Part shown: piece after piece, positions 1 through 64,000 of the stretch
Position numbering within the stretch: the first letter of the stretch is position 1
How the letters are laid out: each line of letters begins with the position of its first letter
Source of the DNA: an uncultured Bacilli bacterium
GTDB lineage: Bacteria; Bacillota_I; Bacilli_A; RF39; UBA660
Direction: 5' to 3'
Length of the DNA: 64,000 nt
NCBI GenBank assembly: GCA_947629815.1
Contig: CANRFG010000001.1
Span: forward strand, 27,468-91,467
Made by a program: the position numbers and the translations under genes
Notes under the pieces: generated by a model
Databases searched by the model: none
What the model was told of the DNA's origin: nothing
Seen by the model: the letters and a program-made list of their open reading frames with translations, nothing else

Positions 1-528
1 TTTTATATATACCATATATTTTGTTTCTCTTTTTAACACTTTACTATTTAAGTCATAATTATTTAGCATTTTTTTTATAAATTGTGCATAATCTTCACTT
101 TGAACTAAAAATTCTAAATGATATCTTGATTTCTTAGGGTCATTTATACTACCACATGAAATAAATAGTCCCCTTAAATATGCCCTCATTAAATTATCAT
201 CGGCTATTATATATTCAAATGGTATTCCTATTTCATCCATTCCTAAATAATTTAAAAATCTTTTTATATCGTATTTTGCTTCAATTATATATATATATGA
301 TTTATTATAGTTATATCCTTTTCTTACTGTTACTTTTGGAACAATTTTATAAATTTCTCTTTCTAAGCTATATATTCTTCTAGCGACACTTGCATTTTCA
401 GTAGTTATTTTTATTGTATCGTCTATTTGAGAAGAATTTGCCACTATCGATGATAGTTCTGATATTTTTTCGGCTTCTGTTACATTTAATTTGCTTATTT
501 CTGTTTTTATATTGCTTGTAAATGACAT
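1..528 (-). CDS. whiA: DNA-binding protein WhiA (5' part, runs off the window)
   Basis: Not in ORF track. Manual translation from ATG at 528: MSFTSNIKTEISKL...TENASVARRIY...YLRGLFISCGSINDPKKSRYHLEF; directly downstream of yvcK as in the conserved yvcK-whiA order. Confidence 0.92.
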   Translation of the reverse strand, partial: MSFTSNIKTEISKLNVTEAEKISELSSIVANSSQIDDTIKITTENASVARRIYSLEREIYKIVPKVTVRKGYNYNKSYIYIIEAKYDIKRFLNYLGMDEIGIPFEYIIADDNLMRAYLRGLFISCGSINDPKKSRYHLEFLVQSEDYAQFIKKMLNNYDLNSKVLKRETKYMVYIK

Positions 529-529
529 A

Positions 530-1477
530 CTATAACAAATATGTAAATATATTTAAAGCCACTTTAACAACATCATGTCTTAACATATCATCTTCTATTT
601 TTAAGAAATTATCTGATATTATTTGTGTTCCTAATTTTTCTACTTCTTTTTTATCAAAAATAACAGGGTCTTTTTGTTCTAAAGTTTGATATTTCTCTGC
701 TATATCCACATCAATATGCGCAGAATTTACAACTACTACATCTACTTTTCTTTTTCCTAAATATTTATTTAAAACTTTTATATGGTCGCTTACAGTAAAA
801 TCGTCTGTTTCCCCAGGTTGAGTTACCATATTACATATATACATTATTTTTGCTTTTGTATTTTCTAAAGCTTTTTTTATTTCTGGTGATATTAAATTTG
901 GTATTATGCTTGTATATAAACTTCCCATACTTAATATTATTAAGTCAGCCTCTTTTATTGATTTAATTGCTTCTGGTGTTATTTTGGGATTTTCTTTATA
1001 ATAAACTTCTTCTATTTTTTTATTTGCTTTCGTTATATAATGTTCTCCTTCAACTATAGTTCCATCAGTCATTTTTGCAACGAGTGTTATATCCCCTTTT
1101 TCTGTTAAAGGTAACACCTTTCCTTTTAAATTTAAAACTTTTCCTAGTGCTTCTATACCATCTGACATAGAACCTGTTATATCTGACATTGCTTGTAATA
1201 AGAAATTACCTACTACATCGCCATCTATATAACCATTTGATTTAAACCTATAATTGAACATTTTTTCAAATAATGGTTCTGTTTCTGATAAAGAAATTAA
1301 AACTCTTCTTATATCGCCAACAGCTGGTGTATTAAATTCTTTCCTAAGTTTTCCTGTACTACCTCCATCATCACATACTGAAACAATAGCAGTTAAATCA
1401 ACAGGAAACTGTTTTAGGCCTCTAAGTAAAGTGGACATTCCATTCCCACCACCTAGGACAACTATTTTTTTATTCAT
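530..1477 (-). CDS. yvcK: YvcK/CofD-like UDP-GlcNAc-binding gluconeogenesis/morphogenesis factor
   Basis: KIVVLGGGNG, VSVCDDGGSTG, GDIRR, GSLYTSIIPNL, NMVTQPGET motifs; start placed at the ATG after GAGGTG. Confidence 0.93.
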   Translation of the reverse strand: MNKKIVVLGGGNGMSTLLRGLKQFPVDLTAIVSVCDDGGSTGKLRKEFNTPAVGDIRRVLISLSETEPLFEKMFNYRFKSNGYIDGDVVGNFLLQAMSDITGSMSDGIEALGKVLNLKGKVLPLTEKGDITLVAKMTDGTIVEGEHYITKANKKIEEVYYKENPKITPEAIKSIKEADLIILSMGSLYTSIIPNLISPEIKKALENTKAKIMYICNMVTQPGETDDFTVSDHIKVLNKYLGKRKVDVVVVNSAHIDVDIAEKYQTLEQKDPVIFDKKEVEKLGTQIISDNFLKIEDDMLRHDVVKVALNIFTYLL

Positions 1478-1543
1478 TGTCATCACCTCATTAATTATAC
1501 AATATATTTAAAATTTAAACAAATAAAAAAGGAATTATAATTC

Positions 1544-2458
1544 CTAATATATTTTATTACTTTTATGTGTTTGGTTGATTTTTCTTGGTAATATTATAAT
1601 TATAATACCTATTATTATTAATAATATTGATATTACTTGTGCTTGTTTTAATATTCCAAATAACATTAAACTATCTTGTCTTAAGCTTTCTATCATGAAT
1701 CTTCCAATACTATACCAAATAAAGTATATTCCTGTTAATTGTCCATTTTTTAATGATTTTGTAATTTTAAATGTAATTAAAATTATAAATCCTAATACAT
1801 TCCATAATGATTCATATAAAAATGTTGGATGATGGTAAACTCCATTTATATTCATTCCATCTATTATAAATTGTGGTAGATGTAGATTTGATATATTTTG
1901 AATAATAAATATTGGTCCATTTATTAATGTTTGAAAAACATTAATATTAAGTATGTTTTCTATAAATATTATTGGGCCTGTTACTATGTGTTCTGGTATA
2001 TGAAGTTGTTGTAAATCGTATAATGATATAGCAGGGCCATATGCCTCTCCATTCATGAAATTTCCCCATCTACCTATTGCTTGTCCTATTATTAATCCAA
2101 GTACTATCATATCTGTTATTTTTAATGTTGGAATTTTATTTTTCTTTGTTAATACTAATACTGTTATTAAACCTGCAATTATTCCCCCATGTATTGCAAG
2201 TCCACCTTCCCATACTTTAAATATATCAATTGGATTATTAATATATTGTTGATATTCAAATATTACATAATATATACGGGCTCCTATTAAACCAAATATT
2301 ACTGTATAAAAGAACAGATTCTCTATAAAAGTAATTGATACTTTTTCTTTTTTTAATTGTATATATACGATTAAGCAAGCTGTTATTATAGCAAGTAAAA
2401 TAAATATAGAATACCAATAAATAGAAATATTGCCTATTTTTAAAAATATAGGGTTCAT
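1544..2458 (-). CDS. lgt: Prolipoprotein diacylglyceryl transferase with an internal insertion
   Basis: GARIYYV, WEGGLAIHGG, QAIGRWGNFMNGE, HPTFLYES, RFMIESLR motifs. Confidence 0.95.
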   Translation of the reverse strand: MNPIFLKIGNISIYWYSIFILLAIITACLIVYIQLKKEKVSITFIENLFFYTVIFGLIGARIYYVIFEYQQYINNPIDIFKVWEGGLAIHGGIIAGLITVLVLTKKNKIPTLKITDMIVLGLIIGQAIGRWGNFMNGEAYGPAISLYDLQQLHIPEHIVTGPIIFIENILNINVFQTLINGPIFIIQNISNLHLPQFIIDGMNINGVYHHPTFLYESLWNVLGFIILITFKITKSLKNGQLTGIYFIWYSIGRFMIESLRQDSLMLFGILKQAQVISILLIIIGIIIIILPRKINQTHKSNKIY

Positions 2459-2459
2459 A

Positions 2460-2861
2460 TTATTTTTCCTTTCTAAATAGCCAATCTATTATTTCATTCA
2501 TTATAAAATTCATAATTGAAATCAAAATCGCTATTAAAAATGCTAGAAATATATTTCCTGTAATATTAAAGTGATTTCCCAATATAAATGAAACTGAATA
2601 TAAAATCAATATGTTAATGAATGGATAGAAAAGTCCTAAAGTTATGCCTGTTATTGGGAGTGTTAACCAAAATAAAAGTGGTTTTACTGTTTTATTTAAT
2701 AAATAAATTATTATTGATATTAATAAACACCATATTCCATAATTAGAATTATCAATGTATATGCTTTTTTTAAATATAATTGATATAGTCATTAATATTA
2801 AAGCATATCCTAATATTTTACAAATCCATTTAACAATAGTAATTGGCTTTATATTTTTCAT
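2460..2861 (-). CDS. 4-TM phage-holin-family (YvlD-like) membrane protein
   Basis: NKTVKPLLFWLTLPITGITLGLFYPFIN motif; position between uvrB and lgt as for Bacillus yvlD. Confidence 0.75.
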   Translation of the reverse strand: MKNIKPITIVKWICKILGYALILMTISIIFKKSIYIDNSNYGIWCLLISIIIYLLNKTVKPLLFWLTLPITGITLGLFYPFINILILYSVSFILGNHFNITGNIFLAFLIAILISIMNFIMNEIIDWLFRKEK

Positions 2862-2899
2862 AGTCCATCTCCAATATAATTATACCATTTATTTTATAT

Positions 2900-4846
2900 C
2901 TAATTACTACTTTTTAATTCAAATAATGCATCTCTTAATTCCATTGCTCTTTCAAAGTCTAATTCTGAAGCTGCTTTTTTCATTTCTTCTTCTATTTTAA
3001 TAATTAATTGTTGTTTATCTTTTTTAGACATTTTTTCTTCTGTTTTTATTTCTTCATTATTTGATACTACATCTCTTATTTCTTTTATTATTGTTTTTGG
3101 AGTAATATTATTTTTTATGTTGTATTCGTTTTGTATTGTTCTTCTTCTTTCTGTTTCTTTTATTGCAATATCCATAGATTCACTTATAGTATCTGCATAC
3201 ATTATAACATGTCCTTCGCTATTTCTTGCAGCTCTTCCTATTGTTTGTATTAAACTCCTTGAACTTCTAAGGAATCCTTGTTTATCTGCATCCATTATCG
3301 CTATCAAGCTTACTTCTGGTATATCTAATCCTTCACGAAGTAAATTTATACCTACTAAAACATCATATTTACCTATTCTTAAATCTCTAATTATTTTTAA
3401 TCTTTCTAATGTTTTTACTTCACTATGTAAATAAGCGACTTTTATGTTTAATTTTTTTAAGTAATTTGTTAATTCTTCTGCCATTTTTATTGTAAGTGTT
3501 GTTACTAATGTTCTTTCGTTTTTTTCTATTCTTTTATATATTTGTTCTATTAAATCATCTATTTGATTTTTAGTTGGTTTTACTTCAATTGTTGGGTCTA
3601 ATAATCCTGTTGGCCTTATTATTTGTTCTACTATTCTGTTATTTGATTTTTCTATTTCATATTCATTTGGTGTCGCTGAAACATATATTACATCATCTAT
3701 TTTGCTTTCAAATTCATCAAATTTTAGTGGCCTATTATCTAATGCACTAGGTAATCTAAATCCATAATCAACAAGTACTTGTTTTCTAGCTCTATCTCCA
3801 TTAAACATTCCTCTTACTTGTGGTAGTGTTACATGTGATTCATCTATTACGAGTAAAAAGTCTTTTCCAAAGAAATCCATAAGTGTTGTTGGAGTTTCTC
3901 CTGGTTTCTTTAACGCTAAATGACGAGAATAGTTTTCAACTCCTCTACAAAATCCTGTTTCTGATAATAATTCCATATCATAATTTGTTCTTTCCATTAA
4001 TCTTTGATGTTCGATATATTTGTTTTCTTTTTTAAAGTATTCTAATCTTTCTTGTAATTCTTCATTTATATTTTTAACTGCTTGTTTTAATCTTTCTTCA
4101 CTTGTTACGAAATGACTTGCTGGAAATATTGTAATGCTTTTTTTTACGCTTGTAACTGCTCCTGTTACTGTATCAAATTCGCAAAGTCTTTCTATTTCAT
4201 CTCCAAAAAATTCTATTCTTACTCCTTTGTTGTGAAAACTTATTGGAATTATTTCTATTATATCTCCTCTTACTCTAAATGTTCCTCTTTTAAAGTCTAT
4301 ATTATTTCTTTCATATAGCATATCTATTAATTTTTCTAGTATCTGTTCTCTTTCGATAGTTTGTCCTGTAGATAGTACAAGTAAATGATTTTTATATTCT
4401 TCTATTTCACCTATTCCATATATACATGAAACTGAGGCAACTACTATAACATCTTTACTATTTAAAAGCGCTGCTGTTGCTGAATGTCTTAATTCGTCTA
4501 TTTCATCGTTTATTGATGCATCTTTATCTATATAAGTATCTGTTTTTGCAACATATGCTTCTGGTTGATAGTAATCATAGTATGAAACAAAATATTCAAC
4601 ATGGTTTTCTGGAAATAGTTCTTTTAGTTCTGAATAAAGTTGTCCTGCTAGAGTTTTATTATGAGCAAGTACTAGAGTTGGTTTATTAATTTCTTTAATT
4701 ACATTTGCGATTGTAAATGTTTTTCCTGTTCCTGTTGCGCCTAATAGTACTTGATGTTTTTTTCCTGTTTTTATTCCTTCTACTAATGCTTCTATTGCTT
4801 CTGGTTGGTCTCCACTAGGTTTGTATTTTGAAACTAATTTGAACAT
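2900..4846 (-). CDS. uvrB: Excinuclease ABC subunit B
   Basis: GATGTGKT Walker [28 protein letters not shown]-terminal UVR coil FERAMELRD. Confidence 0.98.
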
Positions 4847-4879
4847 TTTATCACCCGCTTTATAAATTTTTGTAACATT

Positions 4880-4908
4880 ATTTTATCACTTATTATAAAA
4901 CAAAACAA
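4880..4908 (-). promoter_or_regulatory. sigma-A promoter of uvrB
   Basis: TTGTTT-17 bp-TAAAAT with extended TG; same spacing kept in copies 2 and 3. Confidence 0.65.
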
Positions 4909-4931
4909 GAAAACAGATATATGTTTCCTTG
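4897..4931 (-). terminator. Intrinsic terminator overlapping the uvrB -35 box
   Basis: CAAGGAAACA-TATATC-TGTTTTCTTG then TTTTGTTTT; the single mismatch is a G-U wobble only on the minus-strand transcript. Confidence 0.65.
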
Positions 4932-4957
4932 CATTATTTTGAACTTTTTTTGCTATT

Positions 4958-5520
4958 TTATGTTAAAAATCTCTTTACCATAACATTCATATCTAAATCA
5001 TCTAATAATATAGCATTTTTATCTACTAAATTAGCTTTATGTTTAACTCTATCAATATAACTATTCATTTCATTAGTATAATCAATAATTATCTTATTTT
5101 TATCAAAATAGACATTAGATGTAATAATTGTTAATGCGTATCCTAATAACTTTGATACTGCCTTTAAATCAAAATTATTGATTAAAAGTAGAGTAGAATA
5201 AGCATTCCTTAGATCATGAAATCTAATTTTAGGTAAATTATTATCTTCTAATAGTTTTAAATAATACTTTCTGTGAAAATCTTTGCTTCTTGGTTTCCCA
5301 TAAGTAAAACAACATATATAGTTATGGTCATAAAAAGGATTAGTTTTGTCATTTATTCTTCTTTTTTTGTTTTTTTTCATTTTTGTCTTTCACTTATGAT
5401 AGTTTCAAATACCATATCAGGTATATCTAAAACTCTTTCACTATTATAAGATTTTAATTTAACCTCTTGTTTAGTAAACTTTTTTTAGGGCAATCATCTA
5501 TTGTATCATTTGTTTTTCTA
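4958..5520 (-). pseudogene. Tyrosine recombinase/integrase, C-terminal remnant
   Basis: KIRFHDLR (HxxR), KAVSKLLGY (His replaced by Tyr), TSNVY (catalytic Tyr); upstream broken frames read TKQEVKLKSYNSERVLDIPDMVFE; N-terminal half absent. Confidence 0.85.
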
Positions 5521-5525
5521 CCTAG

Positions 5526-5817
5526 TTACATTGTTAAATATAATTTTTTATTTATATAATCATCAGTACCATAATTAAAACCATTAAGGTTATCTTCTAA
5601 TTCAGATTTAGCTGTAAGCATAATTATTTTTACATCAATATTATTTTCTCTAATTATCTTTAAAATTTCAAAACCGCCAATAAAAGGTAAGATCGCATCT
5701 AAAATAATTAAGTTATAAATACCATTTAAAGCTATATCAAGCATATATTTTTCTTTTTTTACCTAGTCGAAATAATATCTCCTAAATTAAATTTATCTTC
5801 AATTATAAGTATCACAT
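5526..5817 (-). pseudogene. OmpR-family response regulator, frameshifted receiver-domain fragment
   Basis: ILIIEDKFNLG..., YNLIILDAILPFIGGFEILKIIR, IIMLTAK, YGTDDYI; broken start and no DNA-binding domain. Confidence 0.8.
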
Positions 5818-5907
5818 ATTATCACCACTATTTAGATTGTATCTTAGTTTTGTTAAGAAAACATTAAAACTAATTTGTTTTATTTCTTCATATATTGATT
5901 ATATAAA

Positions 5908-6237
5908 TTATCCTAATTTATATCCATTCGTAACTTTTTTTATCTAGGGTAATTAAAACAATCCCATCTTTACTATAGATTCCAAGAACTAATACTTCTG
6001 ATAAAAAATCATCAATTTGTTTAGGCGGAGAATTAATTACAGCTAAAACTTGTTTGCCAACTAATTCATTTATAGAATACACTTCTGTTATTTGTGCAGA
6101 AGATTTTTTAATACCAATATTATCTGCGAAATCTATTTCTAATTGATAAGCACTTTTTTAGTTTTTTCAAATACTTTAGCCTTTAGAATAGTCCCTACTT
6201 TATTATCTAATTTTATAAAATCTTCAAATTTAATCAA
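5908..6237 (-). pseudogene. csaA: CsaA/tRNA-binding OB-fold protein with two homopolymer frameshifts
   Basis: MIKFEDFIKLDNKVGTI / AYQLEIDFADNIGIKKSSAQIT...PPKQI...SEVLVLG / VTNGYKLG; -1 at the A6 run 6154-6159 and +1 at the A7 run 5935-5941. Confidence 0.85.
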
Positions 6238-6270
6238 TATCTCATCTCTTTCTTATTTAATTATGGCATA

Positions 6271-6300
6271 GAAAAAGTAGATTAATAAACTAATCTACTT
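6271..6300 (-). terminator. Intrinsic terminator closing the TIR-SPFH operon
   Basis: AAGTAGATTA-6 nt-TAATCTACTT perfect 10-bp stem running into a T tract on the minus strand. Confidence 0.75.
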
Positions 6301-6319
6301 AGTTAAATTTAAAAAGATT

Positions 6320-7519
6320 TTATTTTTTACTTTTAATGATGTTATTACGTTTCTTTATTAATTCTTTTATTTCTGAAGCTACATCTGAATCTATATTTGA
6401 AATTTTATCTTTAATTTCTTTTTCAATATCTTTTACTTCTTCAATAGAAACTGGATCAGAATAACGAATAATCTCTTTTAATTCATATTTATCTTCACTA
6501 TCAACACTATCTAGTATATTTAAAGTTTCCTCAATAAACATGGTTTGTTCTTTTACTTTATTTTCGTATTTTATACTTTGCTTTTTATTTATTTTTAAAA
6601 GAATTCCTAAAACAATATATATTAAGCTTGCAATAATTACTTGGATATAATAAATAACACTATAATTAATTGAGAAATATCCTATAACTAATAAATAAAG
6701 AATTGATACTATATATAATGCTACACTATTTGTTGTAGAATTTAAATTCTCATGTTTATCAATTAATACCATAATTAAATATAAAATGTAAGATATGCTC
6801 ATAACAATAACGATATGTGAATAAAAATAATCAACACCTTTTAAATTAATATTCGAAACACTTTCAGGAACATATATTTTAGAAATATTTTCTAAATCAA
6901 CATTAATACTAGTAACAGTGTAACCATTGATACTTACAGGAATAATAGTAGCATTATTAATACTAATACTTTTTGTTACTTCTATTTCGTCATTTTTTAA
7001 GTTATATTCTACTAAACCATTATAATTACTAAAATCTATATTAGTAGAATCATTTAACATAATAGCATCTACATTATCATCTGCTACTAAAGATTCACAG
7101 TAAGGAGATTTCATACATTCAATTTTGATATTTTCACTTTCAACATTCTTTACTTTATTTGAGATAACAATTGCCTCAATATTTTTGTTTTCAAATAAAC
7201 TATCGTTTATACTAACAACTTGATAACCGTCTATTTTTTCAGGTATAACTAGTTTTTTACTAATACCTGAATAAGAAACAATTTCTATACCGTCATCAGT
7301 TTTATTATATTCAAATTCTTCAATAGCAATATAAAATTCGTCTTCTTCACTTGAAGAAACTTTTTCTAAATTAAGAGAATGTTTATTTGCATATTTAGAA
7401 GCAAAACTATCATCTTTAGCATAAATTGTTAAATCTATTTTTGGAGCATTAAAATTGGTTATCAATAATATAGTTATTAAAATAATAAAGCCAACTAGTG
7501 AGGCAATAACTTTTTTCAT
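6320..7519 (-). CDS. Membrane protein: N-terminal anchor, two BspA/LRR-cap-like extracellular repeats, about 3 TM helices, cytoplasmic YSDP-motif coiled tail
   Basis: Repeats EYNKTDDGIEIVSYSGISKKLVIPEKIDGYQVVSI and EYNLKNDEIEVTK...IIPVSINGYTVTSI; ATG overlaps the SPFH gene stop (TAATG). Confidence 0.75.
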   Translation of the reverse strand: MKKVIASLVGFIILITILLITNFNAPKIDLTIYAKDDSFASKYANKHSLNLEKVSSSEEDEFYIAIEEFEYNKTDDGIEIVSYSGISKKLVIPEKIDGYQVVSINDSLFENKNIEAIVISNKVKNVESENIKIECMKSPYCESLVADDNVDAIMLNDSTNIDFSNYNGLVEYNLKNDEIEVTKSISINNATIIPVSINGYTVTSINVDLENISKIYVPESVSNINLKGVDYFYSHIVIVMSISYILYLIMVLIDKHENLNSTTNSVALYIVSILYLLVIGYFSINYSVIYYIQVIIASLIYIVLGILLKINKKQSIKYENKVKEQTMFIEETLNILDSVDSEDKYELKEIIRYSDPVSIEEVKDIEKEIKDKISNIDSDVASEIKELIKKRNNIIKSKK

Positions 7520-8586
7520 TATTTTACCTTCTTTCCACAACCAGAGCAAAATAATGAATCAGCCTCTAGTTTTCTTCCACAAAATCTACAGAAAGCAACA
7601 CCATTTGTTGTAGTAGCAAAAGCTCCAGTTACAGTATTGGATACTTTTTCACCAATATTACTACTAACTCCACTCATGACACCTAAACCAACACCAATAT
7701 TATTAAGTTGCCCTACAGCTTCGTTTTGAGCCCATGTTTTACTAACATCAAATTGCTTTTCTTCTTGATATGTATATCCTTCTTGCATACGTGCTTGTGC
7801 TTTAGCTTGTGAACCAATGGTTGTCTGTATTGCTTCTTTTTCTGCTTCAATTGTACCTATTTTTTTATCTATTTCGGCATTTGCTAGAACAACACCTTGC
7901 TTAAAGTATAATTCTTTAAATTGTAAATATTGCTTATCTTCCTCAGGCTTTGCAATATTTGTTACAAAGAATTTTTGTAATTTAATACCAAATTCATCAA
8001 AATCTTTTTGTAACATTTCCTTTAAAGTATCACTAATTTCATCTAATCTACTATCAATTTCAAAAATACAAATTTTTTCTTCTTTAATAATGTTTGTTAA
8101 ATAAGATTTAACTTTAACAAGAATTTGTGATGTGAAGAAATCATCGATACTTTCATTATCAAAATGATTTTTAATTCCTACTAATTTGGTAACAATTTTT
8201 CTAGAATCGTCAACTTGAAAACGAACTTCACCACATGCTCCTACTTTAATTGGAAAATTATAAATAGGCTCTAAAAATTCCAATTTAGATGGTGTTCCCC
8301 ATCTAAAGTTTTGAACACTTTTATCGATAAAATAAACATCGCAAGTAAAAGCACTTCTTCCACCAGTTGGAATATTAATAATCGACCTTAAAAGGGGAAT
8401 ATTGCCTGTCTCTAAAGTGTATTTGCCAGGTCCAAATAAATCTAAAGCTTTTCCCATTGAATAAAATAAAGCTTCTTGTGATTCGTCAACAATTAATTTT
8501 GAACCAGTATTAAAATTTCTTCTAGGATATCTAGATACTACAAATTTATCATCCTTAGTTTTTTTTATTACTTCAAAAATTGCCAT
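7519..8586 (-). CDS. SPFH/Band-7 (YdjI-like) protein with C-terminal zinc ribbon
   Basis: GSKLIVDESQEALF...LFGPGKYTLETGNIP, WGTP, coiled region, CRFCG...FCSGCG; RBS AGGAGG. Confidence 0.88.
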   Translation of the reverse strand: MAIFEVIKKTKDDKFVVSRYPRRNFNTGSKLIVDESQEALFYSMGKALDLFGPGKYTLETGNIPLLRSIINIPTGGRSAFTCDVYFIDKSVQNFRWGTPSKLEFLEPIYNFPIKVGACGEVRFQVDDSRKIVTKLVGIKNHFDNESIDDFFTSQILVKVKSYLTNIIKEEKICIFEIDSRLDEISDTLKEMLQKDFDEFGIKLQKFFVTNIAKPEEDKQYLQFKELYFKQGVVLANAEIDKKIGTIEAEKEAIQTTIGSQAKAQARMQEGYTYQEEKQFDVSKTWAQNEAVGQLNNIGVGLGVMSGVSSNIGEKVSNTVTGAFATTTNGVAFCRFCGRKLEADSLFCSGCGKKVK

Positions 8587-8595
8587 AATTACCTC

Positions 8596-10620
8596 CTAAT
8601 TTGCACTTAAATATTTTAAATAAACATCGCTTGCTGCACTGGCACAAACCCACCCTTCGATACCATTTGAAGTTGTTACTTTATACCAATTTCTTTTTTC
8701 CACAACAACTTTATAAGAACCAAAATTATCTGAAAAAATATCATCATTCCATCTTGTTTCAGTTATTTCTTCTATATAAGTATCATTAATGGTGAAAATA
8801 TCGCCTTCTTTTGCGACTGCGAGTGAAGAAGAATTTTTACTATGGTCTTTTCTGATATTTAAAGTTTCGGTTATTACCTCAACTTGATTAACAGATGTAT
8901 CACGACTATTTGAATAATGAAATTTACTAGAACATTCTTCATCATCTTCACCACATATTATTTCATAATCATACCCATTATAGTGATTATAATTTTTCTC
9001 TCCCAAATATAAGTATCCTTCAATACCTTTATTTGTTTTAATTTTTGCAAAGCCATAAAATGATAAATCATCGCTTTGTTTTAATTCATCAAAATCTAAA
9101 ATATCATAATAGTCTCCACCTCTTACAGAAGCTAAAATTTTACTATCTAAATTATCACTAGCATATATTTTTTTATGCCCTAAAACATATATTTGATTTA
9201 CTGAACTATCTTTTCCATTACTTTGACGATAAGGTAAACGATTCCAAATTTTTAATGCAATTAAAGCATATATAATAACTATTATAATTAATAAAATGAT
9301 TGGAACTCTTTTGGTAAATCGATTATCTTTGTTTTTTTCTTTTGCTTTATAATGTTCACGTAAATAATTATTTTTTATAATTTGTTTATCTCTTTCTTCA
9401 GCATTCATAATTGATTTGGATGACATATTTAAATTCCATTTAGGAACAATAAAATATGATACCAAAAGAACAGCAATATCAAGACCATAATCAAGAATAA
9501 AATAGCTAATTTTACCAGGAACCAGATAACTATTCAAATATAAAGCAAATTTTATAGTTAAAGCAAAGATAAGAAATGGTAAAAACTTTTTAGCTATTTT
9601 GTGTGTTTTCCTATGAATAAATAAGCAAGCGACATAACTAGCTAAAAAAAGAATATATAAAAGTGAAACTATGAATAATTCTTTATTATAAGAGAATGAG
9701 ACACGCTCAAAAGTCAATAATGAGACTGGATTACATACAGCAATAACTATCAATTTAAAAAATGAATAAAAGAAGATTGTTACAATACATAATATATAGT
9801 ACCAAACAGGTAAATTTTCTTTAACGATATTTACTTCATATTGACCATTTCCAACACTTCTAGATTCTTCTAAAGCTTTTTGTACTTTGGCAACCGTTTC
9901 AGCATCAATATCATCAACTTCGACATTTTTATATTCATCAACAATTTTTTTTACCCCACGTGTCAAATCTTGGATAGCTCCAACTTTATCCATCGATTGA
10001 GCTTGTAACATAGCAAATTCTTCTGGTAACTTATAAGCATCAATCTTGCTATAAACAGGAATCAAAGTTTTGCCTTTGTCAGTTTCCATCATTTCTAGAT
10101 AACGTCTCCACTCATTTTTTACCCATACAGCATTAAAGTTATCGATATCAGTACCAACGACAAGCATAACTTTAGAACTCTTTAAAGCTGAGTATATATA
10201 TGGTTCATATTCAACACCTAATTTATTTTCTAAAGTTATACGAGCAAAAAAGACTTTTAAGCCAACTGAGGTAAGCTTATCATATATATCTTGAGCAATT
10301 ACTGAATCATGTGTTCTCTCACCATTATTATCAGTTTCCTTATAACAGATAAATACATCGTATGGTTTTTCTTTAGAAGAAATTTTTAAGATACCTTTTT
10401 GTATATCATCTATTTGTTTAGCTTCAGCTTCATATAACGCTAAGGCATCACCATATGAATGTTTTTTTATAATTTTATAATCACTATCAGTAAAAATAGA
10501 ATAATCTCTAGTTCTATGACAAGTTGGTACTTTTTTCTTTGTTTTTGGATCATCGACATATTCAACACCATACTTACAAAGAATCAAACCCCAATGAGCT
10601 TCTACTTGTTTATTGTCCAT
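8596..10620 (-). CDS. TIR-domain membrane protein (TIR, about 5 TM, two SH3b-like domains); ORF downstream of a premature stop
   Basis: YDVFICYKE...KVFFARITLE...WVKNEWRRY (catalytic Glu kept); five hydrophobic segments; SH3b-like repeats ending KIKTNKGIEGYL and YKVTTSNGIEGWV. Confidence 0.88.
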   Translation of the reverse strand: MDNKQVEAHWGLILCKYGVEYVDDPKTKKKVPTCHRTRDYSIFTDSDYKIIKKHSYGDALALYEAEAKQIDDIQKGILKISSKEKPYDVFICYKETDNNGERTHDSVIAQDIYDKLTSVGLKVFFARITLENKLGVEYEPYIYSALKSSKVMLVVGTDIDNFNAVWVKNEWRRYLEMMETDKGKTLIPVYSKIDAYKLPEEFAMLQAQSMDKVGAIQDLTRGVKKIVDEYKNVEVDDIDAETVAKVQKALEESRSVGNGQYEVNIVKENLPVWYYILCIVTIFFYSFFKLIVIAVCNPVSLLTFERVSFSYNKELFIVSLLYILFLASYVACLFIHRKTHKIAKKFLPFLIFALTIKFALYLNSYLVPGKISYFILDYGLDIAVLLVSYFIVPKWNLNMSSKSIMNAEERDKQIIKNNYLREHYKAKEKNKDNRFTKRVPIILLIIIVIIYALIALKIWNRLPYRQSNGKDSSVNQIYVLGHKKIYASDNLDSKILASVRGGDYYDILDFDELKQSDDLSFYGFAKIKTNKGIEGYLYLGEKNYNHYNGYDYEIICGEDDEECSSKFHYSNSRDTSVNQVEVITETLNIRKDHSKNSSSLAVAKEGDIFTINDTYIEEITETRWNDDIFSDNFGSYKVVVEKRNWYKVTTSNGIEGWVCASAASDVYLKYLSAN

Positions 10621-10824
10621 TGATAAAATATTTTCGTAAACTTCTTTAGCTTTATCAAAATCATTATTAATTCTTAAAAAATTAGCTCTATTGTATAGAT
10701 TTACTATTTTCTCATTTTATAAATTTGGAAGGGTCATAACACTTTTACAATACAAACATCTACCAGTATTTGTACCATTAATTGGTTCTATATCTCCCCC
10801 ACACATTTTACACTTAAACAACAT
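10621..10824 (-). pseudogene. Detached N-terminus (Zn ribbon plus TPR start) of the TIR gene, cut by an in-frame TAA at 10717-10719
   Basis: RBS GGAGTG then MLFKCKMCGGDIEPINGTNTGRCLYCKSVMTLPNL*NEKIVNLYNRANFLRINNDFDKAKEVYENIL, in frame with 8596-10620. Confidence 0.88.
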
Positions 10825-10919
10825 ACTATCACTCCAATATTGATATTTTTATCTTACCGTTAAATCATTCATTTGATATGACTAATAAACTATGAAATTA
10901 TACAAATTTATCTAACTAT

Positions 10920-10948
10920 ATTATATCATTCATAGTAAATTTTGTCAG
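10920..10948 (-). promoter_or_regulatory. sigma-A promoter of the TIR operon
   Basis: CTGACA-17 bp-TATAAT with extended TG. Confidence 0.7.
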
Positions 10949-11282
10949 CATATTTCTAAACTTAAATCTTTTACTTTACAAACCTATTATACAATAATTT
11001 AAATAAGAAAATTTATTTACTTATATTTTCTTCATGATTTTTCCACAAAGTATAAATTACATTTATTAACTATTTAATATTAATTATATCATTACTATCA
11101 TATTCTAAGTTTACTAAATTTATTTTTGTTATTGGCAGTACTCGTAAGGTGATTTCAAATTCAGATTAATCAGTAAAGGAAATATTAAATTTACTATAAC
11201 AATTAATAACAATTTTTCAAGTTGCAATACTATCAATAATGTATAATATTTCATTATCGATAGATAAGTGTATTTAATTGCT

Positions 11283-11378
11283 TTAATGTTTTTTTCCTGT
11301 TTTTATTCCTTCTACTAATGCTTCTATTGCTTCTGGTTGGTCTCCACTAGGTTTGTATTTTGAAACTAATTTGAACAT
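11283..11378 (-). pseudogene. uvrB: uvrB N-terminal fragment, 31 codons
   Basis: [31 protein letters not shown], identical to the start of uvrB. Confidence 0.93.
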
Positions 11379-11472
11379 TTTATCACCCGCTTTATAAATT
11401 TTTGTAACATTATTTTATCACTTATCATAAAACAAAACAAGAAAACAGCTATATGTTTCCTTGCATTATTTT
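11286..11472 (-). repeat. uvrB 5' block, copy 2
   Basis: 187 bp matching 4754-4940 with 2 mismatches seen by eye. Confidence 0.95.
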
Positions 11473-11519
11473 TTTTTAAAATTTTATATTAAGCTACTCA
11501 TATAAATATTTTTTTTTAA

Positions 11520-12527
11520 TTATTGATTATTTTCTAATACTTTTTCTACTTCATTTATTAATTGTTCTTTATTAGGTATGTAATAAGTATAAGTTGAAGC
11601 AAAAATATTATTTTCTAAACCACCTAAGGCAAATTCTAAAGCAACTTGGTCTTTTTCAGCGCATAGTATGATACCAATAGGTTTTCCATCGTCTTCTGAA
11701 TTGATTACTTTTTCATAATAATTTAAATACATGTTCATTTGGCCTAAATTTTCTGCTTTTAGTTTATTCATTTTTAAATCTATTAAGACATATGATTTTA
11801 AAAATTTATTATAAAATACCATATCAACATAATAATCAATATTATTGAGTGTGATTCTTTGTTGAGAGCCAACAAACATAAAACCTTTACCAAGTTCTAG
11901 TAAAAAATCTTCTATATGTCTAATTAATTTATATTCTAAATCTTTTTCTAAAAGAGGTTTAGGTTCTTTTATTCCTAAAAACTCAAAGACATATGGTTGT
12001 TTAACAATATCACTAGGTTTACTCAAGATTTGACCTTTTTTGGATAATTCTAAAACTTTTTCTTTATTTACATTTCCATCAGAAAGTAAAAGTCTTTCAA
12101 ATAAAGATGTATCTAATTGTCTTTGTAATTCTCTAACAGACCAATTGGAATTAATACATTCTTTTTCGTAAAAATCTCTTTTATTTTTATCTTTTATAGT
12201 AATTAATTCTACATAATGTGACCAACTTAAATTTTCGTTTATCACATTGTAATCTGGATAAATATTATAAAACCATCTCATATAAGTTAAATTAGTGTAA
12301 GAATATCCTTTTCCTAGCAGTTTAGTTAACTCATTAGATAATTCTTTTAAAACCTCTTTACCATATTCTAATCTGTTATTATCTTCATTTTCGTGTTTTA
12401 CAATAATTTTTCCTATGTTCCAATAAACATAAGTGATAGATTTATTTACTTCTTTCGCCAAATTATTTTTGGCTTCGGTTACTAACTTGCTAATTTCCAA
12501 AGCCATAGTATTATTTTCTTCCAACAT
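11520..12527 (-). CDS. YhcG/DUF1016-family PD-(D/E)XK nuclease-domain protein
   Basis: YWNIGKII, LSWSHYVELI, WSVRELQRQ, KQPYVFEFLG, LLELGKGFMFVGSQ, DMVFYN, IDLK, GQMNMYLNYY; RBS GAAAGGA before MLEENN. Confidence 0.92.
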   Translation of the reverse strand: MLEENNTMALEISKLVTEAKNNLAKEVNKSITYVYWNIGKIIVKHENEDNNRLEYGKEVLKELSNELTKLLGKGYSYTNLTYMRWFYNIYPDYNVINENLSWSHYVELITIKDKNKRDFYEKECINSNWSVRELQRQLDTSLFERLLLSDGNVNKEKVLELSKKGQILSKPSDIVKQPYVFEFLGIKEPKPLLEKDLEYKLIRHIEDFLLELGKGFMFVGSQQRITLNNIDYYVDMVFYNKFLKSYVLIDLKMNKLKAENLGQMNMYLNYYEKVINSEDDGKPIGIILCAEKDQVALEFALGGLENNIFASTYTYYIPNKEQLINEVEKVLENNQ

Positions 12528-12551
12528 TATAAATTTCCTTTCTTTGAATTC

Positions 12552-12567
12552 TTCAGACGCGTCTGAA
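12552..12567. promoter_or_regulatory. Perfect 16-bp GC-rich palindrome in the yhcG-like 5' leader
   Basis: TTCAGACGCGTCTGAA just upstream of the RBS. Confidence 0.45.
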
Positions 12568-12770
12568 AAATCATGAAATATTATCAATAGGATACATATT
12601 TACTACTAATAAAATTATATCAAATTTATCTTTAAAAATCATTCATCTTTATATATTAAAAATATATTTTTTTAACAAATATAATAGGACTTGAATTACG
12701 CCTACAAATTTACTTTGTCCATCTAGTTATTGGTAGTGTTATTTCATTCATTTTTTGGATTTAACAACAC

Positions 12771-13079
12771 TTAAAAAAAAATAAACAACAGGGATTTTAA
12801 ACAATCGTTATAATAACTTACAAAATATTCAACATGATTTTCTGGAAATAGTTCTTTTAGTTCTGAATAAAGTTGTCCTGCTAAAGTTTTATTGTGAGCA
12901 AGTACTAGAGTTGGTTTATTAATTTCTTTAATTACATTTGCGATTGTAAATGTTTTTCCTGTTCCTGTTGCGCCTAATAGTACTTGATGTTTTTTCCCTG
13001 TTTTTATTCCTTCTACTAATGCTTCTATTGCTTCTGGTTGGTTTGCACTAGGTTTGTATTTTGAAACTAATTTGAACAT
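12771..13079 (-). pseudogene. uvrB: uvrB N-terminal fragment (about 90 codons plus unrelated tail)
   Basis: Matches UvrB up to VEYFVSYY then diverges ([12 protein letters not shown]). Confidence 0.93.
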
Positions 13080-13174
13080 TTTATCACCAGCTTTATAAAT
13101 TTTGTAACATTATTTTACAATTTATCATAAAACAAAACAAGAAAACAACTATATGTTTCCTTGTATTATTTTGA
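12820..13174 (-). repeat. uvrB 5' block, copy 3
   Basis: About 355 bp matching 4587-4942 with about 15 differences counted by eye. Confidence 0.95.
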
Positions 13175-13296
13175 TAATTTTTAACGATTTTATTATAAAA
13201 ACTTTTTACCATAAATTTCGTGTTAAATCATTCATGTAGTTAGCAAAAAACTATTACCTGCCTACAACATAATTATTTTAGACATATTTACGCTTT

Positions 13297-13791
13297 CTAT
13301 TTTTTGCTTAATTTAATTATTGAATAAGTGTTTGTAATTGCAGTCATTAGATCAAAAATTGTAGAAGAATATGACTTAATTGTTAAATCATATATGAACC
13401 ATAATATCATAGTAAATATTATTAAACTCTTAAATTTTATTACATTTTTAGTATTCATTAACCATAAATAAGTAATTGTACTTATAAGTGGTAATATACC
13501 AATCAATCCTAAATTATTAAATTTAATTGATAAAAATGTAGCTAGCAAAGTTATTACTATTTTTTCTTTTAATCCTAATCTATCTTTATAGCATAAAATA
13601 TTTCTGACACAACTGAGTGCGTTAATTATAGCACCTACAAATCCGCCAAGGACTACATTGCTTACAACTGATAGTCCTATCTGTATTGTCTGAACATATA
13701 AAATTTTTTTCTTTTGCTTTATTGTACCCGAATACACCATAAATAAAGAGGCTATGAGTGCAATTATATTTCCAATTATAATACTAGTCAT
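13297..13791 (-). CDS. YgjV-like inner membrane protein
   Basis: Multi-TM; GNIIALIA...QTIQ...VLGGFVGA...RNIL...WFIYD pattern. Confidence 0.65.
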   Translation of the reverse strand: MTSIIIGNIIALIASLFMVYSGTIKQKKKILYVQTIQIGLSVVSNVVLGGFVGAIINALSCVRNILCYKDRLGLKEKIVITLLATFLSIKFNNLGLIGILPLISTITYLWLMNTKNVIKFKSLIIFTMILWFIYDLTIKSYSSTIFDLMTAITNTYSIIKLSKK

Positions 13792-13984
13792 TACATCACC
13801 TTAATAATTAAGTTAAAAAAGCCATTGTGGATTTTATTTCCATTTAATGATCTAACTTTTAACGCTTGATTTTATATTTTTATTTTCAAAATGTTTGTTA
13901 TTATCATATAAATATAGACTAAGTTTATAAATTACATTAAACCAATTCTAATTTTTTAAAAATTTTATATTGTTAATATTCAAA

Positions 13985-14064
13985 ATATTTTATCAACAAC
14001 CTTGTAAATTTTATAACATTACCTTATCATTTATATAAAACAAGAAAACCCATATGTTTTCTTG
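13985..14064 (-). repeat. Degenerate uvrB promoter/terminator block, copy 4 (ATG decayed to ATA); hairpin likely terminates the vWA gene
   Basis: CAAGAAAAC-ATATGG-GTTTTCTTGTTTT...TGATAAGGTAATGTTA...TGATAAAATA aligns with copy 1. Confidence 0.7.
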
Positions 14065-14122
14065 TTACTTAAATGTTGATATAATTCTCTATTATGTAAT
14101 AATCATAAAGTATTCTCAAAAA

Positions 14123-16186
14123 TTATTTAAAATATTTATATTTCTTTGTATATAATATTACACTTATACCTGCTATTAATAATACTATCATACAAGTATA
14201 TGGAAGATAAGTTCCTGTTGGTGGATTAATAATTTCCTCATTTTTTTCTTCATTTTGATTATTTTGATTACTTTCATTATTTTGATTATCAGGTAACTTC
14301 TCAGTATTCTCAATTTGTCTTGTATAAGAATTTTCTTTTTCATTTCCATTGTAATCTTCATATGTTACATCTACTGTACCATTAGTTGCGCTTTCGTCTT
14401 CGTCATATTTGTCTTTTACATCATTTGGTTCTATAAAATATGTTAAAATAATATCTTCTTCTGTAAGTCTATCAATTTTCCAAACAATTTTTTGAGTATC
14501 AAAATTATATGTAAAGTTATTTGCATCTAATATTTTTGAACTATTTTTTTCTGTGATTATATTTTTATTACCACTAAGTGTACTATATGCTTTTCCATTT
14601 TCATCAAAAGTTATTTTTTCTATTACTTCACCATTACCTAATTTTATTTCAATATAAGGTTTATAAGTTTCAAAATCATCAATTACTAAATGATAATTAT
14701 CTTTTATAGAATCATTAACATATATATTTTTAATAAACATTTTTAAAAATGAAGTATCTTTGAATATATCTTCTATTTCTGTTGAATCATCAACAAAATA
14801 TGTTTTTTCAGGACTGCTTGAAATTCTTTTCAAAATAGATTGTACCCATTCTGGCTTTACTACATATGAACCATCTGTTTGCATAGCCATTTCTTGATTT
14901 GTTCCAACTCCTATAGACATAATTTCAACACCTTGTGCTTTTAAATCTATGACTTGTTTTAAATCATATTTTGATAAATATTCATACCAATTGCTAGCAT
15001 ATTCTCCTACTTTTCCATCATTTGTTTTTGAAAAAACAGAATATTTTGCTTGATTATATATAGTTGGTGCACCATCTGAAACGAATACTATTATTTGGTC
15101 TCTATTTGGTTTATAATTTTCATTTAAAATTTGTTTTGCTGTTTCAAATGCATAAGTATAATTTGTACCACCTGGTACAGAATCTAAATTCTTAGATATT
15201 AATTCTTTTATTTTATTTATATCACTTGATAAACCTAAATTTAATGAGTCTTCCTCATAAATAATATCTTTAGCAAATTTAACAACACCTATACGATTAT
15301 TAGGATTTAATTTAAGTAAAGTTTCTGAAAGTTTTGTAGTTACTTCATCTAATTGTTTCTTTTTAGTTTCAAAATCCATACTATTTGAATAGTCTAAAAC
15401 AAGTAAAACATCAGAGTCTTTCATAATTGTTTTAGCATTTAATAATAAATCTATTTTATATACTCCTGTTTTTATAAATGACTCATGTTTTGTTTGATTT
15501 TTAGAAAAATTAATATCTCCTACCTCATCTGTTTTATATTTTTGAATTTGATTTGTATTTTCAATTACTTTATATATTTTAAAAGATTTAGAAGATGTTT
15601 CTTTATCACTTACATAAAAATTTTTATCAGTTGAACTAAATTGAACCCAATATTGTTTATCATTTACACTTTGACTTATTTTAGTAACAACACTACCATC
15701 TTTATATTCTAAGTGTATAGGGTAAGCATTATCTGTATAAGTAAAAGCTGTTGGATGTTTAGTTTTATCTTTTTTAGTAAAATCAAAACTTATTTGAATT
15801 TTATCTATATTATCTTTATTTACATAATATCTAGATACAAGTGTATAAGCATTTTTATCGTTTGAAACAGATTTTTCACTTACTGAAAAAGACCATAACG
15901 CTGATTTTGAATATTTATCATCTATTGTTATTGTTTTATCATCATTAATTGTGATAAGGCTTGCATTATTCTTTATTTGATACATAGTAGATGAATCCAT
16001 AATTCCATTTATCCAAGCATATGTTTCATTACTTGAAGTAGTTGTAAATATATATGAATCTCCTGAACCATTTGTAATTTGATTTTCATTTGTAATTAAT
16101 TCTACATTAAAGGTTTTTGCTGAAACAGTGTTAACTACACAAGTTAATAATATTAAAAACAAAAATTTTTTTAAAGATTTAATCAT
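14123..16186 (-). CDS. Cell-surface vWA-domain protein with NPPTG sortase-type anchor
   Basis: Signal peptide; DVLLVLDYSNSM, GGTNY, IVFVSDGAP MIDAS motifs; C-terminal NPPTG, TM helix, basic tail. Confidence 0.88.
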   Translation of the reverse strand: MIKSLKKFLFLILLTCVVNTVSAKTFNVELITNENQITNGSGDSYIFTTTSSNETYAWINGIMDSSTMYQIKNNASLITINDDKTITIDDKYSKSALWSFSVSEKSVSNDKNAYTLVSRYYVNKDNIDKIQISFDFTKKDKTKHPTAFTYTDNAYPIHLEYKDGSVVTKISQSVNDKQYWVQFSSTDKNFYVSDKETSSKSFKIYKVIENTNQIQKYKTDEVGDINFSKNQTKHESFIKTGVYKIDLLLNAKTIMKDSDVLLVLDYSNSMDFETKKKQLDEVTTKLSETLLKLNPNNRIGVVKFAKDIIYEEDSLNLGLSSDINKIKELISKNLDSVPGGTNYTYAFETAKQILNENYKPNRDQIIVFVSDGAPTIYNQAKYSVFSKTNDGKVGEYASNWYEYLSKYDLKQVIDLKAQGVEIMSIGVGTNQEMAMQTDGSYVVKPEWVQSILKRISSSPEKTYFVDDSTEIEDIFKDTSFLKMFIKNIYVNDSIKDNYHLVIDDFETYKPYIEIKLGNGEVIEKITFDENGKAYSTLSGNKNIITEKNSSKILDANNFTYNFDTQKIVWKIDRLTEEDIILTYFIEPNDVKDKYDEDESATNGTVDVTYEDYNGNEKENSYTRQIENTEKLPDNQNNESNQNNQNEEKNEEIINPPTGTYLPYTCMIVLLIAGISVILYTKKYKYFK

Positions 16187-16313
16187 ATTTCCAACTCCTA
16201 TAAGACCTATTCTATTATCTAAAATATAACAAATGTTGTATATTTTGTCAATGTTCACTAGTTGTCTATATGTAAAGTTATTTACATAAAAAAGTCATTA
16301 ATAAAATTAATTA

Positions 16314-16820
16314 TTAATGAGTGTTATATATTTTTCCAAATAGTTTTCTTACAAAAGGTTGAATGAAAAATAATTGACTTAGTAATGCGAATGGAAAGTT
16401 TAAAACAACAGTTTGTAAATAATTTGGTATAAAATTAATTAAAAAACTACTTAATGTTATTTGTTCATGAAAAACAAAAGCTGGAAATATACCTTTATAA
16501 AGTATAGTCGCTAAAAAACTCATCCATGTACACATTATAAAAACAGTAGAGCAAATAATCGCTGTTTCAAATATAACAGGTTTATATTCTTTAGGTGGAA
16601 CTGATTTTAACGCTAACTTAAGTGATAATGGGCTACCAATAAATATTTCAGATAAATAGGCTAAAACAAATTCTATTGGTATTAACATTAATGCAAATTT
16701 AAAATCAACATTTAAAAGTCCACCTTTTTCTATACTAAGACAATAAAATACAAAGCAAGGTACTGTTATAATAACTGTAATAAAAGCATAAAGCAATTTT
16801 TGACTTTTTGTTTTTGGCAT
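16314..16820 (-). CDS. DUF2798-like membrane protein
   Basis: MPKTK start, 4 TM, IMCTWMSFLAT and NFPFALLSQLFFIQPFVRKLF motifs. Confidence 0.7.
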   Translation of the reverse strand: MPKTKSQKLLYAFITVIITVPCFVFYCLSIEKGGLLNVDFKFALMLIPIEFVLAYLSEIFIGSPLSLKLALKSVPPKEYKPVIFETAIICSTVFIMCTWMSFLATILYKGIFPAFVFHEQITLSSFLINFIPNYLQTVVLNFPFALLSQLFFIQPFVRKLFGKIYNTH

Positions 16821-16846
16821 ATACTACTCCTTTCTATTTTTACAAC

Positions 16847-16907
16847 AAAAAAAAACACATGTATATGTACCGTAATCAGATTTACGAGTTTTAAACTCTA
16901 CATGTGT
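16847..16907 (-). promoter_or_regulatory. Structured leader / attenuator candidate upstream of the DUF2798-like gene
   Basis: 9-bp closing stem ACACATGTA/TACATGTGT enclosing two hairpins, followed by T9; promoter TTGAAA-17-TAAACT at 16937-16965. Confidence 0.55.
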
Positions 16908-17013
16908 CGTTTCTTTTTAATTGTAAGTACTTTTTAAGTTTAACAAATTTTTTATATTTTTTCAAGTATAAAAAAGAAATAACAAAAAAAGAAATAACAT
17001 TTGTTATCCCTTA

Positions 17014-18504
17014 TTATTCTACTCTAAATATAACTTGATACATGTCACCCAAATCAAAATCATCATGTTCTTGTTTATAACCTAATTGTTGTAATTTAGT
17101 AGCACATTCATTAATTACATTTATTGCAGCAGCAAATTTATTATTGACAGGTTGTGATACTTCTTCTGGCATTGGATTTGGAACTGTAAATTGTTGTTGC
17201 TCAAATGGATTAACTGTTGGAGTTACTTGAGGTTGCTCTGGAACAGTATTTTGTACTTGTTGTATAGCAGGTTCTACATTTTGTTGCGTCGTATTTGGCA
17301 TTTGTGCTGGAACATCTTGAAATAAATTATCAAAATTAAATACATTTGTATTAGGTTGTTGTGCTACTTGTTGTTCTGGTTGCTCTGCTTCACCTAATAT
17401 ATTAAAGAATTTTTTAGGTTGTAGTTCTTGTTCTGGTTGAATATCTTGTTGCATATTATCACTTACTTGAATAGTTGGTTCTACACTTGGTTGTACATTT
17501 GGATTATATTGAGAAACAAGATTATCCATATTTACAGGTTGTTCATTTTGCATAATTGGTTGAGCAACATTTACAATCTCATCAACATTAACAAATCCAG
17601 GATTTACTTGTTGGTCAAATTCTATTGATTCAATTGGTTGTTCAACTGCAAATGGATTTTCATTTATTACTGGTGATTCATCTACTACATTATTTTGAGG
17701 TATTGGATTAACAGGATTGTCTGAAAATAAACTTTCAAATGAAGTAGGTCCTTGAACATTTGGATTTGCCATTTGTCCTTGTTGAGCATAATTAATATCA
17801 GGTATTGGTTGTTGTATTGTATCTGGAATTGGATTAACATTTGTATTCATTCCAAAATTACCCATTGTATTATTCATATTATTGTTTAAATCATTATTTC
17901 CATTTAACACTTTATCAATCTCCTCATCTGTTTTTCTAACAGTCATTCTTTCTTTTATTATTCTATTTAACATAGAAACTTGTGTATTTTTGTCTTGTAT
18001 TCTAAGTAAAGACCTTGCATGTCTTTCTGATATTTCAGAATTTAATAATGCTTCTTGTACCTCGTCAGCTAATTCTAATAGTCTTAATTTATTAGCAATT
18101 GTTGATTGGTTTTTTCCTAATTTTTCTGCTAATGTTGTTTGATTTAAATATCCCATATCGAGAATTTTCTTATACGAAATTGCTTCTTCTATAGGTGTTA
18201 AATTCTGTCTTTGAACATTTTCAATTAATGCAACTTCTGCGCTATCCTTATCATTCAAATCAGTAACTATTGCTGGTATTGTTTGTTTTCCTGCAACTAC
18301 AGATGCCTTATATCTTCTTTCTCCCGCTATTATTTCATATTTATCCCCTACAGGTCTTACAACAATTGGTTGTATTACCCCATGTTCTTTTATTGATTCT
18401 GCTAATTCATTTAAAGAGTCTTCATTGAATTTTATTCTTGGTTGAAATCTGTTAGGCAAAACATCATCTAGAGCTAGTTCCACTACTTTTTTATTTACTT
18501 CCAC
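17014..18504 (-). CDS. noc: Noc-like ParB-family CTPase with long Q/N/P-rich linker
   Basis: PNRFQPR, IIAGERRYKA, LIENVQR, GKNQSTIANKLRLL, ISERHARSLL; Noc-like C-terminal domain; sits after rsmG as noc does. Confidence 0.85.
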   Translation of the reverse strand: MEVNKKVVELALDDVLPNRFQPRIKFNEDSLNELAESIKEHGVIQPIVVRPVGDKYEIIAGERRYKASVVAGKQTIPAIVTDLNDKDSAEVALIENVQRQNLTPIEEAISYKKILDMGYLNQTTLAEKLGKNQSTIANKLRLLELADEVQEALLNSEISERHARSLLRIQDKNTQVSMLNRIIKERMTVRKTDEEIDKVLNGNNDLNNNMNNTMGNFGMNTNVNPIPDTIQQPIPDINYAQQGQMANPNVQGPTSFESLFSDNPVNPIPQNNVVDESPVINENPFAVEQPIESIEFDQQVNPGFVNVDEIVNVAQPIMQNEQPVNMDNLVSQYNPNVQPSVEPTIQVSDNMQQDIQPEQELQPKKFFNILGEAEQPEQQVAQQPNTNVFNFDNLFQDVPAQMPNTTQQNVEPAIQQVQNTVPEQPQVTPTVNPFEQQQFTVPNPMPEEVSQPVNNKFAAAINVINECATKLQQLGYKQEHDDFDLGDMYQVIFRVE

Positions 18505-18609
18505 GCAAAAAACTCCCTTCTTATTCTTTCATGATACATTTTACTATATTTTGGAAAATAAGACAAGCGATTTTGGGAAATAATTTAAAATATTTTAAAA
18601 AGCCTTATT

Positions 18610-19314
18610 TTATAAAGGCTTTTTCTTAATTTCAGAATATTTCCTGGGAAATAATTTGCTTGTTTTATCCATTTTTTGTATTTTTAGTATCGTTCTATTG
18701 CTATTTTCTATAGGTAATAAAAATCTTTCTGTTTTAATTATTTTTGAATTTAATTTGTTTAATGCATTTTTTGAGTTTTCTAATTCTTCATCTACATTTG
18801 CTTTTAATGGAATAAAATATTTATTTATTTTTACCATAGGTATTGATAATTCAAGTAATGTATTTAAATTCGCTACTGCCCTTGAAGTTACTATGTCAAA
18901 TTTTTCTCTATTTTGTTGTGCATATTCTTCTGCTCTTACATGTATAGCTTCTATGTTATCTAAATTAAGTTCTTTAATTACAATATTTAAGAATTCTATC
19001 CTTTTATTTAAAGAATCTAATAAAGTTATTTTTAAATGTGGATAAAATATTTTTAAAACTATACCTGGAAATCCAGCTCCTGACCCTACATCACATAAAG
19101 ATTGTTCCTCATTTAAATCTATTACTTTGCTTATACATAATGAATCATAAAAATGTTTTAAATAAACTTGTTTTTTTTCAGTTATTCCTGTTAGATTCAT
19201 TACTTCATTATATTTAATTAATAAATTATAGTATTTTTCTAATTTATCTAATATATCATCATCTATATTAATTTGTAATTTTCTTACCTCATTTATAAAT
19301 TCATTTATTTCCAT
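18610..19314 (-). CDS. rsmG: 16S rRNA m7G527 methyltransferase
   Basis: [34 protein letters not shown]. Confidence 0.96.
18638..18653. promoter_or_regulatory. Noc-binding-site (NBS)-like palindrome within rsmG
   Basis: TATTTCCTGGGAAATA, one mismatch to TATTTCCCGGGAAATA. Confidence 0.6.
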
Positions 19315-21172
19315 AATTATATTCCTTTTTTAAGTAAATCATTAATATTGAAATATCAGCAGGATTTACTCCACTTATTCTTAATGCTTGACCTATTGAA
19401 GTAGGCTTTACTTCTTTTAATTTTTGTTTTGCTTCGCTAGCTAAATTATGAATTTCATCATAGTTTATGTCATCAGGTATTTTTTTATTTTCTAAGTCTA
19501 TCATTTTTTCTGCTTCTTTATTTGCTTTTTCTATATACCCTTCATATTTTATACTTATTTCTACTTGTTCTATAACTTCTTTATCAAATGGTATTGGTGT
19601 TAAAGCAGAAATATGTTCCATCGTAATTTCTGGTCTTTTCAATAAATTATAAAGGCTTATTCCATCTTTTAGCTCTGTTGTATATTGTTTTAAATAATCA
19701 TTTTTTTTAGGTGTTACTTTGGTTGTTTTTAATAGTTGTGTTAAAGAAGCAATATTTTTTTGTTTTTCTTTTAATCTATCGTATGAAGATTTTTTTACTA
19801 ATCCTATATTGTATCCTTTTTCCATTAATCTTAAATCAGCATTATCACTTCTTAATAATAATCTATATTCTGCTCTTGAAGTAAGTAGTCTATATGGGTC
19901 TCTAATACCTTTTGTTATTAAATCGTCTATTAGTACTCCTATATATGCTTCATTTCTTTTTAATATTAATGGTTCTTTGTTTTGTAATTTTAATGATGCA
20001 TTTATTCCTGCTATCAATCCTTGACATGCTGCTTCTTCATATCCACTTGTTCCATTTATTTGGCCTGCTGTATATAAATTTTCAATTATTTTTGTTTCTA
20101 ATGTTTGTTTTAATTGTGTTGGATATATGGCATCATATTCTATTGCATATGCATATTTTAGTATTTTTGCATGTTCTAATCCTGGTAAACTATGTACCAT
20201 TTGTTCCTGTATGTCATGCGGCATACTTGTTGAAAATCCTTGTACATATATATCATCATAATAAATACTTTCTGGTTCTAAAAAAAGTTGATGTCTTTCT
20301 TTATCACTGAAACGAACAATTTTATCTTCTATTGATGGACAATATCTTGGACCTATTCCTTTTATATCTGATAATCCTCCATACATACTTGATTTATGTA
20401 GATTTTTTCTTATTATTTCATGTGTTTTTTCTGTTGTATATATTAAATAGCATGGTTCTTGTTTATCTACATCGTAATATGCTTTATTATCAAAACTGAA
20501 TGTTAATTGTTTTTTATCTCCATCTTCTCTTTTTGTTTTACTAAAATCTATTGTATTTCTATCTATTCTTTGCGGTGTGCCTGTTTTAAGTCTTATTATC
20601 TTAAATCCATATTTCTTTAGATTATCGCTTAAATGATTGCTTGGTTTTTCTCCATGTGGACCTTCTCTATGTCTTGTATCTCCTACTAAAATATCTGATT
20701 TTAAATATGTTCCTGTTGTTAAAATAACTGAATTTGAATATATTTTTTTACCATCTGATAAAACAATTCCTTTTATTTTGTTATTTTCTATTATTAAATC
20801 TTCTATCATGGCTTCCAATATTTGTAAATTTTGTTGATTTTCTAGTGTTTTTAGCATTTCTTTTGGATATGTTATTTTATCTGCTTGCGCTCGAAGAGCT
20901 TGTACAGCAGGACCTTTAGCGCTATTTAACATTTTAATTTGTAATAAACTTTTATCTGCATTTCTACCCATTTCACCGCCAAGTGCATCTATTTCTCTTA
21001 CAACTATACCTTTGGCGCTGCCACCTATTGATGGATTGCAAGGCATATCTGCTATATTTTTTTTATTTCCTGTTATTAATAATGTTTTATTTCCTAATCT
21101 TGCTGCTGCAAGTGATGCTTCACACCCTGCATGTCCACCACCGACTACTATTATTTCGTATTGTTCGTTCAT
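19301..21172 (-). CDS. mnmG: tRNA uridine-5-carboxymethylaminomethyl modification enzyme
   Basis: [41 protein letters not shown]. Confidence 0.98.
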
Positions 21173-21238
21173 ATAAATCACAGCTTTCTTTTTCGTTCAT
21201 ATTCTATCATAATTGATTAAAAAAGAAAATAAATTTAA

Positions 21239-22591
21239 TTATTTTCCTAGACAAAATTGACTAAATAATTTATTAATAAGTTCATCTTCGTATGTTTCAC
21301 CTATTATTTTACCTAGTATATTCCAAACTTCTTTTATATCTATTTCTATCATATCTATTGGTAAGTTATTTTTTATTGCTTCTTTTATTTGTGGTAATTT
21401 GGATTGGGCTTCTTTTAATAGTGCGATACTTCTTGAACTTGTTAAATATGTTAAATCTGTTGTTTCTATTTTATTTATATTAAATATTTCTTTTATTTTT
21501 TTCTTTAATTCTGTAAAACCATCATTGTTTAAGGCACTTATGTAGACTATTTTTTCTTTATCTAATTTATTAATATCTATATTTGTTTTTAAGTCACTTT
21601 TATTGATTATGATTATATAATTTTTATTTTTTAGTTTTTCTAATAGTTCATATTCTGTTTGTTCTAAATTTCTACTATTATCTAATACAAATAAAATAAG
21701 CTCTGATTTTTCTATTTGTTGTAAACTTTTTTGTACACCTATATTTTCTACTATATCTTCTGTTTTTCTAATTCCTGCAGTATCTATCAAATTTAATATT
21801 ATTCCATCTATATTTATGCTACCTTCTACTATATCTCTTGTTGTTCCTTCTATATCTGTTACAATTGCTTTTTCTTCTCCTATTAATCTATTTAAAATAC
21901 TACTTTTTCCTACATTTGTTTTTCCAATTATACATGTTTTAATTCCATCTTTTATTATTTTTGCGTTTTTGCTTTCTTCTAGTATTTCATTCATATCATT
22001 TTGAATTTCATCTATGCTTTTTATTAAATCTGAATGTGTTACATCTTCTATATCTTCATATTCTGGATAATCTATTTTTACTTCAATGTTTGCAAGCAAA
22101 GATAATATTTTTTCTCTTAATGTTGATATCATTTGTGTACCTTCGCCTGTTAATTGTCTAACTGATAGTGATAAAGATTCTTCTGTTTTTGAGTTTATTA
22201 TATCTATTACACTTTCTGCTTCTAGTAAATCTAGTCTTCCATTTAAAAAAGCTCTTTTTGTAAATTCTCCTGGTTCAGCTAATCTACAACCATTTTGTAA
22301 TAAAAGTTCTAATATTTTAGATACTGATGCAATACTACCATGACAATTTATTTCTGTTATATTTTCTTTTGTATATGTATTTGGAGCTTTCATAACGCTT
22401 ACTAAAACTTCATCTATTATTTTATTATTTTCTTTTATATATCCATAGTTTATTGTATGGCTATCAACTTCTAATAAATTTTTTCCTTCAAATATTTTGT
22501 TTGTTATTTCTATTGCGTCTTCTCCACTTACTCTTACTATTGATATTGCGCCACCTGTTGATGTTGATATGGCTGCTATAGTATCATTCAT
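21239..22591 (-). CDS. mnmE: tRNA modification GTPase
   Basis: DTIAAIST, GKTNVGKSS, GTTRD, DTAG, NKSD, FSQFCLGK. Confidence 0.98.
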   Translation of the reverse strand: MNDTIAAISTSTGGAISIVRVSGEDAIEITNKIFEGKNLLEVDSHTINYGYIKENNKIIDEVLVSVMKAPNTYTKENITEINCHGSIASVSKILELLLQNGCRLAEPGEFTKRAFLNGRLDLLEAESVIDIINSKTEESLSLSVRQLTGEGTQMISTLREKILSLLANIEVKIDYPEYEDIEDVTHSDLIKSIDEIQNDMNEILEESKNAKIIKDGIKTCIIGKTNVGKSSILNRLIGEEKAIVTDIEGTTRDIVEGSINIDGIILNLIDTAGIRKTEDIVENIGVQKSLQQIEKSELILFVLDNSRNLEQTEYELLEKLKNKNYIIIINKSDLKTNIDINKLDKEKIVYISALNNDGFTELKKKIKEIFNINKIETTDLTYLTSSRSIALLKEAQSKLPQIKEAIKNNLPIDMIEIDIKEVWNILGKIIGETYEDELINKLFSQFCLGK

Positions 22592-22600
22592 TTATTTCAC

Positions 22601-23104
22601 CTACTTTTTTAGTCCAACATACATTAATAATTTAGATGGATTTAAAAATATTTCCATAGATACAATTTTATCTACTATGGTTATAACCCAACTTTCTACA
22701 TATCTTGGTGGTATTATGTTAAGTGGAAACATATGTCTAACTATTATATTTTCTACTCTTTTATTCATATATTGTGGATAATTTTGTTTTGAATTTTGTA
22801 ATGCTTCTTTTGCATGTACAAAACCATGTAATTTTAAAAATGATTTTTTTTCTTTATTTTCTTGCCATGGTTTATAATAAAAATCATGAAGTAATCCTCC
22901 TATTGCTGCACTTTTGTAATCCATTCCCATTATTTTAGCAATTTTATATGATTTCATTGATACTGATAGACAATGGTCATAAACACTTTTTTCTCCATGA
23001 TGTTTGTATTTTTTTCTTTTTTGATATTCTTCTGAATTAAGTATCTCACTTATAATTTCAAAAAATTCTTCCTTACTTGTTTTTCCAATATATATAAATT
23101 TCAT
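22601..23104 (-). CDS. HD-domain phosphohydrolase
   Basis: HHGEKSVYDHC, GGLLHDF, HGFVH, RHMFP. Confidence 0.85.
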   Translation of the reverse strand: MKFIYIGKTSKEEFFEIISEILNSEEYQKRKKYKHHGEKSVYDHCLSVSMKSYKIAKIMGMDYKSAAIGGLLHDFYYKPWQENKEKKSFLKLHGFVHAKEALQNSKQNYPQYMNKRVENIIVRHMFPLNIIPPRYVESWVITIVDKIVSMEIFLNPSKLLMYVGLKK

Positions 23105-23289
23105 AATACTTCCTCTTTTCTTTAAATTATATCATATGATTAATTCATAGTAAATATTACAATATGTTAGTTTTTAGTATGGACAATAAATTTACAAATT
23201 AAAAAATTAGATTATAGTACTAATAATTATAATCCAATTCATAGATATCTCTTATAAAAAAATTTACATTTATACATAAAAAAAGAAGA

Positions 23290-23904
23290 CTAATCTTCTT
23301 TGTATTTAATGACAACACATCTATTAGGCTCTTCTCCTACACTTTCAGTACATAAATTATTATATTCTGATATTAATGTATGGACAACTCTTCTTTCATA
23401 TGAATTCATTGGGTCTAATTTAGCTTCTACATGTGATTTTAAAACTTCTTTTGCTATTTGCTTTACTTGATATTGCATGTTTTTTACCTTTTTAGCTTTA
23501 TAATTTGATACATCTAAATTAACCTTTATATTCATTTCAGTTTGAACTGCTAAAGATTGTCTGATTAAAGTTTCTAGTGATTTTAATGTTCTTCCTTCTC
23601 TTCCTATTAATATAGGATTTTTATCTGAAACTAGTATTATATTTATACTATCATTGATATATTTAATTTCAGTTTTAATATCAATATTCATTCCTTTAGA
23701 TATATTGTTTATGTATTCTTTTATGTATTTAATTACATCATCTTTTTTATAGCAAGTAATTTGATACTTTTTTGACTTAAATAATCCACCTTCTTGTTCT
23801 TTTTCTTTTATGTATAAATCACTTTCTTCTAGATTAAGTTCATTTAAACATTTTTCTATTACTTCTTCTTTTGTTTTTCCTTCATAATTATATGATGTTA
23901 TCAT
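23290..23904 (-). CDS. jag: RNA-binding protein Jag/KhpB/EloR
   Basis: Jag_N, KH ILIGREGRTL, R3H MNSYERRVVH. Confidence 0.95.
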   Translation of the reverse strand: MITSYNYEGKTKEEVIEKCLNELNLEESDLYIKEKEQEGGLFKSKKYQITCYKKDDVIKYIKEYINNISKGMNIDIKTEIKYINDSINIILVSDKNPILIGREGRTLKSLETLIRQSLAVQTEMNIKVNLDVSNYKAKKVKNMQYQVKQIAKEVLKSHVEAKLDPMNSYERRVVHTLISEYNNLCTESVGEEPNRCVVIKYKED

Positions 23905-24820
23905 TTTTCTTACTCCTTTTAACTATTATATTTTGTAAAATTGTAAATCCACTATTGAATATCCAATAAAGTTCTATAGCTGTTGACATTGTAAAAGACG
24001 CTATTCCTATAAATATAGTAGATATATTTGTCATCATTTTCATTTGCTTTTCTTGGTCTTCTCCAATAGATGCTGTTTTATTTAACTTAAATGAGAAATA
24101 AGTCGCTAAAACAACTAAAATAACAAATATAATGTAATAATATTTACCACTTGCAATAGCAGTTGCTGGACTCGTTCCTAATTGGAAAAACAATAAATTA
24201 CCTTCAAATATTGCTGGAAGTCTATTCATAGCTTCATAGAAAGCAAAGAATAATGGAATCTGTATAAATGCAAATAAGCAACCAGATAAAGGATTAATCT
24301 TATATTTTTTATAAATTAACATCATTTCTTGAGATTGTTGCATCATAGCTTCTTGTGATGGATTACTTCCATATTTCTTTTGTAATTTATTTAATTCAGG
24401 CTGTGCTTTTCTCATTAATTCAGATTGCATAGCTGTTTTTTTAGTAAATGGATATAATATAAGTCTAATTAAAACTGTCAATAATATAATAGCAAGACCA
24501 TAATTATTAACTAATTTTCCAATATTTATTATAACCCAAGCAAGTGGTTTTACAAATATTGTAGTCCAGATTCCTTCATATTTACCAGAATTAATTTTGA
24601 ATTCACTACATTTTGGTAAACTTTCTATGTCAACTCCATTATCTAAATACAATTTTCTAACTGTATCATTTTCAGGTTGACATAATATGTTTTTAGTTAA
24701 ATTTTGTCCTGTTTCTGGATTTCTTACTACTTTTTTATTACTATCTGTTAATGTTGTTGTACAACCTGTTAACGATATTAGTATAAGAAATACTAAAAAT
24801 ATTTTCTTGATTTTTTTCAT
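23888..24820 (-). CDS. yidC: Membrane protein insertase YidC
   Basis: Lipobox LTGC, YGLAIILLTVLIRLILYP, GCLFAFIQIP, LYWIF. Confidence 0.95.
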   Translation of the reverse strand: MKKIKKIFLVFLILISLTGCTTTLTDSNKKVVRNPETGQNLTKNILCQPENDTVRKLYLDNGVDIESLPKCSEFKINSGKYEGIWTTIFVKPLAWVIINIGKLVNNYGLAIILLTVLIRLILYPFTKKTAMQSELMRKAQPELNKLQKKYGSNPSQEAMMQQSQEMMLIYKKYKINPLSGCLFAFIQIPLFFAFYEAMNRLPAIFEGNLLFFQLGTSPATAIASGKYYYIIFVILVVLATYFSFKLNKTASIGEDQEKQMKMMTNISTIFIGIASFTMSTAIELYWIFNSGFTILQNIIVKRSKKNDNII

Positions 24821-25158
24821 TATTTTTCTCCTCTTATTATATTTAATTTGTTAAAAGCATCTATCAAGTTTTGTTCCATCTCTATAAATGACCTATTAGT
24901 AATGCCTTTCCCCACTATTATAATACAATTAAAGCCTTTTTGATAGACTTTTTTATCAATTATATTTTTTATTTGTCTTTTTACTTTATTTCTTGTAACA
25001 GCATTACCTATTTTTTTACCCACTGAAATACCAAAATGATATGTATCTATTTCTAGTCTTTCTATATATATTACATAATCTTTATACTTATATGCCTTAT
25101 TATTTCTTATTATTCTTTCAAAATCTGAACTTTTTCGTAATATATTTATTTTTTTCAT
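24820..25158 (-). CDS. rnpA: Ribonuclease P protein
   Basis: FGISVGKKIGNAVTRNKVKR RNR motif. Confidence 0.95.
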   Translation of the reverse strand: MKKINILRKSSDFERIIRNNKAYKYKDYVIYIERLEIDTYHFGISVGKKIGNAVTRNKVKRQIKNIIDKKVYQKGFNCIIIVGKGITNRSFIEMEQNLIDAFNKLNIIRGEK

Positions 25159-25207
25159 TGTATCACGTCCTAAGATAATAAAAAGCCACTGATTGTCAGT
25201 GGTTGTA

Positions 25208-25330
25208 TTAATGAGCTAATACTTTACGCCCTTTTCTTCTTCTTGAATTAATCATATTTGTTTTAACACGCGCTAAAAAACCCATTTTTTTACTTCTTTT
25301 TCTATTATTTGGTTGAAATGTTCTTTTCAT
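25208..25330 (-). CDS. rpmH: 50S ribosomal protein L34 (40 aa)
   Basis: Manual translation [40 protein letters not shown]. Confidence 0.95.
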
Positions 25331-25461
25331 TATTCCACCTCCTGAATTCATATTTTTTCGTTTGCTTTAATAATTATATAGATTAAAACTATTTTTGTCA
25401 ACAAATTTTAAAAAAAATAAATACTAATTTTTTTTAAACAAAATATTATATTTTTATCATA

Positions 25462-26286
25462 TTATAAGTTATCTAATTTTTTAATAATTTTTTCTTTGTA
25501 TTTTTTCTTCTTTAGGTAATAATTGTCTACATTTTTTTCAATTTTTTCCCAATTTTCTATATTTTTATAATATTCTAATATTTCATCAGGATTTTCTTTT
25601 ATCATTCTTAAAAAGAATTGTGCTCTTAATATAGCAAATCTATATTTCAAATGGTTTTGCTTATAATATTCTATTTCATCACCCATATAATATGCTTTAA
25701 ATTCTGAAAAATCAGTTTTAATTTCATCTCTTATTGGTGTTATTTCAAGTTCCTTTTTTATTAAAGATGGTAATTTTACAATAGTTGGATTTATTAAGCT
25801 TTTTCCTTTTAAGATTGAATTTAAATCAGAAGTTGCTGTATTTTCGTCTTCAACTATAGTTTTAACCATGCCTGTTTCCAATCCTATATATTCATGCAAC
25901 ATTGTTTGATTAATCAATGAATTTGAATTATATTTAATATTATTATTGATATATTTTATATCTTCTATGTCAGTTATATTTATTAGTCTTTTAGTTGTTC
26001 CTATTTTTTGAGAATCTGTTGATGTTAACAAGTATAACCCTGCATCAATATAAATATTTTCATCATATACTCCATGATGAATCAAAGCACCTAACATATC
26101 ATCTTCTTCAAGAATTAAAGGCATAATAAATTCACTTTCATTATGACATTCAGAATAAAGTAATTTTATATAGTTTAAAACTTGCTTATCTTCATAAAAT
26201 TCTTTTAATTTTTTATTTTCTTCTTGACTTATTTTTCGAAATGCTTCAAAATGTTTTTTTAACATTTTTAAAAATTCTATTTGCAT
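25462..26286 (-). CDS. Hypothetical protein between rpmH and dnaA
   Basis: 274-aa ORF with GGAGG RBS; no recognised motif. Confidence 0.8.
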   Translation of the reverse strand: MQIEFLKMLKKHFEAFRKISQEENKKLKEFYEDKQVLNYIKLLYSECHNESEFIMPLILEEDDMLGALIHHGVYDENIYIDAGLYLLTSTDSQKIGTTKRLINITDIEDIKYINNNIKYNSNSLINQTMLHEYIGLETGMVKTIVEDENTATSDLNSILKGKSLINPTIVKLPSLIKKELEITPIRDEIKTDFSEFKAYYMGDEIEYYKQNHLKYRFAILRAQFFLRMIKENPDEILEYYKNIENWEKIEKNVDNYYLKKKKYKEKIIKKLDNL

Positions 26287-26391
26287 AATAAAACCTCCAT
26301 AATTTTTTTTATTATATCATATTCCTTTATTTGTTAAAATAAAAAATATTTCTTTTAATGATAAATTGGCATATCTTTATATTTAAATATT

Positions 26392-26564
26392 TTTTCCACA
26401 TTATTTTTTCTTTAAATTAAAACAATTTTATACTTTTCCACATAAATTGTGGATATTTTTTTTAAATTTATTAACATTGTATATTTCTTTTCCACATAAA
26501 TTGTGGAAATCGTATTTAGATATTTAAAAATTTAGAATTTTATGTGGCTTTTTAATGTGGAAAA
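26392..26564. promoter_or_regulatory. oriC part 1: DnaA-box cluster upstream of dnaA
   Basis: TTTTCCACA at 26392, 26434, 26488; reverse boxes at 26448, 26502, 26556; 20-bp unit TTTTCCACATAAATTGTGGA occurs twice. Confidence 0.88.
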
Positions 26565-26651
26565 AATTTTTTTTGTTTTTTTTCCTCATATTTATTTAAT
26601 TTTTAATAAATTTAATGTAAAATATAGTTAATTACTTCAGAGGTGTTGAAT

Positions 26652-28007
26652 ATGGATATAGATAATATATGGTCTTTATTTTTAGAAAAAATGAAACAAC
26701 AAATTAATCCAATGCATTATGACACTTGGTTTGCTGATACAAAATTAATTTCACTTGATGAGAATTGTGCGAAAGTATTAGTTCCTATGTCAGTTCATAA
26801 AAAACATTTAAAAGAAAACTATAATGACTTAATAGTAGATTTATTTACAGAAATAACAGGAACAAACTTTAATTTTGAATATGTATTAGAAGAAGAAATT
26901 AAAAACAATGTTACTATAGATACTAATGAGATAGGCGTTCCTTCAGTAACATTTGAATCTAATTTAGACCCAAAATACACATTTGATAATTTTGTTGTAG
27001 GTCAAAGTGATAAACATAAATTTGCTAAAGCTTCTTCCTTAGCTGTTGCAGAAAAACCAGGTTATATGTATAATCCACTATTCATATATGGAAAAAGTGG
27101 ACTTGGTAAAACTCATCTTATGCATGCAATAGGAAATTATATAACAAAAAATTCAAATATGAAGGTTTTATATGTAACAAGTGAAAAATTTGTCGAAGAT
27201 TTTATTAATATATATAGGAAAAATAAAAATGAAAATAATTTTGAAGAAGTTGATTCTTTTAAGAAAAAATATAGAGATATTGATGTTCTTATGATAGATG
27301 ATATACAATATCTAGAAATTGCAAACAAAACACAACAAGAATTTTTCAACACTTTTAATGAATTACATTGTAATAACAAACAAATAATTATATCTTCTGA
27401 TAGAACGCCTGATGATTTAAATAAATTAGAAGAGCGACTTAGAACTAGATTTAATTGGGGATTAACTATTGATATAGAACCACCTGATTTTGATTTAAGA
27501 ATGGATATAATTAATAAAAAAATAGAGGTTAATAATATATCTTCTGTTTTTCCACAAGATGTAAAAGAATATATAGCAAGTAATTGTACTTCAGATGTAA
27601 GAAAATTAGAAGGTGCGATTATTAGAGTTTCTGCTTATGCTGTTATGATGAATGGTTCTGAAATAACTTTAGATTTAGCTATAGAAGCATTGAAAGATTT
27701 TTTTGTTAAAAGTATTATTTCTAAAAATAAAATAGAACAAGTACAACAAGTTATCGCACAACATTATAATATTAGCGTTGAAGACTTAAAAAGTAAGAAA
27801 AAAACTTCTAATATTGCTATACCAAGACAAATAGCAATGTATATTTGTAGAAACATATTTGATGAATCACTTTCTAAAATAGGAATGGAATTTGGTGGAA
27901 AAGACCATACAACTGTTATGCATTCAGTTAATAAAATTAAAAATGAAATTGCAAACGATGAAGTTTTCAAAAATGAAATAAATAAATTAATAAGTAAGAT
28001 TAAATAG
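26652..28007 (+). CDS. dnaA: Chromosomal replication initiator DnaA
   Basis: YTFDNFVVG, NPLFIYGKSGLGKTHL, LMIDDIQ, RQIAMY, FGGKDHTTVMH. Confidence 0.98.
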   Translation: MDIDNIWSLFLEKMKQQINPMHYDTWFADTKLISLDENCAKVLVPMSVHKKHLKENYNDLIVDLFTEITGTNFNFEYVLEEEIKNNVTIDTNEIGVPSVTFESNLDPKYTFDNFVVGQSDKHKFAKASSLAVAEKPGYMYNPLFIYGKSGLGKTHLMHAIGNYITKNSNMKVLYVTSEKFVEDFINIYRKNKNENNFEEVDSFKKKYRDIDVLMIDDIQYLEIANKTQQEFFNTFNELHCNNKQIIISSDRTPDDLNKLEERLRTRFNWGLTIDIEPPDFDLRMDIINKKIEVNNISSVFPQDVKEYIASNCTSDVRKLEGAIIRVSAYAVMMNGSEITLDLAIEALKDFFVKSIISKNKIEQVQQVIAQHYNISVEDLKSKKKTSNIAIPRQIAMYICRNIFDESLSKIGMEFGGKDHTTVMHSVNKIKNEIANDEVFKNEINKLISKIK

Positions 28008-28141
28008 TGTAAAAAAAATAAGTTATTAAAATTTATTAACATGTAATTTACCTTGTAAAATATAATAAATTTAAACTTTTCCACAAAATCCACTTTAATA
28101 ATAAAAATAATTAATTAAATAAAAAAAAAGGAGTAAAAATT
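28008..28141 (+). other. oriC part 2: dnaA-dnaN unwinding region
   Basis: TTTTCCACA (28077-28085), AAATCCACT, then TTA ATA ATA AAA ATA trio-like repeats and an AT-only tract, same layout as the Bacillus basal unwinding system. Confidence 0.8.
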
Positions 28142-29263
28142 ATGAAATTAAAAATTAAACAATCAATATTGATGGAACATTTAAATTATGTAATAAGAGG
28201 AATATCAAGTAAAAACTTAATTCCAATATTAAATTGTATAAAATTTGAACTTACAAATGATGGATTATATCTTATGAGTTCAGATAATGATATAGCGATA
28301 AAAACATTTATACCTAGCAACAATATAGAAGAAATAGATGTATGTGGAGATATAGTTGTTTCAGGTAGATATATATATGATATTATTAAAAAGCTTCCAA
28401 ATGAAATAATAAATTTAGAAGAAGTAATGGACTTTAAATTATATATAACAACATCAAAATCATCATTTACATTAAATTGTAATGATGTTAATGATTTCCC
28501 ACAACTTGACTTAGACGAACATCAAAATCCAATTATTTTATCTACAAAAGTACTTAAAAATATAATAAATCAAACAGTTTTCGCAACTTCTAATCAAGAA
28601 TCAAGACCAATATTAACAGGTGTAAATATAAAAATTAATAAAAATATAATGGAATGTACTGCAACAGATTCATACAGATTATCTAAAAAAATTATAACTT
28701 TAGATAAAGAAGTAGAAGAATCTATTGATATAATAATTCCAACAAGAAATTTAAATGAATTAAAAACATTATTAGTAGATGATAGTATCGATGTAGAACT
28801 TCATATATTTAATAATAAAATAATATTCAAGTTTGGCACTATTGTAATGATGTCAAGATTAATAAATGGTTCATTTATAGATACAACATCTTTAATACCA
28901 AATGAATTTTTAATAACAATGAAGGTAAACTTAGAAGAACTTTACAGCGCAATAGATAGAGCTAGTTTACTTACAAATGAAAATGATAAAAATACAGTAA
29001 AATTAGAAAGTTTTGATAATAACATTATATTATCTAGTAATATTCCAGAAATAGGTAATGTAACAGAAAAAATAGATTTAATCGAAAACATAAAAGAAAA
29101 TATAACAATTGCATTTAGTTCAAAATATATGATGGACGCTTTAAAAGCATTTGATTGTGAAGAAATAAATTTATTATTTAATGGTGAAATAAAGCCAATT
29201 ATATTAAAAAATCCAGAAAGTGATGATTTAATAGAATTAATTGTTCCTATAAGAATGGGTTAG
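28142..29263 (+). CDS. dnaN: DNA polymerase III beta clamp
   Basis: SRPILTGV, ATDSYRL, SRLING, FSSKYMMDAL, LIVPIR. Confidence 0.97.
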   Translation: MKLKIKQSILMEHLNYVIRGISSKNLIPILNCIKFELTNDGLYLMSSDNDIAIKTFIPSNNIEEIDVCGDIVVSGRYIYDIIKKLPNEIINLEEVMDFKLYITTSKSSFTLNCNDVNDFPQLDLDEHQNPIILSTKVLKNIINQTVFATSNQESRPILTGVNIKINKNIMECTATDSYRLSKKIITLDKEVEESIDIIIPTRNLNELKTLLVDDSIDVELHIFNNKIIFKFGTIVMMSRLINGSFIDTTSLIPNEFLITMKVNLEELYSAIDRASLLTNENDKNTVKLESFDNNIILSSNIPEIGNVTEKIDLIENIKENITIAFSSKYMMDALKAFDCEEINLLFNGEIKPIILKNPESDDLIELIVPIRMG

Positions 29264-29409
29264 AATGAGTTAAAAACTCATTCTTTTTATATTAATAATA
29301 CAAAATATTACTAAATTTGACATAATTCAACATTTTTTTCAAAAAAAAGTGATATAAGAAAAGGAAATCTAATTTTTTTATGGAAAATTAGATATAAGGA
29401 GGTGAAAGA

Positions 29410-29859
29410 ATGATAGACAATTATGAAATAAATATAAAAACACTTGCATTAATTCCTTTAGATGATAAATTATCAAAGATATACGAGCAAGATAATAGTT
29501 TCATAATAAATAAAAGTGTATCTGAAATAATAAATTACAGTTGTAAATATTTTGGTAGTTCATACAATGGAAGAACAGAAGGCTCAAAAAATTGGTTAGG
29601 AGTAAGTTATAAACTTCCAATAATTATAGAAGAAACACAAGAAATTATATTCTTTCCAACAAGTTCACCTAGATATAATAATTGTTCATGGATATCATTA
29701 AAAAATATAAATAACTATGTAAAAAATCAAAAAGGTGTAACAGTTAATTTTAAAAACGATGTTACTTTAGAATTTGATTTATCATTATGTTCATTTGAAA
29801 ATCAAATATTTCGTGCTTTAAGATTAGAAAACATTTTAAAGGAACGAAAAACATCTTAA
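29410..29859 (+). CDS. comK: ComK-family competence transcription factor
   Basis: YEINIKTLALIP, SCKYFGSSYNGR, KLPIII, FFPTSSP, CSWIS, SFENQIFRA. Confidence 0.85.
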   Translation: MIDNYEINIKTLALIPLDDKLSKIYEQDNSFIINKSVSEIINYSCKYFGSSYNGRTEGSKNWLGVSYKLPIIIEETQEIIFFPTSSPRYNNCSWISLKNINNYVKNQKGVTVNFKNDVTLEFDLSLCSFENQIFRALRLENILKERKTS

Positions 29860-29989
29860 ATTCCAGCAAAATTGTAATTTTGCTGTTTTTTTTGTCCATA
29901 TTTATGTTATAATATTATATGTGTATAGGAGTATTAAAAATATATAATATTTGAAAATAGGCAAATTTATATTGAAAAGAGGCATAGTT

Positions 29990-33026
<3,037 letters not shown>

Positions 33027-33038
33027 GAGGTTTTAGAA

Positions 33039-35474
33039 ATGGATCATAGTAGAGATAGAAAACAAGAAAATAATATAGTTAATGAAGTAGAATCATCATT
33101 TCTAGAATATTCAATGAGTGTAATAGTTTCAAGAGCTTTACCAGATTTGCGTGATGGATTGAAACCTGTTCATCGTAGAATATTATGGTCAATGTATGAA
33201 TCAGGATATACACCAGATAAACCTCATAAAAAAAGTGCGAGAATCGTTGGAGATGTAATGGGAAAATATCATCCACATGGAGATTCTAGTATATATGAAG
33301 CTATGGTAAGAATGGCTCAGGATTTTAGTTATAGATATACTTTAGTAGATGGTCATGGTAACTTTGGAAATATTGAAGGATATGGCGCTGCTGCTATGCG
33401 TTATACAGAATCGCGTTTATCAAAAATATCTCTTGAATTATTAAGAGATATTAATAAAGATACTGTTGATTTTGTTCCAAATTTTGATGAATCTGAAAAA
33501 GAACCATCAATTTTACCATCAAAATTTCCAAATATATTAGTAAATGGAACAATGGGTATAGCAGTTGGTATGGCAACAAATATCCCACCACACAATTTAG
33601 GTGAAGTAATAGATGGCTGTATTGCATATATAGATAATCCAGAGATTGATACATTGGGATTAATGCAGTACATAAAAGGTCCTGATTTTCCAACAGGAGC
33701 AATTATTTTAGGAAATTCTGGTATAAGAAGAGCTTATGAAACAGGGCGTGGAACAATTACAATAAGAAGTAGAGCTACAATTGAAGAAAAAAATGGTAAA
33801 AATTACATTATTATTGATGAAGTTCCTTATGGAATAAATACATTAGAATTAAAAAATAAAGTAGCAGAATTAGTTCATAATAAAACAATTGATGGTATTG
33901 CAGATTATCATACTGATTTAAAAGATGGTGTAAAAATTACAATTACATTAAAGAAAGATGCAAATCCACAAGTAGTTTTAAATAATTTGTATAAGCACAC
34001 TTCATTTCAAATGAATTATGGAATAATATTTTTAATGCTTGATAATGGAGTTCCTAAGACATTACCATTAAAAGATATAATTGTAAAATATATTGATTAT
34101 CAAAAAGAAGTTATTATAAGAAGAACTAGATTTGATTTAGATAAAGCAGAGAAAAGAGTCCATATTTTACAAGGATATAAAATTGCACTTGATAACATAG
34201 ATGAAGTAATAGCAATTATAAAAGCTGCTAAAACTGATATAGAAGCAAAGGAAAAATTAATACAAAAATTTTCATTTACTGAAATACAAGCAGATAGTAT
34301 TCTTGAATTAAAATTGCGTAGATTAACAGGATTAGAAAGAGATAAAATAGAAGCTGAATTACAAGAACTATTGAAGTTGATAGAAGAATTAAAATCTATT
34401 TTAGCTAGTGAACAAAAAGTGCTTGATATAATAAAAGAAGAGTTAACAGAAATTAAAAATAAATATTCTGATGAAAGAAAAACAAGTATAGATATGACTT
34501 CAGTTGATTATATAGAAGATGAATCTTTAATTCCTGAAGAAGATATAATTGTTACATTAACTGATAAAGGTTATATAAAAAGAGTTAGTAATCAAACTTA
34601 TAAATCTCAAAATAGAGGTGGAGTAGGTATTAAAGGAATGTCTACAAATGAAGAAGATTTCGCTAAATATTTAGTGCCTATGAAAACTCATGATTATATA
34701 ATGTTCTTTACAAATAAAGGTAGAGTGTATAGGATTAAAGGTTATGAAATCCCAGAATATAGTAGACAATCTAAAGGTTTACCAATAATTAATTTATTAC
34801 CTATTGAAAAAGAAGAACATGTTACATCAATGTTATCTGTTGAAAAAGAAGATAAAAACGAATATATTGTATTTTGTACACAAAATGGTTTAGTTAAACG
34901 AACTAAGATTTCTAAGTTTGAAAATATTAGAAAAAATGGTAAACTTGCAATTACATTAAAGTATAACGATAATTTATTGTTTACTAAAAAAACAGATGGA
35001 AATAAAGAAATATTAATTGGTTCTTCTAATGGAAGAATGATTAGATTTAATGAAAATGAAATTAGAGTTATGGATAGAACAGCATCTGGTGTTAGAGGAA
35101 TTGATGTTGGTGATGGTGTATGTGTAGGTTGTGAGATTGCTGATAAGGGACAACAAGTGTTAGTAGTTACAGAAAAAGGTTATGGTAAAAGAACAGGTGT
35201 AGAAGAGTATAGAATTACCCATAGGGGCAGTAAAGGTGTAAAAGCATTAAATATAACAGATAAAAATGGAAATATTGTTTCATTTAAGTGTGTATATGGA
35301 AATGAAGATTTAATGATTATAACAGATAATGGAATAATTATTAGATTACCTTTGGAACAAGTATCTGTTTCTGGAAGAGTTGCCCAAGGTGTTAAGTTAA
35401 TTAATTTAAAGGATAATCAAAAAGTAACAACTGTTGCAACAGTTGAAAAAAATAATGAAGAAGAATCAGAATAA
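33039..35474 (+). CDS. gyrA: DNA gyrase subunit A
   Basis: [25 protein letters not shown], GyrA-box QNRGGVG. Confidence 0.98.
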
Positions 35475-35512
35475 TTCTTCTTTTTTATTTAATAATTTAA
35501 AAAGTTAATCAA

Positions 35513-35528
35513 TGTTTCACGTGAAACA
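35513..35528. promoter_or_regulatory. parS site 1
   Basis: Perfect TGTTTCACGTGAAACA. Confidence 0.97.
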
Positions 35529-35565
35529 TTGGTAGAAATAATAAAATAATTTAAAAAAAATTTGA

Positions 35566-35581
35566 TGTTTCACGTGAAACA
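35566..35581. promoter_or_regulatory. parS site 2
   Basis: Perfect TGTTTCACGTGAAACA. Confidence 0.97.
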
Positions 35582-35723
35582 TATAAAAATAAAAGTTATC
35601 CAAAAATATATTATGATTGGACAATTTGATAGAACAAAATAATATTGATAAATAATATTATTTTTTGTAAATAAAAGGGAAAGTCAGTGTTTTATTAAAT
35701 ATAAATATTAAAATAATATTCAA

Positions 35724-35739
35724 TGTTTCACGTGAAACA
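35724..35739. promoter_or_regulatory. parS site 3
   Basis: Perfect TGTTTCACGTGAAACA. Confidence 0.97.
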
Positions 35740-35784
35740 TATAATTTTCTTGATTTAAATAAAAAAATACTATATATTAATCAT

Positions 35785-35855
35785 GCACAGTAATTATATT
35801 TGAATCAGGTCAGAGTTGGAAAACAGCAGCCTTAAGAATCCCTAATTACGTGTGC
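35785..35855 (+). ncRNA. ffs: Signal recognition particle RNA, short (Alu-less) form
   Basis: TGAATC...TCAGA-GTT-GGAA-AAC-AGCAGC...TTAAG helix 8; closing stem GCACAGTAATTA/TAATTACGTGTGC; promoter TTGATT-17-TATATT and downstream T tract; next to tadA-dnaX. Confidence 0.88.
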
Positions 35856-35884
35856 TTTTTTTTGAAAAAAATGAGGTGGTTTAT

Positions 35885-36301
35885 ATTAATATTTATATGG
35901 AATTAGCAATAAAAGAAGCAAAAAAGGCTTATAAAAATGGTGATGTACCGATAGGAGCAGTTATTGTAAAAAATGGTAAAGTAATATCAAAAGCACATAA
36001 CAAAATAGAAAAGGATAATTGCGCAACTAAACATGCTGAAATTATTGCGATAGAAAAAGCAAGTAAGGTTCTAAAAACATGGAGACTTGATGATTGTGAG
36101 ATGTATGTAACAATGGAGCCATGTATGATGTGTACAGGTGCAATTGTACAAAGTAGAATAAAAAAAATATATTATTCTGTGGATAATGAGAATTTTGGGT
36201 ATATAAATAATATAGATACAAAGAAAATAAAAGTTAATAAAGGAATTGAAAAAGAAAAATCAATTCAATTATTAAGGGGATTTTTTAAGTCAAAAAGGTA
36301 A
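35885..36301 (+). CDS. tadA: tRNA adenosine deaminase (start codon uncertain)
   Basis: DVPIGAVIV, HAEIIAI, MEPCMMC. Confidence 0.92.
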   Translation: MNIYMELAIKEAKKAYKNGDVPIGAVIVKNGKVISKAHNKIEKDNCATKHAEIIAIEKASKVLKTWRLDDCEMYVTMEPCMMCTGAIVQSRIKKIYYSVDNENFGYINNIDTKKIKVNKGIEKEKSIQLLRGFFKSKR

Positions 36302-36347
36302 AAAATATAACAAATTAATGGTATAATATAAATAGTGAGGTGATAAT

Positions 36348-38024
36348 GTGTATCAAGCTTTATATAGAAAATATAGACCTGATAAACTTAGTGATGTTAT
36401 AGGTCAAAAAGTTATAGTTAATACTCTTATGAATTCAATAAGAAATAATAAAATAACTCATGCATACTTGTTTACAGGTCCAAGAGGAACAGGAAAAACA
36501 AGTATTGCAAAAGCATTTGCTAAATTAATTAATTGTGAATCGCCAAATGAATTGATTCCATGCGATAAATGTGTAAGTTGTACGCAAACTAACGCAAAAC
36601 AAAATACAGATATAATAGAAATAGATGCTGCATCAAATAATGGTGTAGATGAAATAAGGGAAATTAGAAATAAAGTTTTGTTAGTTCCTACTTATAGTAA
36701 GTATAAAATATATATAATAGACGAAGTTCATATGCTTACTACAGGTGCATTTAATGCACTATTAAAGACATTAGAAGAACCACCTGAACATGTTATCTTC
36801 ATATTGGCAACAACAGAGCCTCATAAAATACCAAGTACTATATTATCTAGGTGTCAAAGGTTTGATTTTCGAAAAATATCAGATGCCGATATAGTAGATA
36901 GATTAAGATATATATGTGAAAAAGAACAAGTTAAGATACAAGATAATGCGTTATTTGAAATTGCAAATTTAAGTGATGGAGGAATGCGTGATTCAATTAG
37001 TTTGCTTGACCAAGTTATATCATATGTAGATTCAGGAACTGAAATAACTGAAAATGATGTACACGATGTAAGTGGTACTTTAAATTTTGATAGTATGGTA
37101 GAATTTGCTAGTAACATATTAAATAAAAATTTAGAAAATACATTATCACTTTTAAAAACATATGATGAAAATGGTATAAATATTAAAAAATTCACAGAAC
37201 AATTAATAAAATTTTTTGAAGAAATAATTTTGAGTAAAGAAACACCAAATTATTTAAATTCTATTGTAAATAAGTCAGAAAAATTTGAAAATTTTAAAAA
37301 CATTGAAATAGAAACAATATTAGAATGTATTGAAATCTTAAACGATACATTATATAAATTATCAAATACAACAAATCCAAAAATATTATTAGAACTATCA
37401 TTGATTAGAATATTAGAAAAAATAAAACAAGAAAATGTTGTAGATGATGTTAAGATACCAATTAGAGAAGAAAAAAAGGTTATTTTAAAAGAAAATAACA
37501 ATATTGTGTCAAGTGTACACAAAGAAACACCAAACGATATAAAACAATATAAAATAAAGTCTTATGATATTTATAATAAATTTAAAAATCAAAGAATTAA
37601 TAATACTTTAGCTAATTTAAACAAAGCAAAAATAACAGAATTAAAAAAATTACTAGAAACATTAAAACCAAAAATATTAGGCTCTAATTATGGAAAAGAT
37701 GTATCATTATTATTAGATGCTCAAATAAAAGCAGCAAGCAACGAAGGAATGATATTAGTATTTGAAGAAAAATCATCATCAGAAAGTTTTAATGAGAATA
37801 TTCCACTTATAGAAAGTATAATGAAAAATGAATTAAAAAACGATATTAAAATGATATCAACATTTCTTGATGATTGGAATGTAATTAAAAATGAATTCAA
37901 TAGTAAACAAAAAAAATATGAATATGATTTTAATTTAATAAATGAAGAAGAAGTATTTGAAATTATTAAAACAAGTGAAAATGATATTCAAAATGAATTT
38001 AATGATTTCATAGAATATGTATAA
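36348..38024 (+). CDS. dnaX: DNA polymerase III gamma/tau
   Basis: YRKYRP, GPRGTGKT, EIDAASNNGVDEIR, IIDEVHML, SRCQRF. Confidence 0.97.
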   Translation: MYQALYRKYRPDKLSDVIGQKVIVNTLMNSIRNNKITHAYLFTGPRGTGKTSIAKAFAKLINCESPNELIPCDKCVSCTQTNAKQNTDIIEIDAASNNGVDEIREIRNKVLLVPTYSKYKIYIIDEVHMLTTGAFNALLKTLEEPPEHVIFILATTEPHKIPSTILSRCQRFDFRKISDADIVDRLRYICEKEQVKIQDNALFEIANLSDGGMRDSISLLDQVISYVDSGTEITENDVHDVSGTLNFDSMVEFASNILNKNLENTLSLLKTYDENGINIKKFTEQLIKFFEEIILSKETPNYLNSIVNKSEKFENFKNIEIETILECIEILNDTLYKLSNTTNPKILLELSLIRILEKIKQENVVDDVKIPIREEKKVILKENNNIVSSVHKETPNDIKQYKIKSYDIYNKFKNQRINNTLANLNKAKITELKKLLETLKPKILGSNYGKDVSLLLDAQIKAASNEGMILVFEEKSSSESFNENIPLIESIMKNELKNDIKMISTFLDDWNVIKNEFNSKQKKYEYDFNLINEEEVFEIIKTSENDIQNEFNDFIEYV

Positions 38025-38041
38025 GGAAAGAGGAGATTAAA

Positions 38042-38338
38042 ATGAATATGCAAGCTATGTTAAAACAAGCACAAAAATTACAAAAAGATATGATGGACGA
38101 AAAAAAGAAAATTGATGAAACTGTATTTACAGGAACTTCATCATTCGTAGAAGTAAAGGTTTTAGGTAATAAACAATTAGTTGAACTTAAAATTAATGAA
38201 AAAAATTTAACAGAAGAAGATATCGAAATGTTACAAGATATGATAGTTTTAGCTGTTAATGATGCAATGAAAAAAATTGACAAAGAAACAGAATCAAAAA
38301 TGGGAAAATATACACAAGGGTTACCAGGATTATTTTAA
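38042..38338 (+). CDS. ybaB: YbaB/EbfC nucleoid-associated protein
   Basis: MNMQAMLKQAQKLQ, DIEMLQDMIVLAVNDA; between dnaX and recR. Confidence 0.93.
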   Translation: MNMQAMLKQAQKLQKDMMDEKKKIDETVFTGTSSFVEVKVLGNKQLVELKINEKNLTEEDIEMLQDMIVLAVNDAMKKIDKETESKMGKYTQGLPGLF

Positions 38339-38940
38339 TGGGCTATCCAAGAACTGTAAATAACTTAATTGAATCTTTTAAAAAATTACCAGGAATTGGT
38401 GAAAAATCTGCAGAAAGAATGGCACTTTCAACTTTAGACTTAGACGAAGATGTAATCAAATTTTTTGCAGATAATCTTCTAGCAGTAAAAACAAAAATTA
38501 AAAGATGTTCAATTTGTAATAATTTATCAGAAGAAGAAAAATGTGATATTTGTACAGATAGTACAAGAAATAGTAACATATTGTGTATAGTAGAAGAACC
38601 AAAAAATGTTGTAACATTTGAAAAAGCAGGAGTTTTTAATGGTAAATATCATGTTTTAGGAGGTTTAATTTCTCCACTTGATGGAATAACACCTGATGAT
38701 ATTAACATTTCAACCCTTTTAGAAAGAGTAAAAAACGAAAATATAAAAGAAATAATAATAGCTGTAAAACCTAGTATAGAAGGAGAAACAACAGCATTAT
38801 ATATATCCAAAATTTTATCTAATACAGATGTAGTGATAACTAAAATCGCACATGGAGTTCCAATGGGAGCAGATATGGAATATTTAGATTCGTTGACACT
38901 TGAACTAGCTTTTGATAATAGAATGAAAATATCCGAATAA
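38338..38940 (+). CDS. recR: Recombination protein RecR
   Basis: LPGIGEKSAER, C4 zinc finger, YHVLGGLISP, IEGETTA. Confidence 0.97.
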   Translation: MGYPRTVNNLIESFKKLPGIGEKSAERMALSTLDLDEDVIKFFADNLLAVKTKIKRCSICNNLSEEEKCDICTDSTRNSNILCIVEEPKNVVTFEKAGVFNGKYHVLGGLISPLDGITPDDINISTLLERVKNENIKEIIIAVKPSIEGETTALYISKILSNTDVVITKIAHGVPMGADMEYLDSLTLELAFDNRMKISE

Positions 38941-38969
38941 AGTAATGAATTTAACATATTATTTATTGG

Positions 38970-39167
38970 GTGGACAAAATGATAAAGAAAATATTTAAAG
39001 TTTTAAAAAGATTAATATTAACATGCTTTTTGTTGTATGGTTATAATCTTATAGCTGCGCCTTTAGGTGTAATTATTCCAATAAATATTATTACACTAAC
39101 ATTTATTACATTATTTGGGGTACCTGCTCTTTGTGGGTTAATTGCCATATTTTTAATAGTTTTTTGA
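38970..39167 (+). CDS. bofA: Pro-sigmaK processing inhibitor BofA family protein
   Basis: YNLIAAPLGVIIPINIITLTFITLFGVPA pattern; downstream of recR as in Bacillus. Confidence 0.7.
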   Translation: MDKMIKKIFKVLKRLILTCFLLYGYNLIAAPLGVIIPINIITLTFITLFGVPALCGLIAIFLIVF

Positions 39168-39179
39168 TGAGGTGGGAGT

Positions 39180-40127
39180 ATGCTTGAATCTTATGTAGAT
39201 AGTCAACCTATCATATATAAAATGATAGTTAATTCAATACATAAAGATAGAATTTCACATGCATATTTGATAGAAACAAATTATAATCCTAAAGGTTTTG
39301 ATTTTGCTCTATCATTTGCTAAATTTTTATTGTGCCCATCAAATAAAACAAAAAATGACGATTGTGTTTCTTGTACACAATGTCATAGAATAGATGATAG
39401 ATGTTTCTCAGAACTCAAAATATTAAAAAGTGAAACATTGCAAATAAAAAAAGAACAAATAAATGATTTACAAAAAGAATTTAGTTTGAAATCAGTTGAA
39501 TCAAAAAGAAAAGTATATATAATAGAAGAAGCAGAAAAATTAAATGATTCATCATCTGCTTCCCTTTTAAAATTTTTAGAAGAACCAGAAGACAACATAG
39601 TTGCGATATTAATAACGCCAAATAAAAATTTATTATTAAGTACAATACTTTCTAGGTGTCAAGTTATATCAATGAAATCGAATCAAACTAATAAGCCAAC
39701 AATAGAAGAAGAATTATGTGATTTACTTTCAATAGGAGAAAATGAGAAATTGCAATTTCTACAAGATGAAAACAATAAATTAAAAATAGAAGGCGCAATT
39801 AAATTTTTGAAAATGATAGAAAATAAAGGTATTGATAGCATATTGTTTATAAATAAAAATTGGAGTAAAATATTTGCAAACAAAGAAGATTATTTATTTG
39901 CCTTTAATCTATTTATAATAATTTATAAAAGATTAATAGAAAGTAAATTAGGAATATATAAAGATTCATATGAACAATTACAAGAAGTAATAGAAAAAAA
40001 TACCATATCTTCTTTATGTTCAAAACTCGAATTAGTTTTATCATATAAAGAAAAAATAAAAGCAAATTTAAATTTAAACATGCTTATGGACAAGTTTATA
40101 ATAGAGATGGAGGATTTAAAATGTTAG
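39180..40127 (+). CDS. holB: DNA polymerase III delta prime
   Basis: ISHAYL, CVSCTQC, KVYIIEEAEKL, LLKFLEEP, TILSRCQ. Confidence 0.92.
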   Translation: MLESYVDSQPIIYKMIVNSIHKDRISHAYLIETNYNPKGFDFALSFAKFLLCPSNKTKNDDCVSCTQCHRIDDRCFSELKILKSETLQIKKEQINDLQKEFSLKSVESKRKVYIIEEAEKLNDSSSASLLKFLEEPEDNIVAILITPNKNLLLSTILSRCQVISMKSNQTNKPTIEEELCDLLSIGENEKLQFLQDENNKLKIEGAIKFLKMIENKGIDSILFINKNWSKIFANKEDYLFAFNLFIIIYKRLIESKLGIYKDSYEQLQEVIEKNTISSLCSKLELVLSYKEKIKANLNLNMLMDKFIIEMEDLKC

Positions 40128-40912
40128 AAGTAGCTGGAATTTCATTTAAAAAAAATGGACAAGTTTATTATTTTTTAAAACATAAATTTGATGTAAAAGA
40201 AAATAGTAATGTTATCGTAGAAACAGAACATGGTTTACAATATGGTATAGTAGTTAAACCATCAATAAAAATAAGTGAAAATAAAATTAAATCTCCATTA
40301 AAATCAATAGTTAGAATTGCTGATAGAGAAGATACAAAAGCAAATGAAAAAAATATAAAAGATGCTAGAATCGCACTAGAAAACGCAAGAAAAATTGCAG
40401 AAAAGTTAGATATGAAAATTTATTTAATAGATGCTATGTATACACTTGACCGAGATAAACTATTATTTAGATTTTTATCTGATTCAAGGGTAGATTTTAG
40501 AAACCTTGCTCGTGAGCTTGCAAGCAAATATAAAACAAGGATTGAACTAAGACAAATAGGAGCTCGTGATAAAGCAAAAGAAGTTGGTGGATGTGGACAA
40601 TGTGGTAGAAAGCTTTGTTGTAGTTCATTTTTAAATAATATGGATTCTGTATCCGTTAATATGGCAAAAAATCAAAATGTATCACTTAATCCAAATAAAA
40701 TAAATGGCTTATGTGGTAGATTACTATGTTGTCTTACTTATGAAGATGAAACTTATAGAATGTGTAAAAAAAATTTGCCTTCCATTGGACAAACTGTTAA
40801 AACAGATAAAGGTGAAGGAAAGGTTATTTCTGTTGATATTTTGAAACAGTCATACAAAGTTGAGGTAGAAAATAGTATAGTTGAGGTAGATAAAACTCAT
40901 GAAAGTAGTTAA
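40121..40912 (+). CDS. yaaT: RicT/YaaT PSP1-domain protein
   Basis: RVDFRNLARELA, RIELRQIGARD, GQCGRKLCC, GLCGRLLCCLTYE. Confidence 0.93.
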   Translation: MLEVAGISFKKNGQVYYFLKHKFDVKENSNVIVETEHGLQYGIVVKPSIKISENKIKSPLKSIVRIADREDTKANEKNIKDARIALENARKIAEKLDMKIYLIDAMYTLDRDKLLFRFLSDSRVDFRNLARELASKYKTRIELRQIGARDKAKEVGGCGQCGRKLCCSSFLNNMDSVSVNMAKNQNVSLNPNKINGLCGRLLCCLTYEDETYRMCKKNLPSIGQTVKTDKGEGKVISVDILKQSYKVEVENSIVEVDKTHESS

Positions 40913-41612
40913 TTATATACTAAAAGATATAAATATTGTACAAAATACACAAATGTTTAATTTTTCATTAGACTCTATACTCCTTCCTAATTTTGTTACA
41001 TTAAACAAAAACATAAAAAATATTTTAGATATAGGCTGTGGAAATGCTCCTATACCACTTATATTATCAACAAAAACAGATGCAAAAATAGTAGGGGTTG
41101 AAATACAAAAAGAAGTTTATGATTTAGCAGTTGAATCAGTAAATATAAATAAACTTCAAGATAAAATAGAGATAGTAAATGAAGATATAAATGAGTATTC
41201 TAAAAAATTTGATAGAGAAGTATTTGATGTAATAACATGTAATCCCCCATTTTTTAAAGTAAATGAAAATTCAAATTTTAAAAAAGATATATATAAAACA
41301 ATTGCTAGACATGAAATTACTTTAAAACTTTCAGATGTATTTAGAATATCTAGAAAATTGTTAAAAAATAATGGTGTTTTAGCTATGGTACATAGACCTG
41401 AAAGATTAGTTGAAATACTAGATGAAATGAAAAAGAACAATATAGAGCCTAAAAAGATTCAATTCGTTTATCCTAAAAAAAACATGTCTGCAAATATACT
41501 TTTAATTGAAGGAAAGAAAAATGGAAACCCTGGTTTAAAAATACTTCCTCCAATATATGCACATAATGATAATGGAGAATATACAGAAGATATTAAAAAA
41601 TTTTTTTATTGA
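40899..41612 (+). CDS. yabB: tRNA1(Val) A37 N6-methyltransferase (YabB/TrmN6)
   Basis: FSLDSILL, LDIGCGN, CNPPFF, ARHE, VHRPERL. Confidence 0.88.
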   Translation: MKVVNYILKDINIVQNTQMFNFSLDSILLPNFVTLNKNIKNILDIGCGNAPIPLILSTKTDAKIVGVEIQKEVYDLAVESVNINKLQDKIEIVNEDINEYSKKFDREVFDVITCNPPFFKVNENSNFKKDIYKTIARHEITLKLSDVFRISRKLLKNNGVLAMVHRPERLVEILDEMKKNNIEPKKIQFVYPKKNMSANILLIEGKKNGNPGLKILPPIYAHNDNGEYTEDIKKFFY

Positions 41613-41620
41613 GGTGAAAC

Positions 41621-42463
41621 ATGTCACAAAAAAGTTATAATAATACTCCCACTTTATATTTAGTTCCAACTCCAATAGGAAATATGGAAGATATAACAGT
41701 GAGGTCTTTAAATATACTTAAATCTGTAGAGGTAATTTTTTCAGAAGATACAAGAGTTACTTCTATTTTACTTAAACATTATGAAATTAATAAAAAATTA
41801 ATTTCTAACCATAATTATAATGAAGAAGAAAATAAAAACAAACTTGAAAAGTATTTAAAAGATGGATATGATGTCGCACTTGTTAGTGATAGAGGAACAC
41901 CCATAATAAGCGACCCCGGATTTGTACTTGCTAAATACGCAATTGATTTAGGGTATAATGTAGTTGGTTTGCCAGGTGCTACTGCTCTTATTCCCGCACT
42001 TATTATGTCTGGTCTTAATCCTATGCCTTTTCTATTTTATGGCTTTTTAAATAGCAAAGAAAGTAAAAGAAAAAAGGAATTAGAAAATTTAAAAATGCTT
42101 CCATATACTCTTATTTTTTATGAAGCACCACATAGGATAGATAAAACATTGATACAAATAAAAGAAGTGTTTGGGGATAGGAATATAAGCATTTCCCGGG
42201 AAATAAGTAAGAAATTTGAAGAAATATATCGTGGAAAAGTTAGTGAAGTTTTAAAACAAATGGTTGACATAAAAGGAGAACTAGTAATAGTAGTAGATGG
42301 TAATAAACAAGGGGAAAACTATGACAATTTGACAGTTATAGAACATGTAAACTCAATAGTAGCTATGGGTAATACATTAAAAGATGCAATTAAAATAGTT
42401 TCAGAAAAAAGAAATATTCCTAAAAAAGAAATTTATAATGAATATCATGGTATTAAAAAGTAG
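41621..42463 (+). CDS. rsmI: 16S rRNA C1402 2'-O-methyltransferase
   Basis: LYLVPTPIGNMEDIT, EDTR, SDRGTPIISDPG, YEAPHR, REISKKFEE. Confidence 0.96.
   Translation: MSQKSYNNTPTLYLVPTPIGNMEDITVRSLNILKSVEVIFSEDTRVTSILLKHYEINKKLISNHNYNEEENKNKLEKYLKDGYDVALVSDRGTPIISDPGFVLAKYAIDLGYNVVGLPGATALIPALIMSGLNPMPFLFYGFLNSKESKRKKELENLKMLPYTLIFYEAPHRIDKTLIQIKEVFGDRNISISREISKKFEEIYRGKVSEVLKQMVDIKGELVIVVDGNKQGENYDNLTVIEHVNSIVAMGNTLKDAIKIVSEKRNIPKKEIYNEYHGIKK
42190..42205. promoter_or_regulatory. Noc-binding site within rsmI
   Basis: CATTTCCCGGGAAATA contains the full 14-bp consensus ATTTCCCGGGAAAT. Confidence 0.75.
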
Positions 42464-43027
42464 GTGGCTAAAATGAGATTGATAGTTGGACTAGGAAATC
42501 CAGGAAAAGAATATGAAACAACAAGGCATAATATAGGATTCATGGTTTTAGATAATTATTTTAAATGTAAAAATTTAAAATTTTCTGATTCAAAATATAA
42601 TGGCATTTATACTAAAACAATAATAAATGGTGAAGATGTAATATTTTTAAAACCACAAAGTTACATGAATTTATCTGGTGAAGTTATAATTAAGTTTATA
42701 AATTTTTATAAAATACCTATTGATAATATATTTATAATACATGATGATTTAGATATAGAATGTGGAAAATATAAATTAAGATATAAAGGTAGTAGTGGTG
42801 GACATAATGGTTTAAAAAATATAGAACAAAATATTGGCACTCAAAACTATAAAAGACTTAGGATAGGTATATCAAATAATAAGTTAATAGATACTAAAGA
42901 TTATGTTTTAGGCAAAATAAGCAAAGAAGAGAAAGAAAAAATAGATGAGGTTATAGATAAATCTGTTAGTATTATAGATGATTATTTGAAAATGGAATTT
43001 GATAATTTAATGAATAAGTATAATTAA
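42464..43027 (+). CDS. pth: Peptidyl-tRNA hydrolase
   Basis: VGLGNPG, TRHNIGF, KPQSYMNLSG, HDDLD, GGHNG. Confidence 0.97.
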   Translation: MAKMRLIVGLGNPGKEYETTRHNIGFMVLDNYFKCKNLKFSDSKYNGIYTKTIINGEDVIFLKPQSYMNLSGEVIIKFINFYKIPIDNIFIIHDDLDIECGKYKLRYKGSSGGHNGLKNIEQNIGTQNYKRLRIGISNNKLIDTKDYVLGKISKEEKEKIDEVIDKSVSIIDDYLKMEFDNLMNKYN

Positions 43028-43076
43028 TCGTGGTACTTAAAAAGTATCACTTTTGTTGTTGAAAGGAGGAATTAAT

Positions 43077-46000
43077 ATGTCTTTATTTGATAAAATGTTT
43101 GAAATTGATAATTCTAATTCACAAATATTGGGTTTAAATGATAGTTTAAAAGCACTATATATATACGATTATTATAATAAAACAAAGGCATCATTACTTA
43201 TTGTAACAAGTACACTATATGAAGCAAATAAACTTTATCAAGAAATAAACTCATATACACCAAATGTGCTTCTTTTTCCAATGGATGATTTTCTAACAAG
43301 TGAGGCTTTAGCGATTTCTCCTGAATTAAAGAATACAAGATTAGAAACATTAAATTCGTTACTAAAATCTAATAGTATAGTTGTTACAAATTTAATGGGT
43401 TATCTAAGATTTTTACCATCTAAAAAAGTATACGAAGAAAGCATAATAAATTTACAAATAAATAATGAATATAGTAAAGATGATTTAATTAAAAAAATGA
43501 CATATTTAGGATATACCCATGAAACAATAGTAGATAAGACAGGTACTTTTGCTTCTAGAGGATATGTATTAGATATTTTTCCTATATCTTATTCAAATCC
43601 AATAAGAATAGAATTTTTTGGAGATGAAATAGAAACAATTAAAGAATTTAATGTCGATAGTCAGCTTACGATAAGTATTAAGGATAAAATAACAATTTAT
43701 CCAAATACAGAATTTTTAATTGGAAAAGATTTAATAATAGAAGATTCATCTCAAAAGAATTTAAAACAATATACTGATATTTTTAGTTTATATGATTTTA
43801 TGAATAAACCTGTTGTATTTTATAATGATTATGATGGATTAATAGAAAGTTATAAAGTTTTATTACAAGAAATTGTAGATTATAACGAATCAAATGATAT
43901 AAAAGACTTTGAATATATGAATGATTTTTATAAAATAATTCCATCTAATTATAAAAATTTTTGTAGTTTTGATAATGTATCAGGTAATAATATTGAAAAA
44001 TATACAAGTAACGATGTTGAAAATTTTATAGGTAGTATAAATGATATATATAAAAGATTAGATTCATATATAAAACTTAAAAAGACAGTAATAATTTGTT
44101 TATCTGATAGATATAAGGTAGATAAATTTTTATCTGATTTTGAGTATAAAAATATTGTTCTTACAAATGAAAATGACATAATTGATAACAAAATTAATAT
44201 TATAGTAAAATCTATAAAATCAGGATTTGAGTATAAAAATTATGTAGTTATTTCAGAAGAAGAATTGTACAATAAAAAATCTTTACAATTTAAATATAAA
44301 ACTAATTTTAAAATAGGTAGTAAAATTAAAGATATAAATAAATTAAATGTAGGAGATTATATTGTTCATTATGCCCATGGTATAGGAAGATATATTGGCA
44401 TAAAGACTTTAAATAAAAATGGGTTTAAAAAGGATTATTTAGAATTAGAATATAAAGATGGAGATAAACTATATATACCTGTTGAAAAAATAGAATTAAT
44501 AAGTAAATATTCGTCAAATGAGGGAATTGTTCCTAAAATAAATAAATTAGGTTCATCTGAATGGCAAAAAACTAAAATGAAAGCAAGGGAAAAAATAGAA
44601 TCTATTGCTGCAGATTTACTTAAGTTATATGCGCAAAGAGAATCTTCTTTAGGAATTAAATTTAAACCTGATAGTGATGAACAAATAGAATTTGAAAAAT
44701 GTTTTCCATATGATGAAACACCTGACCAATTAAGAGTAACTGAAGAAATTAAAAAGGATATGGAAAGTAGCAAACCTATGGATAGGCTATTATGTGGAGA
44801 TGTTGGATATGGTAAAACAGAAGTAGCATTTAGAGCCATTTTTAAGGCAATAATATCTGGTTATCAAGCTGCGATATTGTGTCCTACAACAATATTATCT
44901 AATCAACATTTTCAAAATGCAATAGATAGATTTTCTTCTTTTGCAATAAATATTAAATTATTAAATAGATTTACATCTACAAAAGAAGTAAAGGAAATTA
45001 TAAATGGATTAAAAGAAGGTAAAATAGATTTACTAATAGGAACACATAGAATTTTAAGTGATGATATAGAATTTAAAAAATTAGGTTTATTAATAATAGA
45101 TGAAGAACAAAGATTTGGTGTAAAACACAAAGAAAAAATAAAAGAATATAAAAATAATATAGATGTTTTAACTATGACTGCAACACCAATTCCAAGAACA
45201 TTACAAATGTCAATGTCTGGAATTAGAAGTTTATCTTTAATTGAAACACCACCTATGGATAGATATCCTGTTCAAACTTATGTTATTGCTGAAAATAATC
45301 AAATAATAAAAGATGCAATACATAAGGAGTTAGCTCGTAATGGTCAAATTTTTATATTGTACAATAGTGTTGCGTCAATGGAAAGAAAAAAGCAAGAAAT
45401 AAGTAAACTTGTTCCTGAGGCAAGAATAGTATGCGCTCATGGAAAAATGAATAAATCTGAACTTGAAAATATAATGCTTTCATTTGTAAATAAGGAATTT
45501 GATATTTTGTTATGTACTACTATAATAGAAACAGGTATTGATATACCAAATGCTAATACATTAATAATAATAGATGCAGATAGATTTGGCTTATCGCAGT
45601 TATATCAAATAAGAGGTAGAGTTGGTAGAAGTAATAAAATCGCTTATTGTTATTTAATGTATGATAAGCGTAAAATACTTTCAGAAGTTGCTATTAAAAG
45701 ACTTAAAGTAATTAAGGAATTTACAGAGTTAGGTAGTGGTTTTTCAATAGCAGTTAGAGATTTATCTATTAGAGGAGCAGGAGATATATTAGGTAGTGAA
45801 CAAGCAGGTTTTGTTGATACTATTGGAATAGAATTATTTACTAATATGTTAAGTGATGAAATAAAACGACAAAAAGGTGAAGTTGTTTTAGAAAAATCAA
45901 ATATAAATGAAGTACCACTTCTTGAAGTAGAAACAACTATTGATGATGAGTATGTATCAGAAGTTCCTCTTAAAATAGAAATTCATAAAATGATAAATAG

Positions 46001-46370
46001 TATTGATTCTAATGAGTCATTAGATAAAATTAAATCACAAATTGAAGATAGGTTTGGTAAAATTACAGATGAAATGTACATATATATGAATGAAGAATTA
46101 TTTGAGAAAAAAGCAAGAAATTTAGGAATAAATAAAATTAATCAAACTAAAACTTATGTTGAAATTATTTTACCTCCATTACTTACTATGGATATTGATG
46201 GAGAAAAATTATTTATGGGTGCGAATTCAATAAGTAGAATGTTTAGATTTAGTATGAAAAATAAATCTTTAAGTATAATATTAGATATTGTTAAATTAGA
46301 TAAACATTATATATATTATTTGATAGAACTTTGTGATTTAATAAATAATTGTATTAAAAATAATGAATAA
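43077..46370 (+). CDS. mfd: Transcription-repair coupling factor
   Basis: VHYAHGIGRY, ETPDQ, CGDVGYGKTEVA, IDEEQRFG, TATPIPRTL, QIRGRVGR. Confidence 0.97.
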   Translation: MSLFDKMFEIDNSNSQILGLNDSLKALYIYDYYNKTKASLLIVTSTLYEANKLYQEINSYTPNVLLFPMDDFLTSEALAISPELKNTRLETLNSLLKSNSIVVTNLMGYLRFLPSKKVYEESIINLQINNEYSKDDLIKKMTYLGYTHETIVDKTGTFASRGYVLDIFPISYSNPIRIEFFGDEIETIKEFNVDSQLTISIKDKITIYPNTEFLIGKDLIIEDSSQKNLKQYTDIFSLYDFMNKPVVFYNDYDGLIESYKVLLQEIVDYNESNDIKDFEYMNDFYKIIPSNYKNFCSFDNVSGNNIEKYTSNDVENFIGSINDIYKRLDSYIKLKKTVIICLSDRYKVDKFLSDFEYKNIVLTNENDIIDNKINIIVKSIKSGFEYKNYVVISEEELYNKKSLQFKYKTNFKIGSKIKDINKLNVGDYIVHYAHGIGRYIGIKTLNKNGFKKDYLELEYKDGDKLYIPVEKIELISKYSSNEGIVPKINKLGSSEWQKTKMKAREKIESIAADLLKLYAQRESSLGIKFKPDSDEQIEFEKCFPYDETPDQLRVTEEIKKDMESSKPMDRLLCGDVGYGKTEVAFRAIFKAIISGYQAAILCPTTILSNQHFQNAIDRFSSFAINIKLLNRFTSTKEVKEIINGLKEGKIDLLIGTHRILSDDIEFKKLGLLIIDEEQRFGVKHKEKIKEYKNNIDVLTMTATPIPRTLQMSMSGIRSLSLIETPPMDRYPVQTYVIAENNQIIKDAIHKELARNGQIFILYNSVASMERKKQEISKLVPEARIVCAHGKMNKSELENIMLSFVNKEFDILLCTTIIETGIDIPNANTLIIIDADRFGLSQLYQIRGRVGRSNKIAYCYLMYDKRKILSEVAIKRLKVIKEFTELGSGFSIAVRDLSIRGAGDILGSEQAGFVDTIGIELFTNMLSDEIKRQKGEVVLEKSNINEVPLLEVETTIDDEYVSEVPLKIEIHKMINSIDSNESLDKIKSQIEDRFGKITDEMYIYMNEELFEKKARNLGINKINQTKTYVEIILPPLLTMDIDGEKLFMGANSISRMFRFSMKNKSLSIILDIVKLDKHYIYYLIELCDLINNCIKNNE

Positions 46371-46410
46371 AAATATTTGTAAAATCCAAACTAAAAACGG
46401 TGATGTTTTT

Positions 46411-46947
46411 ATGAAAACAACAGGTATTGTAAGAAGAATAGATAGTTTGGGTAGAATAGTTATTCCAAAAGAGATGAGAAATTCACTTAGAATTATGGAA
46501 AATGATATGTTGGAAATAGCTGTTCAAAATGAAAGTATTGTTCTTAAAAAAATATCTACTTTTTCTGATTCAATGAATTATTTTGATGAAGTGTTAAAAT
46601 TAATTAGTAAATTATATGATTGTGATACATTTATTACAGATAGTAGTGTTATATATTACTATGAAGGTAAAAATAAAGATAAATATATTGGAAAAAATAT
46701 GAGTGAATATTTACTAAAATGTTTAAAAAATAGAAATGTTGTTAAAGAAAGTAATGTATCTTTTTTACATATCATAGATGACGAAAAAGAAAGTGGATTA
46801 AATTGTAATTATTTGCTTATTCCAATAATAGATTCTGGAGATACATATGGTATTTTAGGTTTTTTAAATTTTGATAATGTTGATAATATAATAAATATAG
46901 GTAAGATTATCGAAAAAATATTAAAATTAAAAGTTAGTAATATTTAG
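46411..46947 (+). CDS. spoVT: SpoVT-like regulator (AbrB N-terminal plus GAF-like domain)
   Basis: MKTTGIVRRIDSLGRIVIPKEMR; directly after mfd as in Bacillus. Confidence 0.85.
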   Translation: MKTTGIVRRIDSLGRIVIPKEMRNSLRIMENDMLEIAVQNESIVLKKISTFSDSMNYFDEVLKLISKLYDCDTFITDSSVIYYYEGKNKDKYIGKNMSEYLLKCLKNRNVVKESNVSFLHIIDDEKESGLNCNYLLIPIIDSGDTYGILGFLNFDNVDNIINIGKIIEKILKLKVSNI

Positions 46948-47117
46948 CAGATATTTAATAAAAAAAAGATTTTTTAGGTTGTCAAATAATGTCCAAAATT
47001 GTATCAAAAGTGTAAAATGTTGTAAATTGTCGTTTAAAAAATGTTTTATTTCATTGTTTAATGATTATATATGTGGTATAGTTTTAATGTTTTCATTTTA
47101 TAGAGAGGATGTCAAAA

Positions 47118-47279
47118 TTGGAACATTGTAAAAACAAGAAGTATGTATTACCGATATCTGCTATTTTATTATTTTTGTTAATTAGGAATTTAATATTAAA
47201 TTTTAATTATGTAGATGCTTTATATCTTTTTGCAATTATTTGTTTTGCGATAAGATATCAATTTATAAAAAACCAATAG
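47118..47279 (+). CDS. Small 53-aa two-TM membrane protein (not in ORF track)
   Basis: Promoter TTGTTT-17-TATAGT with extended TG (47054-47082), RBS AGAGAGG, TTG start; MEHCKNKKYVLPISAILLFLLIRNLILNFNYVDALYLFAIICFAIRYQFIKNQ. Confidence 0.55.
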   Translation: MEHCKNKKYVLPISAILLFLLIRNLILNFNYVDALYLFAIICFAIRYQFIKNQ

Positions 47280-47324
47280 AAAATTATATCTTAGTTATGA
47301 TATAATTTTTTTGGTGATTTTTTT

Positions 47325-48092
47325 ATGATGATTGATACACATTGTCATTTAGAACAAAAAGATTATGAAAATTTAGATGAAGTAATAAAAAAAATGGACA
47401 AGAATATAATAATAGCAAGTGGTACTGATATTGATAGCAACAAGGAAATTTTATCTTTGTGTCCAAAATACAATAATATTTATTGCACAATAGGTATTCA
47501 CCCTGAATTTGCCAATATAACTGCTGAAGAAATGAGTAATATGTTACTACATTTAGAACAGAATTTAAATAATAAATATGTAGTTGGTATAGGTGAAATA
47601 GGACTTGATTATCATTATGAAGGTTTTAATAAGGAAAAACAAATTAATTTATTTATAAAACAGCTTGATTTAGCTCGTAAATATAATAAAACAGTAGTTA
47701 TTCATAGTAGGGATGCAATTAATGATACTTTCGAAATATTAAAAAATTACAAGGATTTAAAAAAAGTAATTCATTGTTATAGTTCTAGTTTAGAAATGGC
47801 TAAAAGATTTATAGAAATTAATTGTAAATTAGGTATTGGAGGAGTTTTAACTTTTAAAAATTCTGATAAAATTAAAGAAGTTGTAAAAAATATTGATTTG
47901 AGTTATTTACTTTTAGAAACTGATAGTCCTTATTTAACTCCTGAACCTTTTAGAAAATATAAGAATGAGCCATATAATATTATTTATGTGGCAAAAAAAA
48001 TTTCTGAGTTAAAGGAAATACCACTTGAAATTGTTTTAAAACAAACAACTTTGAATGCAATTTCTCAATTTGACTTGAGTGTAACAATGTGA
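47325..48092 (+). CDS. tatD: TatD-family nuclease
   Basis: IDTHCHL, GIHP, GEIGLDY, IHSRDA, HCYS, LETDSPYL. Confidence 0.96.
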   Translation: MMIDTHCHLEQKDYENLDEVIKKMDKNIIIASGTDIDSNKEILSLCPKYNNIYCTIGIHPEFANITAEEMSNMLLHLEQNLNNKYVVGIGEIGLDYHYEGFNKEKQINLFIKQLDLARKYNKTVVIHSRDAINDTFEILKNYKDLKKVIHCYSSSLEMAKRFIEINCKLGIGGVLTFKNSDKIKEVVKNIDLSYLLLETDSPYLTPEPFRKYKNEPYNIIYVAKKISELKEIPLEIVLKQTTLNAISQFDLSVTM

Positions 48093-48134
48093 TATTCTTA
48101 TTTTGGGGGATAAATTAATAAACGAGGTGAAAGA

Positions 48135-48824
48135 ATGAGTTTATGCCTTTTTAAAATAGTAAAGGAATGGATTGGGATTCTTTTTGTTATGGTTAGTTCG
48201 TTGTTTATTAATAATTCAACTGATAAAGTAACTGTTGAAAATAATTTAGAAAATATTAATACATCTACAACTGCTGAAGTGATTGAATATGATACAAAAA
48301 AGATATATAATGATAAATTAGCTATTGGAACTACTAATGTAATAACTGAAGGTGAAGTTGGAATTGTTTATAATGTTGATGGTGAAGAGGTTAAATTAAA
48401 GGAACCAATTACTGAAGTTATTGAGATTGGAACAGGTGCTAAAGACACATATACAGGTAGTATTACAGGATATGGTGCAGATTGCCCTGGTTGTTCTGGT
48501 TTTGTAAGTTGTAAAACTAAAGAGGGTTCTTATAATTTAGCGCAAAAAGGTGAATATTATAATGATTCTGAGTTTGGTAATTTAAGAATAGTAGCTGCTG
48601 ATAATTCATTATTTAAGTGTGGTACAGTTTTAGATATTACATCAAATGGTAAAACTATAAATGCAATTGTTTTAGATACAGGTTCTGCTCTTAGAAATAA
48701 TTGGAGAAATTATGGTAAGATTGTAGTTGATGTTGCTTTTAAGACTGAAAAAGACCCTGAAGTATACAAGATAACAGATAGAAGCGAAAATGTTAAGTTT
48801 GCTGTTAAAAGATGGGGCTGGTAA
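48135..48824 (+). CDS. 3D-domain (YabE-like) cell-wall lytic protein with partial G5
   Basis: N-terminal anchor, KEPITEVIEIGT (G5 end), ITGYG, IVAAD, AIVLDTGSA, VDV; after tatD like yabE. Confidence 0.75.
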   Translation: MSLCLFKIVKEWIGILFVMVSSLFINNSTDKVTVENNLENINTSTTAEVIEYDTKKIYNDKLAIGTTNVITEGEVGIVYNVDGEEVKLKEPITEVIEIGTGAKDTYTGSITGYGADCPGCSGFVSCKTKEGSYNLAQKGEYYNDSEFGNLRIVAADNSLFKCGTVLDITSNGKTINAIVLDTGSALRNNWRNYGKIVVDVAFKTEKDPEVYKITDRSENVKFAVKRWGW

Positions 48825-48932
48825 AGTCCTATTTTTATTTAAATTTATTATATAAATCTGTAAAGTAGATATAATAAAAGTGTAAAGTTTTATACTTTTT
48901 TTCATTTTTTTTAAAATTATGCCCCAAACCAC

Positions 48933-48963
48933 TTGACAATTGTCATGGGGGGGGGGGCATAAT
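48933..48963 (+). promoter_or_regulatory. Poly-G (G11) phase-variable promoter
   Basis: TTGACA-ATTGTCAT-G11-CATAAT, 19-bp spacer; G9 would give 17. Confidence 0.8.
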
Positions 48964-48994
48964 ATAAGTGAACAATAGAAAGAAGGAAGTAAAA

Positions 48995-50065
48995 ATGAAG
49001 AAAAAAGGTTTTACATTAGTAGAATTACTTGCAGTAATAGTAATACTTGCAATAATAGCGTTAATAACAACACCAATAATAATGAATGTGGTTGAATCAT
49101 CAAGAAAAGGAGCAGCAACATCATCAGCATATGGGTACATTGATGGAGTAAAGATAATGTATGCAAAAGAAATGTTATCAGGAAGTGATTTTACATTAGA
49201 AGGAACATTTAATGTAGATGCAGATGGCAAATTAGAAGGACATGAAGTAGAAGTAGAAGGAACAAAAGCAAAAGGTGGATATCTAACATATAATAATGGA
49301 AAAATAACAAAAGGATGTTTAACAATAGGAGATTACAAAGTAACAATAGAAAATGATACAGCAAAAGAAACAATAAAAGGTGCATGTGAAGTTGCAGTTC
49401 CACAAGCAAAATCATTTGCAGACGATTCATGGGCAACAATAATAGCAAATGTAAGAGCAGGAAATACAGATGCATATAATGTTGGAGATACAAAAGAAGT
49501 AATATTAACAAGTGACGATGAAGAAATAGCAGGTACATATACACTTCGTATAGCGAATAAATCAACACCTAGTGAATGTTCACAAGAAGATTTTTCACAA
49601 ACAGCATGTGGCTTTGTAATAGAGTTTGAAGACATAATAACTACACATGAAATGGATACAAAAGATACAATTATGGGAGGTTGGCCTGCTACAGAATTAT
49701 ATGGTTATTTAACGAATAATATATACAATGCATTACCAAATGACCTAAAATTAGGGATAAGAGATACAATAGTAATATCAAAATCTGATTTAGAAGATAA
49801 ACCTATCCTTACAACAACAGATAAATTATACTTATTATCACCTAGTGAAGTATTTGGTGGGACAAAATCACTAGATTATTATAAAAACCATAATTCTTCA
49901 TGGTGTATAAAAAAATATAATGGTAGTGCAGAGAATTGGTGGCTTCGTGATGCCTATGCCTCATCAGGAGGTATTGAGTTTGAAAGTTTAGATATTGATT
50001 GTGACAATGTAAGTGTTAGCCCCACTAATATTAATGGCGTTTCACCAGCTTTTAGAATAGGATAA
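48995..50065 (+). CDS. Type IV pilin-like protein with C-terminal DUF6273-like (putative C-type lectin fold) domain
   Basis: KKGFTLVELLAVIVIL prepilin motif; DDSWATI, TDKLYLLSPSEVFG, WWLR, GVSPAF. Confidence 0.8.
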   Translation: MKKKGFTLVELLAVIVILAIIALITTPIIMNVVESSRKGAATSSAYGYIDGVKIMYAKEMLSGSDFTLEGTFNVDADGKLEGHEVEVEGTKAKGGYLTYNNGKITKGCLTIGDYKVTIENDTAKETIKGACEVAVPQAKSFADDSWATIIANVRAGNTDAYNVGDTKEVILTSDDEEIAGTYTLRIANKSTPSECSQEDFSQTACGFVIEFEDIITTHEMDTKDTIMGGWPATELYGYLTNNIYNALPNDLKLGIRDTIVISKSDLEDKPILTTTDKLYLLSPSEVFGGTKSLDYYKNHNSSWCIKKYNGSAENWWLRDAYASSGGIEFESLDIDCDNVSVSPTNINGVSPAFRIG

Positions 50066-50273
50066 ATCAAATTAAAAATATATATTTTATAATATTTATT
50101 TGCAACAACATAGGAAATATAAAATTTATTTCCTTTTTTTGTACTTATTATATGTATTATTTTTTAAATAATACATATAATAATATATAAATTATATAAA
50201 AATAATATTATTTTTATATTAAAATATTGACAAATTAATATAATTATTTATAATATTATTTATAGAAAGTGAG

Positions 50274-50603
50274 ATGAATATTATGGCTAATTTAACAACT
50301 GCTATAAGTGTTCAAATAGATAGAGATGATAAAGAAAAAGCAACTGAAATATTACAAAAATTAGGTGTTAGTATGAGTGGTTTAATAAATATGACTATTA
50401 AGCAATTAATAATGAGAGAAAGCATACCATTTGATGTATCAATTCCAAAGAAAGAAAATAATTTAAATAAGTATTTTACTAAAGAAGAACTTAATAAAAC
50501 TATTAAAGAATTAGCTTATATTGAGAAACATCCAGAAGAATATAAAAGTTACGACGATATAGAAGACTTAAAGAAGGCATTATTATCTGATGATGAATTA
50601 TAA
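50274..50603 (+). CDS. RelB/DinJ-family antitoxin
   Basis: VQIDRDDKEKATEILQKLGVSMSGLINMTIKQ...IPF; overlaps the toxin gene. Confidence 0.88.
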   Translation: MNIMANLTTAISVQIDRDDKEKATEILQKLGVSMSGLINMTIKQLIMRESIPFDVSIPKKENNLNKYFTKEELNKTIKELAYIEKHPEEYKSYDDIEDLKKALLSDDEL

Positions 50604-50877
50604 TATAAAATATTCAAAAGAATTTAAAAAATCATTAAAAAAAGTAATAAAACAGGGCAAGAATATTGATAAATTATTAGAAGTAGTAGATATGCTTTCT
50701 AAAAAGCAAAAATTAGATGAAAAATATAAGGACCATCCTTTATATGACAATAAATTATTTAAAGGGTGCAGGGATTGCCATATAGAGCCTGATTGGATAT
50801 TAATATATAAGTATTTAAATGATGAACTTATTTTATTATTAGTAAATACAGGTAGCCATAGTGAAGTATTAAATTAA
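50590..50877 (+). CDS. YafQ-family mRNA interferase toxin
   Basis: YSKEFKKSLK, KDHPL, RDCHIEPDWILIY, TGSHSEVL. Confidence 0.92.
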   Translation: MMNYNIKYSKEFKKSLKKVIKQGKNIDKLLEVVDMLSKKQKLDEKYKDHPLYDNKLFKGCRDCHIEPDWILIYKYLNDELILLLVNTGSHSEVLN

Positions 50878-50954
50878 TAATTCATTAAAAAATATTTTAG
50901 CTTTTTAATTGTATATTTAATATAAATAATTTATAATTAATAAAGGTGGTATAA

Positions 50955-51779
50955 ATGGAATATTCTCCAAAAAAAATGACTGAGAATTTAGAATTAAATA
51001 ATTTCAATTTTAAAAAAAAATATGGTCAAAATTTTATAATCGATGAAAACATAATTAATTCAATAATAGAAAAATCACAAATAGATAATGAAACATTAGT
51101 AATAGAAATAGGTGCAGGAGCGGGTTCATTAACAAATAAATTAGTAAAAAAAGCAAAGAATGTTTTATGTTATGAAATAGATGAAAAATTAAAACCAATA
51201 TTAGAAAATAATGTAAAATCAGATAATTTAGAAATAATATACAAAGATTTTTTATTATGCAATGTTAAAGAAGATATAAAAAAATACAAATATAATAAAT
51301 TATATGTCGTATCTAATTTACCATATTACATAACAACACCTATAATAATTAAATTAATAGAAGATAATTTATATGTTGATAAAATAGTAGTAATGGTACA
51401 AAAAGAAGTAGGAGATAGATTTAAGGCAGAACCTGGTAGTAAAAATTATAGTTCCCTTTCTGTTTATTTAAAATACTATTACGATATAAAAAAAATAATG
51501 GATGTTAGTAAAAATGTATTTATGCCAAAACCAAATGTTGATAGTATAGTAGTAGAATTTAAAAGAAAAGAAAATTTAATAAAATTAAAAGATGAACAAT
51601 TATTTTTTAAATTAATTAGAGATAGCTTTAAACAAAAAAGAAAAACAATAAAAAACAATTTAAAAGATTATGATTTAAAAATAATAGAAAATATACTTAA
51701 AAAACATGATTTTGATTTAAATGCAAGAGCAGAACAATTATCATTAGAAATATTTATTGAAATATCAAATAATTTATAA
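50955..51779 (+). CDS. rsmA: 16S rRNA dimethyltransferase
   Basis: KKKYGQNF, EIGAGAGSLT, YEID, VSNLPYYITT, FMPKPNVDS. Confidence 0.97.
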   Translation: MEYSPKKMTENLELNNFNFKKKYGQNFIIDENIINSIIEKSQIDNETLVIEIGAGAGSLTNKLVKKAKNVLCYEIDEKLKPILENNVKSDNLEIIYKDFLLCNVKEDIKKYKYNKLYVVSNLPYYITTPIIIKLIEDNLYVDKIVVMVQKEVGDRFKAEPGSKNYSSLSVYLKYYYDIKKIMDVSKNVFMPKPNVDSIVVEFKRKENLIKLKDEQLFFKLIRDSFKQKRKTIKNNLKDYDLKIIENILKKHDFDLNARAEQLSLEIFIEISNNL

Positions 51780-51831
51780 AAAAAGACATTATAAGACAAA
51801 TGCAAGTTTTATAATGTTTTTTGGTGATTAT

Positions 51832-53112
51832 ATGGATATAATAATTAAAACATTATGGTTTTTTGCGACCTTTCTAATTCTAATGTCAAGTATATATTTT
51901 ACATATAAATTAAAAGCAGTACAATTTAACTTTAAACAAATGTTTAAATCAATTAAAACAAGTAAAAATACAAAAGGAATATCAAATTTCCAAACACTTA
52001 TGATAAGCTTAGGTGGGAGAATAGGAGTTGGAAGTATTGCAGGTGTTTCACTTGCTATATATACAGGTGGAATAGGGTCAATATTTTGGTTAATAATAAC
52101 AGTCTTTTTATGTGCGACAAATACTTTTTGCGAAACAATATTAGGTGGTATTTATAAAGAACATGACGAAGGATTTCAATATAAAGGTGGCCCTGCTTAT
52201 TATATAAAAAAAGGCTTAAATAAACCCTTTTTAGCTGGGATATTCGCTATTTTAATAATAATAGGTTACATAGGATTTTTTTGTGGAATACAATCAAATA
52301 CAATTACAAAAAGTTTAATAGATACTAATATTAATGTATATTTAATAGCGATTGTTTTATCAATACTAACATTTATAATAATATATGGTGGATTAAAAAA
52401 AATAACTGAGTTTTCAACAGTAATAGTACCTGTAATGACAATATTGTATATAATATTTGCTTTAATAGTTTTTGTAATGAATATTAAATTAATACCAAAT
52501 ATTATAATAAGTATAATAAAAGAAGCTTTTAATATAAAACCTTTTTTTAGTGGATTTTTATCAGGTTTTCTAATAGGACTACAAAGAGGAATATTTTCAA
52601 ATGAAGCGGGAATAGGAACAGGAAGTATTGTATCATCAACAAGTTATTCATCTGATTTAGTAAAACAAGGATATATACAAATGCTTGGTATATATATAAC
52701 TACTTTTTTAATATGTATTTCAACAGCTATAATAGTTTTAACTAGTGATTATGCCAATATAAACTATGTAGATATGAATGGAATCGAAATGACACAACAT
52801 GCTTTTACATATCATTTTGGACAATTTGGTAATATAATATTAACTGTTTCAATTATATTATTTTCATTTTCAACTATTATAACTGCATATTATTATGGTG
52901 AATCATCTTTAAAATATTTTGGTGATATCGATAATAAAAAAATATTTATATTAAAATTATCAACAGTAATAATTGTATTTTTAGGTTGTATAGTTTCCTC
53001 ACATCTTTTATGGTCGTTTGTAGATATTATAGTGGCTATTTTAATAATCATAAATGTTTATTCAATAATAACTTTAAGAAAAGAAATATTAGATTATGTT
53101 AATAAAAATTAG
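51832..53112 (+). CDS. Alanine/glycine:cation symporter family protein
   Basis: LGGRIGVGSIAGV, GSIFWL, GGPAYYI, RGIFSNEAGIGT. Confidence 0.92.
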   Translation: MDIIIKTLWFFATFLILMSSIYFTYKLKAVQFNFKQMFKSIKTSKNTKGISNFQTLMISLGGRIGVGSIAGVSLAIYTGGIGSIFWLIITVFLCATNTFCETILGGIYKEHDEGFQYKGGPAYYIKKGLNKPFLAGIFAILIIIGYIGFFCGIQSNTITKSLIDTNINVYLIAIVLSILTFIIIYGGLKKITEFSTVIVPVMTILYIIFALIVFVMNIKLIPNIIISIIKEAFNIKPFFSGFLSGFLIGLQRGIFSNEAGIGTGSIVSSTSYSSDLVKQGYIQMLGIYITTFLICISTAIIVLTSDYANINYVDMNGIEMTQHAFTYHFGQFGNIILTVSIILFSFSTIITAYYYGESSLKYFGDIDNKKIFILKLSTVIIVFLGCIVSSHLLWSFVDIIVAILIIINVYSIITLRKEILDYVNKN

Positions 53113-53145
53113 TAAATGTGCTAAAATATAGTTGGTGAATGTTGT

Positions 53146-53796
53146 ATGGTTTCAAAAAATTGGGATTTAGTATTAAAAGATGAATATAACAAGCTATATT
53201 TTAAAAAATTAAGAAATTTTTTAAAAAATGAATATAATACTAAAATTTGTTTCCCAAAAAAAGAGGAAATATTTAATTCTTTGTTGTACACTAATTATGA
53301 AGATGTGAAAGTTGTAATATTAGGTCAAGACCCATATCATGGAGAAAATGAAGCACATGGTTTTTGTTTTTCAGTAAGAAATTCAGTTAAAAGACCACCA
53401 TCTTTAAATAATATATTAAAAGAATTATATGATGACTTAAAAATAGTAAGAAAAGGAAATGAATTAACAGATTGGGCTAAACAAGGAGTATTACTTTTAA
53501 ATAGCGTTTTAACAGTAGTAAAAGATACACCTTTATCACATAGGGGAATAGGTTGGGAACAATTTACAGATTCCATAATAAAAAAAATAAACGAAAAAGA
53601 TTCTACTGTTGTATATATATTATGGGGTAGTTATGCAAGAAGTAAAAAAGTGTTGATAACTAATCCAAAACATTATATTATAGAGTCAGCGCATCCATCA
53701 CCTTTGTCTGCGAATAAAGGATTTTTTGGAAGTAGACCTTTTTCTAGAACAAATGAAATTTTAGTTAAAAATGGCATAGAACCTATTAAATGGTAG
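53146..53796 (+). CDS. ung: Uracil-DNA glycosylase
   Basis: ILGQDPYHG, PPSLNNI, QGVLLLN, HPSPLS. Confidence 0.97.
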   Translation: MVSKNWDLVLKDEYNKLYFKKLRNFLKNEYNTKICFPKKEEIFNSLLYTNYEDVKVVILGQDPYHGENEAHGFCFSVRNSVKRPPSLNNILKELYDDLKIVRKGNELTDWAKQGVLLLNSVLTVVKDTPLSHRGIGWEQFTDSIIKKINEKDSTVVYILWGSYARSKKVLITNPKHYIIESAHPSPLSANKGFFGSRPFSRTNEILVKNGIEPIKW

Positions 53797-53810
53797 TTAG
53801 GGGGAAAGTT

Positions 53811-55136
53811 ATGCAAGAAGTTTACGAAGAATTAATTGAGAAATTTAAAAATTTAAAAAATGAAAATATTGTTGTAGCAGTTTCAGGAGGAGCAGATTCT
53901 ATTACATTACTTCATTTAATGGCAAGAGTTAAAAAAGAAACAAATATAAATGTTATATGTGCTCATGTTAATCATAATGTAAGAGTTGAAAGTGAATCTG
54001 AAAAAGTTTTTGTAGAAGATTTCTGTAAAGAAAATGATGTTATATTTGAATATATGAAAATAGAAAATTATGGAGATGATAATTTCCATAATGAAGCAAG
54101 AATAAAAAGATATAATTTTTTTGAAAGTTTAATATCAAAATACAATTCAAAATATTTATTAACAGCTCATCATGGAGATGATTTAATAGAAACAATATTG
54201 ATGAGAATAGTTAGAGGTACAACATTTAAAGGATATAGTGGATTTTCAAAAGAAGTAAAAAAATCAAATTATACAATTTTAAGACCACTTATAACTGTTA
54301 CAAAAGATGATATATATGAGTATATAAAAGAAAATAAACTACAATTTGTAGAAGATAAATCTAATTTTAAAGATGTTTATACTAGAAATAGATATAGGAA
54401 ATATGTAGTACCTGTTTTAAAAAAAGAAGATAAAAATGTTCATAATAAATTTTATAAGTTTAGTAAAACAATTTTAGAATATAATAGATATATAGAAGAA
54501 CAAGTAAAATCAATACAAAATGAAGTTATTGTAAATAATACACTAAATATAGAAAAGTTTTTAAACTTAGATAAAGTAATACAAGAAAAAATAATTTATA
54601 TGTTATTAGAAAATAAATATCAAGATGATTTGATGTTAATTACTGATAAACATGTTGAATTAATATATAAATTGATTACTTCAGAAAAAGCAAACACATA
54701 TGTGTATTTACCTAATAATCTTAAAGCAGTTAAATCATACAATAGTATAAGTATAGAGCAAAATACAAAAGATTCTAAATCATATGAAATAGAAATAACA
54801 GAAAAAGTTTTTCTTCCAAATGGAAAAACAATTGAAATGATAGAACAATCTGAATGTGATGATAATAATATATGTAGACTTAATTCAAAAGATATAAAAT
54901 TACCTTTGTATGTAAGAAATAGAAAAAATGGGGATAAAATATATGTAAAAGGAATGTTAGGTAGTAAAAAAATAAAAGATATATTTATAGATTCTAAAGT
55001 AGATTATAATAAAAGAGATAGTTGGCCGATAGTGGTAGATTCAACAGGTGAAATTTTATGGATACCAGGCCTTAAAAAATCTAAATTTAATGTTAAAAAA
55101 ACAGAAAAGTGTGATATAATACTTAAGTGTTATTAG
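53811..55136 (+). CDS. tilS: tRNA(Ile)-lysidine synthetase
   Basis: AVSGGADS, HVNH, AHHGDDLIET, RPL, RNRYR. Confidence 0.96.
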   Translation: MQEVYEELIEKFKNLKNENIVVAVSGGADSITLLHLMARVKKETNINVICAHVNHNVRVESESEKVFVEDFCKENDVIFEYMKIENYGDDNFHNEARIKRYNFFESLISKYNSKYLLTAHHGDDLIETILMRIVRGTTFKGYSGFSKEVKKSNYTILRPLITVTKDDIYEYIKENKLQFVEDKSNFKDVYTRNRYRKYVVPVLKKEDKNVHNKFYKFSKTILEYNRYIEEQVKSIQNEVIVNNTLNIEKFLNLDKVIQEKIIYMLLENKYQDDLMLITDKHVELIYKLITSEKANTYVYLPNNLKAVKSYNSISIEQNTKDSKSYEIEITEKVFLPNGKTIEMIEQSECDDNNICRLNSKDIKLPLYVRNRKNGDKIYVKGMLGSKKIKDIFIDSKVDYNKRDSWPIVVDSTGEILWIPGLKKSKFNVKKTEKCDIILKCY

Positions 55137-55150
55137 AAAGGAAGAGATTT

Positions 55151-57139
55151 GTGAATAAAAAAGCAGTTAAAAAAGGTATATTACCTTATATATTCTTATT
55201 TTTAGTAATGCTAGGAATTTTATATTTTTTTAATGTTGCAAATCAAAAAGTTAATGTAATAGATTATCAACAATTTTTAACAGCAGTTTCTGAAAATAAA
55301 GTAAAGGAAATAACTATTATACCTAATTCAAATTCTAGATTATATGAAATTGAAGGTACAATGGAAGGGTATAATGAAAATGAGTATTTTACTTTTAAGA
55401 TGCCACTTGCTGAAGAAGTAATAACTGAATTACTTTCATTTCAAAAGGAATATAATTTTAAGCTAGATACAGTTGATGACCCTGGTTCTAGTCCAATATT
55501 ATTATTCATTATAAACATTTTACCTATGGTAATATTAATAGGTTTTGCTTTCTTTTTTATAAGTAGACAAATGGGTGGCGCAAATAAATCTATGGATTTT
55601 GGTAAAAGTAAAGCTCATTTAAGTGAAAATAACAAGAAAGTAACATTTAAACAAGTTGCAGGTTTAACTGAAGAAAAACAAGAAGTAGAGGAATTAATAG
55701 ATTTCTTAAAATCTCCTGCTAAATTTCAAAAGATGGGCGCAAGAATACCAAAAGGTGTATTACTTGTAGGTCCTCCAGGAACAGGAAAAACTCTTTTAGC
55801 GCGTGCTGTTGCAGGTGAAGCTAATGTTCCATTTTTCTATATAAGTGGTTCTGAGTTTGTTGAGTTATTTGTAGGTGTTGGAGCAAGTCGTGTTAGAGAT
55901 ATGTTTAAACAAGCAAAACAAAATGCCCCTTGCTTAATATTTATAGATGAAATTGATGCAGTAGGTAGACAAAGAGGTGCAGGTCTTGGTGGTGGACATG
56001 ATGAAAGGGAACAAACATTAAACCAATTATTAACAGAAATGGATGGATTTGGTGCTAACGAAGGTATTATTATAATTGCTGCTACAAATAGACCAGATGT
56101 ATTAGACCCAGCTTTACTTAGACCAGGTCGTTTCGATAGACAAGTTCAAGTTAATTTGCCTGATGCTAAAGGTAGAGCTGAAATATTAAGAGTTCATGCT
56201 CAAAATAAAATATTCTCTAAAAATATAAACTTAGATAATATAGCTGCAAGAACAGTAGGATTTAGTGGTGCTGATTTAGAGAATTTATTAAATGAAGCCG
56301 CTTTACTTGCTGTTAGAAGAGGTAAGCAATGTATAACTATGTCTGAGTTGGATGAGGCTCAAGATAGGGTTTTAATGGGACCAGCTAAGGTTTCTAAAAA
56401 ATATACTGAAAATGATAAGAAGTTAGTTGCTTATCATGAATCAGGCCATGCTGTTTTAGGTATAAAATTAGATGGTGCAAATGATGTTCAAAAAATCACT
56501 ATAATTCCTAGAGGTTATGCAGGTGGATATACTATGATGCAACCTAAGGAGGAAAGATTTACTTCTACTAAAAAGGAATTATTGGAAAGAATTACAGGTT
56601 TATTAGGTGGTAGAGTAGCTGAGGAATTAATATTTGGTGAAGTTACAACAGGCGCTCATAACGATTTTCAACAGGCAACTAAAATTGCTCGTGCTATGGT
56701 AACTGAATATGGTATGAGTAGTTTAGGACCACTTCAACTAGAAAGTAATGATGAAGGTAGTGTTTTCTTAGGTAGAGATTATAATAAAAGTAGAAATTTC
56801 TCATCTCAAGTTGCTTATGAAATAGACCAAGAAATGAGAAAAATAATTGATGAATGTTATAAGAAAGCAGTTGAAATAATAAAGGAAAATAGAAAATTAT
56901 TAGATTTAATTGCTGAAACTTTACTTGAAAAGGAAACCATAACAAAAGAACAAATTGATTATTTAGTTGAAAATGGTTGTTTACCTGACGAAGATGATGA
57001 AAAGGATTTTAGTGAGTTTAAGACAGCTTCATTAGAGGATTTAACTTTAACTGAATTAAAAGATTTAGCTAAAGAAAAAGGAATAAAAGGTTATTCTAAA
57101 ATGAATAAGGAAGAATTGATTAAGGAATTAGATAAATAA
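55151..57139 (+). CDS. ftsH: ATP-dependent zinc metalloprotease FtsH with C-terminal Rho_N-like domain
   Basis: [39 protein letters not shown]; tail [27 protein letters not shown]. Confidence 0.97.
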
Positions 57140-57271
57140 TCTAGTTCTTTTTGTTTTTTTAAAACATATTTGTATTATGTACAAGTAAAATTACTATAAT
57201 AAAATACTTGTCAAAATTAAAAATAATTGATATATTAATATTTTAGAAATTTTTAGAGGTGAAAAATTTAA

Positions 57272-57877
57272 ATGAATATAGAAAATTTAAATAGCGAAAA
57301 TTATAAACAATTTATTGATAAATATGGAACAATAAAAGATTCTGATTTAGCTAAAGAAAGTTTAATTATAAATCCAAACTCTTGGCTTGTTTTAGATGAT
57401 GAATTGAAAAAAAGAGGAGATGTAATCGCACATTATGTTCCAATTGGATACTATAAGGATAGTGTTTGGGTTGACCAAGCAGTTGATATGTATGAATTAG
57501 AATATTTCGATCTGCTTCTTCCAGAAGGGTTTACATGTGATTGTGGTTTTCTTAATTTTAGAAAAGAAAAAATTGTTCCAAATATAATCTGGCCAGAAGA
57601 TTTTAGTAAAGAACAATATTTACAAATTTTATCAAGTATACCTATTATGGAAGCTGGTGTGGTTAGTAATTATTGGTATAACATAGATAGAGAAACTCCT
57701 GATACTTTTAAAAATAGTAAAATGTATAGTATATATAATATTAAACATGATGAGAATAAAAGGATAGAGCAAGGTCCAGATACAATAGACAGAAAATGTT
57801 TTGCATTTGACAGATCTAAAATAAAAGAAGCAGTTGATAATTTTTATAATAATTTAGATAAACCTAAACAAAGATAA
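57272..57877 (+). CDS. Hypothetical protein
   Basis: 201-aa ORF with GAGGTG RBS and downstream hairpin; no recognised motif. Confidence 0.8.
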   Translation: MNIENLNSENYKQFIDKYGTIKDSDLAKESLIINPNSWLVLDDELKKRGDVIAHYVPIGYYKDSVWVDQAVDMYELEYFDLLLPEGFTCDCGFLNFRKEKIVPNIIWPEDFSKEQYLQILSSIPIMEAGVVSNYWYNIDRETPDTFKNSKMYSIYNIKHDENKRIEQGPDTIDRKCFAFDRSKIKEAVDNFYNNLDKPKQR

Positions 57878-57964
57878 AATAATTATGTTTATAAACTTAA
57901 GGAAATTTATTTCCTTTTTTTTATTAAAATGATACAATATAATTATGCAGAAAGTAGGGATAAT

Positions 57965-58321
57965 ATGAAAGGTTTCACACTTGTTGAATTATTGGCTGTT
58001 TTAGTAATTCTTGCTTTAATATCTTTAATAATAGTGCCATCTATTATTGATAGTTTAAATAATTCAGCAGATAGACTTTATAAAGAACAAATCGATTCAC
58101 TAGAGTATGCTGCTCAAAAATGGGCTGTAAAAAACAGTAATTTAGTAGAAGAAAATAAAGAATTTTCTAGATGTGTTACTATAGATGAACTAAAAGAAGG
58201 AGAATTTATAACAGAAAAAAAAGTTATAAATCCAAAAACAAGAAAAGAAATGACAGGTTGTGTTAATATAACATATGATGAAGAATATAACCAATTTGTT
58301 TACAAATATAAAGAAGAATAG
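57965..58321 (+). CDS. Small type IV pilin/pseudopilin-like protein
   Basis: MKGFTLVELLAVLVIL prepilin motif, C-terminal Cys pair. Confidence 0.85.
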   Translation: MKGFTLVELLAVLVILALISLIIVPSIIDSLNNSADRLYKEQIDSLEYAAQKWAVKNSNLVEENKEFSRCVTIDELKEGEFITEKKVINPKTRKEMTGCVNITYDEEYNQFVYKYKEE

Positions 58322-58329
58322 GTGATAAA

Positions 58330-59115
58330 ATGGGGAAAATAATATCATTAGTTAATCAAAAAGGTGGAGTTGGAAAAACTACATCAAGTATAAATTTAGC
58401 GGCTTCACTTGGAGCACTAAAAAGAAGAGTTTTATTAGTTGACCTTGACCCACAGGGAAATACAACAACAGGAATTGGAATAGATAAATCTTCTATAAAA
58501 AAAAGTATATATGATTTACTATTAGATAATGCACAATTATCAGATACAATAATTAAAACAGGTTTTAAAAACTTATATGCTATTCCTGCTACTATAAATT
58601 TAGCTGGTGTTGATATAGAATTAATGGAAAAAAGTAGAACAGAACCGGGATTTTCAAAAGGAAGTCAATTAAAAAAACATTTGAGTTTAGCGAAAGAAAT
58701 GTTTGATTACATAATAATCGATTGTCCACCAAGTTTAGGTATATTAACTACAAATGCACTTACTGCATCAGATTCAGTAATAATACCTGTTCAATGTGAA
58801 TTTTTCGCACTTGAAGGAATAATGCAATTATTAAATACTATTATGTTGGCGCAAAAAAATCTAAATCCTTCATTAGATATAGAAGGAGTTTTACTTACTA
58901 TGTTAGATAATAGAACGAACTTAGGATTAGAAGTAGTAGAAGATATAAAAAGCTATTTTAAAGAAAGAGTATATGATACAATAATACCTAGACTTGTAAG
59001 ATTATCAGAAGCACCAAGTCATGGAAAACCAATAATAGCTTATGACCCACATAGTAGAGGAACAGAAGCATACTTAAATTTAGCTAAAGAGGTGATTGAA
59101 AGAAATGGAAACTAA
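58330..59115 (+). CDS. parA: Chromosome partitioning ATPase Soj/ParA
   Basis: NQKGGVGKTT, DLDPQGN, IDCPPSLG, PVQCEFFALEG. Confidence 0.97.
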   Translation: MGKIISLVNQKGGVGKTTSSINLAASLGALKRRVLLVDLDPQGNTTTGIGIDKSSIKKSIYDLLLDNAQLSDTIIKTGFKNLYAIPATINLAGVDIELMEKSRTEPGFSKGSQLKKHLSLAKEMFDYIIIDCPPSLGILTTNALTASDSVIIPVQCEFFALEGIMQLLNTIMLAQKNLNPSLDIEGVLLTMLDNRTNLGLEVVEDIKSYFKERVYDTIIPRLVRLSEAPSHGKPIIAYDPHSRGTEAYLNLAKEVIERNGN

Positions 59116-59983
59116 AAAAAGAGCATTAGGTAGAGGATTAGAAGAATTATTTAATAATGAAAATTTAGATTTTCGAAGTATTGAATCTAAAATATATGAA
59201 ACTGCTAGTAATGAAGAAGTAATCGATGTTCCTATTGAAGAATTAAGACCAAATCCATACCAACCAAGAAAAGTATTCGATGAAGATGCACTAAAAGATT
59301 TAGCAGATTCCATAAAGGAACATGGTGTAATTCAACCAATAATAGTTAAAAGAAGTATAAAAGGTTATGAAATAATAGCTGGTGAAAGAAGATATAGGGC
59401 TTCCAAAATTGCAGGATTACAAAAAATACCTGCCCTTATAAGAAACTTTACAGATGAACAAATGATGGAAATCGCACTTTTAGAAAACTTACAAAGAGAA
59501 AATTTAAATGCAATAGAAGAAGCAGTTGCTTATAAAAAAATGATTGAAAAACTTAATATAACTCAAGATGAACTTTCAAAAAAAGTTGGAAAAAGTAGAA
59601 GTCATATAACAAATATAATTGGATTATTAAGACTTCCAAAAGAAGTTCAACAAATGTTAGCTGATTCAAAAATTACAATGGGACATGCAAGAGCATTAAG
59701 TAAACTAGAATCAGATGAAGAAATAATAGAAATAGCTAATAAAATAGTAGATAATCATTTACCTGTAAGACAAACAGAAGAAGATTTAAACTCACAAAAT
59801 TTAGAAAGAAAAGTAAAGATAACTAGAAATACATCAAAACCAAATGAATTTAAATATGTAGAAGATTTACTTAGAGATAAATTAGATACAAAAGTTAAAA
59901 TAAAAGAAAAGAAAATAGAAATTTCATTTACAAATACAGCAGATTTGAATAGAATACTTGAAGTTTTAAATGTTAAGGAGTAA
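59105..59983 (+). CDS. parB: Chromosome partitioning protein Spo0J/ParB
   Basis: ALGRGLEELF, PNPYQPR, IIAGERRYRA, GKSRSHI, MGHARAL. Confidence 0.97.
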   Translation: METKKRALGRGLEELFNNENLDFRSIESKIYETASNEEVIDVPIEELRPNPYQPRKVFDEDALKDLADSIKEHGVIQPIIVKRSIKGYEIIAGERRYRASKIAGLQKIPALIRNFTDEQMMEIALLENLQRENLNAIEEAVAYKKMIEKLNITQDELSKKVGKSRSHITNIIGLLRLPKEVQQMLADSKITMGHARALSKLESDEEIIEIANKIVDNHLPVRQTEEDLNSQNLERKVKITRNTSKPNEFKYVEDLLRDKLDTKVKIKEKKIEISFTNTADLNRILEVLNVKE

Positions 59984-59986
59984 TAT

Positions 59987-60787
59987 ATGAAATTGCTTGA
60001 AGTTATTTTAGTTAAAGAAGTAGTTTATCCCATATTAATTATTTTAATAGCTTTTTTAACATATATTATCGTTAAAAGTTTTACTAAAAAGATATTTAAT
60101 GTAAAAGTTAGAAAAATAGATATAAAAAAGAAAAATACAGTTTATAGTTTAATTGTAAATATTGAAAAAAGCTTTATAATAATAGTTGCCTTTTTAATGA
60201 TATTAAATGTTTATGGTGTAGATACTATGGCACTTGTTACTTCACTTGGAGTAGTAGGTATAGTAGCAGGACTTGCTGTTCAAGATACACTAAAGGATTT
60301 TGTATCTGGAATTTCAATAATATTTGAAAATAAATTTTGTGTTGGAGATAATATTACAATACAAGATTTTAGAGGAGATGTTATTGAGCTTGGAATGAAA
60401 ACTACTAAAATTAAATCATACACAGGTGAAGTGTTAATAATTCCAAATCATTTAATCGATAAAGTAATCAACCATAGTGTTGATAAATCATTAGCGGTAG
60501 TAGATATTGGTATTCCTTATGAAGAAAATTTAGAAAAAGTAGAAAAAGTACTTGAAAAGATGTGTCAAAAACTAACTAAAGAACTAGAAAACTTAAAAGG
60601 AGAAGTTCAACTTTTAGGTATTAATGAATTAGGTTCATCTTCAATAAATTATAGAATAATTGCTGATACATTACCTACTTTAAATTATGCAGTTGAAAGA
60701 AAAATAAGGAAAGAAATTAAATTAACTTTCGATGAAAATAAAATTAACATTCCATATGAACAGGTGGTAGTTCACAATGAAAAATGA
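59987..60787 (+). CDS. mscS: Small-conductance mechanosensitive channel
   Basis: GLAVQDTLKDFVSG, VGDNI, IPNH, LGSSSI, IPYEQ. Confidence 0.9.
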   Translation: MKLLEVILVKEVVYPILIILIAFLTYIIVKSFTKKIFNVKVRKIDIKKKNTVYSLIVNIEKSFIIIVAFLMILNVYGVDTMALVTSLGVVGIVAGLAVQDTLKDFVSGISIIFENKFCVGDNITIQDFRGDVIELGMKTTKIKSYTGEVLIIPNHLIDKVINHSVDKSLAVVDIGIPYEENLEKVEKVLEKMCQKLTKELENLKGEVQLLGINELGSSSINYRIIADTLPTLNYAVERKIRKEIKLTFDENKINIPYEQVVVHNEK

Positions 60788-60962
60788 TTATAAATTAAAT
60801 TCAATAGTAGAAATGAAAAAGCAGCACCCATGTGGTTCTAAACAATTTGAGGTAATAAGGTTAGGAGCAGACATTAAGATAAAATGTGTAGAATGTGGTA
60901 GAATTATAATGCTTCCAAGAATTGAATTTAATAAAAAAATAAAAAAAATTATTACCTATTAG
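60777..60962 (+). CDS. DUF951 family protein
   Basis: MKKQHPCG...RLGADIKIKCVECGR. Confidence 0.9.
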   Translation: MKNDYKLNSIVEMKKQHPCGSKQFEVIRLGADIKIKCVECGRIIMLPRIEFNKKIKKIITY

Positions 60963-60972
60963 GAGGTAAAAA

Positions 60973-62472
60973 ATGAAAAAAAATAAAAAGAAACGATATA
61001 TAGGTATTATATCTGTATTACTAATTATTATACTTTTAGTTATGTTGTTAAGTTTAATATTTAGTATTATAGGTATAAATGGGCAAAAAACATCTATTAA
61101 TAATGGACTTTTAGAATCATCTTTAGTAACAGTAAATAGTATATTTACAAAAGATGGAATAAGATTTTTAATAGGAAATATGTTTTCAAATTCAAACATT
61201 TTAAAGCCTTTATTAGTATTTATATTATCTGTTATATGTACAAGTATACTTGAATCAAGTGGATTACTTAATCATATATTTAACAGATTTGTAAAACTAA
61301 AAACACCAATTGTTACTTTTGCAACTGCATTAATTTCTATAATATTTGTTTTTTTTGGACAATATAGTTATTTATTTTTATTTCCTTTTGTTGCAGTAGT
61401 ATATAAGATTATTGGAAGAAATCCAATAGTTGGTGTAATTACAGTATTTTTGGCAACAACCCTTGGAACAGGTTATGGAATATTTATGAATGGTGAGGGT
61501 TATTCTCTTGGAATGTTAACTGAACAGGCTGCAATATTAGATGTAGACCCTTCATATAAATTTAATGTTTTTTCAACAAATTATATAATGCTTATAGGTG
61601 CTTTCTTACTAACTTTTGTTTTAACAATTTTTATAGAAAAAAATATAATGTATAAATATAAGAAAATAGAAAAAGAAAATATAGATTATAATTATTCAAA
61701 AGTTGGATTAATAATAAGTGGTGTAATATTTTTAGTTGGAATGGTTTTATTAGTAATTTCAATATTACCAAATAGTATATTACTTGATGATAATAATATT
61801 AATTATATGACACAATTATTTGGAGAGCAATCTGTTATAAAAGATGGATTTATGTATATAGTTTTACTAATATTTATTTTAATTGGAACTATATATGGAA
61901 GAATAACGAAAAATTTCAAAAATGATGCACAAGCTAATGTGGGACTTTCAACAGAATTTAATGATTTAGGTTATGTATTTGTTATTATGTTCTTTTCTGT
62001 ACAATTAGTTTCTATATTAGATTATACAAACATTGGAACAATTGTTGTAACAGGTTTAACAAATTTGATAAGTTTAATGAATTTTTCAGGATTATTTTTA
62101 ATAATAACATTTATAATAATTACTATTTTAATGACTATTGTGGTTCCTAATTTATTAGATAAATGGGTACTTATGTCTCCAATTATAGTTCCATTATTTA
62201 TGAGAGCAAATATAACTCCAGAATTTTGTCAATTTTTATATGTAACTTCTAATTCGATAGGAAGGTCTATAACTCCTATATTTATGTATCTTTTAATAAT
62301 GATGGGATTTATTCAAAAATATAAAACTGATGAAAATGAGGTAACAGTATTTGGAACGCTTAAAATTATGATGCCTACAATTTTGTGGGTAGTTGGAATA
62401 ATGATTGTATTTGTATTATTATGGTATATTTCTGGTATACCTGTTGGAATAAATGGATATCCAACTTTATAG
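60973..62472 (+). CDS. AbgT-family transporter
   Basis: About 12 TM; VNSIFTKDGIRF, W..MSPIIVPLFM, ITP; shortened relative to typical AbgT. Confidence 0.65.
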   Translation: MKKNKKKRYIGIISVLLIIILLVMLLSLIFSIIGINGQKTSINNGLLESSLVTVNSIFTKDGIRFLIGNMFSNSNILKPLLVFILSVICTSILESSGLLNHIFNRFVKLKTPIVTFATALISIIFVFFGQYSYLFLFPFVAVVYKIIGRNPIVGVITVFLATTLGTGYGIFMNGEGYSLGMLTEQAAILDVDPSYKFNVFSTNYIMLIGAFLLTFVLTIFIEKNIMYKYKKIEKENIDYNYSKVGLIISGVIFLVGMVLLVISILPNSILLDDNNINYMTQLFGEQSVIKDGFMYIVLLIFILIGTIYGRITKNFKNDAQANVGLSTEFNDLGYVFVIMFFSVQLVSILDYTNIGTIVVTGLTNLISLMNFSGLFLIITFIIITILMTIVVPNLLDKWVLMSPIIVPLFMRANITPEFCQFLYVTSNSIGRSITPIFMYLLIMMGFIQKYKTDENEVTVFGTLKIMMPTILWVVGIMIVFVLLWYISGIPVGINGYPTL

Positions 62473-62487
62473 ATAGGGGGAATTAAC

Positions 62488-63585
62488 ATGAGTTTAACAG
62501 CTGGAATAGTTGGATTACCTAATGTTGGTAAATCAACTTTATTTAATGCAATTACTAAAAAAAATATATTAGCTGCGAATTATCCTTTCGCAACAATTGA
62601 CCCAAATGTTGGTGTAGTAACAGTACCTGATAAAAGATTAGAATTTTTAGAAAATTTATATATACCTCAAAACTTAGTACCTACTTCTTTTGAATTTACT
62701 GATATAGCTGGTTTAGTTAAAGGTGCATCAAAAGGAGAAGGGTTAGGTAATAAGTTTTTATCTCATATAAGGGAAGTAGATGCAATAGTTGAAGTTGTAA
62801 GATGTTTCGATGATAATAATATAATACATGTTGAAAATAGTGTTGACCCTGTTAGAGATATAGAAATAATAAATGTAGAATTGTTGCTTGCTGATTTGGA
62901 AGTAATTGATAATAGAATAAATAGAATAGGTAAAAAAGCAATTCTTTCTAATGATAAGTTAGTTAAAAAGGAAGCAGAAATTTTAAATAAAGTAAAAGAG
63001 GCTTTAGAACAAAATATACCTGTTAGAAAATTACAATTTGAAGAAGATGAATATAAATTAATTAAGAATTTTAATTTAATTACAGCTAAACCTATTATAT
63101 ATATGGCAAATGTATCAGAAGAGGATATTCAAAATGGTAATGCTTATGTAGAAGAGGTAAAAAAATATGCTTCTTTAGAGGGCTCTGAGGTAGTAGTTGT
63201 TTGTGCGAAAATAGAATCAGAATTAAGCGAACTTAATGATGATGATAAAAAAGAGTTTTTAAATGAATTAGGGATATCTGATAGTGGATTAGACAAACTT
63301 ATAAAAGCTACTTATAATTTATTAGGGCTTGCAACATTTTTTACTGCTGGTAGTGATGAGGTTAGAGCATGGACATTTAAAAAGGGAATGAAAGCTCCTG
63401 AATGCGCAGGTATAATACATACAGACTTTGAAAGAGGTTTTATTAAAGCAGAAGTAATGAGTTTTGATGATTTAGAAAAGTGTGGGAATGAAAAGGCTGT
63501 TAAAGAAGCAGGCAAACTTAGATTAGAAGGTAAAGAATATTTAATGCAAGATGGAGATATTTGCTTATTTAGATTTAATGTTTAA
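62488..63585 (+). CDS. ychF: Ribosome-binding ATPase YchF
   Basis: GIVGLPNVGKSTLFN, NYPFATIDPN, DIAGLVKGAS, VRAWT, MQDGDI. Confidence 0.98.
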   Translation: MSLTAGIVGLPNVGKSTLFNAITKKNILAANYPFATIDPNVGVVTVPDKRLEFLENLYIPQNLVPTSFEFTDIAGLVKGASKGEGLGNKFLSHIREVDAIVEVVRCFDDNNIIHVENSVDPVRDIEIINVELLLADLEVIDNRINRIGKKAILSNDKLVKKEAEILNKVKEALEQNIPVRKLQFEEDEYKLIKNFNLITAKPIIYMANVSEEDIQNGNAYVEEVKKYASLEGSEVVVVCAKIESELSELNDDDKKEFLNELGISDSGLDKLIKATYNLLGLATFFTAGSDEVRAWTFKKGMKAPECAGIIHTDFERGFIKAEVMSFDDLEKCGNEKAVKEAGKLRLEGKEYLMQDGDICLFRFNV

Positions 63586-63708
63586 AAATGTTAATTTGTT
63601 TAACATTTTTTATATAATCTTTGAATTTTAAAAAAATTTTTGAATAAAATTAAAATAAGGTTTACAAATTTCAATTCTTTTGTTATAATCTACATCGAGT
63701 ATTAATTT

Positions 63709-63750
63709 ACTCCTTGCTCATAAGTGAGCCGGTAGACCATAAGGAGGTGG
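63709..63750 (+). ncRNA. rpsF leader (S6:S18 autoregulatory RNA)
   Basis: ACTCCTT-GCTCA-TAAG-TGAGC-CGGTAGACCAT-AAGGAGGT with anti-SD pairing; promoter TTTACA-17-TATAAT at 63661-63689. Confidence 0.8.
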
Positions 63751-63754
63751 GAAA

Positions 63755-64000
63755 ATGAAAAACTATGAAATTATGTTTATCGTTCGTCCTACACTATCAG
63801 AAGATGAAATAAAGAAAGTAGCTTCTTCTTTTGAAAAAGTGTTAAAGGACAATGGTGCGACTGATATCAAAGTTGATTCAATGGGACAAAGAGAATTAGC
63901 TTATGAAATTAAAGATTTCAAGAGTGGATATTATTATGTAATGACTTGTTCATCAAATGATGATAAAGCTGTAAAAGAATTTGATCGTTTAGCTTTAATA
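63755..64000 (+). CDS. rpsF: 30S ribosomal protein S6 (partial, runs off the window)
   Basis: MKNYEIMFIVRPTL...MGQRELAYEIKDFKSGYY. Confidence 0.96.
   Translation, partial: MKNYEIMFIVRPTLSEDEIKKVASSFEKVLKDNGATDIKVDSMGQRELAYEIKDFKSGYYYVMTCSSNDDKAVKEFDRLALI

Follow-up and report, generated by a model that had tools for sequence, protein, structure and literature searches.

Repeat blocks upstream of uvrB in an uncultured Bacilli bacterium are probably the remains of a tandem array of integrative elements

Introduction

Switch-type mobile elements occupy repair and competence genes, among them SpyCIM1 in mutL and a Listeria phage in comK. Tn554, with TnpA/TnpB, inserts at att554 near radC. ICEs, IMEs and CIMEs can accrete in tandem by site-specific recombination, as ICESt1 and ICESt3 do at fda in Streptococcus thermophilus, and the scheme is laid out in a review (PMC5704250). 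As described in that review's entry on them, the "Tyr duo" elements MTnPi1-3 of Prevotella intermedia have two adjacent tyrosine recombinases. In Pseudomonas, integron-like elements target rulB (PMC4542609). The string "uvr" occurs neither in the review nor in a survey of Streptococcus ICEs, and a literature search found no paper naming uvrB as an attachment site.

The locus described here lies in a 64,000-nucleotide stretch of DNA from an uncultured Bacilli bacterium (GCA_947629815.1, CANRFG010000001.1:27468-91467), called the window below. A preliminary description, made from the sequence alone, saw four copies of uvrB's terminator, promoter and 5' end upstream of uvrB, and read them as the partitions of an integron-like cassette array. 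It did not recognize uvrB as a described attachment site, which agrees with that search.

Results

The researchers located all four copies of the block on the minus strand between positions 4577 and 14066, oriented as uvrB is (Table 1). Each is built on a hairpin terminator, a TTGTTT-17-TAAAAT promoter and uvrB 5' codons. The block similarities are well above chance (E 1e-94 to 1e-175), and the four hairpins have folding energies of -11.5 to -16.7 kcal/mol (z -4.2 to -7.1). Divergence increases with distance from uvrB, as had been noticed: copy 2 is 98.4% identical over 190 nt, copy 3, with its 90 codons, 97.7% over 260 nt, and copy 4 about 74% over 90 nt (E 1e-9). The 31 codons of copy 2 are identical to those of uvrB and are followed by TAA and unrelated DNA, a non-canonical end; its 2 mismatches are in the promoter part. 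Copy 3 exists as described, but it spans about 12810-13236 and not 12820-13174. It includes, at about 13193-13236, some 45 nt of the 3' end of int2, the recombinase gene whose relic adjoins uvrB, and the 5' side of copy 2 may hold a similar remnant. In copy 4 the ATG has become ATA (13986-13988) and the uvrB coding part is gone, leaving only hairpin and promoter. Copies 1 and 3 have the same sequence through ...TATTTTGT and then diverge. The -35 box lies 55-69 nt from the ATG in all four blocks, compared with 204-245 nt in live elements of other genomes, and some 150 nt of arm sites that the live elements have is gone from every block.

Table 1. Features of the region upstream of uvrB, in window coordinates.
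Feature	Position	Strand	Description and basis
uvrB	2900..4846	-	Intact, 648 aa; ORF, Pfam families from the L001 gene table, tblastn
Putative core/crossover region	4577..4597	-	uvrB codons 84-90, GAATATTTTGTTTCATACTAT, E-Y-F-V-S-Y-Y
Copy 1	4847..4957	-	Shortened right-hand arm (P arm): hairpin 4905-4932, -35 TTGTTT 4903-4908, -10 TAAAAT 4880-4885, short leader; then intact uvrB, ATG at 4846
int2 relic	4958..5597	-	Tyrosine recombinase residues ~221-432 in three frames; Pfam Phage_integrase, translations, tblastn
Response-regulator fragment	5526-5744	-	Pfam Response_reg, positions 41-101 of 111
Disrupted CsaA/tRNA_bind gene	~5918-6260	-	Pfam tRNA_bind, positions 41-90 of 96
Three-gene cargo module	6320..10824	-	Pfam
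409-aa protein	7549-6320	-	No family assigned; Pfam
SPFH/Band-7 + zinc ribbon gene	8586-7519	-	Pfam
TIR-SH3 gene	10824-8596	-	In-frame TAA at codon 36 (10719-10717)
Promoter-like site	10920..10948	-	Best of the region; CTGACA-17-TATAAT with TG; consensus match only
Copy 2	11286..11510 (approx.)	-	Hairpin 11437-11464, promoter, uvrB codons 1-31, ATG at 11378
YhcG/DUF1016 PD-(D/E)XK nuclease	11520..12587	-	Pfam; PADLOC candidate PDC-S02
Left-hand element arm (P' arm)	12650..12809	-	After copy 3; degenerate; includes AAATTTGTAGGCGTAATTCAAGTCC at ~12687-12711
102-aa ORF	12771-13079	-	The 90 codons of copy 3 and 12 codons read from element DNA
Copy 3	12810..13236 (approx.)	-	Hairpin 13137-13164, promoter, uvrB codons 1-90, ATG at 13079
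Imp-YgjV family membrane protein	13297..13791	-	164 aa; Pfam
Copy 4	13960..14066 (approx.)	-	Hairpin 14041-14064 and promoter-like stretch, same shortened architecture

The block is not uvrB's own terminator and promoter, as had been assumed, but an integrative element's right-hand attachment arm. In L096, an occupied relative, its match covers the int2 tail, terminator and promoter, at 76% identity over 129 nt (E 1.6e-18), and it had no match in the upstream regions of the empty close relatives L088-L090. Its matches are confined to integrase-occupied relatives, with none at empty uvrB loci, and the block belongs to the element and not to uvrB. It is made up of the last codons of int2, the int2 terminator, an element-borne promoter and replacement uvrB codons 1-90, and in the window uvrB codons 1-90 and all sequence upstream of them are derived from the element. 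Each block has its own conserved pair of promoter-like hexamers, which may be active.

Displaced uvrB fragments in the window and in independent genomes (L054, L057, L058, L062, L064 with two copies, L066 and L069) stop after ...EYFVSYY, at codon 90, and continue into related arm sequence. This fixed junction, with the target segment duplicated at both ends, was found in at least nine independent fragments, and the crossover itself would fall somewhere within codons 84-90. Codon 31, which had also been proposed as an attachment position, was rejected: the end point of copy 2 was found in no other genome, and codon 90 is the sole recurring junction. The 102-aa ORF has homologues made of UvrB residues 1-90 and a 12-aa tail; 88 of its 120 best database matches are exactly 102 aa long, and one homologue occurs on 144 contigs. 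The left junctions of L054, L058, L080 and L084 align across the P' arm at 67-76% identity, and they align to copy 1 no further than codon 90. Copy 3 and the P' arm form a canonical hybrid junction, the only canonical left junction in the window, with copies 2 and 4 truncated; uvrB itself lacks that left arm.

The int2 relic lacks its N-terminal half, and int1 is missing. Searching with the intact int2 of L036 (tblastn) recovered pieces at 5597-5481, 5490-5383 and 5362-4964. The relic stops 111 nt short of the uvrB ATG and occupies the position where relatives have an intact int1-int2 pair. In each of the contexts examined first, relatives of the relic lay immediately upstream of uvrB and on its strand. 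Together with a species-genome scan these contexts gave 60 informative loci, and in 56 of them the uvrB ATG follows the int2 stop by 218-1417 bp. When 56 uvrB loci were picked by uvrB itself, regardless of integrases, only three had int2 upstream. Carriers of the int2-uvrB arrangement include Blautia, Dorea, Acetatifactor and Extibacter muris DSM 28560, as well as Bacilli and "Tenericutes" metagenome-assembled genomes, and the uvrB target site is common in gut Firmicutes. int1 usually precedes int2, and the pair is kept in at least 35 loci. In relatives both have the Phage_integrase catalytic domain, and their nearest matches in phage and plasmid collections are generic integrases at no more than 31% identity. 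The intact integrases beside uvrB that the preliminary description suggested looking for are therefore present in relatives, and its proposal that the uvrB 5' end is a repeatedly used target holds, given a dedicated integrase family, the fixed codon-90 junction, and arrays and polymorphism elsewhere.

The window itself contains no intact integrase or excision factor, and no free form of the element was found in viral contigs. With a CD1110-family VirB4, MazF and a sigma factor, the L036 element is ICE-like. A Pfam search of 4958-14066 in the window found no conjugation genes (VirB4, coupling protein, relaxase); since relatives have the conjugation module that is absent here, the window's intervals are remnants and not ICEs.

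Pfam and PADLOC bore out the earlier annotation of the cargo between the blocks. Alignment to P0029 revealed the nonsense codon in the TIR gene, which breaks the first gene of the TIR operon; the strong promoter-like site stands upstream of that operon. The TIR-SPFH trio also occurs in L078 and L079, where it neither adjoins uvrB nor is linked to an integrase. The YgjV and YhcG intervals have no recombinase genes, and the four att-type repeats stand in tandem, as in CIMEs and accretion arrays.

Tandem arrays are also present in L064 and L058 (the latter from the same assembled genome as L045), and L080-L087 have an additional partial uvrB fragment. Compared with the rest of L080-L087, with flanks 99.7% identical, L084 has an extra ParA/ParB element at codon ~92. 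Strains of this common gut species thus differ by the gain of an extra element at uvrB. The variation expected from a comparison across genomes was found in another species; no other strains of the window species were found.

Discussion

On these observations we think, with a probability of about 75%, that site-specific integrative elements targeting uvrB accumulated here in tandem and that the region is their fossil. Live relatives are ICE-like, phage-like or small islands, with int1 and int2 at the right end. In their attachment arm, 3' of int2, the int2 terminator hairpin and a promoter are followed by repeated arm-type motifs over about 190 nt, an RBS and a copy of uvrB codons 1-90; recombination would take place in the core at codons 84-90. 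Integration would join the element's promoter and 5' segment to the uvrB body and displace the prior 5' segment to the element's far (left) end, where it would read 12 codons into the left arm and give the 102-aa ORF. Because each newcomer would insert beside the uvrB body, older junctions and cargo would accumulate upstream. The window genome probably received at least two or three such insertions, followed by deletions and probably gene conversion. These later changes would have removed int1 and the greater part of int2, stripped every block of its arm-site segment, and taken codons 32-90 from copy 2 and the whole coding part from copy 4. What is left would be YgjV, YhcG and the TIR-SPFH trio, with TIR broken, interleaved with terminator-promoter-uvrB' scars. 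The order of these events is our reconstruction, and so is an integrase origin of copies 2 and 4, given that copy 2 breaks off after 31 codons and copy 4 retains none. The array is almost certainly immobile now, and the arm-site segment missing from all four blocks would argue against recombination-proficient att sites.

The blocks are not four independent arrivals of intact elements, as an age-ordered array would suggest, because all of them have the same derived loss of about 150 nt. The copies must therefore be related, through gene conversion, duplication or a single short-arm lineage. The short leader common to all four also suits an account that we hold to be unlikely, in which only one canonical integration took place (copy 3 to copy 1) and homology-driven rearrangement did the rest. 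Copies 2 and 4 would then have come from unequal crossing-over, Campbell-type homologous insertion of DNA with the short block, or gene conversion, and the blocks would be portable homology instead of integrase sites. Consistent with this, copy 2 has almost the same sequence as copy 1, with an end point unique among genomes, copy 4 has neither uvrB coding sequence nor a left arm, and the TIR-SPFH trio is found elsewhere independently of uvrB. However, the int2 tail remnant 5' of copy 3, and perhaps another 5' of copy 2, points to separate integrase genes formerly there, and decay of accreted elements, which is seen in L054, L062, L064 and L080, would leave the same picture. That the tandem is an assembly artefact, with uvrB upstream variants of co-existing strains joined end to end, is barely credible. 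The only other contig with the array (L001) does have low coverage (3.7x), and, being 100% identical to the window over 14.8 kb, it is not independent proof of correct assembly. But each interval has its own cargo and junctions, and the copies are of unequal length and stop at different places (31 codons, 90 codons, none). Copy 3 also has a family-typical left arm that uvrB lacks, and like arrays occur in unrelated assemblies.

The preliminary description favored a working integron-like platform, in which each block ends the upstream cassette and restarts transcription and cassettes are swapped at the blocks. Some features fit: all cargo is co-oriented with uvrB, the promoter hexamers are kept across the element family, and three block hairpins are the sole terminator-like sites on the minus strand across 4500-14500, with none between the blocks. 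Even so, a platform of this kind is very improbable, and an integron mechanism was rejected, as IntI and attC are both absent and a single Pc promoter is unlikely. On the NCBIfam integron-integrase models, whose cut-offs are 265-435, intact int1 and int2 of relatives reach 36 bits. All the strong hairpins are terminators with following T-runs, the window's recombinase is a frameshifted relic, and the arm sites are missing. A stop codon interrupts the TIR gene, a separate promoter-like site precedes the TIR operon, and no cassette variation was found for the window species.

For the decayed accretion array, a regulatory meaning can be imagined. The resident uvrB promoter may read through the 102-aa junction ORF into co-oriented element genes, which would tie the element to the host signal for uvrB expression. 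Where arrays have decayed, stranded terminator-promoter blocks may drive captured defence-type genes and give homology for cassette swapping, which would amount to an integrase-independent, integron-like expression platform. Taken whole, the idea that uvrB is targeted for its regulation, with the displaced promoter and stranded blocks driving element or captured genes, seems improbable to us.

One element lineage brings in a uvrB 5' segment in which +1 frameshift sites are conserved at the rare CGG codon. As a side possibility, these might switch UvrB off or need programmed frameshifting. The frameshifted 5' segments in L035 and related loci may be an exception to the rebuilding of uvrB.

Tandem accretion followed by decay is a known pathway, and uvrB as its target is apparently undescribed. 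As in the accretion scheme, integration at the end of a conserved gene and subsequent decay leave an integrase-less remnant with att sites, a further element arrives at the gene-proximal att, and the outcome is a tandem array of mostly decayed elements. Here, however, the target is neither a 3' end nor a tRNA but the 5' end of uvrB, the element brings a promoter and 90 codons including the Walker A motif, and there are two recombinase genes instead of one. The locus resembles integrons in its row of unrelated co-oriented genes, recurring spacer sequence and adjoining integrase gene. It differs in having no IntI, attC or attI and probably no single Pc promoter, and its interval borders are att-site scars, direct repeats of about 100-430 bp that combine an int2 tail with terminator, promoter and uvrB 5' codons.

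In arrangement, MTnPi1-3 and Tn554 resemble the uvrB elements in having adjacent genes for two distantly related tyrosine recombinases at one element end, with other hosts and targets. Relatives of the window have such an adjacent pair, and the window keeps only part of int2. The rulB elements, by their description, share several adjacent recombinase genes, a variable cargo side and a fixed position in a DNA-damage-tolerance gene, but they have three recombinases, belong to Proteobacteria and leave a 3-bp repeat inside rulB, whereas here a long 5' segment is replaced together with its promoter. SpyCIM1 and the comK phage are likewise mobile elements in the 5' part of a DNA-repair-related gene; they interrupt the gene and excision restores it, whereas uvrB is rebuilt upon integration.

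The repeated block is an element arm

The preliminary description reported four copies of a uvrB terminator, promoter and 5' end, and the copies are real: both a search for repeats and an alignment of all four bear them out, with self-matches among the blocks at E-values of 1e-9 to 1e-175. Folding energies of the block hairpins are -11.5 to -16.7 kcal/mol, shuffled sequences never fold as well, and over 10 kb of that strand three of these hairpins are the sole terminator-like sites. The identity given to the block needs correcting. In relatives (L-numbers denote comparison loci or contigs from other genomes), a fixed order is found 3' of int2, one of the paired tyrosine recombinase genes at the right end of integrative elements that target uvrB: a stop codon, a hairpin, TTGTTT-17-TAAAAT with an upstream TG, about 190 nt with GTTATTTAG repeats, TTTGTGGCCGAnATTCGTGTCC and two GGACACGAATTT repeats, then a ribosome-binding site and uvrB. 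Aligned to this arm, the window blocks correspond to its int2 tail, its hairpin and its promoter, and ahead of copy 3 about 45 nt of the int2 3' end can still be made out. L096, an occupied relative, has a match to the block (76% over 129 nt, E 1.6e-18), but the upstream regions of the unoccupied close relatives L088-L090 have none, and so the block is an element arm, not the native uvrB control region. In carriers, a mobile element supplies residues 1-90 of UvrB, among them the ATP-binding motif, together with the uvrB promoter.

The promoter was called from its conservation among relatives, since a generic promoter scan is uninformative in DNA of 25% GC (83 sites, with 85.5 expected). A Firmicutes-type LexA box (GAAC-N4-GTTC) was sought by eye in blocks and arms and none was seen; recombinase arm sites are the likelier reading of the repeated GGACACGAATTT and GTTATTTAG motifs. 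Rfam gave no match at E <= 1 over window 2500-17000, and so no riboswitch upstream of YgjV.

Features of the window array and of comparison loci
Feature	Location	Strand	Remarks
uvrB, intact	window 2900-4846	minus	
Copy 1 block	window 4847-4957	minus	ahead of intact uvrB; repeat search and four-way alignment
Copy 2	window ~11286-11510	minus	31 codons identical to uvrB, then TAA and unrelated DNA
Copy 3	window ~12810-13236	minus	90 codons, 97.7% identity to uvrB
Copy 4	window ~13960-14066	minus	hairpin and promoter only; ATG to ATA; no coding part
Cargo: integrase C-terminal relic, response-regulator fragment, CsaA fragment		minus	Pfam and PADLOC
Cargo: TIR-SH3 protein, SPFH/Band-7 protein, 409-aa protein without family		minus	Pfam and PADLOC
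Cargo: YhcG/DUF1016 nuclease	window 11520-12587	minus	PADLOC candidate PDC-S02; beside uvrB fragments
Cargo: Imp-YgjV membrane protein		minus	Pfam and PADLOC
YhcG beside uvrB fragments	L080-L087 9377-10309; L069 6773-8090, 11103-11884		
Three-gene TIR-SPFH module	window 6320-10824; L078 6157-10670; L079 3313-7839		conserved
int1-int2 pair	L036 8419-10927		
int2 split by frameshift	L003 3997-5285; L072 9253-10561; L076 9493-10543		
Extra-C segments of uvrB	L035 4135-4470; L048 4302-4640; L053 11248-11580; L057 1623-1930; L062 8406, 11245; L064 8121, 11046		
Chromosomal replication origin region	window ~25160-28007		

A fixed left junction at codon 90

Displaced uvrB fragments end at codon 90 (...E-Y-F-V-S-Y-Y) in the window and in L054, L057, L058, L062, L064 (two copies), L066 and L069, and beyond that codon they run on into related arm sequence. 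The left junctions of four other genomes align to copy 3 through ~12650, but to copy 1 only through codon 90. Window copies 1 and 3 agree through TATTTTGT and then use different codons for V-S-Y-Y, and because of this divergence strand exchange would be placed at about TATTTTGT. A junction had also been proposed at codon 31, where copy 2 stops; no other genome has a fragment ending there, while codon 90 recurs, and the idea of codon 31 as a further att position was rejected. An imperfect inverted repeat, TATCTATCGATAATG ... CATTATTGATAGTA, lies at this non-canonical junction, past codon 31 (window 11200-11286). A search for further left junctions or arms in 14-30 kb of the window found none.

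The 102-aa ORF in the window consists of UvrB 1-90 and 12 arm-encoded residues. Among its best 120 homologues, 88 are exactly 102 aa long, with the same join and a tail that varies in sequence and not in length; the constant length fits a conserved spacing of arm motifs, because the stop codon sits within a TTTTAG motif. One homologue occurs on 144 contigs. The very common 102-aa "UvrB fragment" ORF of genome annotations is a left-junction scar, and the fixed junction offers a simple marker by which to find such elements and their leftover islands.

A two-recombinase module linked to uvrB

The window integrase relic was joined across its frameshift and used as a query, and in every context looked up for its homologues uvrB was found immediately downstream on the same strand. 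A profile of the homologues found 64 loci in species-representative genomes, and in 56 of 60 informative loci, from the profile scan and look-ups, uvrB starts 218-1417 bp past the integrase stop. The linkage is specific, because reverse sampling, in which loci were picked by uvrB itself, gave the integrase at only 3 of the 56 that had enough upstream DNA. Intact int2 is ~430 aa long with SAM-like and catalytic domains, and in at least 35 loci it is preceded by int1, a second tyrosine recombinase of ~400 aa. Intact integrases beside uvrB, which the preliminary description suggested looking for, are thus present in relatives, as int1-int2 pairs.

The ends of int1 and int2 often overlap or abut, and both proteins have catalytic domains. 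In several elements that otherwise look intact (L003, L072 and L076) a mid-gene frameshift splits int2 into two ORFs, which is also the state of the window relic; the split in these elements could be decay or homopolymer sequencing errors.

The elements carry varied genes: a VirB4 of the CD1110 family, MazF and a sigma factor in L036; ParA/ParB in L007, L058 and L084, with RepA_N, a SpaA-type adhesin and a sortase in L007 and a large surface protein in L058; and phage-type ERF and SSB in L076. A phage origin was considered and rejected: blastn of the block against phage records matched only uvrB on host DNA. IMG/VR, searched with the DNA pattern and the integrase profile, gave no match, and the nearest phage or plasmid integrases are <=31% identical.

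Repeated use of the site and decay of the window array

The claim that uvrB is a repeatedly used target is borne out by arrays in other genomes. In L064, two uvrB fragments flank an integrase relic. In L058, int2 is followed by a uvrB fragment and then by a ParA/ParB element, and on another contig of the same assembled genome (L045) int2 adjoins uvrB. A common gut species (L080-L087) has one order at seven places: a partial fragment, a YhcG fragment, the 102-aa fragment, a 7-kb decayed island, an int2 relic and uvrB. L084, whose flanks are 99.7% identical to these, has an additional ParA/ParB element exactly after codon ~92. The suggested comparison thus showed strain polymorphism in another species, through L084, but the window's own species gave no second strain: an exact-protein look-up returned a single match, on a contig identical to the window and so not an independent assembly, and a block-specific DNA pattern had no match in metagenome contigs.

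Within the window, the canonical junction is present in copy 3 only. The distance from -35 to ATG is 55-69 nt in all four blocks, compared with 204-245 nt in live elements, and none of the four carries the arm motifs. This common derived loss would mean that the copies were homogenised, were copied from each other, or come from one short-arm lineage, and on the same comparison of arms the att sites of the window are probably dead. The history of copies 2 and 4 is one that we infer. The window int2 is spread over three frames with residues 1-220 missing, the TIR gene of 742 codons has a TAA at codon 36, and the CsaA and response-regulator genes are fragments. What had seemed an organised cassette system is an ordinary product of decay.

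Cargo and genomic neighbourhood

Pfam and PADLOC agree with the cargo first listed. The conserved three-gene module encodes a zinc-ribbon-TIR-SH3 protein (~745 aa; >7800 matches returned), an SPFH/Band-7 protein with a zinc ribbon (~355 aa) and an unannotated protein of ~400 aa. In L079 it adjoins AbiEi/AbiEii, and PADLOC gives only a weak PDC-S66 match, on the TIR protein. The module may be an undescribed defence system. That the trio arrives as cargo of uvrB elements was rejected, since it occurs elsewhere without an integrase or uvrB link.

Three unrelated genomes have YhcG/DUF1016 genes or fragments immediately next to displaced 5' pieces of uvrB. The order in L080 is fragment 1-44, YhcG fragment, fragment 1-90, and in L069 YhcG copies lie on both sides of a divergent int1-int2 pair.

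Upstream of copy 4 are a VWA protein and then the origin cluster, in which dnaA (26643-28007, plus) faces rnpA, yidC, jag, mnmE, mnmG, rsmG and parB (minus). The cumulative GC skew has its minimum near 26000, and the uvrB array is only 12-22 kb from the origin region.

Extra C in element-supplied uvrB

An extra C precedes the Walker A Gly codon (TCT/TCA-C-GGA-AAA-AC) in the uvrB 5' segment that the element supplies in six species-level assembled genomes, and four of the six have a second before the Gly of L-A-G-Q. Each makes an in-frame CGG, a codon nearly unused in these loci (0-2 per ~3000 codons), and the remaining uvrB is open to codon 645. The near-identical uvrB segment of L076 has no extra C. 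Either the element carries an inactivation of uvrB, or the insertions are +1 frameshift sites that have been conserved at a rare codon.

Comparison with known systems

The preliminary description likened the array to an integron, and this analogy fails the tests that define integrons. The array belongs instead among known accretion systems, because its pathway and close parallels are already described: a review of IMEs (PMC5704250) sets out integration, an integrase-less remnant and accretion of the next element at the gene-proximal att site, and also lists "Tyr duo" elements, and rulB, a DNA-damage gene, is known to have one fixed position at which elements with several recombinases insert (PMC4542609). 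The first reading did not recognise uvrB as a described att site, and our searches of open full-text literature and reviews likewise turned up no mention of it. A widespread attachment site in uvrB, probably at codons 84-90, has its own two-recombinase module in gut Firmicutes, including the cultured Extibacter muris DSM 28560, and the site appears not to have been described previously. Altogether, the array pathway is one already described for other elements, and the uvrB target site appears to be the new part.

What the first reader, a model, noticed from the sequence alone, without database searches (positions are those of the whole stretch)
6271..10948. Candidate undescribed membrane TIR system: Zn-ribbon/TPR-TIR-5TM-2xSH3b, SPFH-Zn-ribbon and LRR-like membrane protein
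Seen: one promoter (10920-10948), three tightly coupled genes (AGGAGG RBS; TAATG overlap) and one terminator (6271-6300). Gene 1 has a TIR domain with the catalytic Glu (WVKNEW), five predicted TM segments and two SH3b-like domains, so TIR would be inside and SH3b outside. Gene 2 is SPFH plus zinc ribbon. Gene 3 has two BspA/LRR-cap-like extracellular repeats, TM helices and a YSDP coiled tail. Established: bacterial TIR domains are NADases or signal generators in Thoeris, CBASS and Pycsar; SH3b binds cell wall; SPFH proteins scaffold membrane microdomains, as YdjI does in the Bacillus pspA-ydjGHI envelope-stress operon. Inference: a Toll-like-receptor-like transmembrane sensor that couples wall damage or phage attack to NAD+ turnover. 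It matches no defence system I can name, and it sits in a mobile cassette beside a YhcG nuclease.
Basis: partly seen in the sequence, partly recalled or inferred. Interest (0 to 1): 0.82.

Follow-up and report, generated by a model that had tools for sequence, protein, structure and literature searches.

The report
Membrane TIR receptor with SPFH scaffold operon
This is a decayed copy of a widespread but undescribed three-gene module of gut and rumen bacteria, in which Toll-like (TIR) proteins with swappable sensor domains are always encoded next to a flotillin-like scaffold protein and a small membrane anchor. That makes it a good candidate for a new bacterial immune or envelope-sensing system.

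Summary
Three tightly coupled minus-strand genes lie between the best promoter match in the region and a hairpin followed by a T-run.

- **Gene 1:** zinc ribbon + TPR + TIR (catalytic-position Glu present) + 5 TM + two SH3b domains.
- **Gene 2:** a soluble YdjI-type SPFH (Band_7_1) protein with a C-terminal zinc ribbon.
- **Gene 3:** a 4-TM protein with a weakly BspA-LRR-like ectodomain and an invariant cytoplasmic "YSDP" tail.

**Linkage elsewhere:**
- Every Bacilli locus with enough contig room keeps the order TIR (1-3 tandem copies), SPFH, YSDP gene.
- In Clostridia, SPFH and the YSDP gene are adjacent, flanked by 1-5 TIR paralogues.
- Of 45 long loci found through the YSDP gene alone, 43 hold the TIR gene and 41 have SPFH directly upstream.
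- Paralogues in one locus share heads that are up to 94-100% identical in several loci, but carry different tails (SH3b, RCC1, WG, BspA-LRR, DUF6273).

No PADLOC or NCBIfam model and no paper I could search describes this module. The closest known system is B. subtilis YdjGHI, but here there is no PspA and a TIR is added.

**Cautions:**
- Function is untested.
- Flanking genes are mostly housekeeping or envelope genes, not a clear defence island.
- The one assayed relative's TIR domain was inactive in vitro.
- In this window gene 1 carries a fixed nonsense codon, in a decaying island inserted at uvrB.

The parts
10920..10948 (-). Sigma-70-type promoter candidate (CTGACA, 17 nt, TG-TATAAT)
   Evidence: Best match in 4-14 kb, 11 of 12 with an extended -10. 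It lies about 95 nt upstream of the g1 ATG. Consensus match only.
10717..10824 (-). g1 5' fragment: N-terminal zinc ribbon (MLFKCKMCGG...CLYCKS), 35 codons, ended by an in-frame TAA at 10717-10719
   Evidence: Sequence and translation. Intact homologues read LPN[LI][DE]NEK through this point. The 35-aa ORF plus the 674-aa ORF recur in independent assemblies.
8596..10716 (-). Rest of g1, in the same frame: TPR-like helices, TIR, 5 TM, two SH3b. The first in-frame start codon after the stop is ATG 10620 (674-aa ORF), and it has no SD sequence
   Evidence: AF2 model of the 62%-identical intact homologue P0003 has pLDDT 86.7.
10003..10356 (-). TIR domain (Pfam TIR_2 match). WVKNEW at 10108-10125, catalytic-position Glu codon at 10111-10113
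   Evidence: Pfam 2e-9. Foldseek hits: AbTir 7uxu TMt 0.75, MAL 5uzb 0.73, SPARTA, RPP1. Profile alignment to L6/L7, a TLR and TcpB. Glu invariant in A3 and A4.
9244..9807 (-). Five transmembrane segments of g1, with K/R-rich cytoplasmic loops
   Evidence: Hydropathy with the positive-inside rule. Helices in the AF2 model. 4-5 TM in all Bacilli homologues.
8599..9243 (-). Extracytoplasmic C-terminal region of g1 with two SH3b-like domains (Pfam SH3_3 match at 8638-8865)
   Evidence: Pfam SH3_3 5e-10. PDB profile hit on the SH3 repeats of Psm endolysin 4krt. Foldseek 4krt and NlpC/P60-SH3b hits.
7519..8586 (-). g2: soluble SPFH (Band_7_1, 7921-8532) + Gly/Ser-rich linker + C-terminal zinc ribbon (7525-7593). 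YdjI/SamI-type scaffold
   Evidence: Pfam 2e-39. No TM. 25% identity and E 2e-16 to Bacillus YdjI, with the same architecture.
6320..7519 (-). g3: signal-anchor TM, acidic ectodomain with two BspA-LRR-like units (6830-7435), three TM (6581-6829), cytoplasmic helical tail (6323-6580) with invariant YSDP (6452-6463) ... E ... RN ... K
   Evidence: Alignment A2. AF2 pLDDT 86.6. TpLRR is the top Foldseek hit at E 9e-3. The tail is conserved in about 230-aa Clostridial partners.
6271..6300 (-). Intrinsic-terminator-like hairpin followed by a U-run
   Evidence: -9.4 kcal/mol, z = -3.9. Sequence.
4587..4969 (-). uvrB 5' end plus upstream region, the reference copy of a triplicated segment. The other copies are at 11119-11501 and 12820-13201. 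They bound the island that carries the operon
   Evidence: the repeat finder families D1 and D2. uvrB N-terminal peptides occur three times. Integrase remnant at 4958-5380.

Best explanation
**Shown.** The locus is a now-inactivated copy of a conserved three-component, membrane-proximal module.

**Inferred from the B. subtilis YdjGHI precedent and from conservation patterns.**
- The soluble SPFH/zinc-ribbon protein (g2) oligomerises under the membrane.
- The 4-TM 'YSDP-tail' protein (g3) holds it there.
- The nearly invariant zinc-ribbon + TPR head of g1-type proteins docks one or several TIR proteins onto that scaffold.

**Shown.** Each TIR protein carries a different C-terminal sensor domain:
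- here, five TM segments plus two wall-binding SH3b domains outside the cell;
- in relatives, BspA-type LRR, RCC1 propeller, WG repeats or DUF6273, with one TM or none.

**Inferred mechanism.**
1. Ligand binding or envelope perturbation at the sensor end changes how the TIR domains are packed on the scaffold.
2. TIR-TIR assembly then completes the active site around the conserved Glu.
3. The TIR cleaves NAD+. No separate signal-binding effector is conserved in the module, so the TIR is most likely the effector itself. The outcome would be NAD+ depletion and growth arrest, or possibly a nucleotide signal.

**Most likely role.** Conflict or immunity (phage or competitor sensing), with envelope-stress signalling as the main alternative.

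**In this window.** The TAA at codon 36 removes the zinc ribbon and breaks the TPR head, so g1 is most probably a pseudogene.
For: **Gene linkage**
- The order TIR, SPFH, YSDP is kept in every Bacilli locus with enough contig room.
- In Clostridia SPFH and YSDP are immediately adjacent, with 1-5 ZnR-TPR-TIR genes beside them.
- A survey seeded with the YSDP gene gave 43 of 45 long loci with the TIR and 41 of 45 with SPFH directly upstream.
- The module also occurs in Chloroflexi and Spirochaetales rumen MAGs.

**Scaffold analogy**
- g2 matches YdjI: E 2e-16, same SPFH-linker-ZnR layout, no TM.
- The YdjG double zinc ribbon matches the N-terminus of the Clostridial SPFH proteins (tblastn 3e-8).
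- The g1 zinc-ribbon head aligns weakly with the YdjG head (hhalign E 1e-3).
- YdjI is soluble and needs the membrane proteins YdjG and YdjH for recruitment (PMC8581546; bioRxiv 10.64898/2026.02.06.704340).

**The head acts as an adaptor**
- ZnR-TPR heads also occur on proteins without a TIR, next to the SPFH-YSDP pair or beside TIR paralogues (L084, L052).
- Tandem paralogues show the following identity:

| Region | Identity between paralogues in one locus |
|---|---|
| Head, residues 1-300 | 53-100%; 94-100% in loci L010, L011 and L036 |
| Tail, residue 330 to the end | mostly 12-46%; one pair 68% |

**TIR competence**
- TIR fold confirmed.
- Glu at the catalytic position, and WVKNEW invariant.
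- The TIR region is 56-70% identical between the window and representatives from both Bacilli and Clostridia.

**Sensor variety:**

**Topology:**

**Pseudogene status:**
Against: - No experiment exists on this module.
- The only assayed relative is the isolated TIR domain of Lachnospira eligens EUBELI_RS07950. It gave no NADase product (PMC9092222 Table S2). Three caveats apply:
  - only 28 of 152 TIRs were active in that assay;
  - that gene is an orphan with no SPFH or YSDP gene within 10 kb;
  - its beta-A motif is divergent.
- Flanking genes are mostly housekeeping or envelope genes. Polysaccharide deacetylase is the commonest, at 11 of 148. Only a few are defence hits: AbiLi 3, mad3 5, and generic ATPase cross-hits.
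- PADLOC ThsB matches only at E 0.035.
- Physical contacts between head and scaffold, and between tail and scaffold, are inferred from co-conservation. I could not run a multimer prediction.
- The sampled loci are not phylogenetically independent.
Confidence: 0.45

Rival explanations
1. An envelope-stress or cell-wall surveillance module, a PspA-independent relative of YdjGHI/SamGHI. It would monitor wall or membrane state, and the TIR would serve mainly as an assembly or signalling domain rather than a suicide NADase. The output would be physiological adaptation, not immunity.
For: - Homology to YdjI and to the YdjG zinc ribbons.
- YdjGHI links membrane stress to peptidoglycan synthesis and development.
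- SH3b wall-binding domains.
- Neighbours recur as polysaccharide deacetylases, LtaS, glycosyltransferase and ABC exporters.
- Chromosomal, non-viral and non-plasmid location.
- The assayed relative's TIR is inactive.
Against: - No pspA in any of about 170 loci.
- The YdjH-type TPM partner is absent.
- A homeostatic sensor does not obviously need 2-5 tandem paralogues with unrelated sensor domains and homogenised heads.
- The catalytic Glu and its surrounding motif are invariant.
- Distribution is patchy and cross-phylum, and this copy sits on a decaying island. Both fit accessory conflict genes.
Confidence: 0.25
2. A Thoeris-like signalling system. The TIR makes a nucleotide signal (a cADPR isomer or a conjugate) that activates a separate effector encoded in the module. 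The effector would be the 4-TM YSDP protein, acting as a membrane-disrupting effector, or the SPFH-ZnR assembly.
For: - TIR with catalytic Glu.
- Many newly defined Thoeris types pair a TIR with TM-helix effectors of unknown fold (bioRxiv 10.64898/2025.12.03.692087).
- The YSDP tail has invariant polar residues (S, D, P, E, R, N, K) that could form a binding site.
Against: - No known signal-binding domain (SLOG, Macro, SAVED, STING, CARF) in g2 or g3.
- The ThsB model matches only at E 0.035.
- The SPFH-YSDP pair also occurs with ZnR-TPR proteins that lack a TIR. This fits a scaffold better than a signal-activated effector.
- The systematic TIR survey does not mention SPFH, Band or zinc-ribbon partners.
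Confidence: 0.15
3. The TIR is not an enzyme here, and the family is a set of surface or adhesion/recognition proteins. The ZnR-TPR-TIR head would be only a cytoplasmic anchoring or oligomerisation unit on an SPFH microdomain, for example to organise cell-surface binding domains.
For: - The C-terminal domains (SH3b, BspA-LRR, RCC1, WG) are typical binding modules.
- Many animal TIRs are pure adaptors.
- The assayed relative is inactive.
Against: - The Glu and the W-x-x-x-E motif are invariant in the aligned members from both Bacilli and Clostridia.
- Many family members have no TM, so their 'binding' domains would be cytoplasmic.
- Prokaryotic TIRs with this Glu that have been characterised process NAD+ (established knowledge).
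Confidence: 0.1

Closest known systems
Bacillus subtilis PspA-YdjGHI (SamGHI) membrane-stress module
   Same: - A soluble Band_7_1 SPFH protein with a low-complexity linker and a C-terminal zinc ribbon. g2 against YdjI gives 25% identity and E 2e-16.
- A partner membrane protein whose extreme N-terminus is a zinc ribbon. YdjG has MIISYKCPNCG..., g1 has MLFKCKMCGG....
- A second membrane protein with a cytoplasmic helical or low-complexity tail.
- The Clostridial SPFH proteins carry a YdjG-like double zinc ribbon at their N-terminus.
- Tight operon.
   Different: - No PspA in any locus.
- g3 is unrelated to the YdjH TPM domain (hhalign probability 0.1).
- No NTF2-like YdjG body.
- A TIR domain with variable sensor domains is added, often in several tandem copies.
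Thoeris and other TIR-based anti-phage systems (CBASS/Pycsar TIR effectors, SPARTA TIR-APAZ)
   Same: Prokaryotic TIR_2 domain with Glu at the catalytic position and a TIR fold close to AbTir and SPARTA TIRs. The expected logic of oligomerisation-gated NAD+ cleavage is the same.
   Different: - No ThsA-like or other signal-binding effector.
- No cyclase, Argonaute or STAND partner.
- No significant PADLOC match.
- The partner is an SPFH scaffold plus a 4-TM anchor.
- The TIR is fused to a ZnR-TPR head and to TM or ligand-binding tails.
- Not clearly in defence islands.
Animal Toll-like receptors in raft/flotillin microdomains (analogy only)
   Same: A ligand-binding ectodomain, membrane span(s) and a cytoplasmic TIR. 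The ectodomain is a genuine LRR in some Clostridial paralogues, such as L040. The module is associated with an SPFH-family scaffold.
   Different: - Orientation is inverted, with the TIR at the N-terminus.
- This copy has 5 TM and SH3b, not 1 TM and LRR.
- The LRR is BspA type.
- No evidence of common descent of the whole architecture.
SPFH cage/ring assemblies that control a client (HflK/C-FtsH; SPFH-NfeD operons)
   Same: An SPFH protein encoded in an operon with membrane partners. The general idea is that an SPFH oligomer confines or organises a client enzyme at the membrane.
   Different: g2 has no TM or NfeD partner. The client would be a TIR protein. The oligomeric state of g2 is unknown.
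Enterococcus faecium tirE1-hp1-tirE2 cluster (PMC6304867)
   Same: A three-gene TIR operon on an integrase-flanked, low-GC element in a Firmicute.
   Different: The composition differs: two small TIR proteins of 18.5 and 33 kDa and a 55-kDa hypothetical protein. The text search found no mention of SPFH, zinc or transmembrane.

Membership tests
TIR domain NAD+-processing enzymes | TIR (flavodoxin-like) fold | tested here: met
   Pfam TIR_2 2e-9. AF2 model pLDDT 86.7. Foldseek: AbTir 7uxu TMt 0.75, MAL 0.73, MyD88, SPARTA, RPP1.
TIR domain NAD+-processing enzymes | Glutamate at the catalytic position of helix alpha-C (W-x-x-x-E motif) | tested here: met
   Profile A4 aligns WVKNEW with L6/L7 WCLMEL, TcpB/BtpA WPAREL and a TLR WCQYEL. 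Invariant in 68 close and 16 diverse sequences.
TIR domain NAD+-processing enzymes | Measured NAD+ cleavage or cyclisation | not testable with these tools
   The only assayed relative, the isolated TIR of L. eligens EUBELI_RS07950, gave 'None' (PMC9092222 Table S2). In that assay 28 of 152 TIRs were active.
Thoeris | ThsB-type TIR protein | tested here: inconclusive
   PADLOC ThsB1 matches only at E 0.035, 11.9 bits.
Thoeris | Adjacent effector with a signal-binding domain (SLOG/Macro or the newer ThsX types) | tested here: not met
   The conserved partners are Band_7_1-ZnR and a 4-TM YSDP protein. Pfam, PADLOC and NCBIfam find no such domain.
YdjGHI/SamGHI-PspA module | Soluble Band_7_1 SPFH protein with a C-terminal zinc ribbon (YdjI) | tested here: met
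   Pfam Band_7_1 2e-39 plus Zn ribbon, no TM. BLASTP against Bacillus YdjI gives E 2e-16.
YdjGHI/SamGHI-PspA module | pspA in the operon | tested here: not met
   tblastn of Bacillus PspA against all fetched loci and the window gave 0 hits.
YdjGHI/SamGHI-PspA module | YdjH (TPM-domain membrane protein) and YdjG (2x ZnR + NTF2-like + TM) | tested here: not met
   g3 against YdjH: hhalign probability 0.1. Only the zinc-ribbon head of YdjG has counterparts.
Bacterial SH3 (SH3b) wall-binding domains | SH3_3 sequence and fold, extracytoplasmic location | tested here: met
   Pfam SH3_3 5e-10. PDB profile hit on the SH3 repeats of Psm endolysin. Foldseek hits 4krt and NlpC/P60-SH3b. Location is inferred from the 5-TM topology. 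Wall binding itself was not tested.
BspA-type LRR (Pfam LRR_5), for the g3 ectodomain | Significant match to LRR_5 or a clear LRR solenoid | tested here: inconclusive
   No Pfam hit at E<0.1. Weak homologues carry PF13306. Foldseek TpLRR 6mlx at E 9e-3 over 85 columns. The ectodomain profile cross-hits LRR_5 proteins in Clostridial loci.
Known or candidate defence systems in PADLOC-DB v2 | Any component matching a model | tested here: not met
   g2 and g3 have 0 families and g1 only the weak ThsB hit. The neighbouring YhcG gene does match candidate PDC-S02 at 5.6e-127.
Toll-like receptors | N-terminal LRR ectodomain, single TM, C-terminal TIR | tested here: not met
   The window protein is ZnR-TPR-TIR, 5 TM, SH3b. 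Some paralogues elsewhere have TIR, 1 TM and BspA-LRR, but in inverted order. This is an analogy, not membership.

The most novel reading that the evidence does not exclude
A bacterial counterpart of raft-organised Toll-like receptors. An SPFH ring or cage, tethered by the YSDP membrane protein, would hold an exchangeable array of TIR receptors. Their LRR, RCC1, WG or SH3b sensor domains would recognise phage, competitor or host cues at or across the membrane, and clustering would fire TIR NADase activity. The homogenised heads and cassette-like tails would make this a recombination-diversified receptor repertoire, a new class of prokaryotic innate immune system abundant in gut and rumen Firmicutes.
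Probability: 0.2. Interest if true: 0.9.

Novelty: new variant of a known kind. Interest (0 to 1): 0.72.

Why it matters
- TIR domains and SPFH scaffolds are each central to immunity and membrane organisation across life, but I could find no bacterial system that links them.
- The module is common.
- It is tightly conserved as a three-gene unit.
- It has the constant-head, variable-sensor layout typical of immune receptors.
- If it is a defence or sensing system, it would add a membrane-scaffolded branch to TIR biology. It would give YdjI-type SPFH proteins a defined client. It would also offer a tractable model for how scaffolds gate TIR activation.
- Several cultured strains carry it: Lachnospiraceae NE2001 and AC2031, Ruminococcaceae YRB3002, P. 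capillosus An827, Clostridium sp. AM58-1XD and Eubacterium sp. MSJ-21.
- For this window specifically, it shows a degraded accessory island at uvrB rather than a working system.

Tried and rejected
- **PADLOC and NCBIfam scans of the trio:** nothing usable.
- **Sequence searches of g1 and g2 against the PDB:**
  - a single sequence found only a TPR match for g1, and nothing significant for g2 (best E 0.042);
  - the full-length profile A3 found only SH3 and TPR;
  - a TIR-only profile was needed to place the Glu.
- **E. faecium tirE cluster as a possible identity:** rejected, different composition.
- **Literature searches:** combinations of TIR, SPFH, Band-7, flotillin, zinc ribbon, SH3b and anti-phage found no paper on this module.
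- **Phage, plasmid and viral origin:** no tblastn hit in 50,697 phage or 72,556 plasmid records, and 1 locus in IMG/VR.
- **g3 as a YdjH homologue:** rejected.
- **PspA linkage:** rejected.
- **Genome scan with the broad YSDP alignment A6:** failed for lack of a conserved stretch. The narrower alignment A7 worked but samples only part of the family.
- **L. eligens as an experimental handle:** its assayed gene is an orphan with no SPFH or YSDP gene nearby.
- **Defence-island test on 148 flanking ORFs:** no clear enrichment, and the loci are not independent.

Full report
**1. What is in the window**

Three minus-strand ORFs fill 6320-10824.

*Gene 1.* It starts at ATG 10824 behind a GGAG-type RBS. 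The best promoter-like site of the region lies upstream at 10948-10920: CTGACA, 17 nt, TG-TATAAT, 11 of 12 matches. Promoter-like sites as a class are not above shuffle expectation (77 against 82.5), so position and quality are the only arguments for it.

The first 35 codons encode a zinc ribbon (MLFKCKMCGG...CLYCKS). Codon 36 is TAA (10717-10719). The same frame then continues, and the first in-frame start codon after the stop is ATG 10620, which has no SD sequence. That is the 674-aa ORF. Thirteen aligned homologues read LPN[LI][DE]NEK through this position. The split into a 35-aa and a 674-aa ORF is seen in independent assemblies (2 places shown, 4 contigs on record). So it is a real, fixed nonsense mutation and not a sequencing error.

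*Gene junctions.*
- The gene 2 ATG (8586) follows AGGAGG, which overlaps the gene 1 stop.
- Gene 2 and gene 3 overlap as TAATG.
- Downstream of gene 3 there is a 10-bp A/T-rich hairpin with a U-run at 6271-6300: -9.4 kcal/mol, z = -3.9.

**2. The three proteins**

*Gene 1* (742 codons if read through):
- zinc ribbon;
- one TPR-like unit (PDB consensus-TPR hits);
- helical linker;
- TIR (Pfam TIR_2 2e-9);
- five hydrophobic segments;
- SH3_3 (5e-10).

An AF2 model of the intact, 62%-identical homologue P0003 has mean pLDDT 86.7. Foldseek finds two things:
- tandem SH3b domains, as in phage endolysin Psm (4krt) and NlpC/P60 enzymes;
- TIR domains: AbTir 7uxu at TMt 0.75, MAL 0.73, MyD88, SPARTA TIR-APAZ and RPP1.

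A TIR-only profile aligns WVKNEW with L6/L7 'WCLMEL', Brucella TcpB/BtpA 'WPAREL' and a TLR 'WCQYEL'. The Glu (codon 10111-10113) therefore sits at the position known as catalytic in L6 and BtpA; that last point is established knowledge. The motif is invariant in 68 close and 16 diverse sequences.

Hydropathy with the positive-inside rule puts the K/R-rich loops (HRKTHKIAKK, and residues 462-501) inside. So the TIR is inside and the SH3b pair is outside.

*Gene 2.*
- It is Band_7_1 SPFH (2e-39) plus a Gly/Ser-rich linker and a C-terminal zinc ribbon. It has no TM.
- I fetched a Bacillus pspA-ydjGHI locus using a published ydjG primer sequence. Against its YdjI, gene 2 is 25% identical over the SPFH domain, at E 2e-16, with the same layout.

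*Gene 3.*
- It has no Pfam family.
- Alignment of 12 homologues and an AF2 model (pLDDT 86.6) show these parts: an N-terminal anchor helix, an acidic beta-rich ectodomain with two 'Y.G.S..LVIP..I.G..V' units, three TM helices, and a cytoplasmic helical tail.
- The tail has invariant Y-S-D-P-x-S ... E ... R-N ... K.
- The only structural match is the BspA-type T. pallidum LRR protein, at E 9e-3. The LRR-like label is therefore tentative.

**3. Is the trio a unit?**

Yes.
- In every 'uncultured Bacilli' MAG locus with enough contig room the order is the same: TIR gene (one to three tandem copies), then SPFH, then the ecto+YSDP gene.
- In Clostridia only the ZnR-TPR-TIR head is shared. Even so, an SPFH gene directly followed by a roughly 230-aa 4-TM gene with the same YSDP tail lies beside one to five such TIR genes.
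- I then seeded an independent scan with the YSDP protein. Of 45 loci longer than 12 kb, 43 contain a ZnR-TPR-TIR gene and 41 have SPFH immediately upstream. The hits include Chloroflexi and Spirochaetales rumen MAGs.
- Caveat: the peptide pattern used samples only part of the YSDP family, and the loci are not phylogenetically independent.

**4. Constant head, variable tail**

Clostridial paralogues carry RCC1 repeats, 14 WG repeats, BspA-type LRR_5 or DUF6273 after the TIR, behind one TM or none. Within one locus the identities are as follows.

| Region | Identity between tandem paralogues |
|---|---|
| First 300 residues | 53-100%; 94-100% in L010, L011 and L036 |
| Residue 330 to the end | mostly 12-46%; one L011 pair 68% |

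ZnR-TPR heads also occur without a TIR. One sits next to an SPFH-YSDP pair (L084: a 420-aa ZnR+TPR protein). Another sits beside a ZnR-TPR-TIR paralogue (L052: ZnR-TPR-LRR_5). This pattern suggests the head is an adaptor to the SPFH/YSDP pair and the tail is a sensor.

**5. Relation to YdjGHI**

- In B. subtilis, YdjI is soluble and is recruited by the membrane proteins YdjG and YdjH. YdjG has two N-terminal zinc ribbons (PMC8581546; PMC11237479; bioRxiv 10.64898/2026.02.06.704340).
- The YdjG double zinc ribbon matches the N-terminal extension of the Clostridial SPFH proteins (tblastn down to 3e-8).
- It aligns weakly with the gene 1 head (E 1e-3).
- PspA is absent from every locus, and gene 3 is unrelated to YdjH.
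- So the module works like YdjGHI at the scaffold level, but it is not a member of that system.

**6. Is it a defence system?**

Not shown.

*Against, or neutral:*
- PADLOC and NCBIfam have nothing for the trio.
- It is absent from phage and plasmid records and nearly absent from IMG/VR.
- In four Bacilli contexts the neighbours are prepilin peptidase, iPGM, QueH, polysaccharide deacetylases, MarR/ABC, hrcA-grpE-dnaK, LtaS and DNA ligase.
- Of 148 nearest flanking ORFs, the commonest family is Polysacc_deac_1 (11). Defence-model hits are few and partly generic ATPase cross-hits.
- The isolated TIR of one family member (L. eligens EUBELI_RS07950) gave no product in a lysate NADase assay in which 28 of 152 TIRs were active. 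That gene is a divergent orphan.

*In favour of a conflict role:*
- the invariant catalytic motif;
- the arrays of paralogues with diversified sensors and homogenised heads;
- patchy, cross-phylum spread;
- residence of this copy on an island.

**7. Context in the window**

- The uvrB 5' end plus its upstream region (4587-4969) is repeated at 11119-11501 and at 12820-13201.
- Intact uvrB is 2900-4846. N-terminal fragments lie at 11283-11378 and 12771-13079.
- Two elements therefore sit in tandem at this site:
  - one carries the trio plus remnants of a tyrosine integrase (4958-5380), a response-regulator receiver (5526-5744) and a tRNA-binding domain (5918-6082);
  - the other carries a YhcG/DUF1016 nuclease (11520-12587), which matches PADLOC candidate PDC-S02 at 5.6e-127.
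- GC content does not distinguish the island from its surroundings.

**8. Verdict**

- The best-supported reading is an SPFH-scaffolded, membrane-proximal TIR module with interchangeable sensors. Its TIR is probably an oligomerisation-gated NADase, and it is inactivated in this strain.
- I found no description of it in the searchable literature.

Noticed in passing
window 4587-4969, 11119-11501, 12820-13201: The uvrB 5' end and its upstream terminator/promoter region are present three times. Identity to the first copy is 98% and 85% for the two parts of the third copy, and 62% and 78% for the middle copy. This implies two tandem site-specific insertions into the 5' end of uvrB, each regenerating the target.
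   Followed up: partly
window 11520-12587 (-): A YhcG/DUF1016 PD-(D/E)xK nuclease gene forms its own small cassette between two uvrB repeats. It matches the PADLOC candidate defence family PDC-S02 at E 5.6e-127.
   Followed up: partly
window 4958-5380, 5526-5744, 5918-6082 (-): Three gene remnants lie between uvrB and the operon: the C-terminal part of a tyrosine integrase, a partial response-regulator receiver and a partial tRNA-binding domain. The island is decaying and probably immobile.
   Followed up: partly
L010 7797-11617; L011 4626-9920; L036 880-7769: Tandem ZnR-TPR-TIR paralogues in one locus have 94-100% identical first 300 residues. Their C-terminal regions are far less alike (18-40% for most pairs; 68% for one L011 pair). 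This suggests gene conversion of the head or cassette exchange of the tail.
   Followed up: partly
L039 10829-11059 (inside the SPFH ORF 10706-12556); also L035, L058, L057, L064, L034, L024, L056: The Clostridial SPFH proteins carry an N-terminal double zinc ribbon similar to that of Bacillus YdjG (tblastn down to 3e-8). In effect they are a YdjG-head/YdjI fusion.
   Followed up: partly
L084 11868-13130; L052 3423-5237: ZnR-TPR-headed proteins without a TIR. One lies next to an SPFH-YSDP pair and has a Cys-rich C-terminal 'CYVATAVYGSYDCPQVWTLRRYRD' motif. The other, fused to BspA-type LRR_5, lies beside a ZnR-TPR-TIR paralogue. The scaffold may serve clients other than TIR proteins.
   Followed up: partly
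L127, L134, L139 (Chloroflexi/Flexilinea MAGs); L141 (Spirochaetales MAG): Complete SPFH-YSDP-TIR modules occur in rumen MAGs outside the Firmicutes. This points to horizontal transfer, or possibly to binning error.
   Followed up: no
L080 7835-9253 and 14015-14890; L089 14025-14387; L090 4924-6183: Polysaccharide (peptidoglycan) deacetylase genes recur next to the module in Bacilli MAGs, at 11 of 148 flanking ORFs overall. This may reflect shared synteny among close relatives rather than a functional link.
   Followed up: partly

Follow-up and report, generated by a model that had tools for sequence, protein, structure and literature searches.

The stretch of DNA analysed here (64,000 nucleotides, referred to as the window) comes from an uncultured bacterium of the rabbit gut and carries a run of eleven guanines directly upstream of a gene for a pilin-like protein, raising the question of whether the length of that run governs expression of the gene by phase variation. 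The sequence-only reading had placed the run between two promoter hexamers, TTGACA and CATAAT, 19 bp apart, and both direct inspection and a script confirmed this arrangement. The promoter string reads CAC-TTGACA-ATTGTCAT-GGGGGGGGGGG-CATAAT-ATAAG, with the tract located inside the TTGACA-19-CATAAT spacer, as in promoter-spacer phase variation by simple sequence repeats. It is the only G or C run of six or more nucleotides that the script found in the window, which is composed of 13.5% G and 11.5% C (∼25% GC) and contains A and T runs of up to nine nucleotides. Because no other G or C run of that length occurs in such low-GC DNA, G11 is far beyond expectation from composition or chance. A consensus promoter scan, which allowed spacers of 16–18 nt, had missed the TTGACA/CATAAT site only because its spacer is 19. 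Coordinates of the promoter, the gene and the surrounding elements are collected in Table 1.

Table 1. Elements in and around the G-tract promoter (window positions).
Feature	Position	Strand	Remark
TGTAAAG motifs (two, 22 nt apart)	48859-48865 and 48881-48887	+	upstream of promoter
Imperfect dyad, 48 nt	48916-48963	.	ATTATG-CCCCAAACCAC-TTGACAA / TTGTCAT-G11-CATAAT
C-rich 11-mer CCCCAAACCAC	48922-48932	+	degenerate mirror of G11
−35 hexamer TTGACA	48933-48938	+	direct reading and script
Spacer, 19 nt	48939-48957	+	ATTGTCAT + G11
G11 homopolymer	48947-48957	+	candidate slipped-strand tract
−10 hexamer CATAAT	48958-48963	+	aligned with AATAAT in tract-free paralogues
Ribosome-binding site GAAGGAAG	48982-48989	+	conserved in alignment A2
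Prepilin-type protein gene, 356 aa	48995-50065	+	Pfam N_methyl and DUF6273

We took the two hexamers to be a real promoter because the −35, the −10, the 5′UTR (∼25 nt) and the ribosome-binding site are conserved in the promoters of homologous paralogues (alignment A2), with TTGACA unchanged in six of six; this conservation supports their assignment as the likely promoter of the gene starting at ATG 48995. An alternative −35 element positioned 17 bp upstream of CATAAT, GACAAT, was rejected by inspection as a 1/6 match. Searches with the exact pattern TTGACAATTGTCATGGGGGG returned no matches in genome contigs and two unrelated chance matches in metagenome contigs, both with G6. Two properties of the promoter speak against a switch: its −10 element is CATAAT rather than TATAAT, and its transcription start site is a predicted one.

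Two paralogues (L006/L007 and L014), found in the same rabbit-gut assemblies, share the −35, the −10 region, the 5′UTR and the ribosome-binding site, and have AT-rich spacers of 17 nt (TTGACA-aatgttatataaaagta-AATAAT). In the alignment, the G11 promoters exceed these tract-free promoters by exactly two columns, a difference that, together with the conserved promoter parts in six homologues, favors a switch. A more distant relative (L008–L013) carries TTGTTA-17-TATAAT, and a tract-free paralogue of a sister species carries TTGACA-17-GATAAT. Since the tract-free paralogue promoters of two species have 17-bp spacers, a spacer of that length is the norm of the promoter family. The spacer of a tract-bearing promoter amounts to 8 + n, and a tract of nine guanines would therefore restore that norm; the earlier proposal that two fewer Gs would produce 17-bp spacing thus matches what the tract-free paralogues display. 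On the basis of general promoter knowledge and this norm, it is plausible that the G11 allele is OFF or low.

We believe that the G11 promoter is credibly read as a homopolymer-spacer phase or volume switch of the pilin gene, and place the probability of this reading at roughly 0.6; the uniqueness of the tract in the window and its placement in the spacer both argue for it. In such a switch the 31 bp would constitute a sigma-A-type promoter of an orphan, modular type IV pilin gene, and the length of the tract would change by slipped-strand mispairing in replication, with G11 giving a detuned 19-bp promoter, G10 an 18-bp promoter and G9 a 17-bp promoter. In this way, transcription would come under a heritable, stochastic and reversible volume control, with most of the population residing in the weak state and a minority of cells expressing more. 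Independent slippage at each of several loci could lead to a combinatorial display of alternative pilin-borne binding modules.

The product of the gene is best read as a modular type IV pilin carrying a putative binding module. It consists of a leader (MKKKG/FTLVE), the alpha-1 helix and a pilin head, with a DUF6273 module at its C-terminal end; the class III signal peptide (MKKKG/FTLVELLAV) and the hydrophobic alpha-1 helix are those of a type IV pilin, and Pfam assigns N_methyl to residues 2–25 (E = 2e-7) and DUF6273 to residues 216–354. A profile of 80 homologues, searched against the PDB, matched the N-termini of the solved type IV pilins PilE1, MshA and PilA, and the best PDB sequence match was 8pfb, the chain of which is deposited as ‘Type IV pilin PilE1’. 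An AlphaFold2 model (pLDDT 90.6) contains a helix spanning residues 8–61, a beta-sheet head and a globular C-terminal domain. Comparison of the model with the PDB using Foldseek gave no match at E ≤ 0.001, and weak local matches to C-type lectins at a probability of 0.38. Homologues of the pilin number more than 6000 matches, labelled as members of Bacilli MAGs.

Modular type IV pilins of Gram-positive bacteria include PilB and PilC of Streptococcus sanguinis, in which, as here, a binding module is grafted onto a pilin module that has a class III signal peptide and an alpha-1 helix. The present protein differs in that the grafted module is DUF6273 and in that its gene is an orphan, distant from pilus machinery. 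DUF6273 has been modelled as C-type-lectin-like and occurs in DGR-targeted receptor-binding proteins of phages (PMC10743442); it is also described as the C-type-lectin-like N-terminal domain of a gut IgA protease (PMC12402451). The DUF6273 pilin is presumably displayed on the pilus as an adhesin.

Within the window, the gene order is a TatD gene and a G5-domain gene, the pilin gene, a RelB/YafQ pair and ksgA; the gene neighbourhoods examined there contained no prepilin peptidase and no assembly ATPase. The stretch from TatD to ksgA is a conserved housekeeping order in Firmicutes. At 48135–50877, the pilin gene and the RelB/YafQ toxin-antitoxin pair stand between the TatD/G5-domain genes and ksgA, and GC content is 30% at 48–50 kb versus 25% overall; this suggests that the pilin gene and RelB/YafQ form an inserted islet. 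A second prepilin-type gene (57929–58321, 130 aa) lies directly upstream of parA/parB and has no G tract. The first 60 residues of the pilin, used as a protein query, returned only short fragments of at most 85% identity, and a screen of the N-termini of all 240 retrieved proteins revealed no further near-identical paralogue.

To our knowledge, what is understood of phase variation by repeat tracts comes almost wholly from a small number of pathogens. The promoters of porA (poly-G) and opc (poly-C) of Neisseria meningitidis, reportedly the subject of work by van der Ende in 1995 and Sarkari in 1994 (both listed in PMC5084427), resemble the present one in having a G/C homopolymer between the −35 and −10 of a surface-protein gene, where slippage alters spacing and, in steps, promoter strength. 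They differ in that they serve outer-membrane proteins of a Gram-negative pathogen, in having no known surrounding dyad and in being single loci rather than a repeated cassette. In porA, G11 corresponds to the optimal 17 bp, whereas at the window locus it corresponds to 19 bp. The vlp genes of Mycoplasma hyorhinis are surface-protein paralogues, each with a poly-A spacer tract, that are turned ON and OFF combinatorially; they belong, like our locus, to a low-GC Bacilli/Mollicutes lineage and to a paralogue family with a homopolymer in the promoter spacer, but their tracts consist of A instead of G, they encode lipoproteins and not pilins, and they are not known to have a dyad.

In Treponema pallidum, tp0126 likewise has a poly-G tract between −35 and −10, which is optimal when the distance between the two elements is 17 nt, and tprL tracts contain 7–11 Gs, with 9 strongly predominant (PMC7864442). 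As at our loci, promoter poly-G is found there at several paralogous surface-protein genes (tp0126, tprE/G/J and tprL), and the within-strain lengths of tprL, with a strong mode and minority variants, are like the distribution of G11 with G10–G13 described below. The tp0126 and tpr poly-G promoters (PMC7864442), together with porA and opc, are published precedents that favor the switch. Treponema is different in being a spirochaete pathogen with mapped start sites and reporter data, the window locus being known from sequence alone.

A tract of invariant length in populations would, according to the sequence-only reading, speak against phase variation; in metagenome contigs the tract was found not to be invariant, with G10, G12 and G13 present beside G11 and one G10 anchored to the locus. 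Among locus-anchored copies, G11 was observed in the window, in L002 and in L136 (identical to L016). The G10 copy (L137) is anchored in the unique upstream gene, with its tract 9 nt from the end of a contig at ∼4x coverage, and the contig of a further copy (L003) breaks inside the tract. In Logan contigs, variants accompanied G11 as G10 in runs X5–X7 (11–15% of depth), as G10, G12 and G13 in X8, as G10 and G12 in X9 and X12, and as G12 only in X10 and X11 (16–18% of depth); no variants were observed beside G11 in X1–X4. Overall, G10 accounted for 2–15% of depth in X5–X9 and X12 and was absent from X10 and X11, and G12 accounted for 6–18% in X8–X12; the promoter of the sister species also showed G10, in X6. 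Variants of G10–G13 occurred in 9 of 13 runs, on short k=31 unitigs, so that they carry no locus or strain assignment. The variants in X10 and X11 do not resemble PCR stutter because they are exclusively insertions and reach 16–18%, whereas stutter is deletion-biased. G9, the predicted optimum, was found in none of the 13 runs. The only RNA run found (X17) contained paralogue fragments alone, with zero coverage of the promoter or of the gene-specific part.

This length polymorphism, together with the locus-anchored G10, is consistent with a switch. Against it stand the possibility that the variants are paralogue or strain differences rather than products of switching, and the fact that the single anchored G10 lies near the end of a ∼4x contig. 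The modal length is G11 at every assembled locus in two species, and G11 is also present in a third lineage (L080). With G11 as the mode throughout and no G9 among the observed lengths, the 19-bp spacing is better regarded as the normal state than as a chance OFF allele, and such uniformity resembles the outcome of stabilising selection or of a mutational equilibrium more than that of free switching.

We consider it scarcely credible that G11 arose as an error of sequencing or assembly, or that it is a neutral run without function. Homopolymers are error-prone and L003 ends inside the tract, but the same G11 with the same flanks was recovered in four independent ENA assemblies and in Logan contigs of three studies, as well as in a GTDB MAG of another species. 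Consensus hexamers border the tract on both sides, and at least 119 analogous loci, most with a perfect TATAAT (see below), argue further against such an origin.

The promoter is part of a repeated cassette. Across the promoter and the initial ∼100 nt of the gene, Logan contigs from rabbit-gut metagenomes reach 5–50 times the flanking depth, and each genome has the promoter cassette at no fewer than three loci. In the sample nearest to the window (X1–X4), three upstream contexts, each at single-copy depth, join the promoter at ∼48906, and every contig crossing the tract has G11. One assembled copy (L001, ERZ27249348) is identical to the window in promoter, gene and downstream genes from 48907 on, and has RsgA-Rpe-VanY upstream; this context of RsgA, ribulose-phosphate epimerase and VanY adjoins the promoter in independent Logan runs too. 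The L001 contig (∼4x) represents either an assembler chimera or collapsed second locus, or a real recombination between cassette copies.

The sequence-only reading had suggested a search for the same promoter ahead of other pilin paralogues, and it was indeed found there. A sister species from the rabbit gut (Bacilli MAG Lapin-030__bin39) contains two tandem pilin paralogues of 593 and 510 aa on one contig, with N-termini of MRKGFTLVELL, and both are preceded by ATTATGCCCAC(G/A)CCCCAC-TTGACA-AAAGTCAT-G11-CATAAT. The pilin motif is their sole Pfam match, and their C-terminal modules therefore differ from that of the window's pilin. In the sample of the sister species the cassette is at several times single-copy depth, with at least three upstream contexts. 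A third low-GC Bacilli MAG (L080) has a mirrored ATTATA, a C-rich 11-mer ending in C6, a −35 element, G11 and TATAAT. The multicopy cassette and the tandem G11 pair of Lapin-030__bin39 lend weight to the switch.

Inside the gene, blocks 49015–49096 and 49302–49342 have metagenome depth far above their surroundings, and the loose ends of contigs diverge at 49087, 49115 and 49389; the paralogues look mosaic, with common 5′ blocks and different 3′ modules. At the same locus in L016/L136 (ERZ27249343), which has G11, ∼122 nt are deleted directly after the −10 (window 48967–49088). The deletion removes the 5′UTR, the ribosome-binding site, the start codon, the prepilin leader and part of the helix, leaving a gene called at 325 aa; with coverage of ∼4x, it could reflect either misassembly or a dead allele.

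An alternative that we regard as very unlikely is that the promoter and 5′ gene cassette serve mainly as a recombination substrate, by which pilin genes or their 3′ modules are moved between three or more copies, with the tract and the dyad around it being incidental or break-stimulating. The identical promoter and gene in the RsgA-Rpe-VanY context (which is real in independent runs), the mosaic depth along the gene with its two shared blocks and the 122-nt deletion just past the −10 would all fit such a role. However, L001 and L016 come from ∼4x assemblies, in which repeats give rise to chimeras, the contig layouts contain no strand-changing or inversion joints, and the exact placement of the tract in the spacer would be left unexplained.

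The G11 promoter is also embedded in an imperfect dyad, which the sequence-only reading had missed and the arms of which are 24 nt each, 79% complementary and separated by 0 nt. Its core palindrome is TGAC-N4-GTCA; ATTATG mirrors CATAAT, and the C-rich 11-mer mirrors the G11 tract. At the equivalent position, L030 and L083 have CCCACGCCCCA and CCCACACCCCA, and L080 has AACTCCCCCCA. The mirror segment is 11 long in all three lineages with the dyad; the differences among lineages are compatible with independent decay of an ancestral C11. As single-stranded DNA, the window dyad folds with a dG of −13.6 kcal/mol (z of −3.4 to −3.9), and the dyads of the sister species are stronger (−20.5 and −19.3 kcal/mol, z about −7). 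Tract-free paralogue promoters gave no comparable fold signal, and a search of Rfam yielded a chance-level match only. A general need of G-tract promoters for a hairpin was rejected, the median z being 0 over 120 loci, with only five below −3.

Two known types of element were considered for the dyad and set aside. A MerR-type activator promoter is unlikely because the dyad is centred at 48939/48940, at the 3′ edge of the −35 rather than in the middle of the spacer; the neighbouring genes encode the G5-domain protein and RelB/YafQ, and no merR-family or other regulator gene is adjacent. The arms abut, and the contig layouts of the 13 runs contain no strand-changing joints, which excludes an inverton. 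The nearest mirror-image precedent is the combined promoter of hifA and hifB in Haemophilus influenzae, reportedly described by van Ham in 1993 (listed in PMC11868660 and PMC5084427), where a variable spacer repeat likewise lies in the symmetric promoter region of fimbrial genes. There the repeat is a TA dinucleotide between two divergent genes, whereas here nothing is encoded leftward and the mirror tract is degenerate. The dyad may have remained from a bidirectional variable promoter of the hifA/hifB kind, may be a regulator site, or may form a structure that affects slippage. Further upstream, the TGTAAAG motif of Table 1 is shared by the homologous promoters of L006, L014, L084 and L008 (TGTAAAA in L001) and is not enriched across the whole window; the pair is a possible regulator site, and its belonging to the promoter system is uncertain.

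The dyad raises the alternative of a regulated element that does not switch, in which the dyad would bind a symmetric regulator or form a cruciform-type structure, G11 and its 19-bp spacing would be functional, selected and controlled in trans, and the length variants would be rare deleterious slips. We judge this unlikely. It would be in keeping with a significant dyad here and a much stronger one in the sister species, with the co-occurrence of dyad and tract (the tract-free paralogues having neither) and with a length of exactly G11 at all assembled dyad-bearing copies (the window, L001, L002, L136, L030, L083 and L080). Yet a dyad centred at the 3′ edge of the −35 is unlike those of MerR-type 19-bp promoters, a regulator gene does not adjoin the locus, and the left arm decays differently in each lineage, suggesting that no strong sequence constraint acts on it. 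A pure G11 would moreover be hard to keep unless slippage or selection for mutability maintained its purity, and the variants reach 5–18% of depth.

The simple switch model explains the exact G11 at every dyad-bearing copy least well. A distinctly improbable variant that would account for it is a mirror-symmetric switch, ATTATG-C11(degenerate)-TGAC-N4-GTCA-G11-CATAAT, in which the C-rich arm, aided by a factor or by a hairpin/cruciform, holds the tract at 11; the 19-bp promoter would represent a regulated resting state, and expression would be released by slippage or by a factor acting in trans. If true, a structured switch of this kind would be a previously undescribed way to constrain or tune a contingency locus.

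Similar promoters proved to be widespread. A scan for TTGACA-N(5-11)-G8-N(0-6)-ATAATAT in one genome per species returned at least 119 loci (L017–L135), from lineages that include, among the matches listed, Selenomonadales, Christensenellaceae, other Clostridia, Treponema, Streptococcus and Patescibacteria. A perfect TATAAT is present in 104 of the 120 matches listed, ATAAT alone having been required, and the listed tracts range from G8 to G20 with a mode at G9. Spacers among the matches listed measure 14–24 nt, with 17, 28 and 34 cases at 17, 18 and 19 nt, respectively; this peak at 18–19 rather than 17 counts in favor of the regulated, non-switching element. Downstream ORFs of the matches listed encode a hydrophobic N-terminus in 57 of 96 cases (59%), versus 34% of control ORFs. 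Many of the listed loci precede genes for signal-peptide, lipoprotein or prepilin-type products, several MAGs have three to five loci, and prepilin-type proteins are encoded downstream at several listed loci in unrelated lineages. C-runs of four or more upstream of the G-tract promoter are modestly enriched among the matches listed (9 of 119, versus a background of 3%). That G-tract promoters exceed chance expectation can be argued, from internal features of the matches only.

Length differences were also observed within this wider set. In Streptococcus mitis MAGs (L039 and L048), the same surface-protein promoter with identical flanks has G11 in one and G9 in the other, and the copies of a promoter in a Parcubacteria MAG differ as G8 versus G9. 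In Bacilli MAG Lapin-016__bin64 (L047), two G10 promoters 2 kb apart on the minus strand (5888 and 7910) precede paralogous secreted proteins (MMKKLFMSF...), with TGATAATAT and TGATATTAT, respectively, after the tract. The switch reading of the window locus draws support from the at least 119 similar loci and from the G9 and G11 alleles of S. mitis.

In the literature that we searched, work on phase variation in gut commensals centred on invertible promoters, and no survey of TTGACA-Gn-TATAAT promoters in gut commensals was found. Our observations suggest that an uncultured low-GC lineage of gut Bacilli uses poly-G promoter spacers to vary the display of modular pilin adhesins at several loci, and the wide scan suggests that the poly-G spacer design is common ahead of genes for secreted proteins across many host-associated lineages. 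Were this confirmed, metagenomes could be read directly for tract lengths as a record of the surface structures switched on or off in vivo, and slippery tracts would explain assembly breaks at such sites.

Elsewhere in the window, the GC skew changes sign near 26 kb (region ∼26000–28100), where the ORF at 26643–28007 is, by its position, what we take to be dnaA, and the window probably spans a replication origin.
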